Source: an archaeon (GTDB lineage Archaea > Iainarchaeota > Iainarchaeia > Iainarchaeales > CSSED10-239). Taken from it: a stretch of DNA of 22,782 nucleotides. Below are positions 1 through 22,782 of this stretch, piece after piece (the first letter of the stretch is position 1; every line of letters begins with the position of its first letter). Position numbers and translations under genes: made by a program. Location: NCBI GenBank assembly GCA_035387745.1, contig DAOOON010000004.1, positions 15,115 through 37,896 on the forward strand, in the 5' to 3' direction. Below the pieces are notes generated by a model, which did no database searches, was not told where the DNA came from, and saw only the letters and a list, made by a program, of their open reading frames with translations.

Positions 1-650
1 GCAGACATTATAAAAGTAGAAGCACTAAACAAATCGACTCCTGCTATAAATAATGCGATTATCCCTATTAGTGTTAAGCCTATATATAAAAATCCAAATT
101 CTCTCGCTGTTTTTTTTGGGTTTTGATGTATAAAATCGTGTCCTTCAGCCTTAACTATTTTCTTGGTATTAAGTATTTCCGAATTGATTAATCCAAAATA
201 AGCAATAAAAATAATACCAATACCCCCAATCCAAGCAACAAATGCTCTCCAAAAATTTATGCTTTTTAAAATTGGAATGTTTGGCAGAGTTGTTAGCCCT
301 GTTGTTGTTATTAAAGACATCATTTCAAAAAAAGAATCTAAAAAAGAATAACCTAAAAACACAAGTGGCAAAGACGCTAATGCCACAAATATTAACCAAA
401 CACCACAAACTATAACTAAATAGTGAATTAAATTTAAATGAATTATTTCTTTTTTTTTAATTAATTTAACCCAAATTAGACCAATTAAAAAAGAAATAAT
501 AAATGTTGCTAAATAACCAAATATAACAACATTCCCTTCTTTAAAGATTATAGAAAATATTAAAGGTATCAAAAACAGGAAACTACTATAATAGATAATT
601 AAACCTATTGTTCTAAATATCTCATTAAAATACCATCTTGTGTAATACAT
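1..650 (-). CDS. trkH: TrkH/KtrB-family K+ uptake membrane protein, N-terminal ~216 codons (gene continues past the left window edge)
   Basis: Not in the ORF track because it is open at the window edge. Hand translation from ATG at 650-648 gives MYYTRWYFNEIFRTIGLIIYY...SFFEMMSLITTTGLTT...FWRAFVAWIGGIGIIFIAYF...PKKTAREFGFLYIGLTLIGIIALFIAGVDLFSASTFIMSA with no stop down to position 3. The TTTG pore-loop-like motif, W-R-x-x-x-x-W-x-GG-x-G-I-I and the TA-x-x-x-x-x-Y-x-GLT segment match my recollection of TrkH. Confidence 0.7.
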   Translation of the reverse strand, partial: MYYTRWYFNEIFRTIGLIIYYSSFLFLIPLIFSIIFKEGNVVIFGYLATFIISFLIGLIWVKLIKKKEIIHLNLIHYLVIVCGVWLIFVALASLPLVFLGYSFLDSFFEMMSLITTTGLTTLPNIPILKSINFWRAFVAWIGGIGIIFIAYFGLINSEILNTKKIVKAEGHDFIHQNPKKTAREFGFLYIGLTLIGIIALFIAGVDLFSASTFIMS

Positions 651-723
651 TTTTTTTCTTATTTTTAGAATCTTATAGTAAATAGTAACTAAAATATATT
701 TAAATGTATTTGCTTTTATTAGT

Positions 724-1212
724 TTAAATTTCTATTTTTAAAAATTGAACTAATAACATTAAAATGCTAATAAAAAATAAAGAAAAATAATAAAGCCAGG
801 ATTTTTTTGTTTTATATAAATAATAAAAAATTGCAATTCCAAAGATTAAACCTAGTAGATAAACTATTGCTGGTGTTTGATAAAAAAATATCCCAATGGT
901 GACAAGCGCTGTTGCTAAAGGAACTACCATAAATGTTGCTTTCCAGAAATCTGGTAATTTTGATTTGTGTAAAATCAACCAAGAAATTAAAAAAATAAAT
1001 ATTAAAAATAATATGCGCATTATTCCAGGAATAATTATATAGGGAGAATGCTCATTAAATTGTATAAATAACCCAAACAGCCTACTTAATAACCCTTGAA
1101 AAACCGCAGCTAATAGGAAGGTCAAAATTAGAAGAACATAACCAATAACAATAATTCCAATACCAGATATTATCTTTTCTAGAATCGGATTTTTAAATAA
1201 TTTTGAGCTCAT
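724..1212 (-). CDS. Polytopic membrane protein of unknown function (162 aa)
   Basis: Track ORF 724..1293, trimmed to the internal ATG at 1212 (MSSKLFKNPILEK...) because codons upstream of it overlap the tRNA gene at 1242-1316. Strongly hydrophobic, with about 5 predicted TM segments. No recognisable family motif. Confidence 0.55.
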   Translation of the reverse strand: MSSKLFKNPILEKIISGIGIIVIGYVLLILTFLLAAVFQGLLSRLFGLFIQFNEHSPYIIIPGIMRILFLIFIFLISWLILHKSKLPDFWKATFMVVPLATALVTIGIFFYQTPAIVYLLGLIFGIAIFYYLYKTKKSWLYYFSLFFISILMLLVQFLKIEI

Positions 1213-1241
1213 AATTTTCTCGTTTTTAAAATATTTTAACG

Positions 1242-1316
1242 CAGGTCGGGCGGGATTCGAACCCGCGATCCCAAGCTTAGGAGGCTTGTGCACTATCCAA
1301 ACTATGCTACCGGCCT
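1242..1316 (-). tRNA. tRNA-Arg (anticodon CCU)
   Basis: The reverse complement folds by hand into a cloverleaf. Acceptor AGGCCGG/CCGACCU has one C4-A69 mismatch. D-stem GCAU/GUGC. Anticodon stem CAAGC/GCUUG with loop CU-CCU-AA. Variable loop of 5 nt (GGAUC). T-arm GCGGG-UUCGAAU-CCCGC. Discriminator G. No encoded CCA. Confidence 0.85.
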
Positions 1317-1411
1317 TTTTTCTAAAAAGAATAACCTTTTTAAATACTAAGTTTTTCTATATATAATATATTTATGAGAGTGTTTAAAAAGATTAAGGCA
1401 ATGCATAAAAC

Positions 1412-1981
1412 ATGTCTAAGAAAATATTAATAATGCTTGGACCAGCAGGAAGTGGAAAAAGCACACAGGACAAACTGATAGAAAATGAATTTGGATATAA
1501 ACCTTTTATCATGGGAGACATACTAAGAGAAGAAGTTAAGAAAGGAACCACCCTTGGTAAAAGAATACATGCTTTGATAAAAGATGGTCACTTAGTAACT
1601 TTAGAAATGGCAAGCGACCTAATCTTTGATAAAGTAAAAAAGTCTAAAGCTAAAAAAATAATAATGGATGGATTCCCTAGAGAATATTATCAATCAATTG
1701 TTTTTGATTATTTTATAAAAACAAACAACTATAAGTTGATGGGCGTTATACATCTTAACCTTTCTAGAAACGAAAGCATAAAGAGATTACTATTAAGAAA
1801 ACGAAACGACGATGAATTAAAGGCCATTAACCAAAGACTTGATGATTATCAGGGCATTACAATAAAAGCAATAGACAGATACAAAAAAGAAAATAAAATC
1901 ATAGAGGTAAATGGAGAACAAAAAATAGATTGCGTTTTCAAAGAAATAAAAACAAAATTAAATAAAATTAAAGGTATATAA
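1412..1981 (+). CDS. adk: Adenylate kinase (short form)
   Basis: P-loop LGPAGSGKSTQ at the N-terminus, followed by GDILREEVKKGTTLGK and LMDGFPR-like (IMDGFPRE) motifs typical of the adenylate kinase family. 189 aa. Confidence 0.8.
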   Translation: MSKKILIMLGPAGSGKSTQDKLIENEFGYKPFIMGDILREEVKKGTTLGKRIHALIKDGHLVTLEMASDLIFDKVKKSKAKKIIMDGFPREYYQSIVFDYFIKTNNYKLMGVIHLNLSRNESIKRLLLRKRNDDELKAINQRLDDYQGITIKAIDRYKKENKIIEVNGEQKIDCVFKEIKTKLNKIKGI

Positions 1982-1984
1982 AAC

Positions 1985-3619
1985 ATGATTCAAGATCCCA
2001 GAATTATAGACAATATAAAGAAATTAAAAGAATTGGGCATGAGTAATGATGACATAAAAGACAATCTTATAAAGATGGGGCTTTCCTCTGATGATTGTGA
2101 TGAACTAATTGCGGCTTCAAATGAAGACGAAAATAAAAATCGAAAACTTCAAGAAAAAGAACAAAAGAAAGAAAAAATAAAAAAAGAAGAAATCTTTAGT
2201 GAACCAAAAAAAAATGAACCCGCAGAAATTCCAGAAACTCTATTTCAAGAAGATAATAAAATTGATGCATTAAAAGAAGAAGTTTCTTTTACTATTAAAG
2301 ACGACTTTTCTGAAATTCCGGATTTAACTAGTGGATTAGATGTTGACCAATTAAATAATAGTGATACAGACATTAATTTTAATGCCCCTGACTTATCCAG
2401 AGAAGAAGAAAAAATAAAATTTGAAAAACCAAAAAATAAAGACTTTGATATTATTAAAAGCATAGATTTAGATAAAATAAACGCCGCTAAATTAATTGAT
2501 ACAACGCCTTCTGAAACGTTAAAAGAATTGGATGCAAATTCAAATATTTGGGGATCTGGATTAGCAACCACATTAAACGCAAGATTAAATGAAATAGATG
2601 AAAAACAAGAAAATTTTGAAAAGCTGCTTAAGAAAAAAATGGAAGACGAAGTAAAAAAATTTAAACAAATCCAAGAAACTTCAAAACAATTACTTGCTCA
2701 AAAAATTGATGAAGAACTTGCAAGTAGAACTGCCAACATTAATTCTCAATTAACAAAACAACTTGCACAGATAAAGGTAGAATTAATAAAAATTAATAAA
2801 AAATCAGACCAGATGACTACTGGCAAACAAGAAGTTGAAGATCTTATAAAAAGGTTAAAAGAAATACAAACACAAGTTTTAGAAAACAATAATAAATCAC
2901 AAGAAAATATAAACAGAATGGTGTTGTCAACCTCTGTAAAGTTAAACACTAAGATCAAAGAAATAAATGACATCTTAGCTTTGCAATCCAAAATTACACA
3001 AGGACTAATAAAAAATACACAAACAGCAATAACTAATGAAATAAAAAAATTCAACCAATTTAAAGAAGAACTTGAAAATAAAATCAACCCTCAGCAGATG
3101 TATGATAAACTTAATCAATTAGAAACATTTAAACAGCAATTAGCAAGCAGATATGAAACCCGTTTTGAAAACGTAAAAAGAGAATTTTTAATTAAAGCAA
3201 AAGATGCATTTAAAGAAGAAATTGAAACCCAACTAAAAGAATTAAAAAATATTAAAGAAACAATTGTAGCTAAAACTGACCCTAAATTGATTAGTGACAA
3301 ATTAGAAGAACTTGAATCTTTCCAAAACCATTTAATTTCTGCAATAGATGAAAAAATATCTCAATCTCTTAAGATTTATCAATCTGCAATGACTCAGGAC
3401 ATCTCTTCTAAGGCAAAAACCATTGATGAAGAAGTTGTTAAAGTTGAAAATGCAATCGTAAAATTAGGAGACGCAGAAGATAAGATAAAAGAATTAGATC
3501 AGTTTAAAGACCAATTTATCGCAATAATTGATAAAAATATCGAAAGAATGAATGCTACTTATAGTAAATTCGAACAGAAACTAAAAGAAATAGAAGATAA
3601 ACAAAAACTGATGATATAA
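1985..3619 (+). CDS. Lys/Glu/Gln-rich coiled-coil protein of unknown function (544 aa)
   Basis: Long ORF starting 4 nt after the adk stop. The N-terminal ~45 aa hold two short helical repeats (LKELGMSNDDIKDNLIK / MGLSSDDCDELIAAS). These are followed by an acidic linker and ~350 aa of heptad-like K/E/Q-rich sequence. No enzymatic motif. Confidence 0.6.
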   Translation: MIQDPRIIDNIKKLKELGMSNDDIKDNLIKMGLSSDDCDELIAASNEDENKNRKLQEKEQKKEKIKKEEIFSEPKKNEPAEIPETLFQEDNKIDALKEEVSFTIKDDFSEIPDLTSGLDVDQLNNSDTDINFNAPDLSREEEKIKFEKPKNKDFDIIKSIDLDKINAAKLIDTTPSETLKELDANSNIWGSGLATTLNARLNEIDEKQENFEKLLKKKMEDEVKKFKQIQETSKQLLAQKIDEELASRTANINSQLTKQLAQIKVELIKINKKSDQMTTGKQEVEDLIKRLKEIQTQVLENNNKSQENINRMVLSTSVKLNTKIKEINDILALQSKITQGLIKNTQTAITNEIKKFNQFKEELENKINPQQMYDKLNQLETFKQQLASRYETRFENVKREFLIKAKDAFKEEIETQLKELKNIKETIVAKTDPKLISDKLEELESFQNHLISAIDEKISQSLKIYQSAMTQDISSKAKTIDEEVVKVENAIVKLGDAEDKIKELDQFKDQFIAIIDKNIERMNATYSKFEQKLKEIEDKQKLMI

Positions 3620-5500
3620 TCAGTTTCTCTTTATTTTAAAAATTCCTAATATAAAAAACAGCATTATTAATAAACAAATAAAGATTATACCCCCCCACAC
3701 TGAATTTCGGAGTGTTAAAAATCCTAATAACTTTGATTGGCTCTTATCTTTTTCTACATCTTCTGTTAATTTTAGCAGAATTGGTTGTTCTAAGACTTCT
3801 CCGTTATTTGATACAAATCTTAATTCTGCCTCAATATCTTCTTTTGGAATATCTCCAATATTAATTTTTGCAGAAAGTGTTTTTGTTTCTCCAGGATTTA
3901 GGGTTATTGTTTGATCAACAACTAAATCAATATTTTGCGGGATATTAGTCAATTCTATCTTATTAATTGTTATTTTATTGCCTTTATTTCTCAAGGTAAT
4001 TTCAAATTCTTTTGAACTGTTTATTTCAACAGAAAGTGTTTTTGGATATGCCAATAATTCTATATTTAGTGGCTCTGATATTTTTACAACATTAATTATA
4101 TAATCTAATTCTTCAGAAAAGTTGTTTGATGTCCCATTTATTTTAACATTTAATGAAGATAAGCCTAGTTGTGTAAAATCACCTGCTGAAACATATATTG
4201 TTACATATTCGTTGTTGTGTTTATCAACGGTTATTCTTGAATCTTGTGTTGTTGCTTCTAAATCGTTATTTGGATTAAGTTCTATTGTTATATTTTCTTT
4301 TACATCTCCTGTATTTTTAAGTAAAATCATAATTTGTATGGTTTTACCTATTGCAAGATTTAAATTTGATTCACTTAAATTCTCTATTTTAAAATCAAAT
4401 TTTGGATTTACTACTAATTTCACGTTTTTTGAAATTGACTTAAGACCATCAAAAAAATTTAATTTTAGGTTGTAAGTACCAGAAATAATCTTATCTGAAA
4501 CTGTAAAGGTAAAAACAATATTTTTGCTTTGATTTGGGTCTAAATTAAATTGACGACTAGAAATATCTACTTTGATTTCTGAATTAACATTGTCTTCAGA
4601 AATATAGAATGTTCTATTTGTATTAGAAATATTTTTTAAAGTATAAGACAACGTTTTACTTTGCCCTTTACTTATGTTTTGAGTTGTTGATGCAGAACCA
4701 GATACTGTAAAATCATTATTTGGCTCTGGGCAATCCTCTGCATAAAGAGAAAATTCTTTAATTATTTTTATCTCTTCGTTTTCTATTCTTAAGGTTAAAT
4801 CAAATTCTTCTCCATCTGTTGCATTATTAGAAACAATTACTGAATAATCTATTTCTTTTTCGTCTCTTAAATATACTGGATTAGAATATTCTGAACTTAT
4901 TACTAATTTTGGACTGCTTAAATAAATACCGTATAATCCATCACTATAGTCGTTTTCTATATCTAAAGTTATTGTATTTGTTCTGCCAATACATACATTT
5001 GTGGTTGAGAGATCCACTGAAAACTCTCCATCTTCTTCGTCTTCTGTAACTTCTATATCTGTTCTAAATTCCTCTGTATCTTGATCTTCTGAATTTAGTA
5101 ATTTAATATAAACTGTTACTTTCGAATCCGATTCATCAAGAGCAGAAACATAGAAAGAATCTGTTAATTCGGAATTTCCTGGGAGAGTATATCTCTTAGA
5201 ATAATTACATTCTAATTCATCTTCATCTTCGCAGTCTGCCCAGACTCTTATTTTTGCAACAACGGGGTTGTTATTTACTATAGTAAAACCAATCTTTGTG
5301 CTAGTGTCTTGCATTAAAGAATATATTCCTTTATCAAATATTAAATCAAGGTTACCAATTTCTGGTTCATTTGTTTCTGCAAAAACTGCTTTTGCAGTAA
5401 ATAAAGACAGTAAAATAAATATTCCAATAACGAGATATTTAAATTTATTATGACTTGATTTTTTATTATATTTTTGAAAATCATTTAATTTTGTCTGCAT
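3620..5500 (-). CDS. Secreted, C-terminally membrane-anchored cell-surface protein with repeated Ig-like (CARDB/NEW3-like) beta-sandwich modules
   Basis: Track ORF 3620..5530. The preferred start is ATG at 5500 (MQTKLN...), preceded by AGAGGA 6 nt upstream and lying 13 nt after the stop of the upstream gene. Signal/anchor segment LVIGIFILLSLFTAKAVFA. At least six repeats of the pattern x-T-L-x-L-x-N-x-G/S...; C-terminal TM VWGGIIFICLLIMLFFILGIF followed by KIKRN. Confidence 0.6.
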   Translation of the reverse strand: MQTKLNDFQKYNKKSSHNKFKYLVIGIFILLSLFTAKAVFAETNEPEIGNLDLIFDKGIYSLMQDTSTKIGFTIVNNNPVVAKIRVWADCEDEDELECNYSKRYTLPGNSELTDSFYVSALDESDSKVTVYIKLLNSEDQDTEEFRTDIEVTEDEEDGEFSVDLSTTNVCIGRTNTITLDIENDYSDGLYGIYLSSPKLVISSEYSNPVYLRDEKEIDYSVIVSNNATDGEEFDLTLRIENEEIKIIKEFSLYAEDCPEPNNDFTVSGSASTTQNISKGQSKTLSYTLKNISNTNRTFYISEDNVNSEIKVDISSRQFNLDPNQSKNIVFTFTVSDKIISGTYNLKLNFFDGLKSISKNVKLVVNPKFDFKIENLSESNLNLAIGKTIQIMILLKNTGDVKENITIELNPNNDLEATTQDSRITVDKHNNEYVTIYVSAGDFTQLGLSSLNVKINGTSNNFSEELDYIINVVKISEPLNIELLAYPKTLSVEINSSKEFEITLRNKGNKITINKIELTNIPQNIDLVVDQTITLNPGETKTLSAKINIGDIPKEDIEAELRFVSNNGEVLEQPILLKLTEDVEKDKSQSKLLGFLTLRNSVWGGIIFICLLIMLFFILGIFKIKRN

Positions 5501-5513
5501 ATACTTTCCTCTT

Positions 5514-6353
5514 TTATTTCCTATATACATATTTAATATATTTTGTTGAGAAAGATAAAATTACAATTATTAAAATAATAATTAAGATTATTTGAAAAAT
5601 TATTGAATTAAAAATAGTTGTTAGATTTATACTTTTTGTAAAAGAAACTAACCCTGTAAAAACAGAAATAACCTGTACTTTGGATTTATCTGTTTCTTTT
5701 TTTGGAAGCTCGAGGGTTACATAACCATAAACCCCATTACATCTATATTCTATTTTTGTTTCTTTTAAGTCTGTTTTAAAAACTCTAACCATTTTTGTTT
5801 CTACATCACTTGGAACAATTACAACGCCTATTGGATATTCTAGATTTATATCTTTTATTCCTATTACATCTAGTTCTTGATCTTTTTTGCTTGAATTATT
5901 AAAAAACAAATCTAATCTATAGTTTCCTGATTCTTTAACATAAACTATAGTGTGTTGTAAATCAATTGGACAACTTCTATTTGCTTTCTGAATAATCTCA
6001 AATTCTATTTTCTTAGAATTTTGTAAATACATTAACTCTATACTTGCTTTATAGGTTGAATCTAAAACATTTTCTTGAGGAGAAATAATTAAAGTAACTT
6101 CTTTAGATTCACTTGATTTAAGTGTGATTTTGTCTTCAGAAAAATAAGACTCGTAAGGAGAAGTATATGACACTAGAGAATAGGTTTGTTCTGTAGAATT
6201 TGGATTATAAACATAAAGAGTAACATAGATGGGTGTATCAACCACAGTTACTTTTTTTGGAAAAGAAACTGTTGGTGTGTTCTCTGCATAAATTATTTGC
6301 AAAGAAAATAATAAAGTAATCATTAAAACTAAAAATACATTTTTTTTAATCAT
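5514..6353 (-). CDS. Secreted, C-terminally membrane-anchored surface protein (279 aa), probable partner of the downstream 3620-5500 gene
   Basis: N-terminal signal peptide MIKKNVFLVLMITLLFSLQIIYA, a beta-rich middle region, and a C-terminal TM IIFQIILIIILIIVILSF followed by basic residues. Same strand as, and almost contiguous with, the next surface-protein gene. Confidence 0.55.
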   Translation of the reverse strand: MIKKNVFLVLMITLLFSLQIIYAENTPTVSFPKKVTVVDTPIYVTLYVYNPNSTEQTYSLVSYTSPYESYFSEDKITLKSSESKEVTLIISPQENVLDSTYKASIELMYLQNSKKIEFEIIQKANRSCPIDLQHTIVYVKESGNYRLDLFFNNSSKKDQELDVIGIKDINLEYPIGVVIVPSDVETKMVRVFKTDLKETKIEYRCNGVYGYVTLELPKKETDKSKVQVISVFTGLVSFTKSINLTTIFNSIIFQIILIIILIIVILSFSTKYIKYVYRK

Positions 6354-6474
6354 ATTTTTCTCTTTTTTTGAGTTATTAACTTATTACAGTTATACTATAT
6401 AATATATTTATATGGAGAAATGCTTATAAACTTGATTAATTTAAAAAAAACAGAAAAAAAGCTCTAGAAACAGC

Positions 6475-9400
6475 TTATCTTGCCATATCTAGGCCTATAA
6501 CTGAAGAATTACCTTTTAGAGTTACGCCAATAACCTGGTTTGCACCAGAAACAATTGTACTGTTGTGGGTAATACATATTACTGCTACTGATTTTGACAA
6601 TTCCTTGATATAATTTAGAAGGCTCTCTGAGTTTTGATCATCAAGCGCAGCATCTACTTCATCAAGAATATAGAATGGAGATTTTTTATAGGCATGTACT
6701 GCAAAAATAACAGCAAGAGCTGTTACGGTTTTTTCTCCACCAGAGATAATGTCTATGTTTTTGGTTTGGCCGTTTTTTGTTATGTTAATCATTAGCTGAG
6801 CGGTTAAAGGATCATTACCTGAAAGCTCTAAAGACCCTTTTAAGGACTTAGACATCTTTGATATGACATTTTTAAATTCAGCATTAACTTTATTGAAACA
6901 ATCCATAAAGATTGTTGTTTTTTTCATATTGATTTCATTTAGCATTGCTTCAACTTGTGCTTTTTCTGCAACAATGATATCAAATTTCTCAATAATCTCT
7001 GCATATTCCTTTGCAAGCTTTTCATAGGAATCGATTGCATTAAAATTGATATTCCCAAGAGCGTTCTTGTCTCTTTTTATTGCCCTTAGCTTTGAGTAAA
7101 GCTGCTCTATTGTAAACTCAACGGTCTCGTATTTTTCTTTAACCTCAAGCATTTTAAGACTTTGATCTGCTTGAAGAACTTTGCTTTTTAAAGTATTAAT
7201 ATTTAATCTTGCATCATTAATTTCAAGATTGATTTCTGAAATAGAAACATCAATCTCGTGTATCTGCTGATTAATCAAAGAAGACTCTTGAGAGACTTTT
7301 GATTTCTTTTGAAACATGTCCTGCTTTTTCTGGTCTTCGGTTTGGAACTTTTTGTTTATTTCTTTTATCTTGTTGTCAATCTCTAAGATTTGGTCACTAT
7401 AATTATTCATTTGAGTTTTCAGTTCTTTAAGTTTAGAATTATTTATTTCTATAAGACTAGATTTACTATCTATTTTTTCCTTTACTGTTTTTTCTTCTGC
7501 ATTCTTAGAAATTAGGCTTTGTTCTAGGATGTTTGTTTCTGAGACTAAAGAATCATATTCGTCTCTTAAGGTTGTCTGAGCACCAAGATTTAAACTTTTT
7601 AACTTATCTTCTATCTCTTGCTTTTCTTTTCTTAAAGTAACAAGTATATTATCAAGGGCGGAGGTTTCGTCTTTAATCTGTCCAAGATTTTGTGTAATTG
7701 TCTTAATGGTTGTTGTACTTGTACTTGCTGATTTTATATTGTCTGTTTTTTCAATAATCTCATCAAGAGCAGCAATATTAGTATTAAGCTTTACTTGTAA
7801 ATCTGTTAGTTCTTTATTTTTTTCGAAATGCCCTTTATTACTTGTTTCGTGGCATTTAATAATCTCTAAAAGCTTGGATTTTGCTTTTTCTAGCTCTTTT
7901 TCTGTTGCTGAAATTTTGCTTTCAAGCTCTTTTGGGTCTTTGATCAATATCTTCTTATAACAGAAGCCATCAAAGTAAAAGCCATCAATGCTTTGTGCCT
8001 TTGTCTTTGTACCTGCGTGTTCTGAAAAGATCTTTGATAGTTCTTTTTCAGATATATCAAGTGTTGTAAGAACTACAAAATTAATATTTGTGTGTTCTCC
8101 GATTTCTTTAAGGATTACAGGGATATCTTTAGAGTCCTTTAAAATTACATAATTAGAATAAATAGATTTTTGAGATTTCTCAAGAGTAACAAATTCATCT
8201 AAAAAACCAATAAAACTTTTGTGTTTTTTTAGATTTGCTTTTAACTTTTCTCTTTTGTCAAGAGCTAAAGAACTAAAAGATAGATCTTTTCTAAAACCAT
8301 TTAGTTCTATGGTTTTTTGAGATATTACTTTTTGAAGATCTTCTTTTTCTTTTTCTTCGATTTTTAATTTTTGGAATAATTTTGAGATTTCGCTTTCTAG
8401 AGTTGCTATTTCTTTTCTTTGTTTTGAGATAATTCCCTCTATTTCTTTTTTTCTTTCAAGTAGTGCCTTTGTCTCTGCTTCTTTTTCCTTGCTTTGCTTT
8501 TCAATTGTTTCTTTTTGAAACTCATAGGCTGACATCTTTGTTTTATTTGAGAAAAAATCCTCTTGCTTTTGGGTTATGTCTTTGTTTATACTTGAAAGTC
8601 TTGTGTAAAGCTCTTCTTGTATCTTTCTAACACCCTCAAATTCCTTAGAGTGCTTATTTATCTGTTCTTTAAGGTTGTCTTTTGTTTTAGATTTAAGCTT
8701 TAATTTTCCTTCTTGTTCTTTAATTATTGCTTTAACTAATTGCTCTTCTTTTTTTAGTTCTGAAAGCTCGCCAGAAAGTCTTTGGTTTTCGTTTTCTAAG
8801 TATTCTATATTTTCTTTTCTAAGATTAAGATTATTTTGAATAATCTCTTTATTTGCCTTGTTCTCTGAAAGCTCTCTACCAACTGTTGATTGTACTTTTT
8901 CTGAATGTGCAATCAAATCATTATTAATATTCTCTAATTTGTTTTCATATTCTGATATCAATAGCATTAGTTCTTTTTTCTTCTGGTTTTTAACATCAAT
9001 ATCGCTAATAAGTTTTGTAATTTTTGCTTCTTCAAGAAATAGCTCACTATTGTATTCATCTGTTTGCTTATTGTATAGATTATAACTGTAGATGTGTTCT
9101 AGACTATCAAGCTCTTTAAACTTAAGCGCTGCTTCTCTTTCTGCAGACAATTGTTCAACATATGGTTTTCTTTCGTTTAGTGCTATTGAAACTTTATCTA
9201 GTCTTTTATTTACTTTATCAAGATTATCTTGTGCTTCTTTTTTTCGTTCATCAAATAAAGAGATTCCAGAAATGTCTTCAATTATTTTTCTTCTCTCTTC
9301 TGGATTCATGTTAATTATTTTTGTAACGTCTCCCTGCTGAACAGTGTAATAGCCATCAGCAGTAATTCCGGTTTCCTCTAAAAAAGAAGTGATCTCGTTT

Positions 9401-9726
9401 AAGGCTTTTCTTTTGCCATCAAGTATACAAACAGACTTTCCTGATTCGTCTATTTCTCTAATAATGTCTATGTCTTTACCTTCGTGGTTAAAAACAACTC
9501 TAACTCTTGCTGTTCTGTCTTTAGCAGATTGGTTAACAAGATTAGCGGTCTTATCAACTCTTAGTCTTTTTAGAGAAGTAGAACCAAAACCAAAGATTAG
9601 AGCATCAATAATATTACTTTTTCCTGAACCGTTTGGACCAACAATAACTTGAAATCCTGGTTTAAAAGGTATAGTAGTATAGTCAAAGGATTTGAAATTC
9701 TTTAACACAAGCTCTTTTATATGCAT
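6475..9726 (-). CDS. smc: SMC chromosome segregation/condensation ATPase
   Basis: N-terminus MHIKELVLKNFKSF...VGPNGSGKSNIIDALIFGFG (Walker A). Long coiled-coil arms around a central hinge-like segment. C-terminus ISGGEKTVTALAVIFAVHAYKKSPFYILDEVDAALD (ABC signature plus Walker B). 1083 aa. Confidence 0.9.
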   Translation of the reverse strand: MHIKELVLKNFKSFDYTTIPFKPGFQVIVGPNGSGKSNIIDALIFGFGSTSLKRLRVDKTANLVNQSAKDRTARVRVVFNHEGKDIDIIREIDESGKSVCILDGKRKALNEITSFLEETGITADGYYTVQQGDVTKIINMNPEERRKIIEDISGISLFDERKKEAQDNLDKVNKRLDKVSIALNERKPYVEQLSAEREAALKFKELDSLEHIYSYNLYNKQTDEYNSELFLEEAKITKLISDIDVKNQKKKELMLLISEYENKLENINNDLIAHSEKVQSTVGRELSENKANKEIIQNNLNLRKENIEYLENENQRLSGELSELKKEEQLVKAIIKEQEGKLKLKSKTKDNLKEQINKHSKEFEGVRKIQEELYTRLSSINKDITQKQEDFFSNKTKMSAYEFQKETIEKQSKEKEAETKALLERKKEIEGIISKQRKEIATLESEISKLFQKLKIEEKEKEDLQKVISQKTIELNGFRKDLSFSSLALDKREKLKANLKKHKSFIGFLDEFVTLEKSQKSIYSNYVILKDSKDIPVILKEIGEHTNINFVVLTTLDISEKELSKIFSEHAGTKTKAQSIDGFYFDGFCYKKILIKDPKELESKISATEKELEKAKSKLLEIIKCHETSNKGHFEKNKELTDLQVKLNTNIAALDEIIEKTDNIKSASTSTTTIKTITQNLGQIKDETSALDNILVTLRKEKQEIEDKLKSLNLGAQTTLRDEYDSLVSETNILEQSLISKNAEEKTVKEKIDSKSSLIEINNSKLKELKTQMNNYSDQILEIDNKIKEINKKFQTEDQKKQDMFQKKSKVSQESSLINQQIHEIDVSISEINLEINDARLNINTLKSKVLQADQSLKMLEVKEKYETVEFTIEQLYSKLRAIKRDKNALGNINFNAIDSYEKLAKEYAEIIEKFDIIVAEKAQVEAMLNEINMKKTTIFMDCFNKVNAEFKNVISKMSKSLKGSLELSGNDPLTAQLMINITKNGQTKNIDIISGGEKTVTALAVIFAVHAYKKSPFYILDEVDAALDDQNSESLLNYIKELSKSVAVICITHNSTIVSGANQVIGVTLKGNSSVIGLDMAR

Positions 9727-9740
9727 TTTTGATTCTCTTT

Positions 9741-10268
9741 TTATTCTCTTAGGTAGTTTGATATATCATTAATCTTAATAGTTTTAGAACAAACTTTATT
9801 TAAATGATACGATTTTGTTTTTGGAAAACTAACATTAATTACTTGCTTTCCAAGAGCTTTTATTTCTTCTATTGCTGGAATAAAGTCTGCATCATTAGAA
9901 ACAAGTATTGCAATATCGTAGTTATCCTTGTAAGCATTAACAACCATATCAACTGCAAGTTTAACATCAACCCCTTTTTCTGATTTCTTACCATCTGGTC
10001 TTTTTTCTAATCTACCAAAAAAAATATCCATTACAGAAATTTCTCTTAAACTATCAAAAAACAGTTGTTGCTTTTTATATGCTTCTTCATCATCGTCTAT
10101 ATTTAATACCGAATTATAATATTTAATTACTATTAAATCATCATTTTCTGAGAGAAAATTACAAAACTTTTCAAAATCAATTTTGGTTTTATAAAAAGAA
10201 TTCCTTAAAGAATAATAGAAATTGCTTCCATCAATAAATATCATCACTCGCTTTATAGAATCAGACAT
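9741..10268 (-). CDS. NYN/LabA-like domain protein (predicted PIN-like ribonuclease fold)
   Basis: [15 protein letters not shown] at the N-terminus, then [11 protein letters not shown] and [23 protein letters not shown], the pattern I recall for the NYN (LabA/DUF88) family. Its stop lies 14 nt upstream of the smc start, so the two are likely co-transcribed. Confidence 0.7.
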
Positions 10269-10560
10269 TTAAATCACATAAAAGACCGCCTGCCATTGAA
10301 AATCTTTTGGATTTTCAACAACAGGGAGCTAATATTATATATAGGTAACGAAACGTTTTTAAACATTAAAGTTAGATATTTGCTCACGATAGAAATTACT
10401 GCCATCAATAAATATCATCACTCGTTTTATAGAATCAGACATTTAAATCACTTAAAGAAATCCTACCTTTGTGAACCTAAAAGATCCCCAATGGTAGGGA
10501 GTTAATTATAAATATATTATAGCGATATTTTTTTAAATATTAAAGTTGATAAAATGGCTA
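10215..10560 (-). repeat. Tandem duplication of two ~172-bp units (10215-10388 and 10389-10560). Each unit carries an AT-rich promoter-like segment, a leader hairpin and the first 18 codons of the NYN gene
   Basis: Hand alignment shows 10215-10277 vs 10389-10451 is 60/63 identical (offset 174). The central parts have diverged but each still folds into a hairpin (10289-10325 and 10462-10498). Similarity resumes distally (GGGAG[C/T]TAAT..., TTTTTAAA[C/T]ATTAAAGTT). Confidence 0.8.
10359..10442 (-). pseudogene. Truncated duplicate of the NYN-gene 5' end (27-codon remnant)
   Basis: Reverse complement reads ATG TCT GAT TCT ATA AAA CGA GTG ATG ATA TTT ATT GAT GGC AGT AAT TTC TAT..., i.e. [18 protein letters not shown]. 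This is identical to residues 1-18 of the 9741-10268 product. It then diverges and stops (REQISNFNV*). Confidence 0.7.
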
Positions 10561-11589
10561 TTACAATAACCGTTTGATTTTTAAAAAATAAGGATTATTT
10601 GCCCATATTTGATCTAAAATCTTATAGGAATTAGCAAATTTAAAATATCCTAAATAACTAGATATTGAGGATTTTACTTTGAAGAAGTTCTTTTCGTAAG
10701 TTAAAATCTTTAGTTTCTTTATAAATTTCTTAATATTTCGTTTTCTTAAAAACACATATTCTGGGTATATTTTATATCCTACAAAATCAACTCCGGTTTT
10801 TATTTCAAAAAGGTTGATTTTTTGCTTTGGAATTTCTAGTTTTAACCGTTTCTTTAAATAATATTTTATGTTCTTTTTATAGTAATTTAATTGCTTTTTT
10901 GAATCTTCTAAAATAATAAAATCATCCACATACCTATAATAATATTTAATCTTTAATTTGTGTTTTATATATTGATCTAATTCGTTAAGATATATATTTG
11001 AAAATAATTGACTTGTAAGGTTACCAATAGGAATCCCTTTATCTTCTCCAAAATTCGAATAATCACTATCAATAATATCAAATATTAATTTTTTTGTGTT
11101 CTTACATCTTATCTTTTTTTCAATTACTTGCTTTAAGATAATTTTATCAATACTTGGGAAATATTTTTTAACGTCGCATTTTAAGCAATAACCTGTAAAT
11201 CTAAACTCGCGTGAAATTGTTTTTTTAATGTCTTTTAGAGCTTTGTGTGTACCTTTGTTTTTTCTACAAGCATAAGTTGTTGATATCAGTCGTTTATCAA
11301 AAATCGGTTCAATGACATTAACAAGTGCGTGATGAACTACTCTATCTTTAAATGGCAAATATTTAATTTTTCTTTGTTTTGGATCAAAAACTATAAATTC
11401 GCGATATTTTGATTGAGTGTATGTGTTTGCTAATAGTTCTTCTTGAATCAATAACAGATTTTTCTCTAAATTAAGTGAGAATTCTAATGTTTCTTTTGTT
11501 TGTGGTTTTGCTTTTCTTGCTTTATTGTAAGCTAAAACTAAATTTTTAAAAGATGTTATTTTTGACCATAAATTGTTATATGTTTTCAT
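10561..11589 (-). CDS. DGR-type reverse transcriptase (342 aa)
   Basis: RT motifs: YVDD catalytic box at 10921-10932 (YYRYVDDFIIL). IGNLTSQ at 11008-11028, which is the [I/L/V]GxxxSQ signature that distinguishes DGR RTs from group II intron RTs. CDVKKYFPSID (motif 3/A-like). Compact size with no maturase, endonuclease or RNase H extension. Lies adjacent to a TR/VR pair and an Avd homologue. Confidence 0.9.
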   Translation of the reverse strand: MKTYNNLWSKITSFKNLVLAYNKARKAKPQTKETLEFSLNLEKNLLLIQEELLANTYTQSKYREFIVFDPKQRKIKYLPFKDRVVHHALVNVIEPIFDKRLISTTYACRKNKGTHKALKDIKKTISREFRFTGYCLKCDVKKYFPSIDKIILKQVIEKKIRCKNTKKLIFDIIDSDYSNFGEDKGIPIGNLTSQLFSNIYLNELDQYIKHKLKIKYYYRYVDDFIILEDSKKQLNYYKKNIKYYLKKRLKLEIPKQKINLFEIKTGVDFVGYKIYPEYVFLRKRNIKKFIKKLKILTYEKNFFKVKSSISSYLGYFKFANSYKILDQIWANNPYFLKIKRLL

Positions 11590-11999
11590 GTTTTTTCTTT
11601 TTAAAAAAAGATTATTGTAATATCCCTTTTTTTAAGTACTAATTACAATAACTTTTGCATTTTTTCGGCATATTTGGTATCCATTTTTTAATACAAGGCA
11701 AAAATACCTGCCAGGAATATACCAAATGTAGTTGATCATTTAAATACAATCTTTGTTTGTTTTTAAAAACAAATAATACAAACAAACTCTTTGTAAACCC
11801 ACAAGTAATGTGGGTAGACACTACAACACAACGAAACCCGATGTTGTTGTTCGTGTTAGACGGATTGTTGTTCGCGTTCAAGTTCAGAACTCCGGCGTTC
11901 GTTTCGTTGTTCCAGTTACCGCCACGCAAAAACGGTTGTGTTATTTAGTATAGCCTAGGTTTAAAACCCAAAAGAAGATAGATTGAAATATTTTTTAAA
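11590..11999 (-). ncRNA. Putative DGR RNA: template repeat plus flanking leader and a 231-nt TR-RT spacer
   Basis: Non-coding interval between avd and the RT that contains the TR. A small hairpin CCCACA-AGTAA-TGTGGG (+ strand 11798-11814) sits 7 nt after the TR end, and an 18-nt AT palindrome TTTGTTTTTAAAAACAAA lies at about 11757-11774. By analogy with the BPP-1 DGR, avd-3'/TR/spacer would form one functional RNA. Confidence 0.5.
11821..11934 (-). repeat. DGR template repeat (TR), 114 nt
   Basis: Gap-free 114-nt match to 12887-13000 (95/114 identical). In the frame of the VR it reads FLRGGNWNNETNAGVLNLNANNNPSNTNNNIGFRCVV, with 13 Asn AAY codons. It has no plausible start codon or gene context of its own. 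About 48% GC by hand count. Confidence 0.92.
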
Positions 12000-12332
12000 T
12001 TAAGTTGTTTTTAATAAGCCGCCAAGCAATTTACCTATTTCATTAATTTTTCTTGATGCAATCTCATATTTGTTAAAATTTATAAGATTTAGATCTTTTG
12101 AAAGTCTTATAAATAATCTTAGTTTTTCTATTTCTACACTTGCTATTTTTAAAGACTCTTGTCTTTCAAAATTATAATTATAAGAAACTATATTTTCAAA
12201 GAAAGCAATAAAACATAATTTGATCTTTTCGCCTAAAACATACTTTTCAGATTTTGGGAACTTATTAATTAAAGGCCAAAGCCACAAAAAGAAGTCATAG
12301 CTTTCCTTATATACTTTTAAATCATCAAGCAT
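12000..12332 (-). CDS. avd: Avd (accessory variability determinant), four-helix-bundle protein of the 23S rRNA-IVS protein family
   Basis: DLKVYKESYDFFLWLWPLINKFPKSEKYVLGEKIKLCFIAFFENIV matches the family consensus I recall (DLKVWQKA..L...IY.LT..FPK.E.Y.L..Q..RAA.SI..NIAEG). 110 aa, basic C-terminus. In the canonical position between the target gene and the TR. Confidence 0.85.
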   Translation of the reverse strand: MLDDLKVYKESYDFFLWLWPLINKFPKSEKYVLGEKIKLCFIAFFENIVSYNYNFERQESLKIASVEIEKLRLFIRLSKDLNLINFNKYEIASRKINEIGKLLGGLLKTT

Positions 12333-12336
12333 ATAT

Positions 12337-12717
12337 TCATCTTTTTTGAATTTTTCTTAAAACTCCAGAAATCATTTTTAGTTTTTCTTCTAAAGCATCA
12401 TAATTTTCTTTTAAATCTTCATCAGATATCAGTTTACTATTATTTAATAATATTAAATTAGACTGGGTTATAGAAATTGCATTTCTGGCTTTATTATACT
12501 CTATTGCTTTAAGATTTGTATCATAATTATTATAGCCACTGGCAACATAAGACAATATCTCTATTGCAGTTTTATTTGTATCCTCAATCAGAAAATAAAA
12601 GTATACATCATTATTTTTGTTTTCGCAATCATTTAAAATTGTCAATATTTTCTCAACAACAGGAAACATATCTTGATAGATTTTAAAACTAGCAACTCCT
12701 TTATCAGAGATCCACAT
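12337..12717 (-). CDS. Second, divergent Avd-like four-helix-bundle protein (126 aa from the ATG at 12717; the track ORF starts at TTG 12729)
   Basis: FKIYQDMFPVVEKILTIL...AIEILSYVASGYNNYDTNLKAIEYNKARNAISITQSNLILLNNSKLISDEDLKENYDALEEKLKMISGVLRKI follows the same helix pattern as IVS/Avd proteins (SI.SNIAEG...S.KEF..FL.IA.GS..E..T.L.LA..L.Y......L......I..ML..L). Its stop is 4 nt before the avd start. Confidence 0.6.
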   Translation of the reverse strand: MWISDKGVASFKIYQDMFPVVEKILTILNDCENKNNDVYFYFLIEDTNKTAIEILSYVASGYNNYDTNLKAIEYNKARNAISITQSNLILLNNSKLISDEDLKENYDALEEKLKMISGVLRKIQKR

Positions 12718-12757
12718 TATTTTTCCCAATTTTTAAATTAATTTTTTTTGCGCACGC

Positions 12758-12788
12758 AAAAGGCTCGCGGATACTTCCGCGACCTTTT
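12758..12788 (-). promoter_or_regulatory. GC-rich hairpin/cruciform with a 4-nt loop, downstream of the VR (candidate DGR target-recognition element)
   Basis: On the + strand, AAAAGG(C)TCGCGGA - TACT - TCCGCGACCTTTT gives 13 bp with one bulged C (12764) and loop 12772-12775. On the minus strand it is not followed by a U-tract, so it is not a classic intrinsic terminator. It sits about 90 nt 3' of the target stop codon. Confidence 0.55.
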
Positions 12789-12875
12789 GGAAACTACTGA
12801 CTAACGGACAAACGGACGATATGCCAGGAGCCAGTGGTCCAGAGGTCAGTGGTCAGGCATAACAACGGACCTCGG

Positions 12876-14225
12876 TCACGTCGGCTCTACAACACAACGA
12901 AACCCGAAGGCGATGTTCGTGGTAGACGGCTCGCTGTACGCGTACAAGTACAGAACTCCGGCGGTCGTAGCGGCGCTCCAGTCGCCGCCACGCAAAAACG
13001 CATGGGGCGGGCCAGAATCCATAAAAAAACTAACATAACCTAATCCATTATCTTTATTATAATCTGAATTTAATAAAAACAATTCCTTATATCCTATTTT
13101 TGTAAAATCAACATAATCAAAAGCATCAGAATAATTTTCAAATGATCCATTATATTCAAAACCACCTTTCCGTTCATCACAATCTCCAAAATCACTACCT
13201 ATTAATTTATTACAATCCAAATAAAAATCAGAAGTGGTTCTATCAGTCCAATCTAAAACATTTCCTGAAAGATCCCAAACTTCACTGCCATTTGTTAGCT
13301 TTAACATTGCTAGTTGATTTCTTCCGGTTCCTGATTCTGGATCAGCTCCATCATATGATACATTTGCTACAACATCTCCTGCATTCCCTCTTTTTAAAGA
13401 CCCCTGACCAACAGCCCCACTTGACCAATTGCTTGGAACAACTTCAATATTTCGAGCAATAGTCATCCATTCTTCGTTTGTTATTAAATGACCCCCAATG
13501 GATTCACACGCCAATATTGAATCTGTTTGATTAATATCTGTTAGTGGATAACCTTCTGCACTGCTTACTATTGTTCTGCTAGGCACACTATATTTACAAC
13601 TTGCATTTATGTTATTTTGCCAAGTTAAATATAATTCATTTTTACAACTGGCGTTAGTATCGCCGAGTCCATCTCCATTTTCATCTACTTTCATCTCATA
13701 TTTGGCAACACAAAAACCTTCGGTGCCATAAAGATAATTTCCTGGAACTGGAACAAAGCCTGTAGGGCATTGACTAGGAGCTGGGCTTCTGTTTGTGTTT
13801 TTTACATTATTAAAGGTTAGGTAACTGCCGTCTTCTAGTAATAAAGCAATTGATATTTTTTCTTCGTTAATAATCCCTAAAGGAAGCATGAACTCGCCTG
13901 CGTGGGTGATCTCTTTTTCTGGTTCTAGCGGGATATAGTCGTTATAGCCTAGAAGAGAATAACCTACAACTTTAAAATTAATATCAGTATTGCTTGGAGG
14001 ATAATAATCAAAGATATACATGCCGTTTTGTGCGCTTTTAAAGCGCATGAAGGATTGCTTGTCGTTTAGAACATTATAGTTGACAAGACTATCAGTTTTT
14101 GAAACCGAAGAATTTGTAAAGTTTTTTCCCCAGTTTAAAACTATAGTTACAAGAATTACTGCAACTACTACTAAAAGAATTGTTGCAACTATTGGAGTTA
14201 TAGCTTTTGCTTTACTATTTTTCAT
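12876..14225 (-). CDS. DGR target (variable) protein: archaeal type IV pilin-like N-terminus fused to an FGE-sulfatase/C-type-lectin-fold domain with a C-terminal VR
   Basis: N-terminus MKNSKAKA/ITPIVATILLVVVAVILVTIVLNW matches the archaeal class III signal peptide and pilin hydrophobic core. FGE-sulfatase-like motifs: GFVPVPGN...GFCVAKYEMK, ACESIGGHLITNEEWMTIARN, WDLSGNVLDWTD, and terminal RGGDW...GFRCVV. The VR lies at the extreme C-terminus, as in known CLec-fold DGR targets. Confidence 0.88.
   Translation of the reverse strand: MKNSKAKAITPIVATILLVVVAVILVTIVLNWGKNFTNSSVSKTDSLVNYNVLNDKQSFMRFKSAQNGMYIFDYYPPSNTDINFKVVGYSLLGYNDYIPLEPEKEITHAGEFMLPLGIINEEKISIALLLEDGSYLTFNNVKNTNRSPAPSQCPTGFVPVPGNYLYGTEGFCVAKYEMKVDENGDGLGDTNASCKNELYLTWQNNINASCKYSVPSRTIVSSAEGYPLTDINQTDSILACESIGGHLITNEEWMTIARNIEVVPSNWSSGAVGQGSLKRGNAGDVVANVSYDGADPESGTGRNQLAMLKLTNGSEVWDLSGNVLDWTDRTTSDFYLDCNKLIGSDFGDCDERKGGFEYNGSFENYSDAFDYVDFTKIGYKELFLLNSDYNKDNGLGYVSFFMDSGPPHAFLRGGDWSAATTAGVLYLYAYSEPSTTNIAFGFRCVVEPT
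12887..13000 (-). repeat. DGR variable region (VR), the last ~38 codons of the target gene
   Basis: 114-nt counterpart of the TR. It reads FLRGGDWSAATTAGVLYLYAYSEPSTTNIAFGFRCVV. It differs from the TR at 19 positions, 17 of them at TR adenines. About 60% GC by hand count in an AT-rich genome. It ends 8 nt (12879-12886) before the stop codon at 12876-12878. Confidence 0.92.
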
Positions 14226-14273
14226 GATCTCTGTGCCTCTCTATTTATATTATTAATAACATAAATAAATAAA

Positions 14274-14313
<40 letters not shown>

Positions 14314-14325
14314 ATTTTTTAGTTA

Positions 14326-15615
14326 TCAAAAGATATCGTTTCTTTTTATCTCAGTTTTACCATACATGTACTTTTGAAGGACTTTTGGAATCTTTATTGT
14401 GCCTTCCTTTGTCTGATGATTTTCAAGTATTGCAACAAGCGCCCTTGAGGTTGCTATTGCTGTGTCGTTAAGTGTATGAACAAAATATTTTTCGCCTTGC
14501 TTTGTCTTTGCCTTAATGTTTAATCGGACTGCTTGAGCACTTGTAAGATTACTACAAGACGCAACTTCAATATACTTGTTGTTTCTTGGAGACCACACTT
14601 CAATGTCTGCGCTTCTATGTTTTAAATCCCCAAGATCTCCAGAACAAATTTCCAGCGTTCTTGTTGGTAGTTCCATTGAGGTAAAAATCTTAACTGTATT
14701 TTTAATTAATTCTTCATATAGTTTTTCTGATTGCTCTGGTTTACAAATAATTATCTGCTCAACCTTATCAAACTGATGTAATCTAAATAACCCTCTTTCA
14801 TCAAGGCCATGACTGCCTATTTCTTTTCTAAAGCATGATGAAAAACCAAAAATCTTAATTGGTAATCTTTCTTCATCAATTGTTTTGTCCAAAAACATAG
14901 AAATGATTGGATGTTCAGAGGTTGCAATCATGTAAAGGTCTTCACCTTCAATCTTGTAAGCCATTTCTTTAAAGAAAGAAAAGTCCACACTTCCTTCACA
15001 AGCTTTTTTGTTAATCATTAATGGCGTTAAAACATAAGTAAAGCCTTTCTTGTTTAGGAAATCCTGAGCATAATTTATTAGTGCTCTGTTTAGGAGCGCT
15101 AAATCTCCTTTAAGATAATAGAAACCTTTTCCTGAAACATTTCTTGAAGCTTCAAAGTCTGCGACATTTAGTTTTTCTGAGAGCTCTCCGTGATTGAGAA
15201 CTTCAAAGTCTTTTTTTTCTGGTTCTCCAAATCTTTTAATTTCTTTATTTTCTGTTTCGTCTTTACCAATTGGTGTCTTTCTTGACATTATGTTTGGTAT
15301 TTTTTTTTGAATATCAATAATTCTTTCAAATAGTTCTTTTTGTTTATCATCTATAACTTTAATCTGATCAGGGAATTTCCTTGCTTCTGCTAAAAGGTCT
15401 TCTGTTGGTAATCCCTTTTGCTTGTTTTCTGCAATCTTGTCTGTTACACTATTTCTTTTGTGTTTTAAGTCGTTTGCCACTTGGATATTTGCTCTGTATT
15501 CTTCATCAAGTCTTATAATTTCATCAACTAAAGGAAGAAGAATATCTTTGCCTTTTTTTTTTATATTTTCTTTAACTTTCTTAGAATTCTCTCTAATGAA
15601 TTTTAGTTCAAGCAT
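14326..15615 (-). CDS. serS: Seryl-tRNA synthetase
   Basis: MLELKFIRENSKKVKENIKKKG is a typical SerRS N-terminal coiled-coil arm. Class II core motifs are present: FRKE (CFRKEIGSHG), RLHQFDKVE, and the C-terminal GTIKIP...L..YM. 429 aa. Confidence 0.92.
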   Translation of the reverse strand: MLELKFIRENSKKVKENIKKKGKDILLPLVDEIIRLDEEYRANIQVANDLKHKRNSVTDKIAENKQKGLPTEDLLAEARKFPDQIKVIDDKQKELFERIIDIQKKIPNIMSRKTPIGKDETENKEIKRFGEPEKKDFEVLNHGELSEKLNVADFEASRNVSGKGFYYLKGDLALLNRALINYAQDFLNKKGFTYVLTPLMINKKACEGSVDFSFFKEMAYKIEGEDLYMIATSEHPIISMFLDKTIDEERLPIKIFGFSSCFRKEIGSHGLDERGLFRLHQFDKVEQIIICKPEQSEKLYEELIKNTVKIFTSMELPTRTLEICSGDLGDLKHRSADIEVWSPRNNKYIEVASCSNLTSAQAVRLNIKAKTKQGEKYFVHTLNDTAIATSRALVAILENHQTKEGTIKIPKVLQKYMYGKTEIKRNDIF

Positions 15616-15670
15616 AATTAATCACACACAAATAATAAGAATAAAAGAATATAAAAAGCTTTATTTTATC

Positions 15671-15711
15671 AAAAACAGAAAGAAAAGAAGAACTTATTCC
15701 TTCTTCTCTTC
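15671..15711 (-). terminator. Hairpin plus T-rich tract downstream of the FKBP gene
   Basis: Minus strand: GAAGAGAAGAA-GGAATAAG-TTCTTCTTTTC (11-bp stem with one mismatch) followed by TTTCTGTTTTT. It starts about 23 nt after the stop at 15734. Confidence 0.5.
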
Positions 15712-15733
15712 TTTACAATCGCAATCCTTACCT

Positions 15734-16306
15734 TCACAATTGGCAATGTTCTTCTTCACAATCGCAGTCTTCTTCTCCGCAATCACAATGTTCTTCGTGT
15801 TCTTCTCCACATTCTCCTTGACAATGTGAACAATCACTATCGCAAGCCTGTGATAACATTTTATCCATCTCTTCTGCTTCTTCTTTTGAAAGAATCTCTA
15901 ATAGTTTAATTTTAAAAATTAAATTTTTCCCAGCAAGTGGATGGTTCAGTATTGCATCAATTGTAGTTTCTTCAATCTTAATAATATCTATTGCTAGTGG
16001 TCCCATACCAGACATTACAATAATTTCTTTTCCTTCTTGTAAATCGCTAATTCCGGATAAAAGCTCTTTAGGCAATTTTGCAACTTCTGTGTTTTTTTCA
16101 CCATAGCCTTCTTTTGGAGAAACTTTTATTTCTTTTTCTTCACCAACTTCCATTCCAATTATTCCATTATTAAACCCAGGAATTACCATTCCAATACCTA
16201 CTTTAAATTTAAGTGGTTCTCTACCTTTACTGGAATCAAAAACTTGACCATCACTTAAAGTTCCTTCGTATTCAACTGATACCCAATCATTTTCTTTAAC
16301 ACTCAT
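15734..16306 (-). CDS. slyD: FKBP-type peptidyl-prolyl cis-trans isomerase, SlyD-like, with a Cys/His/Glu-rich metal-binding tail
   Basis: VSVEYEGTLSDGQVFDSS...PLKFKVGIGMVIPGFNNGIIGMEVGEEK (FKBP core), an inserted flap region, and HPLAGKNLIFKIKLLEI. The tail is CDSDCSHCQGECGEEHEEHCDCGEEDCDCEEEHCQL. Confidence 0.85.
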   Translation of the reverse strand: MSVKENDWVSVEYEGTLSDGQVFDSSKGREPLKFKVGIGMVIPGFNNGIIGMEVGEEKEIKVSPKEGYGEKNTEVAKLPKELLSGISDLQEGKEIIVMSGMGPLAIDIIKIEETTIDAILNHPLAGKNLIFKIKLLEILSKEEAEEMDKMLSQACDSDCSHCQGECGEEHEEHCDCGEEDCDCEEEHCQL

Positions 16307-16380
16307 TTTCTTTCAGCTCCTTTTCTAAAAATAGAATATTATATATTATGAGACAAATGTATTATAAAAGAAATAGATAA

Positions 16381-16412
16381 AAATAAAAAAAGGACCTGCA
16401 AAGGATTGCAGG
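16381..16412 (-). terminator. Intrinsic-terminator-like hairpin plus T-tract
   Basis: Minus strand: CCTGCAA-TCCT-TTGCAGG (7-bp stem, 16395-16412) followed immediately by TCCTTTTTTTATTT. It lies 10 nt downstream of the stop at 16423. Confidence 0.65.
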
Positions 16413-16422
16413 AATGTATTAT

Positions 16423-16608
16423 TTATTTCTTCATTTTATACATTATGAAATAAACTATTGCTGTTAAAATACTAAATATTATTGCAGCGATTGTCCAAAT
16501 AATTTTTATTTCGGTTTTTAATTTTTTGTTATTAGTAAATACATCATATATTACCCATATTGCACAAATTAATGCAACAATTCCTATTATCGTATTTAAT
16601 ACTTCCAT
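16423..16608 (-). CDS. Small two-TM membrane protein (61 aa), PLD-nuclease-N-terminal-like (PLDc_N) family
   Basis: Two hydrophobic helices separated by IWVIYDVFTNNKKLKTEIKIIW. This W-x-x-x-D-V...K-x-x-W pattern resembles the short PLDc_N membrane domain. It has its own terminator. Confidence 0.45.
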   Translation of the reverse strand: MEVLNTIIGIVALICAIWVIYDVFTNNKKLKTEIKIIWTIAAIIFSILTAIVYFIMYKMKK

Positions 16609-16696
16609 TTTTATTACCCCCGTTTTTAAAAATACTAATATAATTTACTGAAGAATAATGTTTTTAAAGGGTTTTATTCCTTTGTTTTTATTAATT

Positions 16697-17218
16697 TTAT
16701 ATCTTTAACAAATAATAATTTACAATTCTGCCATCATTTATGCTCTTGTCTTTCTTTATAAATTTTGAGCCAGATTCTAACATATTGTTTATGGAATATT
16801 TATTTTCTGGATGTGCGGAATGTAAAAAATATTTCTTGCCTTTCTTTTTTAAATATTCTATTCTTTTTTTTATTAGAAACTTCTGAATACCATAGCCTCT
16901 AAACTTAGGAGAAACCGCTGTTGCGATTAAAACACTTGATTTGGATAATTGTTTTTCTGTAAAATTATAGATTTTTGCATAAAACGGCTCGGCTTTTATT
17001 TTTATCCCTGCCCAAGCAACCAATTGTTTATCAAAAAACACAAGCATTATTTTTCTGTCTTTTGAAATCATATTTTTAAGTATTTCTTTTGTGTGCCTAA
17101 AATAAAAATCATGGTTTACTTGTCTATAGATATTAATATCAAATTTATTGATGATGTCAATATCTTTCTCAGTAGCAAAACGATAAGTAAAGATTTTATC
17201 TTTTAGTTTTACTTTCAT
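16697..17218 (-). CDS. GNAT-family N-acetyltransferase (173 aa)
   Basis: VSPKFRGYGIQKFLIKKRIEYLKKKG is the acetyl-CoA-binding R/Q-x-x-G-x-G/A motif, set in typical GNAT beta-alpha topology. Confidence 0.7.
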   Translation of the reverse strand: MKVKLKDKIFTYRFATEKDIDIINKFDINIYRQVNHDFYFRHTKEILKNMISKDRKIMLVFFDKQLVAWAGIKIKAEPFYAKIYNFTEKQLSKSSVLIATAVSPKFRGYGIQKFLIKKRIEYLKKKGKKYFLHSAHPENKYSINNMLESGSKFIKKDKSINDGRIVNYYLLKI

Positions 17219-17823
17219 GTGATTTCAATAATTTCTTTTTTAGTTTATTATAATTAAATTCTTTATTTAATAATTCATAATAATATGCATTTCTAAATTT
17301 ACCATAGATTACAACTTCGTCTCTAAAATAACCTTGTTGTTTAAACCCAAACTTTGCAATGTGCTTTTGGCTTCTTATGTTGTCTATTAAAACCATAGAA
17401 TTGATTTTGTGTAATTTCAAATCTTTAAACGCAAGCTTAAAGATTTCAAGTCTTGCTTCTGCCATTAATCCACTACCCCAATACTTTCTTGAAATCCAAC
17501 TTCCACTTTCGCAATTCTTGTTTCTAAAATGAATATTATTTAATGATTCAACGCCAATTATCTTCTTGTCTTTCTTATGCAATAATCCAAAGATAAGTGT
17601 TGGTGTTGATTTCTTTAAATTCTTTTTTTGCATCTTTAATAAATTTAGTAGCATCACTCATTTTGTAAGGCCAAGGAATTATCCAAATTTGTTTAGAAAA
17701 TATTTTATCTTGCATTGCTTGATAAATATCATTAGCATCGCTTAGTTTTAATGGTCTTAAGATTAGGTGCTTTGTTTCAATCTTATAGTTTTTATATTTT
17801 AAAAAAAATTCTTGATTTTTCAT
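17196..17823 (-). pseudogene. RimJ/RimL-like GNAT acetyltransferase interrupted by a 1-nt frameshift
   Basis: Track ORFs 17575..17823 (N-terminal part, ...HLILRPLKLSDANDIYQAMQD...) and 17196..17657 (C-terminal part, ...IIGVESLNNIHFRNKNCESGSWISRKYWGSGLMAEARLEIFKLAF...) are consecutive parts of one Acetyltransf_3-type protein in frames offset by 1. The overlap contains an A7 run (T7 on the + strand, 17623-17629). Confidence 0.7.
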
Positions 17824-17876
17824 ATTTTATATAATTTACAAAGCATTTAAAATTATAAGTGTTATTACTATTAACT

Positions 17877-18719
17877 ATGATTGCACAAAACTTGTATGAT
17901 AAACTAGAAATTGACTTTATATTAAGACGTGGATTAACTGATGATTGGAAAGAGATTGGAACTGAAAAGTATTTATCTCCAAACTTTAAGAAAAGATCTA
18001 TGGGAATAGTCTATGATTTCTCAGAAGATATAAAAAAAGTATATACTGCTGTTTTCCCTGAAGATTCTGTAATAAAGAAAATACTTGCAAAGAAAGAAAC
18101 TGATGTACTATTGTTTGTGCATCATCCAATGACGTGGGATATTACTAAAAAACCAATATTTACTTCAATCTCAGAAAAGGATTTAAAAATATTTAAAGAA
18201 AGAAGAATATCTGTATATAATCTCCATGTTCCTTTGGATAATTTTGGGAGATACTCAACAACAAACACACTTGCAAAAGAACTTGGGGTTAAAGTTGAAA
18301 CTCAATTTGCGCCTTATTTTGGGGCAAGATGCGGAGTTATTGGAACAATAGATACTGATAAAGTTTCAGATATAATAAAAAGATTTGAAAAAGCAGTTGG
18401 ACATAAAATCAAATTTTACAAATACGGTTTAGAAAAAATCAAAGACAAAAGAATTGCACTTGTAGCAGGTGGTGGAAATAATCTTGATATTCTAAAGACA
18501 ATACCAAAAGGCATAAATCTTTATGTTACAGGAATTACTGTAAAGAACGACCATTCCCAAAAAGCACACGAATACTTAAAAGAAAAGAAAATCAATCTTC
18601 TTGGTGGAACACACTACTCAACAGAAAAGTTTGCTTGTATAGCAATGGTTGAATACTTTAAGAAACAAGGGTTGCCATCAGAATTTATTGAAGGAAAACC
18701 AGTGCTGGAAGATATTTAA
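17877..18719 (+). CDS. Nif3-family dinuclear-metal-centre protein (YbgI / GTP cyclohydrolase 1 type 2 homologue)
   Basis: LLFVHHPMTWD, YNLHVPLDN and GGTHYSTEKF are the conserved metal-ligand motifs of the NIF3 family. The ATG at 17877 is preferred over the track's GTG at 17859. Confidence 0.8.
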   Translation: MIAQNLYDKLEIDFILRRGLTDDWKEIGTEKYLSPNFKKRSMGIVYDFSEDIKKVYTAVFPEDSVIKKILAKKETDVLLFVHHPMTWDITKKPIFTSISEKDLKIFKERRISVYNLHVPLDNFGRYSTTNTLAKELGVKVETQFAPYFGARCGVIGTIDTDKVSDIIKRFEKAVGHKIKFYKYGLEKIKDKRIALVAGGGNNLDILKTIPKGINLYVTGITVKNDHSQKAHEYLKEKKINLLGGTHYSTEKFACIAMVEYFKKQGLPSEFIEGKPVLEDI

Positions 18720-18785
18720 TTCTCTTATTAATTATATCTAATTAAATATCGAAAATATATATAAATTATATTGTAATATATATTT

Positions 18786-21248
18786 ATGATGATTATGAAT
18801 AGGTGTTTTTTATTATTGTTTTTTTTAGTATTGCTAATTGGAAATGTTTATGCAATTACAATTAATGAAATAACAATAACTCCTGATCTAGATATATCTT
18901 ATTTTGGAAGATACCAAATTGATGCAAATATTACAGAGTATTCTGGAAACGACGTTAATCTTTTAGTTTCTGCAATCAATGGGGATGGTGGAACGTGTTG
19001 GGATTATTTTGTGGATGGTACTTGCTCAAGCGAAACGCCTTCAACTTACTCTATGGATTATAATGAAACAACTGGTTTTTGGCACTATGATAGAGTATAT
19101 CCTGACACCATCTATCCTGAAATTATATTTATTGATTCTCCAACAAATTGGAATAACGCTCCCTCATGGGTAAATCTATGGAGACAAAATTATCATATCT
19201 TTAAAATGTATAATAGTTTTGAAATGGATTCAAACATGAATCTATGGATTGAATTTAATACTGAACCAGTAAGCACAAATAATTCAGGAGATCTTTTTGT
19301 TTATGTTGTGGGAGCTGGCGTTCCATTAAGTTATTTTACAAGCGATTGGAGAGATGATTCAAATACACAACTTGTTGGAACGATTTCAAGGAATACGGCA
19401 TTTAACCACGATCACACACCTTCAACACATTATGTAAGACATCATCTGATTCCAATAACTGCAAACCCTGATGGTACAATTGGAACAAATCATGTTAATA
19501 TATCTGATGGCAATTTCTATATTGTTCTTTATCAAGACTCCACAGCAACGAATAGAGGTTGGAATCTTGCATATAAACCAACAAGTCTTTGTGATAACAC
19601 CGACAATTGGTTTACAGCAAACAGAACAGGAGGAAACTGGAACCTACCGATTCATAGATCTGGCTGTTCAGACGCTCACATTCATTTTGCAAGAAGAGAA
19701 ACTTACAATGATGGAGTAAATTTAGAAGTGACTGCTGTTGATGGAGAAGACATTACAACTCTTGATGTAAACTATTATTTTGCAGAACTACCAAACCTTG
19801 CACCAAACGAAACTTCTTTTATCACACCAATTCCTTTAGCAACATACGACACTAATTCCATAGAACTTTCTTGGAATCCTGCAACTGATCCAAATAATGA
19901 TGATTTGACTTATGATATCAATTATATGGATAGCGACGGAAATATATTTGTAATTGATAACAATTTTACAGACACAAACATTTCTTGGGACGTTTCTGCA
20001 CTAGAAGATGGAAATTATTTAATTCTTGGAAGTGTTTGTGATACTGAACCACTATGTACGGACTTTAATCTAAGTGATTATTTCTATATTAATCGTTCTG
20101 AACCAATCTATTCTCTTTCAACAATCACAATTGCGTCAAATTATTTTTATACAGACTATGCAAAAGTTGGAAGCCAAATAAATTTGTCTTTTATTTCTAC
20201 AGGAACATTATCAGAAGACCTAAATGTGATTTTCTATGCAAATGGTGTAGAAGTAACTGGAGACATAAATGTTACAAATAATACAAATGATTACAATGCA
20301 ACTTATGTTATACAGGAAGAAGACGATGATGGCATTGTTGGCTTTACAATAAGTGCAACTAATCTTGACTATGATTATTTTGATACAACAGATGATTCTT
20401 ATGTGACAATAGATAACACTATTGCAGATCAAGACCAAGACAACATCCCTGATGCAAATGATACTTTTGTTGGGAGTTTAGGTATTGTTGAAACAGAAGG
20501 AATTGATGATTTAAATATCACAATTGATGACGACACAAATATTGTAGGAATATTTACTGGTGTACAAACCATAAAAATTTATGACGCCCAAACACCAATT
20601 TTGGAATTTGATCATAACTTTTCAGAAAGCACACTTGATTTATCTGTAATAAAAATTATTAAAACAAATGCAGGCGTGGTTGTTGACTTAAACGGGCAAC
20701 TTCAAGAAGACCAGAACAAAACACTTTATCTTGAAAATAATAATTTTATTTCGCTTTGTGTAGAAAATGAAGCAATAACTTCAATTTCAGACATTAGTTC
20801 TAATTGCTTGGATGCTAACGAATATGATTTTACTGAATGCTTAAGCGAAAGCTATTCTAGTAACGGAATAGATTGTGTTCTAAATGGAAACCTAATAACA
20901 GTAAGTAATCTTAGATATTCAGGAATACTTGGAACAGTAAGAACAACAAGTGGTGGAAATTCTATTTCAAAAGAGGCAGATGATACAGAAGAGATTATTT
21001 CTGAAATAAACACCGACACAGAAAATACAGACAATAATCCAATTATTGTTACGCCAGAAGATAAAGACCCAGAATATAATGTGGTCTCCTCTGATAGCCC
21101 AGATTATAAACCAAATGATGAAATGCCACCAATAGATTACTCTAGAAAAAGCAAAAACACAACAACCATTTGGATAATTACCTATTTTATTTGTGCCTTA
21201 ATAATTGGTATAACAATATATCTATTCACTAAAATAAGATACAGATAA
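18786..21248 (+). CDS. Large secreted, C-terminally anchored surface protein (820 aa) with an FN3-like module, a thrombospondin-type-3-like Asp-rich repeat and an uncharacterised Trp/Cys-rich N-terminal domain
   Basis: Signal peptide MNRCFLLLFFLVLLIGNVYA. ELSWNPATDPNNDDLTYDINY is FN3-like. DQDQDNIPDANDTF is a Ca-binding TSP3-like repeat. An acidic, Thr-rich stalk precedes the C-terminal TM TIWIITYFICALIIGITIYLF, followed by TKIRYR. Confidence 0.6.
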   Translation: MMIMNRCFLLLFFLVLLIGNVYAITINEITITPDLDISYFGRYQIDANITEYSGNDVNLLVSAINGDGGTCWDYFVDGTCSSETPSTYSMDYNETTGFWHYDRVYPDTIYPEIIFIDSPTNWNNAPSWVNLWRQNYHIFKMYNSFEMDSNMNLWIEFNTEPVSTNNSGDLFVYVVGAGVPLSYFTSDWRDDSNTQLVGTISRNTAFNHDHTPSTHYVRHHLIPITANPDGTIGTNHVNISDGNFYIVLYQDSTATNRGWNLAYKPTSLCDNTDNWFTANRTGGNWNLPIHRSGCSDAHIHFARRETYNDGVNLEVTAVDGEDITTLDVNYYFAELPNLAPNETSFITPIPLATYDTNSIELSWNPATDPNNDDLTYDINYMDSDGNIFVIDNNFTDTNISWDVSALEDGNYLILGSVCDTEPLCTDFNLSDYFYINRSEPIYSLSTITIASNYFYTDYAKVGSQINLSFISTGTLSEDLNVIFYANGVEVTGDINVTNNTNDYNATYVIQEEDDDGIVGFTISATNLDYDYFDTTDDSYVTIDNTIADQDQDNIPDANDTFVGSLGIVETEGIDDLNITIDDDTNIVGIFTGVQTIKIYDAQTPILEFDHNFSESTLDLSVIKIIKTNAGVVVDLNGQLQEDQNKTLYLENNNFISLCVENEAITSISDISSNCLDANEYDFTECLSESYSSNGIDCVLNGNLITVSNLRYSGILGTVRTTSGGNSISKEADDTEEIISEINTDTENTDNNPIIVTPEDKDPEYNVVSSDSPDYKPNDEMPPIDYSRKSKNTTTIWIITYFICALIIGITIYLFTKIRYR

Positions 21249-21306
21249 CACTAGAAAAGACCATATTTAAAAAGCTTATGTTCATCTATATTACTATAAA
21301 TTATAT

Positions 21307-21313
21307 AGGTGAT
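21307..21313 (+). promoter_or_regulatory. Shine-Dalgarno-like AGGTGAT upstream of the non-canonical prs start
   Basis: AGGTGAT is complementary to the conserved 3' end of 16S rRNA (GAUCACCUCC). It lies 5 nt upstream of ATA at 21319. Confidence 0.4.
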
Positions 21314-21318
21314 TAACT

Positions 21319-22200
21319 ATAATTGTTGCTTGCTCAGGAACAGAAAAAATCGCAAAAGAAATTGCAAAAAAACTTAATCTTTCTTTTTCTAAAATCCAAA
21401 CTACAAAGTTCCCAGATGGAGAAATTGATGTTACTTTTGGAAAAGACTTAAAGGGCAAAGACGTTTTTATTGTACAGAATTTTCAAAACACTAAAAGTCT
21501 AACATTAAATGACAAGATTGTTGAAACCTTGTTTGCAATATACACTGCAAGAGACCTAAAAGCAAAAAGAATATATCTGATTGCCCCATACTTTCCATAC
21601 TTTAGAAGCGACAAGAGGTTTAGAGATGGAGAATGTGTTTCAATAAAAGTTATGAATAAACTTTTTGAGGGCTGCGATAAGATCTTCTGTGTTGATCCTC
21701 ATCTTCATAGAATCAAAAATATAAAAAACGCATTATCTAATGGCATAGAAATTAATCTTGACGAGCCAATTATTGAATATCTTAAAAAGAAAAAAATACA
21801 AAAACCAATCTTTGTTGGACCAGACATCGAGAGTTTACAGTGGGTTGTTAATGTGGCTAAAGCATTTAAAGAAAAGCCAGTAGTTGCTTTAAAGGAAAGG
21901 AAAAGCGCAAGGGAAGTTGTGATTTCTTTACCTAAGATAAAGAGCGCAAAAGGCAGAGACATAATTATCATTGATGATATTATTAGTACTGGCCACACCA
22001 TAATTGAAAATATTAAACAACTTAAGAAATACGAACCACGAAAATTCTATGTTATTGGAATACATGGTGTCTTTGTTGAAGGCGCATTATCTAAACTTAA
22101 GAAACATTGTTTTGTGGCATCAACTAACACTCTTGATAATTCTGCAGAAAAGATTGATGTATCTAGCCAGATTGCAAAAATTGTAAGGAAGAATATATGA
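21319..22200 (+). CDS. prs: Ribose-phosphate pyrophosphokinase (PRPP synthetase), archaeal type, with a probable ATA (or ATT at 21322) start codon
   Basis: The track ORF (21529..22200, TTG start) omits 70 in-frame upstream codons that encode the conserved N-terminal domain: (I)IVACSGTEKIAKEIAKKLNLSFSKIQTTKFPDGEIDVTFGKDLKGKDVFIVQNF...NDKIVETL. The PRPP-binding loop DIIIIDDIISTGHTI is present. An in-frame TGA at 21310-21312 limits the N-terminus. Confidence 0.8.
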   Translation: MIVACSGTEKIAKEIAKKLNLSFSKIQTTKFPDGEIDVTFGKDLKGKDVFIVQNFQNTKSLTLNDKIVETLFAIYTARDLKAKRIYLIAPYFPYFRSDKRFRDGECVSIKVMNKLFEGCDKIFCVDPHLHRIKNIKNALSNGIEINLDEPIIEYLKKKKIQKPIFVGPDIESLQWVVNVAKAFKEKPVVALKERKSAREVVISLPKIKSAKGRDIIIIDDIISTGHTIIENIKQLKKYEPRKFYVIGIHGVFVEGALSKLKKHCFVASTNTLDNSAEKIDVSSQIAKIVRKNI

Positions 22201-22640
22201 CTGAGAAATATTTTTTAGCTAGCGATCACGCAGGCTTTGAGCTTAAAGAAAAGATTAAAGAATATCTAAAGACTTCAAAACTTGACTTTCAAGACCTTGG
22301 CCCAAAGACATACAACCCAGAAGACGACTATAACGACTATGCAAAAAAAGTTGTTAAGAAGATTAAAGAAAATAAAAATCATTTTGGGATACTTGTTTGT
22401 GGAACAGGGCAAGGCATGTCAATTCAAGCAAACAGATATTCTGGAATAAGATGTGCACTTTGCTGGAATAAAGAAATTGCAAGGCAAGCAAAAGAGCATC
22501 TTAACACTAATATTATTTCTATGCCTGGAAAATACATAAATATAAAGACTGCAAAAGAAATAATTGAGATTTGGAGAAAAACAAAAACCTTGAGTTTAGA
22601 AAAACACAAAAGAAGAATAAACAAATTGGAGATATTATGA
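22197..22640 (+). CDS. rpiB: Ribose-5-phosphate isomerase B (RpiB/LacA/LacB family)
   Basis: LASDHAGFELKEKIKEYL, GILVCGTGQGMSIQANR, IRCALCWN and the ISMPG segment match RpiB. Its start overlaps the prs stop (ATGA). Confidence 0.88.
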   Translation: MTEKYFLASDHAGFELKEKIKEYLKTSKLDFQDLGPKTYNPEDDYNDYAKKVVKKIKENKNHFGILVCGTGQGMSIQANRYSGIRCALCWNKEIARQAKEHLNTNIISMPGKYINIKTAKEIIEIWRKTKTLSLEKHKRRINKLEIL

Positions 22641-22782
22641 AACTACAATTAGCACTTGATGTCACAGATAAGAAAAAAGCCTTAGAGCTTTGTAAAAAAA
22701 TTAGTAAATATATAGATATTATAGAGCTTGGAACACCTTTTATCAAGATCTATGGACTTAATGGTTTAGTTAAAGACTTTAA
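22637..22782 (+). CDS. hps: 3-hexulose-6-phosphate synthase-like (OMP-decarboxylase fold) protein, N-terminal fragment running off the window
   Basis: Hand translation gives MKLQLALDVTDKKKALELCKKISKYIDIIELGTPFIKIYGLNGLVKDF. MKLQLALD... and D-I-I-E-x-GTP are the N-terminal hallmarks of HPS/KGPDC-type enzymes. The ATG overlaps the rpiB stop (ATGA). Confidence 0.65.
   Translation, partial: MKLQLALDVTDKKKALELCKKISKYIDIIELGTPFIKIYGLNGLVKDF

Follow-up and report, generated by a model that had tools for sequence, protein, structure and literature searches.

Organization of the locus

The analysed window, a stretch of 22,782 nucleotides (22.8 kb), contains a diversity-generating retroelement (DGR) on its minus strand. 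In the direction of that strand, the element consists of a target gene with a C-terminal VR, a GC hairpin, two genes encoding four-helix-bundle proteins, a TR, a spacer, and a reverse transcriptase (RT) gene (Table 1). The preliminary description had listed this full set of DGR parts in canonical order, with every ORF intact. All of the parts were recovered at the same positions, including the target CDS with its C-terminal VR and the 231-nt spacer, and all four ORFs are intact; the ORF of the avd-like gene spans 12337-12729, with an ATG at 12717. The identity of the element as a DGR is supported by an RT of the DGR clade, a genuine Avd, a TR/VR pair whose divergence is adenine-biased, a VR at the 3' terminus of an ORF with a C-type-lectin fold, and a GC hairpin lying downstream of this VR. 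The DGR-defining features that can be assessed from sequence were thus all found.

Table 1. Coordinates of the DGR components, associated candidate elements, and flanking genes
Feature	Position	Strand	Description and basis
smc	6475-9726		Flanking gene
NYN gene	9741-10268		Flanking gene
DGR RT	10561-11589	minus	342 aa; phmmer, conserved residues, motif, PHROG 1423
Spacer	11590-11820	minus	231 nt
Spacer 3' hairpin	11603-11651	minus	TTATTGTAAT ... ATTACAATAA; then a T7 run shortly before the RT start
Spacer segment directly after ACTACA	11718-11727	minus	ATTTGGTATA; pairs with 11943-11952
Invariant spacer motif	11727-11732	minus	ACTACA; complementary to the TR 3' end TGTAGT (11820-11825)
Second spacer hairpin	11752-11786	minus	TTTGTTTG ... 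CAAACAAA; RNAalifold, MFE fold
Stem-loop directly 3' of TR	11797-11815	minus	ACCCACA TTAC TTGTGGGT
TR	11821-11934	minus	114 nt, 34 adenines, 12 AAC and 1 AAT codons
Segment upstream of TR	11943-11952	minus	TATACTAAAT; complementary to spacer 11718-11727
avd	12000-12332	minus	110 aa, pI 9.1; NF033474, Pfam bAvd, PHROG 3206
avd-like gene	12337-12717	minus	126 aa, pI 5.2; Pfam, AF2, Foldseek, iterative HMM
GC-rich hairpin	12757-12789	minus	13-bp stem, one bulge, AGTA loop; AAAAGG/CCTTTT flanks
VR 3' flank	12790-12886	minus	IMH-like boundary and GC-rich short-repeat array
Target gene	12876-14225	minus	449 aa; pilin-like N-terminus and beta-sandwich, then C-type-lectin/FGE-sulfatase-fold domain ending in VR
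VR	12887-13000	minus	Last 38 codons of target; repeat search, strain alleles
Putative class III (prepilin-type) signal peptide and hydrophobic helix	14118-14225	minus	MKNSKAKA/ITPIVATILLVVVAVILVTIVL; HMMs in family members
serS	14326-15615		Flanking gene

The proteins carry the NCBI label '[archaeon]', and among named organisms the closest relatives are 'Candidatus ainarchaeum sp.' and Ca. Forterrea multitransposorum (Iainarchaeota, kingdom Nanobdellati). This is indirectly consistent with the DPANN-like archaeal host proposed earlier. The nearest RT relatives include sequences from Iainarchaeota (Ca. Forterrea), Woesearchaeota, Pacearchaeota, Saccharibacteria, and Parcubacteria.

RT and Avd proteins

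The RT matches the RT of the Bordetella phage DGR RNP (PDB 8ub7_A) over residues 2-325 at E=1.6e-62, compared with 2e-19 for the best group II intron RT (phmmer). As a single sequence, bRT scores 215 bits against it, and PHROG 1423 scores 399 bits. Ten bRT residues with catalytic, dNTP/template-contacting, or adenine-mutagenesis roles were checked, and all ten are conserved (K29, F66, R74, I76, D138, I181, G182, Q187, D215, and D216). R74 and I181 promote adenine mutagenesis by bRT (PMC7826257). The signature [I/V/L]GxxxSQ motif reads IGNLTSQ and is accompanied by a YVDD box, both as first described. Avd adjoins the RT in 150 of the 180 RT-relative loci examined.

The avd product exceeds the cut-offs of NCBIfam NF033474 DivGenRetAVD (94.7 vs. 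80) and Pfam bAvd (73.2 vs. 40), and matches PHROG 3206, 'Avd protein of DGR', at 9e-25. The avd-like protein of the window reaches no curated family threshold. Its Pfam 23S_rRNA_IVP score, 25.6 bits, lies under the 33.8 cut-off; the same model matches seven of nine members of its family (best E 1.6e-7). The AF2 model (pLDDT 88) has four helices, and its top Foldseek matches are 2gsc, 2rld, Avd 4dwl (TM 0.87), and the Avd chains of 8ub7/8ube. Canonical Avds are also reached from this protein by local iterative HMM searching. The avd-like gene is a divergent Avd-fold four-helix-bundle paralogue restricted to one small archaeal clade, throughout which the tandem avd-like and avd pair is kept. 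Of the two Avd-like genes in the preliminary description, one is therefore a canonical Avd gene; the other has the Avd fold in its model, but is not a second canonical Avd.

Target protein

The target scores 29.2 bits with Pfam FGE-sulfatase (cut-off 23.3). When the AF2 model of the protein (pLDDT 76) was searched with Foldseek, the DGR variable proteins TaqVP (5vf4) and Mtd (1yu0-4) were the top matches, followed by FGE. The N-terminal ~150 residues of the model match the archaeal pilins 8fk7, 6nav, and 6w8u. The structural check suggested earlier thus yields a model resembling both DGR variable proteins and archaeal pilins. In the family, TIGR02537 matches 14 of 32 members (best E 9.4e-6) and UpsA pilin matches 13 of 32, and homologues in CPR bacteria carry PF07963 prepilin N_methyl together with PF03781. 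The window protein itself is below threshold for Pilin_N (17.2 vs. 25.2 bits) and TIGR02537 (14.6 vs. 20). Judged by these sub-threshold HMM scores and the pLDDT-76 model, the target resembles a fusion of an archaeal type IV pilin with a C-type-lectin-fold domain.

Such a product is likely displayed on the surface or on a pilus, as a ligand-binding protein whose specificity varies. About 17 codons would be randomised at the C-type-lectin-fold domain's C-terminus, giving a potential protein repertoire of ~6e17 by our own count. For an ultrasmall DPANN archaeon, a plausible use would be to attach to host cells or to other ligands.

TR/VR divergence

A repeat search aligned 11814-11934 with 12880-13000 (121 nt, 82% identity, offset 1066). 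The 114-nt core of TR and VR contains 19 mismatches, 17 of which fall on TR adenines (A>G 6, A>T 6, A>C 5); the other two fall on TR thymines (11918 T>C and 11864 T>G). Over the 123-nt span 11814-11936, adenines account for 35 of the 123 bases and 18 of the 24 mismatches (hypergeometric P = 1.3e-7). The changes affect the first and second positions of AAC codons. The divergence had been called adenine-specific; the strong adenine bias stands, whereas strict specificity does not, given the two thymine mismatches in the core. A paralogous repeat with unbiased substitutions is excluded by this alignment. An ORF over TR (11639-11929) was rejected as a gene and is a by-product of the repeat; TR is not translated as a gene. 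This ORF weakly resembles FGE-sulfatase.

TR is identical in all nine assemblies of the species. Across three strain VR alleles that share a 100% identical TR, 30 positions vary; TR adenines account for 27 of these (Fisher P = 7e-17), and the other three changes are T>C, T>G, and T>G. This comparison is confounded by the apparent exchange between lineages of the 1.55-kb block in which VR sits. TR is nearly identical across lineages, and therefore mutagenesis may predate the block exchange. Between the window and the related locus L096, whose assembly is possibly chimeric, VR differs at 2 of 80 non-adenine positions, compared with 18-32% in the flanks of the same block; TR (0/114), the spacer (0/231), and the RT gene (1/1029) are almost unchanged. 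The non-adenine positions of VR are thus near TR-identical within a block that is ~20% divergent. In the TR/VR pairs of L096, L005, L009, L099, L012, L014, and L015, 86-100% of mismatches are at adenines.

Sequences downstream of VR

The 7 nt at 12880-12886 form an imperfect IMH-like TR/VR boundary. The non-coding stretch 3' of VR has 50-60% GC and consists of tandem units of 7-8 nt (CTGACCA CTGACCT CTGGACCA CTGGCTC; GTCCGTT three times). This array is missing after TR. L012 has a related array at the same flank, and L014 and L016 have four to five copies of (A)GACGGNN at the corresponding position. The array is a candidate determinant of the recipient site. Beyond it lies the GC hairpin that had been placed between VR and the Avd-like gene. 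It folds with a dG of -15 kcal/mol (as DNA; z = -5.1), and none of 200 shuffles folds as well. Its pairing is kept despite changed stem sequences in L096/L005/L009/L097, L099, L012, and L014.

Candidate RNA elements of TR and spacer

By analogy with the Bordetella DGR RNA, the spacer holds candidate counterparts of several functional elements. The stem-loop directly 3' of TR, in which both stem sides change in L009, L010, L099, and L012, is a candidate Avd-binding stem-loop. The pairing of ACTACA with TGTAGT is a candidate for the template:primer duplex, in which A11727 would be the priming nucleotide, and covarying bases would lengthen this duplex in L014 (GTAGTTTTT/AAAAACTAC), L102 (GTAGTTTAT/ATAAACTAC), and L012 (GTAGTC/GACTAC). 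The segment upstream of TR is a candidate arm of the 'cPRT Stop' duplex, after the model in bioRxiv 10.1101/2023.10.23.563531. Its Sp partner begins 0 nt after CTACA in eight of nine loci, and the upstream:spacer pairs vary in sequence yet stay complementary among L012, L014, L016, and L102. Alignment-free tests of these long-range duplexes gave modest per-sequence p values of 0.003-0.13, anchored on motifs picked for conservation. Four of the eight pairs predicted by RNAalifold in the second spacer hairpin have compensatory changes, and this hairpin is also present in the MFE fold. The spacer 3' hairpin has a compensatory change in L009 (TAATTGTAAT/ATTACAATTA).

On the Bordetella phage model, the RNA would cover ~60 nt upstream of TR, the 114-nt TR, and the 231-nt spacer. 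The Avd barrel would dock on the stem-loop just 3' of TR. Pairing of TGTAGT at the TR 3' end with the invariant ACTACA would then enable a spacer adenosine to prime cDNA synthesis in cis, and the spacer's duplex with the segment upstream of TR would restrict cDNA length. TR would be copied by RT-Avd faithfully except at adenines, and the adenine-free ends would supply the homology through which the cDNA replaces VR. The GC hairpin and the GC-rich repeats, present downstream of VR and not after TR, may mark the recipient site.

Nature and activity of the element

The evidence very probably describes a chromosomal DGR of a DPANN-type archaeon that has been active in the past of its lineage and bears no sign of decay. 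We give next to no credence to TR/VR being an ordinary duplicated fragment of the target and the RT belonging to a group II intron, retron, or defence class. The top NCBIfam match of the RT is indeed a group II intron model, PADLOC returns DRT and UG-type matches, and the ORF over TR has the faint FGE-sulfatase likeness mentioned above. However, the group II score of 136 bits is far under its 300-bit cut-off, as are the retron and DRT scores under theirs. The bRT and PHROG 1423 scores, the adjoining canonical Avd, and the adenine bias both within the window and between alleles argue against this reading, and Rfam found no intron or retron RNA. Carriage by a virus, provirus, or other mobile element is very improbable. 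Phages carry many DGRs, phage relatives of the RT exist at ~40% identity, and the related DGR L099, from the metagenome of L001, adjoins RhuM-like and helicase genes. Against this, the direct flanks are the housekeeping genes serS and NYN-smc, a synteny kept in relatives with ~78% RT identity. L009, L010, L096, and L097 share the position. The closest IMG/VR match is 44% identical, the G+C content is not foreign except in the VR region, and phage, integrase, and transposase genes are absent from the window. The chromosomal placement first proposed is therefore retained.

It is unlikely, though less so, that the element is intact but quiescent or fixed, with VR no longer rewritten in the population; possible causes are purifying selection on the VR allele or very rare or tightly regulated retrohoming. 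The window and L001-L004, five independent assemblies that are 99.9% identical overall with 5-16 SNPs elsewhere, share one consensus VR; therefore, turnover is not evidenced in that population. Assemblies of these samples are continuous across VR, and the two non-adenine differences of the window VR from TR, absent from other alleles, fit time elapsed since the last rewriting. Conversely, the five assemblies may stem from one related sample series, and a consensus masks minority variants. In relatives, contigs often stop at or close to VR, which fits population heterogeneity, though the TR/VR repeat alone could break assembly. Moreover, the four ORFs and the RT catalytic residues are preserved, and none of the 345 nt of TR and spacer is changed relative to strains with a ~20% divergent adjacent block. 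By comparison, the syntenic L097, which has lost its RT, carries a 9-nt indel in VR, a kind of change that the window element lacks. The earlier impression of a functional element is accordingly supported for the evolutionary past by the strain comparisons; for the present, the identical consensus VR of the five assemblies lends it no support.

Comparison with known systems

The prototype, the DGR of Bordetella phage BPP-1 (mtd-avd-TR-brt), has the same order of target-VR, hairpin, avd, TR, spacer, and RT. The RTs align end to end with functional residues conserved, and both systems have a basic four-helix-bundle Avd, a C-type-lectin-fold target with a C-terminal VR, and a TR of AAC codons. 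The TR-adjacent spacer stem-loop and the TR 3':spacer and upstream:spacer complementarities lie at matching places. In contrast to the phage-borne BPP-1 element and its tail-fibre target, the DGR described here is on an archaeal chromosome, has a pilin-like target, and has an additional divergent Avd paralogue upstream of avd. The BPP-1 inverted repeat is close to the IMH, whereas the hairpin here is ~90 nt downstream of VR, past the GC-rich array. The IMH/IMH* pair here is merely 7 nt and imperfect, and the Bordetella Sp is shorter than the 231-nt spacer.

Structurally, the predicted target is matched best by Thermus aquaticus TaqVP and further DGR variable proteins of solved structure (E 2.5e-5). 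Common to these proteins and the target are the C-type-lectin fold, C-terminal variable residues, and a GFRC-type ending; phmmer detected no sequence similarity between them. The solved structures have no counterpart of the pilin-like N-terminal helix and beta-sandwich, and the multi-domain nature of the target model keeps global TM-scores low (0.3-0.4). In Bacteroides, DGRs are reported to vary adhesins of type V pili (bioRxiv 10.1101/2024.11.15.621889). The shared idea is a DGR that varies the ligand-binding part of a pilus-associated protein, by analogy only: a bacterial type V pilus there and an archaeal type IV-like one here, with a different domain of life and protein family.

DGRs of DPANN archaea and CPR bacteria were reportedly treated by Paul et al. 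in 2015 and 2017. Like the present element, they are cellular and chromosomal, occur in ultrasmall, probably episymbiotic organisms, and have C-type-lectin/FGE-type targets and usually an Avd. The target family here differs in its archaeal pilin-type N-terminus. This feature and the tandem avd pair may already have been noted by Paul et al. in 2017. DPANN and CPR DGRs have been catalogued in large numbers (PMC5758913; Roux et al. 2021, PMC8144416). Only one of 372 DGRs had two avd genes (Wu et al. 2018, PMC5758913), whereas a tandem avd-like and avd pair is conserved across one clade here. The element is a canonical DGR of an already well-catalogued kind and adds a few features specific to its clade.

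Organization of the Element

Judged from its sequence, the element is a complete, canonical diversity-generating retroelement (DGR). Every DGR part named in a preliminary description is present on the minus strand, at the same coordinates. The window contains a single long direct repeat, which comprises the template repeat (TR) and the variable repeat (VR). In coding-strand orientation, the two copies mismatch at 19 positions of their 114-nt core, and at 17 of these the TR has an adenine (A>G in six cases, A>T in six, and A>C in five). The remaining two fall at TR thymines, so the divergence, which had been called adenine-specific, is strongly but not strictly biased toward adenines. Over the 123-nt span 11814-11936, adenines account for 35 of the 123 bases and for 18 of the 24 mismatches (hypergeometric P = 1.3e-7). 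An ordinary paralogous repeat, raised earlier as the alternative, would carry unbiased substitutions, and the adenine-biased spectrum argues against it. The TR contains 12 AAC codons and one AAT codon, and the VR changes occur at codon positions 1 and 2. The window is AT-rich (~29% G+C), with a maximum of 38% across 12.5-13.5 kb.

Coordinates of the DGR parts and of neighboring features in the window
Feature	Coordinates	Strand	Remark
Target gene	12876-14225	minus	449 aa
VR	12887-13000	minus	last 38 codons of the target gene
Hairpin 3' of the VR	12757-12789		13 bp, z = -5.1
avd-like gene	12337-12717	minus	
avd	12000-12332	minus	
TR	11821-11934	minus	
Spacer between TR and RT	11590-11820		231 nt
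RT gene	10561-11589	minus	
Long direct repeat	11814-11934 and 12880-13000		121 nt, 82%, offset 1066
IMH-like match	12880-12886 and 11814-11820		7 nt, imperfect
Core mismatches at TR thymines	11918 and 11864		T>C and T>G
Block divergent in strain L096	13710-12167		1.55 kb
(TA)n between serS and the target start	14261-14326		~40 nt, perfect palindrome
Motif (G)TTATTGTAAT	10565-10575, 11612-11621, 11642-11651		10-11 nt
Tandem duplication, RT stop to NYN	10215-10547		~174 nt
smc SNP patches	6571-6991, 7489-7529, 7780-7825, 9124-9127		coiled-coil region
Split GNAT gene (Acetyltransf_3)	17196-17823		N-terminal ORF 17575-17823, C-terminal ORF 17196-17657
Further ORFs	1985-3619, 3620-5530, 5514-6353, 18786-21248		544, 636, 279, and 820 aa

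Reverse Transcriptase

Residues 2-325 of the RT align with the RT of the Bordetella phage DGR (bRT; PDB 8ub7 chain A) at E = 1.6e-62 and 215 bits. The title of this entry is 'Diversity-generating retroelement (DGR) ribonucleoprotein reverse transcriptase'. Group II intron RTs match at 2e-19 at best, with at most 73 bits, and retron-type RTs at ~1e-15. The NCBIfam models for group II, retron, and DRT proteins all score far under their cut-offs. PADLOC returns only generic RT and DRT matches (up to 156 bits), and PHROG 1423 matches with 399 bits. In RTs of the DGR clade, the signature [I/V/L]GxxxSQ replaces QGxxxSP (PMC7826257). The signature reads IGNLTSQ here, as had been noticed in the preliminary description. 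All ten functional residues of bRT that were checked are kept. These are the catalytic residues D138, D215, and D216; the template and dNTP contacts K29, F66, I76, I181, G182, and Q187; and R74, which, like I181, promotes adenine mutagenesis in bRT (PMC7826257). Together, the matches and motifs place the RT in the DGR clade.

Avd and Its Divergent Paralogue

The accessory protein Avd is present in ~74% of DGRs. The window avd encodes a basic protein (pI 9.1) that scores above the cut-offs of two family models, with 94.7 (cut-off 80) for NF033474, NCBI's equivalog for Avd proteins of DGRs, and 73.2 (cut-off 40) for Pfam bAvd PF22296, and that matches the PHROG 'Avd protein of DGR'. Two Avd-like genes had been proposed. 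This one is a canonical Avd, whereas the avd-like gene stays below every curated cut-off and has the Avd fold by model. Its product reaches 25.6 bits with PF05635, under the cut-off of 33.8, and gives no match to bAvd PF22296 or NF033474 in a profile search. Seven of nine orthologues match PF05635 (best E 1.6e-7). In hhalign, the avd-like alignment and the Avd alignment of the clade, both of which are shallow, give no signal against each other. An iterative HMM seeded with the avd-like family recruits canonical Avds in round three.

PDB sequence searches with the target, Avd, and avd-like proteins, as single sequences and small profiles, return nothing significant; only fold comparison is informative. 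The AF2 model of the avd-like protein (pLDDT 88) is a four-helix bundle of the Avd type. Foldseek matches it to 2gsc and 2rld, which are 23S-IVP family pentamers, to Avd 4dwl, and to the Avd chains of 8ub7 and 8ube, at E 1.5e-3 or weaker. Superposition with 4dwl gives TM scores of 0.75/0.87 and an rmsd of 2.0. We read the gene as encoding a divergent Avd-fold paralogue rather than a second canonical Avd. Acidity was considered as the defining trait of the paralogue (pI 5.2 in the window) and dropped, as the orthologues have pI values of 5.5-9.3.

Avd is present in 150 of the 180 RT-relative loci compared. Among these 180 loci, the tandem of avd-like and avd genes is confined to those with a homologous spacer, namely the window group and the relatives L009, L097/98, L099, L100, L012/13, L014/15, L016 (Forterrea), and L102; at this sampling, the pair is clade-specific. 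Wu et al. found two avd genes in one of 372 DGRs (PMC5758913).

Target Protein

The target has an FGE-sulfatase/C-type-lectin domain over the Pfam cut-off, and its C-terminal end is ...IAFGFRCVVEPT. The predicted structure (pLDDT 76) bears out the proposed assignment as a DGR target. The best Foldseek matches are the C-type-lectin-fold DGR variable proteins TaqVP and Mtd, followed by formylglycine-generating enzymes.

The N-terminus reads MKNSKAKA and then ITPIVATILLVVVAVILV..., with a candidate K-A cleavage motif at the end of the first part and the hydrophobic run I-T-P-I-V-A-T-I-L-L-V-V-V-A-V directly after it. By prediction, it resembles the class III signal peptides of archaea. The window target itself is under the pilin cut-offs (Pilin_N PF07790, 17.2 against 25.2; TIGR02537, 14.6 against 20). 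Among 32 target homologues, TIGR02537 is matched by 14 and UpsA pilin by 13 (E<0.01), and the source names of several include 'flagellin-like' and 'archaellin/type IV pilin N-terminal domain'. Bacterial CPR homologues combine a prepilin N_methyl domain with FGE-sulfatase. The model of the window target has a helix at residues 11-49 and the strands of a beta-sandwich at residues 60-141 (pLDDT 65-90). Its N-terminal part matches the archaeal type IV pilins 8fk7_A (E 2.5e-4), 6nav_A (3.9e-3), and 6w8u_A (1.1e-2), with TM scores of ~0.4 when normalised to the target. No pilus-assembly genes are found within the window.

The archaeal pilin-type N-terminus and the prepilin domain of the CPR homologues suggest that the variable lectin domain is displayed on a structure like a type IV pilus, and we regard pilin-like display as fairly likely for this family. 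Such display would fit the attachment-dependent lifestyle of DPANN and CPR organisms. Archaeal and CPR DGR targets are typically without recognisable membrane or other domains, and their surface location was left open by Roux et al. 2021 (PMC8144416). This target family makes the surface-protein question testable.

Upstream of the target start lies the (TA)n palindrome, in an intergenic region that is 22 nt shorter in L096, a strain with another VR allele. It may be a length-variable promoter region of the target. Elsewhere in the window, four ORFs have no listed Pfam match over the curated cut-off, except for Cep192_D3 in the 636-aa protein. This match is weak and barely over the cut-off, and is accompanied by fn3-like and DUF1616 matches. 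The four proteins may be further surface proteins of the archaeon.

TR-Spacer RNA and Elements 3' of the VR

Homologues of the TR-spacer region were found by nhmmer, and nine distinct loci were compared (the window, L009, L010, L100, L099, L012, L014, L016, and L102). A stem-loop lies directly 3' of the TR and has substitutions in both stem sides among the loci. A second hairpin in the spacer shows compensatory change in four of eight pairs (RNAalifold). The stem-loops vary in length and are poorly aligned by MAFFT, for which reason RNAalifold recovered one hairpin only. An invariant ACTACA, located ~90 nt downstream, is complementary to the TR 3' end TGTAGT, and this duplex is extended by covarying bases in L012, L014, L016, and L102. 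The segment right after ACTACA has its complement 8-40 nt upstream of the TR. It begins 0 nt past CTACA in eight of the nine loci, with sequences that differ by lineage. Besides ACTACA/TGTAGT, the candidate long-range duplex arms are ATTTGGTATA/TATACTAAAT. Finally, a 3' hairpin and a T7 run precede the RT start. An Rfam scan returned one tRNA and no family for DGR RNA.

Since any pairing alignment would have been selected for pairing, the long-range duplexes were tested by alignment-free duplex energies against shuffles. The per-sequence p values are modest (0.003-0.13) and the anchors were picked for conservation, and therefore these candidate duplexes are graded as probable only. The stem-loops are supported by the comparison of loci. 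By analogy, we infer a cis-priming mechanism for the window DGR; the conserved spacer elements suggest that the Bordetella phage's mechanism applies to Archaea as well.

Two further observations concern this region. Copies of the motif (G)TTATTGTAAT are present in the spacer and over the stop codon of the RT gene. The complementary sequence ATTACAATAA is found just upstream of the RT start, and the two spacer copies make a hairpin. In L012 (1226-2497) and L013, at 58% RT identity, an AAA_14/DUF4143 ATPase gene lies on the opposite strand between avd and the TR. The upstream segment of the TR, including the complementary 'stop' arm, is retained there, an argument for transcription of the TR-spacer RNA from a separate promoter.

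The region 3' of the VR is a non-coding stretch of 50-60% G+C, built of 7-8-nt tandem units and followed by the hairpin. The stem of the hairpin is changed in sequence but paired in L096/L005/L009/L097, L099, L012, and L014. Neither the GC-rich repeat stretch nor the hairpin is found 3' of the TR. At the 3' ends of the VR and TR (IMH and IMH*, respectively), the only IMH-like match is short and is missing from the alleles of L005 and L096. The GC-rich repeat array may be a candidate stand-in for the IMH role. GC-rich inverted repeats downstream of the IMH are present in 34% of DGRs (Wu et al., PMC5758913).

Strain Comparison and Past Activity

The TR is identical across nine assemblies. Four of them (L001-L004) are 99.9% identical to the window and have the same VR, and all of their 5-16 SNPs lie in smc. 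The clustering of these SNPs suggests either patchwise recombination or assemblies made from mixed strains. The strains L005 and L096 share the window TR over 136/136 nt, flank included, and their VRs differ. Among the three VR alleles, 27 of the 30 variable positions are TR adenines and three are thymines (Fisher P = 7e-17). TR/VR pairs in all relatives examined have 86-100% of their mismatches at adenines, and L014 and L015 have one RT in common and different VRs. This comparative evidence for past activity of the DGR is strong. The earlier judgment that the element looks functional holds for the past, given the adenine-placed allele differences. For the present, however, the single consensus VR shared by five assemblies of this one strain speaks against activity. 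The contigs of many relatives stop at or just upstream of the VR, which is suggestive, though ambiguous, of population heterogeneity.

In the syntenic relative L097, the RT and spacer are lost and the VR has a 9-nt insertion. The locus looks like a relative of the window DGR that has decayed; the window DGR itself shows no decay of this type. L097:6001-8842 (ENA ERZ934801, a 171-kb contig) contains serS, target, avd-like, avd, NYN, and smc in synteny, and its TR copy is followed by sequence like the VR 3' flank of the L096/L005 allele.

Compared with L096, the window differs by 0-0.8% in serS, the TR, the spacer, the RT, and NYN. Within strains that are otherwise 99-100% identical (L005 also compared), the 1.55-kb block is ~20% divergent. 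It contains the lectin domain, the VR and its flank, the hairpin, the avd-like gene, and the first ~55 avd codons. The 5' half of the L096 avd is 95-96% identical to that of lineages with an RT only ~78% identical, and 96% identical to that of L097. Because of this resemblance to distant lineages, the block at the DGR target was probably exchanged between lineages; the alternative is a chimeric assembly of L096. Uniform divergence of the three strains (95-98.5% identity) was also considered and was abandoned when a per-region table showed a mosaic. The mosaic qualifies the argument for independent diversification in situ.

Of the VR differences inside the probably exchanged block, 22 are adenine-templated, and of the 80 other VR positions only 2 differ, against 18-32% in the immediate flanks. 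A binomial estimate for the conservation of the non-adenine positions is ~2e-5. Thus, the VR appears to be kept homogenised to the TR, which, on these counts, is a footprint of retrohoming. Since the TR is near-identical across lineages, the lineage in which the rewriting occurred is not indicated.

A wider reading, which we consider rather improbable, is a two-module DGR in this Iainarchaeota-type clade. A constant writer module would consist of the TR, the spacer RNA, the RT, and most of Avd, which are virtually identical between strains. A recipient module, swapped between lineages as a block, would consist of the lectin-fold domain of the pilin-like protein, the VR, the GC-rich repeat array, the hairpin, and the dedicated divergent Avd paralogue. 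On the recipient side, the paralogue might act, e.g., in target DNA recognition or in a mixed Avd barrel. If this were true, the pilin tip would be diversified by both hypermutation and cassette exchange, for host attachment.

Chromosomal Context and Origin

The neighborhood of the DGR consists of adk, smc, NYN, serS, FKBP, GNATs, NIF3, prs, rpiB, and tRNA-Arg, and no phage or mobile-element genes are present in the window. An identical RT occurs on at least ten contigs from JGI, Logan, and NCBI, and the NCBI proteins are labeled '[archaeon]'. NYN-smc synteny is kept in L009 and L010 (RT identity 76-78%), and relatives at 54-58% RT identity are found in other housekeeping contexts. Among the matches listed, the named relatives are 'Candidatus ainarchaeum sp.' and Ca. 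Forterrea multitransposorum (Iainarchaeota, kingdom Nanobdellati). An IMG/VR search with the RT gave no relative above 44%. The housekeeping neighbors, synteny, named relatives, and IMG/VR maximum support a chromosomal element in a DPANN-type archaeon, with the taxonomy taken from source-given names among the matches listed. The earlier view of a chromosomal rather than phage-borne element is thereby upheld.

Several features of the surroundings are recorded here. A second related DGR is found in L099 (JGI 3300010355, the sample of L001). Its target is 70% identical, 20 of 21 TR/VR mismatches are at adenines, and RhuM-like and DEAD/ResIII helicase genes adjoin it in a different context. It is from another organism or is an island-borne copy. 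The two copies of the tandem duplication found between NYN and the RT stop are 77% identical overall (68-nt core, 94%), and the duplicated part is the NYN upstream region with the first 18 NYN codons. The duplication is kept in L005, L096, L009, L010, and the RT-less L097, and therefore belongs to NYN and not to the DGR. Two overlapping ORFs together make up the GNAT gene. L001-L003 have the same split, which indicates a frameshifted pseudogene or a programmed frameshift and not an error of sequencing in a single assembly.

Comparison with Known DGRs

DGRs have already been catalogued in large numbers in DPANN and CPR organisms (PMC5758913, PMC8144416), and the window element leaves this picture unchanged. 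What makes it useful is that it is unusually clean and complete and lends itself to comparison. Assemblies of the DGR come from at least nine public datasets; with one TR that occurs next to three natural VR alleles, and with a syntenic relative that has lost its RT, activity and decay are open to study without cultivation. Beyond the catalogue are the pilin-like target, the conserved Avd paralogue, the exchangeable VR block, and the archaeal counterparts of known RNA elements. The clade-specific paralogue and the exchangeable block are two concrete leads for biochemistry. As for the RNA, the elements of the Bordetella phage DGR have their counterparts in the TR-spacer RNA of the window.

Follow-up and report, generated by a model that had tools for sequence, protein, structure and literature searches.

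An A-Directed TR/VR Repeat Pair in a Probable Chromosomal DGR of an Uncultured AT-Rich Archaeon

Introduction

Diversity-generating retroelements (DGRs) use a reverse transcriptase to alter adenine-templated positions in the tip of a surface protein. Among DGRs, the cassette of the Bordetella phage BPP-1 (mtd-avd-TR-brt) serves as the prototype. DGRs are also known from DPANN archaea and CPR bacteria, including Nanoarchaeota, Pacearchaeota and Woesearchaeota (Paul et al., 2015, 2017; Handa et al., 2016; as cited in PMC6349945 and PMC5006420), and Iainarchaeota do not appear among the DGR hosts in the DPANN review (PMC6349945), nor does the genome paper of Ca. Forterrea mention a DGR. FGE-type variable proteins are represented by TaqVP of Thermus aquaticus (PDB 5vf4), and the presence of two avd genes has been recorded in 1 of 372 DGRs (Wu et al., 2018, PMC5758913).

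Here we describe a locus within 22,782 nt of archaeal contig DAOOON010000004.1 (this whole stretch is referred to as the window, and all positions are numbered from its first letter), for which a sequence-only reading had proposed a TR/VR pair of the DGR type. The combined evidence leaves us highly confident that the locus is a chromosomal DGR of an uncultured AT-rich archaeon, probably related to DPANN/Iainarchaeota. This placement of the host is based on the names carried by relatives of the DGR genes and on the word 'archaeon' in the source record. The DGR interpretation is supported by the fact that every defining component that can be tested in silico adjoins the repeat pair in canonical order, which on the minus strand reads target (with VR), GC-rich spacer, Avd2, bAvd, TR, structured spacer and RT (Table 1).

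Table 1. Coordinates of the cassette components and of predicted structural elements within the window
Feature	Position	Strand	Description
DGR reverse transcriptase	10561-11589	minus	342 aa; Pfam RVT_1
TR-RT spacer	11590-11820	minus	231 nt; conserved hairpins, the first at 11798-11814 directly 3' of TR
TR	11821-11934	minus	114 nt; 33 adenines; 13 AAY codons in VR frame
Avd (bAvd)	12000-12332	minus	110 aa, pI 9.1; Pfam bAvd E = 2.8e-20
Avd2, acidic Avd-like	12337-12717	minus	pI 5.5; likely start ATG 12717 (ORF listing: TTG 12729)
Post-VR spacer	12730-12886	minus	~56% GC in a ~25% GC genome; holds the last 3 codons and stop of the target gene
Long hairpin CAAAAGGTCGCGG-AAGTA-CCGCGAGCCTTTTG	12757-12789	minus	predicted; followed by an A-run and a TATA-like tract
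GGTCCG...TGGACC stem-loop	12836-12871	minus	~15 nt downstream of VR homology
DGR target gene	12876-14225	minus	449 aa; VR in last ~40 codons
VR	12887-13000	minus	114 nt; target residues ~410-446 of 449 (FLRGGDWSAATTAGVLYLYAYSEPSTTNIAFGFRCVV)

Results

Repeat Pair and Substitution Pattern

A recount in the minus-strand sense reproduced every figure previously given for the TR/VR pair, namely a gap-free alignment of 114 nt at a constant offset of 1066 nt with 95 of 114 positions identical, as well as the claimed bias toward the 33 adenines of the TR. Seventeen of the 19 mismatches fall at a sense-strand A of the TR (six A>G, six A>T and five A>C) rather than being spread over all four template bases, and the enrichment is highly significant (Fisher one-sided p = 1.9e-9, odds ratio 42). 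The two exceptions, T17C (TR 11918 / VR 12984) and T71G (TR 11864 / VR 12930), lie exactly where the sequence-only reading had placed them, and its peptides for both repeats, the recoding of 12 of the 13 Asn codons and the GC contents (given as ~48% for TR and ~60% for VR, 48.2 and 59.6% on recount) were likewise correct. With respect to the invariant ends, the 21 nt at the 3' end stood as described, whereas the 5' end comprises 16 nt and not ~14. The alignment also confirmed that homology ends sharply on both sides, with no divergence running on into the flanks of the kind expected for segmental duplicates. A separate repeat search of the window also recovers the pair; its extension to 121 nt does not represent meaningful homology (four matches in the 7 nt past the 3' end). 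A pattern derived from the TR by replacing every A with N matches the TR and VR sites only across the whole window (shuffles expect 0), and no additional VRs were found in the window.

At the coding level, the notion of an AAY design that avoids stop codons was borne out by a codon check, in which no stop was reachable by any A-to-N change in the TR. The TR adenines map to about 18 of the last ~40 codons of the target, with 16-17 of them residue-changing (13 AAY, one GAA, two ACG and one ATC) and two silent, and about 6e17 protein variants are reachable.

Reverse Transcriptase, Avd and Avd2

RTs of the DGR clade are recognised by homology to bRT, an [I/V/L]GxxxSQ motif and YxDD. Judged by its sequence, the RT is a DGR-clade reverse transcriptase encoded by an intact ORF with all catalytic motifs. 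It matches PDB 8ub7_A over its full length (E = 1.6e-62), its IGNLTSQ and YVDD motifs aligning to IGSLTSQ and YMDD of that entry, which was taken as the Bordetella DGR RT from the description of its sister entry 8ub8 (DGR ribonucleoprotein RT); no literature naming PDB 8UB7 was found. The equivalents of bRT residues R74 and I181, which promote adenine mutagenesis (PMC7826257), are kept as R73 and I188. We have rejected a group II intron RT/maturase, based on a sub-cutoff score against TIGR04416 (136 bits, cutoff 300) and the lack of an Rfam group II intron match in 10300-14400, and a retron or Drt defence RT, based on scores far below the model cutoffs (52/235 for Retron St85, 72/200 for Drt3a and 50/390 for Drt2). 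Relatives of the RT are found in Woesearchaeota, Nanoarchaeota, Pacearchaeota, Patescibacteria and Ca. Forterrea, and an own A-biased TR/VR pair accompanies the RT homologue at 51 of 80 genome loci.

Avd is present in ~74% of DGRs and is not obligatory. The basic Avd encoded here scores above the cutoff of the NCBIfam equivalog model NF033474 DivGenRetAVD (94.7 bits, cutoff 80), and its homologues adjoin the RT in 58 related loci; a phmmer search of this protein against PDB sequences found nothing. The acidic gene that precedes it, Avd2 (start codon chosen from an alignment), appears by sequence and model to be a clade-specific tandem Avd paralog forming a four-helix bundle. Its matches to 23S_rRNA_IVP and TIGR02436 are weak (both below cutoff), and its AF2 model is four-helix (pLDDT 66), with the S23/IVS-family structures 2rld and 2gsc as well as Avd 4dwl as the best fold matches (TM 0.64-0.75, weak E-values). 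A jackhmmer search started from Avd recruits Avd2 homologues; the hhalign comparison of the two profiles was not significant (probability 0.7%), and thus the proposed paralogy draws on the sub-cutoff Pfam/NCBIfam matches, the jackhmmer recruitment and the medium-confidence fold match. The Avd2 profile matched PDB sequences by chance only (CorA). The order target-Avd2-bAvd-RT is kept in five related loci (L021, L101, L102, L103 and L104), and the Avd2 family comprises 41 representative clusters with the same synteny.

Target Protein

The predicted layout of the target protein (AF2 model, pLDDT 81) consists of an N-terminal archaeal pilin/archaellin-like hydrophobic helix, a beta-sandwich and a C-terminal FGE-sulfatase/C-type-lectin-fold domain that contains the VR. 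The Pfam FGE-sulfatase match is above cutoff (E = 9.3e-7), the Pilin_N match is weak (17.2 bits vs. cutoff 25.2), and the N-terminus resembles the archaeal flagellin 8fk7 (E = 0.018). The annotations of its homologues read flagellin-like, archaellin/type IV pilin N-terminal domain or SUMF1/EgtB/PvdO family. Within the PDB, the fold of the model comes closest to TaqVP (a DGR variable protein), to FGE enzymes and to Mtd (1yu0). In DGRs, the VR ends a target gene whose product has a variation-tolerant fold (CLec or Ig). Since the variable residues fall in a C-type-lectin/FGE fold of a protein with a pilin-like helix, the target most likely serves in ligand binding or adhesion at the cell surface.

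Noncoding Elements

The TR is located directly upstream of the RT gene, with no independent coding evidence, and the structured spacer between them is presumed to form the 3' part of the DGR RNA. In an RNAalifold comparison of seven relatives, 19 of 55 predicted pairs are kept by two-sided changes, mostly in the hairpins 3' of the TR, and the spacer blocks AACTACAT and TCCTGG are (near-)invariant. A 96-aa ORF (11639-11929) that would include part of the TR was rejected, having no family match and a downstream portion constrained as RNA hairpins with compensatory changes.

On the other side, the 21 nt shared by the 3' ends of TR and VR are followed in the VR by its own GC-rich flank with the conserved GGTCCG...TGGACC stem. 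The post-VR spacer as a whole (DNA fold z = -3.4) is conserved in the close clade and contains an A-rich/TTAATTTAAAAA tract just upstream of the Avd2 gene; we consider it a candidate site of target recognition, transcription termination and promoter activity. Its GGTCCG...TGGACC stem-loop could be an analogue of the BPP-1 post-IMH hairpin, and covariation is uninformative here because the stem is invariant in six related loci. The longer hairpin, kept in relatives with compensatory stem changes (GCGG/CCGC vs. GCCG/CGGC), probably terminates transcription of the target gene. Homing to the VR is directed in DGRs by IMH/IMH* and an inverted repeat downstream; here, a BPP-1-like IMH (run of 14 G/C) was not recognisable, and the recognition element is accordingly put forward as a candidate. 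An Rfam search of 10300-14400 (E-value mode) assigned a family neither to this element nor to the TR-spacer RNA.

Natural VR Alleles and TR Invariance

The population check proposed in the sequence-only reading, approximated here with assemblies, yielded six VR alleles (those of the window and of related assemblies L004, L012, L016, L099 and L100) that differ almost exclusively at A-templated positions. Together, these alleles carry substitutions at 32 of the 33 TR adenines; within individual loci, all internal mismatches are at A in L012 (24/24) and in L099 (15/15). Exact-protein matches were far more productive than a DNA pattern scan of metagenomes with the 3' halves of VR and TR (two contigs only, L016 and L017), and the sequence cluster of the target protein has a single member, so that it added no alleles.

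The TR itself is invariant, being 100% identical in 11 of 11 close-strain assemblies, and it retains 98-99% identity in relatives with RT genes of only 74-78% identity. A comparison of strains gives 100% identity for the TR and the 231-nt TR-RT spacer and 99.9% for the RT, while divergence reaches 8-25% in the neighbouring Avd2, spacer and target. Conservation of the TR and its spacer beside adjacent genes that differ by 8-20% points to strong purifying selection on the nucleotide sequence itself. Among close strains whose TR and RT are the same, the VR alleles differ from one another at A sites. The DNA surrounding these other alleles is mosaic as well; they thus document that A-directed diversification has recurred in the lineage, though not necessarily in the genome studied here. 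As a separate observation, the surroundings of the VR form a recombining mosaic island among strains.

In three samples (L001-L003), the same VR allele is the consensus and the flanks are 100% identical, suggesting that diversification may be rare or that one allele is dominant. The Logan contig L013 begins one base past the last A-templated position (VR position 94), as expected from a de Bruijn graph if the site is polymorphic within a sample, and possibly reflects such polymorphism. Decay does occur in the clade, as seen in L017, where the VR contains 3 nt inserted relative to the TR of that locus, and in L103 and L104, where the RT is split into two ORFs.

Discussion

Proposed Mechanism and Alternative Explanations

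By extension from the Bordetella phage system, we infer an RNA intermediate together with its mode of priming. The minus strand would be transcribed through avd2-avd-TR-spacer-RT, and the RT with Avd would reverse-transcribe the TR part of this RNA, copying C, G and U faithfully and placing any nucleotide opposite A. The mutagenised cDNA would then replace the homologous 114-nt VR at the 3' end of the target gene, with directionality presumably provided by the shared invariant 21-nt 3' end and the VR-specific GC-rich flank. The T17C and T71G differences are not explained by canonical A-mutagenesis; such non-A differences are reported for 23% of DGRs (PMC5758913).

An ordinary segmental duplication of the target 3' end, followed by drift or gene conversion and involving no reverse transcription, could in principle account for two ~83% identical copies 1 kb apart in a region that is demonstrably recombinogenic among strains. 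We give it a negligible chance in view of the concentration of 17 of 19 differences at a single template base (at the p-value given above), the lack of indels and the abrupt ends of homology; moreover, one of the copies falls in no supported gene, is preceded by Avd and directly followed by a DGR-type RT, and never changes, whereas the six alleles of the other vary at the same 32 A positions. A different possibility is that the locus is a DGR by descent that is now an inactive fossil, its VR diversified in the past and then frozen, its TR and RT persisting without function. The identical VR allele in three independent samples, the two non-A differences (which could be ordinary mutations since the last homing event) and the decay seen elsewhere in the clade are in line with this scenario; nevertheless, we regard it as improbable, given an intact RT ORF with all catalytic motifs and near-identity between strains, the complete conservation of the TR and its spacer next to diverged genes, the A-site differences among VR alleles of close strains sharing the same TR and RT, and the break of contig L013 exactly at the last variable position. 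For ongoing mutagenic retrohoming the signs are indirect, consisting of the differing VR alleles of near-identical strains and the contig break at VR position 94.

The genomic setting bears on the third alternative, an integrated virus or mobile element with a viral receptor-binding protein as the target, as in BPP-1. Closely related cassettes do have other neighbours in L100 and L012, where RhuM-like, helicase and small ORFs precede them, implying that the cassette or a part of it moves or recombines between genomes. However, in the window as well as in L099, L004 and L018, it is positioned between seryl-tRNA synthetase/FKBP and NYN/SMC genes with no virion, integrase or att-like features seen around it, and the pilin/archaellin-type N-terminus of the target is typical of cellular surface filaments; a viral origin is therefore, in our estimate, very improbable, and a chromosomal DGR is the reading adopted below.

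Biological Implications

The cassette adds one more clean case to an established class of system, DGRs having already been known in DPANN, and it leaves the understanding of what DGRs are unchanged. Its value lies in the completeness of a very clean natural DGR (a complete cassette with an intact RT, a TR identical among close strains and six VR alleles covering 32 of 33 adenines) and in documenting, for a DPANN lineage of Iainarchaeota type, that a DGR diversifies a surface protein with a pilin-like part and a lectin fold. For host-dependent, genome-reduced archaea, a hypervariable surface ligand-binder would be a plausible key to partner attachment.

More tentatively, and with the balance tilted against it, one may envision an Iainarchaeota-type DGR clade with a two-component Avd, in which Avd2, always located between the target and the basic Avd, would be a genuine retrohoming co-factor (e.g., by partnering or regulating the Avd pentamer, or by conferring target-site specificity). 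Since the recombining island that holds the VR and its GC-rich flank also includes Avd2, strains would exchange the target module and the co-factor as a unit. The cassette is compact (~3.7 kb), and Avd2 could be assayed in existing reconstituted DGR systems.

Comparison With Known Systems

A side-by-side comparison with BPP-1 reveals a shared order of target (with VR at its 3' end), avd, TR and RT, full-length RT homology with IGxLTSQ/YxDD motifs and R74/I181 equivalents, an Avd homologue, an A-to-N pattern over an AAY-rich TR, a CLec-fold target (with Mtd among the fold matches of its model) and structured RNA 3' of the TR (compare bioRxiv 2023.10.23.563531), as well as differences. The cassette described here is chromosomal and archaeal, whereas that of BPP-1 is phage-borne; its target is pilin-like/FGE-type and not a tail-fibre tip; the post-VR element is a different GC-rich sequence in place of a recognisable (G/C)14 IMH; and an extra acidic Avd-like gene precedes avd. 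With respect to the target, TaqVP is the best structural match, and in TaqVP and FGE-type DGR targets the VR occupies the C-terminal part of an FGE-like CLec fold, as it does here; however, sequence identity with TaqVP is ~13%, and the present protein adds the archaeal pilin-like helix and the beta-sandwich.

DGRs reported to have two avd genes likewise combine two Avd/S23-family four-helix-bundle genes in one cassette, whereas the second copy in our case is acidic (pI 5.5 vs. 9.1), highly divergent and part of the 41-cluster family. The DGRs of DPANN and CPR organisms share with this locus an ultra-small AT-rich uncultured archaeal host, RT relatives in the same groups, a CLec-fold variable protein, a single adjacent target and a presumed role in surface attachment. 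What sets the present cassette apart from them is that its DGR genes are closest to those of Iainarchaeota type (Ca. Forterrea, 'Ca. ainarchaeum sp.') and that its clade carries the tandem Avd2-Avd arrangement.

Identification of the Element and its Template/Variable Pair

By every testable criterion, the element in the window is a diversity-generating retroelement (DGR). Realignment of the template region (TR) with the variable region (VR) at the 3′ end of the target gene exactly reproduced the placement proposed in the sequence-only reading, i.e., a constant offset of 1066 nt, no gaps and 95 of 114 identical positions. Mismatches fall mostly at TR adenines (17 of 19; Fisher p = 1.9e-9 in the enrichment test which that reading had called for), with A>G, A>T, and A>C changes on the minus (coding) strand numbering 6, 6, and 5; the two exceptions affect TR 11918 (T>C) and TR 11864 (T>G). 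The earlier count of 33 TR adenines, both peptide readings and the recoding of 12 out of 13 Asn codons proved correct on recounting, as did the GC contents upon recomputation (48.2% for TR and 59.6% for VR). The proposed sharp ends also held, the alignment dropping to chance level outside both ends of the pair, and a single trivial correction concerns the invariant 5′ stretch, which is 16 nt and not ~14 nt long. The pair was also recovered by an independent repeat search of the window, and the TR pattern with each A replaced by N matched solely the TR and VR sites (0 matches expected from shuffles). The codon make-up of the TR is suited to mutagenic retrohoming because it comprises 13 AAY codons (in addition to one GAA, two ACG, and one ATC) and allows for ~6e17 reachable protein variants (computed) with no stop codon accessible by A-to-N changes.

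Cassette Organization and Neighboring Genes

The cassette parts share the minus strand and follow the order canonical for DGRs, and housekeeping genes flank the cassette on both sides (see table). The tandem duplication between the RT stop and the NYN gene has a second copy repeating the NYN promoter region and the first ~54 nt, which gives a short truncated pseudo-start ORF. The (AT)n-rich palindromic tract separating the target start from the SerRS gene upstream may act in promoter function or in melting. The ORFs assigned to no Pfam family, together with the adjoining 636-aa ORF (weak Fn3/DUF1616-like matches only), may represent further surface proteins.

Features of the cassette and its surroundings (window coordinates unless a locus is named)
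Feature	Coordinates	Strand	Description
Target gene	14225..12876	-	449 aa; VR within last ~40 codons
VR	12887-13000	-	3′ end of target gene
Post-VR spacer	between target and Avd2	-	157 nt; ~56% GC vs. ~25% GC for the genome
Avd2	12717..12337	-	acidic four-helix-bundle gene, 126-130 aa
Avd	12332..12000	-	basic, 110 aa
TR	11821-11934	-	between Avd and TR-RT spacer
TR-RT spacer	between TR and RT	-	231 nt
Reverse transcriptase (RT)	11589..10561	-	342 aa
One flank			seryl-tRNA synthetase (SerRS), FKBP isomerase, GNAT acetyltransferases, NIF3
Other flank			NYN-domain protein, SMC, adenylate kinase
Tandem duplication	10215-10551		174 nt, 1.9 copies, 77% matches
(AT)n-rich palindromic tract	14261-14326		~65 nt, 9% GC
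ORF without Pfam family	1985-3619	+	544 aa
ORF without Pfam family	5514-6353	-	279 aa
ORF without Pfam family	18786-21248	+	820 aa
Adjoining ORF	3620-5530		636 aa
Avd2 homologs in related loci	L021:3799-4206; L017:1351-1728; L101:258-650; L102:4001-4423; L103:1513-1914

Reverse Transcriptase, Avd, and Avd2

Full-length alignment of the RT to PDB 8ub7 chain A (E = 1.6e-62) pairs IGNLTSQLFSNIY with IGSLTSQLFANVY and YVDD with YMDD; the sister entry, 8ub8, is described as a DGR ribonucleoprotein reverse transcriptase. Alignment with bRT, the RT of the Bordetella phage BPP-1 that carries the prototype DGR, identified R73 and I188 of the window RT as equivalents of R74 and I181, which are reported to promote adenine mutagenesis (PMC7826257). 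Scores against NCBIfam models of group II intron maturase (136 against a cutoff of 300) and retron St85 (52 against 235) fell far short, and those against Drt RT models were far under their cutoffs. Scanning species-representative genomes with this RT yielded 80 loci in Woesearchaeota, Nanoarchaeota, Pacearchaeota, Ca. Forterrea, Patescibacteria, Bacillota, and others, and in 51 of these a simple self-comparison script detected a TR/VR pair with A bias; short contigs account for many of the other loci. This comparative evidence points to a DGR family.

The accessory variability protein Avd scores 94.7 bits against the equivalog model “diversity-generating retroelement protein Avd” (cutoff 80) and also passes Pfam bAvd. 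Its second, Avd-like neighbor, Avd2, is acidic (pI 5.5 vs. 9.1 for Avd) and has sub-threshold matches only to the S23/IVS family; the closest matches of its medium-confidence structural model are S23-family proteins and Avd 4dwl (TM 0.64–0.75). The Avd2 family is small, an exhaustive profile search among 1.84 billion proteins assigning only 41 representative clusters to it, and the gene order target-Avd2-bAvd-RT is found in all homologs for which the context was retrieved (L021, L017, L101, L102, and L103/L104). Two avd genes were reported in just 1 of 372 DGRs (Wu et al., 2018; PMC5758913). In a distant member of the Avd2 clade (L103:2687-3736/L104:1681-2730), the RT is called as two ORFs of 214 and 127 aa, a split that may stem from frameshifting or inactivation of the RT or from misassembly.

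Target Protein

The target carries an FGE-sulfatase domain. Its AlphaFold model (60 homologs, pLDDT 81) consists of a long helix at the N terminus, a beta-sandwich domain, and a large domain at the C terminus, with the best PDB matches being, in order, the Thermus aquaticus DGR variable protein TaqVP, formylglycine-generating enzymes, and Mtd, the variable protein of the Bordetella phage. The N-terminal helix is similar, albeit only weakly by score, to the signal regions of archaeal pilins/archaellins; annotations of target homologs read flagellin-like or type IV pilin N-terminal domain, and the counterparts of these homologs in CPR bacteria have a bacterial prepilin N-methylation domain. Within the lectin-like domain, the variable residues occupy the C-terminal part. 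The target is likely a variable surface ligand-binder or adhesin that, in a DPANN-type archaeon, plausibly serves for partner-cell attachment, a role suggested in the literature for DPANN DGRs (PMC6349945).

Variation Among Strains

Exact-protein look-ups found the same locus in >10 independent assemblies. All close strains have the same TR (100% identity), and even in relatives with an RT gene only 74–78% identical at the DNA level, TR identity is 98–99%. Multiple VR alleles, the search for which had been proposed as a check in the sequence-only reading, were indeed found in assemblies: at least six are represented by the window (identical to L001–L003), L004, L012, L016, L099, and L100. Taken together, these alleles carry substitutions at 32 of the 33 TR adenines, i.e., at all except A113 within the invariant 3′ end. 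Mismatches occur at A in 24 of 24 cases in L012 and in 15 of 15 internal cases in L099, and the encoded proteins differ at Asn positions of the TR peptide.

The non-A differences of independent alleles repeatedly coincide at T in the third codon position (T17 in three, T71 in two, and T54 in one). These VR sense positions correspond to window 12984, 12930, and 12947, respectively, with recurrence in L016, L100, and L004 (T17>C, G, G; T71>G, C; T54>G). TR variants G17 (in L018) and C71 (in L100) exist; importation of VRs or drift of the TR may therefore account for some non-A differences. C17 and G71 of the window VR match none of the TRs seen. In a ~78% identical relative, L017, the adjacent VR (L017:1088-1167) has a 3-nt insertion with respect to its own TR (L017:2139-2252) and has lost the 5′-half homology, and L016, another contig of the same metagenome, has a perfectly collinear VR; two targets or strains, or else decay of the L017 VR, would account for this.

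Comparison of the window with L099, L004, and L012 delineated a mosaic island (~12337-13700) extending from mid-target via the VR and the GC-rich spacer to Avd2, which is only 80–92% identical between strains that are 99.8–99.9% identical in SerRS and RT. Strains differing in this island have 100% identical TRs and TR-RT spacers. The island is shuffled among lineages, so that recombination adds to the DGR in diversifying the target module. In P0127, the first 173 target residues are exactly shared, followed by a switch to a block common to P0138.

Non-coding Elements

The TR-RT spacer is conserved among seven relatives, in which 19 of 55 predicted pairs are preserved via double changes. A hairpin directly 3′ of the TR retains its pairing with wholly different sequences (CCCACAT/TGTGGG, CTCTTTT/AAAGAG, CCTTAT/ATAAGG), followed by a second hairpin and (near-)invariant blocks, among them AACTACAT and TCCTGG. 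These features are consistent with the requirement of the Bordetella DGR for a structured RNA 3′ of the TR (bioRxiv 2023.10.23.563531).

The VR is followed by the shared 21 nt, a VR-specific GC-rich flank, and a GGTCCG...TGGACC stem invariant in six loci, and then by a long hairpin with compensatory changes and TTTT plus an A/T-rich TATA-like tract; no BPP-1-style (G/C)14 IMH was found downstream of the VR. We consider these elements as a candidate recognition element, a putative target-gene terminator, and a putative avd2-avd-TR-RT promoter.

Proposed Mechanism and Alternatives

The best-supported reading is canonical mutagenic retrohoming, with current activity and priming presumed: a TR-containing RNA would be transcribed, RT-Avd would produce cDNA with random incorporation opposite A, and this cDNA would replace the VR. 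Both the substitution spectrum and the behavior of the six VR alleles rule out plain duplication with drift. A fossil DGR is possible but unlikely, since RT, TR, and spacer are 99.9–100% conserved between strains whose adjacent genes are 8–20% different, and since close strains have different VRs. One consensus VR common to three samples (L001–L003), with 100% identical flanks, argues against high current activity. A Logan contig, L013 (SRR11845626), starts at VR position 94 (window 12907), one base 3′ of the last A-templated site; a de Bruijn assembler would give such a start if that site were polymorphic within the sample, an explanation that is suggestive only.

A viral origin of the cassette is not supported by the gene context of the window, where no virion or integrase genes were seen; in its favor, related cassettes are found in other contexts (L100 and L012), with RhuM-like, DEAD/ResIII helicase, and small ORFs. 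L100 (JGI 3300010355, contig Ga0116242_10017436) is a second related DGR cassette from the same sample as the window’s contig, with a 94.7% identical TR and its own VR allele. This occurrence hints at movement of the cassette, or of its target module, from one genome or element to another.

Comparison With Known Systems

That DPANN archaea commonly carry DGRs is already known (PMC6349945; PMC5758913). Among named organisms, the nearest relatives of the cassette genes belong to Ca. Forterrea multitransposorum and “Ca. ainarchaeum sp.” (both Iainarchaeota), and from these names the host is provisionally considered as related to Iainarchaeota. Ca. Forterrea multitransposorum, whose genome paper makes no mention of its DGR, has the same cassette with an RT 52% identical to that of the window.

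What the first reader, a model, noticed from the sequence alone, without database searches (positions are those of the whole stretch)
12876..14225. The diversified protein is an archaeal pilin-like protein fused to a C-type-lectin/FGE fold
The target protein starts MKNSKAKA-ITPIVATILLVVVAVILVTIVLNW. This is the archaeal class III signal peptide: a short basic leader, a small residue at -1, then the I/V-S/T-P-V/I-I/V-A-T-x-L-L hydrophobic core. It is processed by PibD/FlaK-type prepilin peptidases and used by archaeal type IV pilins and archaellins.

Residues from about 150 to 449 carry FGE-sulfatase (DUF323) / CLec-fold motifs, and the VR forms the final ligand-binding loop region. The architecture therefore suggests a hypervariable lectin-like binding domain. 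It would either be displayed on, or assembled into, a type IV pilus-like filament, or be retained at the surface by the uncleaved pilin helix.

For a putatively host-dependent nano-sized archaeon, this is an obvious candidate for a rapidly adaptable host- or substrate-attachment adhesin.
Basis: partly seen in the sequence, partly recalled or inferred. Interest (0 to 1): 0.8.

Follow-up and report, generated by a model that had tools for sequence, protein, structure and literature searches.

The report
Hypervariable archaeal pilin with lectin-fold head
A tiny-genome (DPANN-type) archaeon attaches a mutation-programmed binding domain to a complete type IV pilin module. This looks like a rapidly re-tunable surface adhesin, and it is a moderately new variant of two known themes rather than a new kind of system.

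Summary
ORF 12876-14225 (-) encodes a 449-aa protein that starts MKNSKAKA|ITPIVATILL… and ends in the variable region (VR) of a complete diversity-generating retroelement (DGR). 17 of 20 template/variable-region mismatches lie at template adenines.

- **Pilin module.** Residues 1-145 are a whole archaeal type IV pilin module: a class III signal, an α1 helix and a β-sandwich. A profile of this region hits solved archaeal pilus subunits (P. calidifontis 8FK7, E 3e-9). Three mature filament subunits start exactly at the residue aligned to I9.
- **Binding head.** Residues 146-449 model confidently as an FGE-type C-type-lectin (CLec) fold. The best structural matches are the DGR variable proteins TaqVP and Mtd.
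- **Machinery.** On the same 81-kb contig, about 18-25 kb from the target, lie a FlaK/PibD-like prepilin peptidase, a PilB/FlaI-like protein and two platform (T2SSF) genes.
- **Other lineages.** The same head with its DGR occurs in Iainarchaeota, and in CPR bacteria with bacterial prepilin N-termini instead.

Caveats:
- Cleavage, filament incorporation and the ligand are all inferred.
- The neighbouring PilB-like protein lacks a Walker A motif.
- The VR is identical in four samples.
- Paul et al. 2017, which reportedly mentions "putative pilin structures", could not be read.

Verdict: a real feature, a new variant of a known kind, interest about 0.55.

The parts
12876..14225 (-). DGR target gene: a 449-aa modular pilin-like variable protein
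   Evidence: ORF listing. The identical protein occurs on 6 contigs from at least 4 samples. There are 569 homologues.
14202..14225 (-). Class III leader peptide, aa 1-8 (MKNSKAKA). The predicted prepilin-peptidase cut is between A8 and I9.
   Evidence: K at -2 and A at -1. The conserved motif is present in nearly all of the 56 full-length homologues despite variable leader length. Mature solved pilins start at the aligned position.
14100..14201 (-). Hydrophobic H-domain / pilin α1 helix, aa 9-42
   Evidence: Maximum Kyte-Doolittle 19-residue mean is 3.41. AF2 places a helix at 11-42 with pLDDT 82-88. I13, A14, I16, L17, L18, V20, V23, W32 and G33 are at least 90% conserved.
13791..14099 (-). 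Globular β-sandwich of the pilin module, aa 43-145
   Evidence: AF2 places strands at 60-141 with pLDDT 77-96. The hmmsearch alignment to the P. calidifontis pilin 8FK7 runs through aa ~97. Foldseek hits the P. arsenaticum pilus 6W8U (prob 0.99) and FN3 domains.
12879..13790 (-). FGE-type C-type-lectin-fold head, aa 146-449, with 8 Cys and most of the 11 N-glycosylation sequons
   Evidence: Pfam FGE-sulfatase. Foldseek PDB: TaqVP 3.6e-7, Mtd 3e-5, FGEs. The viral library returns phage tail-fibre and SUMF-like proteins.
12886..13000 (-). Variable region (VR), aa 409-447
   Evidence: 115-nt match to the TR with 20 mismatches, 17 at TR adenines; 14 residues are changed.
12337..12729 (-). First Avd-like accessory ORF (130 aa, weak match)
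   Evidence: 23S_rRNA_IVP E 1.7e-5, below the cut-off.
12000..12332 (-). Avd accessory protein (110 aa)
   Evidence: bAvd E 2.8e-20.
11820..11934 (-). Template repeat (TR)
   Evidence: Repeat D1 and alignment. 13 AAY codons.
10561..11589 (-). DGR reverse transcriptase (342 aa)
   Evidence: RVT_1 E 1.5e-18. It is 49-56% identical to RTs next to archaeal pilin-CLec targets and 47% identical to a Saccharibacteria DGR RT.

Best explanation
The gene encodes a DGR-diversified modular type IV pilin of a DPANN (Iainarchaeota-like) archaeon.

Proposed mechanism:
1. The precursor is inserted through Sec.
2. The 8-residue basic leader is removed between A8 and I9 by the FlaK/PibD-type prepilin peptidase encoded about 18 kb away.
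3. The hydrophobic α1 helix and β-sandwich (aa 9-145) act as a carrier pilin module.
4. A rigidly attached, disulfide-rich and probably N-glycosylated FGE-type C-type-lectin head (aa 146-449) faces outward. Its last 39 residues form the ligand-binding surface.
5. The adjacent DGR (RT, Avd, TR) rewrites up to 17 codons of that surface by adenine-specific mutagenic retrohoming. This gives about 10^18 possible binding specificities.
6. Because the head is bulky, the protein is most likely a low-abundance or tip subunit of a type IV filament, built by the neighbouring ATPase-like and two-platform-gene machinery. It would serve as a re-tunable adhesin for a host cell, a surface or a particle.

Shown: the gene architecture, the DGR signature, homology of the N-terminal module to solved pilins, the CLec fold prediction, and the presence of peptidase and platform genes.

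Inferred: cleavage, export, glycosylation and disulfides, filament incorporation and position, the ligand and the biological role.
For: **DGR.** 17 of 20 TR/VR mismatches are at adenines, and RT and Avd are on the same strand.

**Pilin module.**
- Profile hits to the P. calidifontis T4P 8FK7 (3e-9), Cuniculiplasma 8REY (3.4e-5), Natrinema pilins 9MYG and 8GI2, the Hfx. volcanii T4P 8FJ5, and Ignicoccus Iho670. PDB identities come from PMC10334743 and PMC12448462.
- Mature chains start at the residue aligned to I9.
- Foldseek hits the P. arsenaticum pilus 6W8U.
- The -2/-1 rule is described in PMC4371748.
- The motif is conserved in nearly all of the 56 full-length homologues.
- The same 145-aa module is always N-terminal in 192 representative clusters. 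These range from standalone ~150-225-aa proteins to >1000-aa proteins with other heads: NHL, GLUG/M26, Lcl_C and Fn3_assoc.
- Three adjacent genes in L006 share the module.

**Head.** AF2 gives pLDDT 80.3 and pTM 0.80. TaqVP, Mtd and FGEs are the top matches, and phage tail fibres match in the viral library.

**Machinery on the same contig (Ga0116242_10000544).**
- FlaK-like peptidase: Arc_PepC_II 3e-10, FlaK_Arch 3.6e-11, and its only PDB hit is FlaK 3S0X. The YQD and GEGD motifs are present.
- PilB/FlaI-like P0121: afGspE 4e-40, FlaI 9e-27.
- Two T2SSF genes. This matches archaeal TFF 'System 1', which is reported in DPANN (bioRxiv 10.64898/2026.04.22.720090).

**Extracellular hints.** The target has 2.4 sequons per 100 aa, against 0.3-1.1 in cytoplasmic neighbours. 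All 8 Cys are in the head.

**Recurrence.** A-specific TR/VR pairs lie next to archaeal pilin-CLec genes in L011, L013, L015 and L048. They also lie next to bacterial prepilin-CLec genes in L038, L043, L050, L084 and L087.
Against: - Alone, the protein is below the curated cut-offs of Pilin_N and TIGR02537.
- The only PilB/FlaI-like gene seen has lost Walker A and the IEDT box, and so have all 19 of its close homologues. An active assembly ATPase has therefore not been shown.
- No standalone major-pilin gene with this module was found in the ~43 kb of this genome that could be read.
- The pLDDT across the module-head junction is high, at 91-97. This suggests a rigid bulky subunit that would not fit in a filament body.
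- The VR is identical in assemblies from four samples of a 99.9%-identical population. Ongoing diversification is therefore not shown.
- There is no experimental evidence for cleavage, surface location or binding.
Confidence: 0.55

Rival explanations
1. Processed but not polymerised. The protein is cleaved by the prepilin peptidase, then stays anchored in the membrane by its α1 helix, or forms a short bindosome-like surface assembly. This would resemble the Sulfolobus sugar-binding proteins that carry class III signal peptides. The hypervariable head would sit at the cell surface rather than on a filament.
For: - There is precedent for large binding proteins with class III signals (bindosome, PMC3047682).
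- The neighbouring PilB-like protein lacks Walker A.
- No major pilin gene was found nearby.
- The 300-aa head is bulky and rigidly attached.
Against: - The N-terminal 145 aa is a full pilin module with a β-sandwich, homologous to subunits of real filaments.
- Standalone ~150-225-aa versions of the same module exist and could form the filament body.
- Two platform genes are retained next to the ATPase-like gene.
Confidence: 0.3
2. Ordinary signal anchor or Sec substrate. The N-terminus is merely a transmembrane helix or a Sec signal, and its resemblance to pilins is compositional.
For: The single-sequence scores are sub-threshold: Pilin_N 17.2 bits and TIGR02537 14.6 bits. Hydrophobic helices attract spurious matches.
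Against: - The profile match to 8FK7 extends beyond the helix into the β-domain (query 6-97, E 3e-9).
- The [KR]-[AGS] dipeptide is conserved immediately before the H-domain whatever the leader length.
- Genuine Sec-type signals in the same window look different, for example MIKKNVFLVLMITLLFSLQIIYA|E and ...LLIGNVYA|I.
- Relatives reach the curated cut-offs: the L006 neighbours score 22.3-23 bits vs a cut-off of 20, P0178 passes Pilin_N, and P0018 carries PF07790.
Confidence: 0.07
3. Same architecture, different purpose. Diversification serves evasion or defence, for example escaping viruses that use the pilus as a receptor or capturing virions, rather than attachment to a host or substrate.
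For: Roux et al. 2021 raise a virus-host arms race as an option for cellular DGR targets (PMC8144416). The head fold is shared with phage receptor-binding proteins.
Against: Variation is confined to the canonical ligand-binding face of the CLec fold, as in Mtd and TvpA, where it changes what is bound. Nothing in the locus links it to defence genes. This rival concerns the role only. It is not exclusive of the best explanation.
Confidence: 0.12
4. It is an enzyme. NCBI names relatives 'SUMF1/EgtB/PvdO family nonheme iron enzyme' (formylglycine-generating or sulfoxide-synthase type).
For: Pfam FGE-sulfatase hit. NCBI names of homologues P0034, P0044 and P0054.
Against: - The segment that holds the catalytic Cys pair in FGE (my own knowledge of human FGE Cys336/Cys341) is here the hypervariable VR. 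It contains no Cys in either the VR or the TR.
- The best structural matches are the non-enzymatic DGR variable proteins TaqVP and Mtd.
- The protein has a pilin N-terminus.
Confidence: 0.02

Closest known systems
DGR variable proteins with an FGE-type CLec fold (Bordetella phage Mtd, Treponema TvpA, Thermus TaqVP)
   Same: The VR is at the extreme C-terminus of an FGE-type CLec fold. The TR is rich in AAY codons and mismatches are adenine-specific. RT and Avd are adjacent. TaqVP and Mtd are the best Foldseek matches.
   Different: Those proteins are a phage tail-fibre tip (Mtd) and bacterial proteins (TvpA, TaqVP). This one carries an archaeal type IV pilin module instead. Sequence identity is only 12-15%.
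AvpA and other Nanoarchaeota DGR variable proteins (Handa et al. 2016, PMC5006420)
   Same: It is an archaeal (DPANN) DGR target with a CLec fold.
   Different: AvpA is 256 aa, and its CLec fold differs from the FGE subclass seen in Mtd and TvpA. Its VR is internal and followed by 46 residues. PMC5006420 contains none of the words pilin, signal, transmembrane or N-terminal. AvpA was not found by phmmer at E<=1, nor among the top 50 Foldseek hits.
Bacterial modular type IV pilins (S. sanguinis PilB-vWA and PilC-lectin; Raynaud et al. 2021, PMC8179133)
   Same: A small pilin module acts as a carrier, with a bulky effector or adhesion module grafted to its C-terminus. Those pilins are predicted to sit at the filament tip. 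The carrier module is re-used with many different heads.
   Different: The signal is the archaeal class III / Pilin_N type, not the bacterial IPR012902 N-methyl motif. The head is hypermutated by a DGR. The published survey covered bacteria only.
CPR-bacterial prepilin-CLec DGR targets (e.g. Wolfebacteria P0120/L038, Saccharibacteria L043, L084, L087)
   Same: The CLec head is homologous (33-39% identity). RT (up to 47%) and Avd are homologous, TR/VR pairs are A-specific, and the N-terminus is a type IV pilin.
   Different: Their N-terminus is the bacterial G/S/A|FT(L/I)(I/V/L)E prepilin motif (PF07963). Here it is the archaeal KA|ITPIVATILL type with an archaeal β-sandwich.
Sulfolobus bindosome sugar-binding proteins (PMC3047682)
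   Same: They are large extracellular ligand-binding proteins made with class III signal peptides and processed by PibD.
   Different: They are ABC-transporter binding proteins. They are not diversified, have no CLec fold, and use a dedicated Bas assembly system.
DGR-diversified type V pilus adhesins of Bacteroides (bioRxiv 10.1101/2024.11.15.621889; abstract only seen)
   Same: A DGR diversifies the adhesive component of a pilus.
   Different: That is a type V pilus, with an unrelated assembly pathway, in gut bacteria.

Membership tests
Archaeal type IV pilin / class III signal peptide proteins (Pilin_N PF07790, TIGR02537) | A charged residue at -2 and G/A/S at -1, placed before (not after) the hydrophobic domain | tested here: met
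   K7 and A8 precede ITPIVATILLVVVAVILVTIVL. Nearly all of the 56 full-length homologues have [KR]-[AGS] at the same register. The rule and the Hfx PilA sites RA|VS and DA|VS are in PMC4371748.
Archaeal type IV pilin / class III signal peptide proteins (Pilin_N PF07790, TIGR02537) | Score above the curated family cut-off | tested here: inconclusive
   The window protein scores Pilin_N 17.2 vs 25.2 bits and TIGR02537 14.6 vs 20 bits. Only 11 of 56 homologues reach Pilin_N at E<=0.01. Relatives do pass (L006 neighbours 22.3-23 bits, P0178 25.3 bits). The family profile hits solved pilins at E 3e-9.
Archaeal type IV pilin / class III signal peptide proteins (Pilin_N PF07790, TIGR02537) | A long N-terminal α-helix followed by a β-sandwich globular domain, homologous to filament subunits | tested here: met
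   AF2 places a helix at 11-42 and strands at 60-141. The hmmsearch alignment to 8FK7 covers query 6-97. Foldseek hits 6W8U with prob 0.99.
Archaeal type IV pilin / class III signal peptide proteins (Pilin_N PF07790, TIGR02537) | A cognate prepilin peptidase (PibD/FlaK/EppA) in the genome | tested here: met
   A 246-aa FlaK-like protein lies on the same contig (L009:2490-3230). It scores Arc_PepC_II 3e-10 (above the cut-off) and FlaK_Arch 3.6e-11, and its only PDB hit is FlaK 3S0X. The YQD25 and GEGD90 motifs are present.
Archaeal type IV pilin / class III signal peptide proteins (Pilin_N PF07790, TIGR02537) | Actual cleavage of the leader and assembly into a filament by an ATPase and platform | not testable with these tools
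   Platform genes (2 x T2SSF) and a PilB/FlaI homologue are present, but the latter lacks Walker A. No biochemical data exist.
DGR variable (target) protein | A VR/TR pair whose differences fall at template adenines | tested here: met
   115 nt with 20 mismatches, 17 at TR adenines. The 3 others are T>C, T>G and T>A.
DGR variable (target) protein | A DGR-type reverse transcriptase and an Avd accessory gene in the cassette | tested here: met
   RVT_1 1.5e-18 and bAvd 2.8e-20. The RT is 49-56% identical to RTs of other verified cassettes.
DGR variable (target) protein | Evidence of ongoing diversification (VR heterogeneity in populations) | tested here: inconclusive
   The 449-aa protein is identical on contigs from 4 samples that are 99.9% identical overall. 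Only consensus assemblies were available, not reads.
FGE-sulfatase / C-type-lectin fold | Pfam PF03781 above the gathering score, and structural similarity to FGE-type CLec proteins | tested here: met
   29.2 vs 23.3 bits, and 45 of 56 homologues match. Foldseek gives prob 1.00 to TaqVP, Mtd and FGEs.
Formylglycine-generating enzyme (as an enzyme) | A catalytic cysteine pair in the C-terminal active-site segment | tested here: not met
   The corresponding segment is the VR (aa 409-447), and neither the VR nor the TR has a Cys there. The position of the FGE cysteines is taken from my own knowledge of human FGE.
Bacterial modular type IV pilins (Raynaud et al. 2021) | An N-terminal IPR012902 / N-methyl prepilin motif plus an extra non-pilin module | tested here: not met
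   The extra module is present, but the N-terminus is the archaeal type, with no G|FTLIE motif. It works like a modular pilin but is not a member of the bacterial family.
AvpA-type archaeal variable proteins | Sequence or fold similarity to AvpA, and an internal VR followed by a C-terminal extension | tested here: not met
   There is no PDB sequence hit to AvpA at E<=1, and it is not in the top 50 Foldseek matches. Here the VR ends 2 residues before the stop codon.

The most novel reading that the evidence does not exclude
One DGR cassette (RT + Avd + FGE-type CLec head) has moved between CPR bacteria and DPANN archaea. In each domain it has been re-fitted onto that domain's own type IV pilin module. 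Hypervariable pilus-borne lectin heads would then be a shared attachment device of ultra-small episymbionts in both domains. This would answer the question left open by Roux et al. 2021: where CPR and archaeal DGR targets are located.
Probability: 0.4. Interest if true: 0.7.

Novelty: new variant of a known kind. Interest (0 to 1): 0.55.

Why it matters
DGRs are abundant in CPR bacteria and DPANN archaea, but where their targets act is unsettled. Roux et al. [quoted passage not shown]

For one large family, this work gives a concrete and testable localisation:
- The carrier is a type IV pilin module with a predicted cleavage site at A8|I9.
- The archaeal version occurs in Iainarchaeota and relatives. 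In CPR bacteria the same head and DGR are fused to bacterial prepilin N-termini.
- A cognate peptidase and platform genes are encoded on the same contig as the target.

It also extends the 'modular pilin' concept to archaea. It flags NCBI's 'SUMF1/EgtB/PvdO nonheme iron enzyme' naming of these proteins as misleading.

If the head really is displayed on a filament tip, it is the obvious candidate for how these symbionts find and switch partners.

Tried and rejected
- **FlaFind regex from memory.** My recalled pattern ([KRDE][GA][ALIFQMVED][ILMVTAS]x3) rejected the protein because of Pro at +3. I discarded this test. Haloferax PilA1-6, which read RA|VSP..., are FlaFind positives according to PMC4371748, so my recalled pattern was too strict. 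FlaFind itself could not be run.
- **Single-sequence AlphaFold.** It gave a useless model (pLDDT 37). Only the MSA-based model was used.
- **Paul et al. 2017** (Nat Microbiol, PMC5436926). It is not held. [quoted passage not shown] Prior description therefore cannot be excluded.
- **Search for pilin genes near the machinery.** I looked for a standalone major pilin or other class III-signal genes in the window plus L009/L010, about 43 kb of this genome. None was found.
- **TR/VR script on long proteins.** The script failed on the ~1500-aa proteins with an N-proximal CLec head (L018, L022, L025, L030, L052, L060, L079). It assumed a C-terminal VR.
- **Model coordinates.** Domain-wise TM-scores and mapping of VR surface exposure could not be done, so whole-chain TM-scores are low (0.2-0.4) for multi-domain reasons.
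- **Viral origin of the locus.** Rejected. The neighbours are SerRS, FKBP, SMC, adenylate kinase and PRPP synthase.
Full report
**1. Observation**

The minus-strand ORF 12876-14225 encodes 449 aa and starts MKNSKAKAITPIVATILLVVVAVILVTIVLNWGKNF.

It heads a complete same-strand DGR cassette:
- an Avd-like ORF at 12337-12729 (weak match);
- bAvd at 12000-12332 (E 2.8e-20);
- the template repeat (TR) at 11820-11934;
- the RT at 10561-11589 (RVT_1, E 1.5e-18).

The TR aligns without gaps to VR 12886-13000 (aa 409-447).
- There are 20 mismatches, 17 at template adenines.
- The TR has 17 variable codons, 13 of them AAY.
- No stop codon can arise, and about 10^17.8 sequences are possible.

Pfam FGE-sulfatase is above its cut-off at aa 197-330.

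**2. The N-terminus is a class III (prepilin) signal, and the first 145 residues are a whole pilin**

Alone, the protein is only suggestive.
- Pilin_N scores 17.2 bits against a cut-off of 25.2.
- TIGR02537 scores 14.6 against 20.
- The single PDB sequence hit is the pilus subunit 8FK7, at E 0.018.

Family-level evidence is strong.
- There are 569 homologues.
- 56 full-length homologues nearly all keep [KR]-[AGS]|[ILV]-[STE]-[PAS]-[LIV]-[IV]-A-T-I-L-L...W-G-K-x-F.
- They do so although the leader varies from about 4 to about 30 residues.

A profile of aa 1-145 (A3) matches solved archaeal type IV filament subunits. PDB identities are from PMC10334743 and PMC12448462.

| PDB entry | Source | E-value |
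|---|---|---|
| 8FK7 | Pyrobaculum calidifontis pilus (alignment spans helix and part of the β-domain) | 3e-9 |
| 8REY | Cuniculiplasma | 3.4e-5 |
| 9MYG, 8GI2 | Natrinema pilins | 2.8e-4, 1.2e-3 |
| 8FJ5 | Haloferax volcanii pilus | 9.5e-4 |
| 3J1R, 5KYH | Ignicoccus Iho670 | ~0.013 |

The deposited mature chains 8REY_M, 3J1R_A and 5KYH_A begin at the profile position that corresponds to I9. This puts the predicted cut between A8 and I9.

The cut fits the archaeal rule of a charged residue at -2 and G/A/S at -1. It also fits the FlaFind sites RA|VS and DA|VS of Haloferax PilA1-6 (PMC4371748).

By contrast, real Sec-type signals in the same window have the cleavage motif after the hydrophobic core.

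**3. Structure**

AlphaFold2 with a 56-sequence alignment gives pLDDT 80.3 and pTM 0.80. It predicts:
- a helix at 11-42;
- a β-sandwich at 60-141;
- a large domain at 150-449;
- high confidence across the junction between the pilin module and the head.

Foldseek against the PDB ranks the DGR variable proteins TaqVP (3.6e-7) and Mtd (3e-5) first, then many FGEs. It also returns the P. arsenaticum pilus 6W8U (prob 0.99) and FN3 domains for the N-terminal part.

The viral library returns phage tail-fibre and SUMF-like proteins.

The head is thus Mtd/TaqVP/FGE-like, with the VR at the extreme C-terminus. [quoted passage not shown]

The VR and TR contain no cysteine where FGE has its catalytic pair (the FGE positions are from my own knowledge). 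The 'nonheme iron enzyme' names given to relatives are therefore misleading.

Two features fit an extracellular location:
- 11 N-glycosylation sequons, or 2.4 per 100 aa, against 0.3-1.1 in cytoplasmic neighbours;
- 8 cysteines, all in the head.

**4. Machinery in the same genome**

The window itself has no pilus genes. I walked left from the window along the 81-kb JGI contig, which carries the identical target, and along a 99%-identical NCBI contig. This revealed an operon about 18-25 kb from the target:
- **A 246-aa FlaK/PibD-like peptidase.** It scores Arc_PepC_II 3e-10 and NCBIfam FlaK_Arch 3.6e-11. Its only PDB hit is FlaK 3S0X over its full length. It has the YQD25 and GEGD90 motifs.
- **An 839-aa PilB/FlaI-family protein.** It matches afGspE 2OAP at 4e-40 and FlaI at 9e-27.
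- **Two T2SSF platform genes**.

An ATPase plus a split platform is the signature of archaeal TFF 'System 1', which is reported in DPANN (bioRxiv 10.64898/2026.04.22.720090).

A caveat applies. This PilB-like protein and all 19 of its close homologues have lost Walker A (GGDANLFIS instead of GxxSGKTT) and the IEDT box. An active assembly ATPase is therefore not demonstrated.

In a related 663-kb DPANN contig, a homologue sits between two genes with the same pilin N-terminus but different heads. A Peptidase_A24 gene lies 8 kb from it.

**5. The carrier module and the head are both modular**

The 145-aa module is always N-terminal in 192 representative clusters.
- Some are standalone proteins of ~150-225 aa and could be filament subunits.
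- Others exceed 1000 aa.
- Other heads include an NHL propeller, GLUG/Peptidase_M26_N, Lcl_C (DUF1566), Fn3_assoc and DUF5122.

Conversely, the CLec head is found behind four kinds of N-terminus:
- the archaeal KA|ISP type;
- an EppA-like KAQ/KGQ..E type;
- Sec signals;
- in CPR bacteria, canonical G|FTLIE prepilin N-termini (PF07963).

A scan of GTDB species genomes gave 78 loci.
- 11 had the archaeal pilin type. These came from Ca. Forterrea multitransposorum (two copies), Ca. Iainarchaeum, Ca. ainarchaeum and uncultured archaea.
- 19 had the bacterial prepilin type.
- An RT lay within 10 kb in 25 loci.

Adenine-specific TR/VR pairs were verified beside targets of both types:

| Target type | Locus | TR/VR mismatches at adenines |
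|---|---|---|
| Archaeal pilin | L011 | 16/16 |
| Archaeal pilin | L013 | 16/16 |
| Archaeal pilin | L015 | 10/11 |
| Archaeal pilin | L048 | 14/17 |
| Bacterial prepilin | L038 | 9/10 |
| Bacterial prepilin | L043 | 10/10 |
| Bacterial prepilin | L050 | 10/11 |
| Bacterial prepilin | L084 | 14/16 |
| Bacterial prepilin | L087 | 10/10 |

The window RT is 49-56% identical to the archaeal RTs and 47% identical to a Saccharibacteria RT. The cassette and head are thus shared across domains, while the pilin module is domain-specific.

**6. Mechanism**

The best-supported reading has these steps:
1. Sec insertion.
2. Cleavage at A8|I9 by the FlaK-like peptidase.
3. Retention and presentation by the pilin module.
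4. Outward display of a DGR-retunable CLec binding face.

By analogy with bacterial modular pilins (PMC8179133), the protein is most probably a minor or tip subunit of a type IV filament.

The main rival is a processed but unpolymerised, bindosome-like surface protein (PMC3047682). Two findings favour this rival: the degenerate ATPase and the absence of a nearby major pilin.

Cleavage, location, ligand and role are all inferred.

Current DGR activity is unproven. The VR is identical in four samples of one 99.9%-identical population.

**7. Novelty**

Already known:
- DGRs with CLec targets in DPANN and CPR.
- Bacterial modular pilins.
- Archaeal class III signals on large binding proteins.

Paul et al. 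2017 reportedly noted 'putative pilin structures' among such targets (secondary citation in PMC6642488). That paper could not be read.

The later global survey still states that CPR and archaeal targets lack recognisable membrane or other domains, and that their localisation is open (PMC8144416).

Full-text searches for DGR + DPANN + pilin found two papers, and neither describes this architecture.

I therefore rate the finding as a new variant of a known kind, with moderate interest.

Noticed in passing
outside the window: L009:1-2413 (-) = L010:10001-12520 (+), about 6-9 kb beyond window position 1: The PilB/FlaI-family protein (839 aa, P0121) next to the prepilin peptidase has lost Walker A (GGDANLFIS instead of GxxSGKTT) and the IEDT box. 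It also carries a ~400-aa N-terminal extension. All 19 of its close homologues share the loss, while the two distant ones keep the motifs. It may be a conserved pseudo-ATPase in this DPANN clade.
   Followed up: partly
P0003 (homologue of window 12876-14225): This 453-aa protein is identical to the window target for about the first 172 residues (the pilin module and the start of the head). It then switches to a different CLec head resembling P0040. This is apparent head swapping on a constant carrier.
   Followed up: no
window 10215-10282 and 10389-10456: A 68-nt direct repeat (94% identical). One copy overlaps the 5' end of the NYN-domain gene (9741-10268, -). The other lies in the spacer before the 3' end of the RT gene. 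It could be a duplication scar at the edge of the DGR cassette.
   Followed up: no
window 12337-12729 (-): A second, divergent Avd-like ORF (130 aa; 23S_rRNA_IVP E 1.7e-5, below the cut-off) sits directly upstream of the canonical bAvd gene. The cassette therefore has two tandem Avd-like genes. Strain variants call it as 126 aa.
   Followed up: no
window 12886-13000 vs L001-L004: The entire 449-aa target, including its VR, is identical on contigs from four different samples. These contigs differ from the window by only 5-18 SNPs over 11-20 kb. The assemblies show no sign of between-sample VR turnover.
   Followed up: partly
L006:8515-13288: Three adjacent genes (494, 445 and 617 aa) share a near-identical ~60-aa pilin N-terminus but have different C-terminal domains. 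A Peptidase_A24 gene lies next to SRP54/FtsY, 8 kb downstream. No RT lies within 10 kb.
   Followed up: partly
L018, L022, L025, L030, L052, L060, L079: In Gammaproteobacteria, Anaerolineae and several CPR genomes, the same CLec head sits near the N-terminus of ~1500-aa proteins beside RT + Avd. This is a quite different architecture, and I did not locate its VR.
   Followed up: no
window 3620-5530 (-), 5514-6353 (-), 18786-21248 (+): Three large proteins have Sec-type signals or N-terminal anchors, many N-glycosylation sequons and no convincing Pfam family. They are probably further surface proteins. The 636-aa one is 626 aa in related strains.
   Followed up: no
P0073, P0090, P0097; L048:626: Some archaeal relatives of the head carry a different class III signal, with Q at +1 and E at +5 (KAQVSxE, EppA-like). 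A 148-aa pilin-like gene of that type lies about 9 kb from a Forterrea pilin-CLec target.
   Followed up: no
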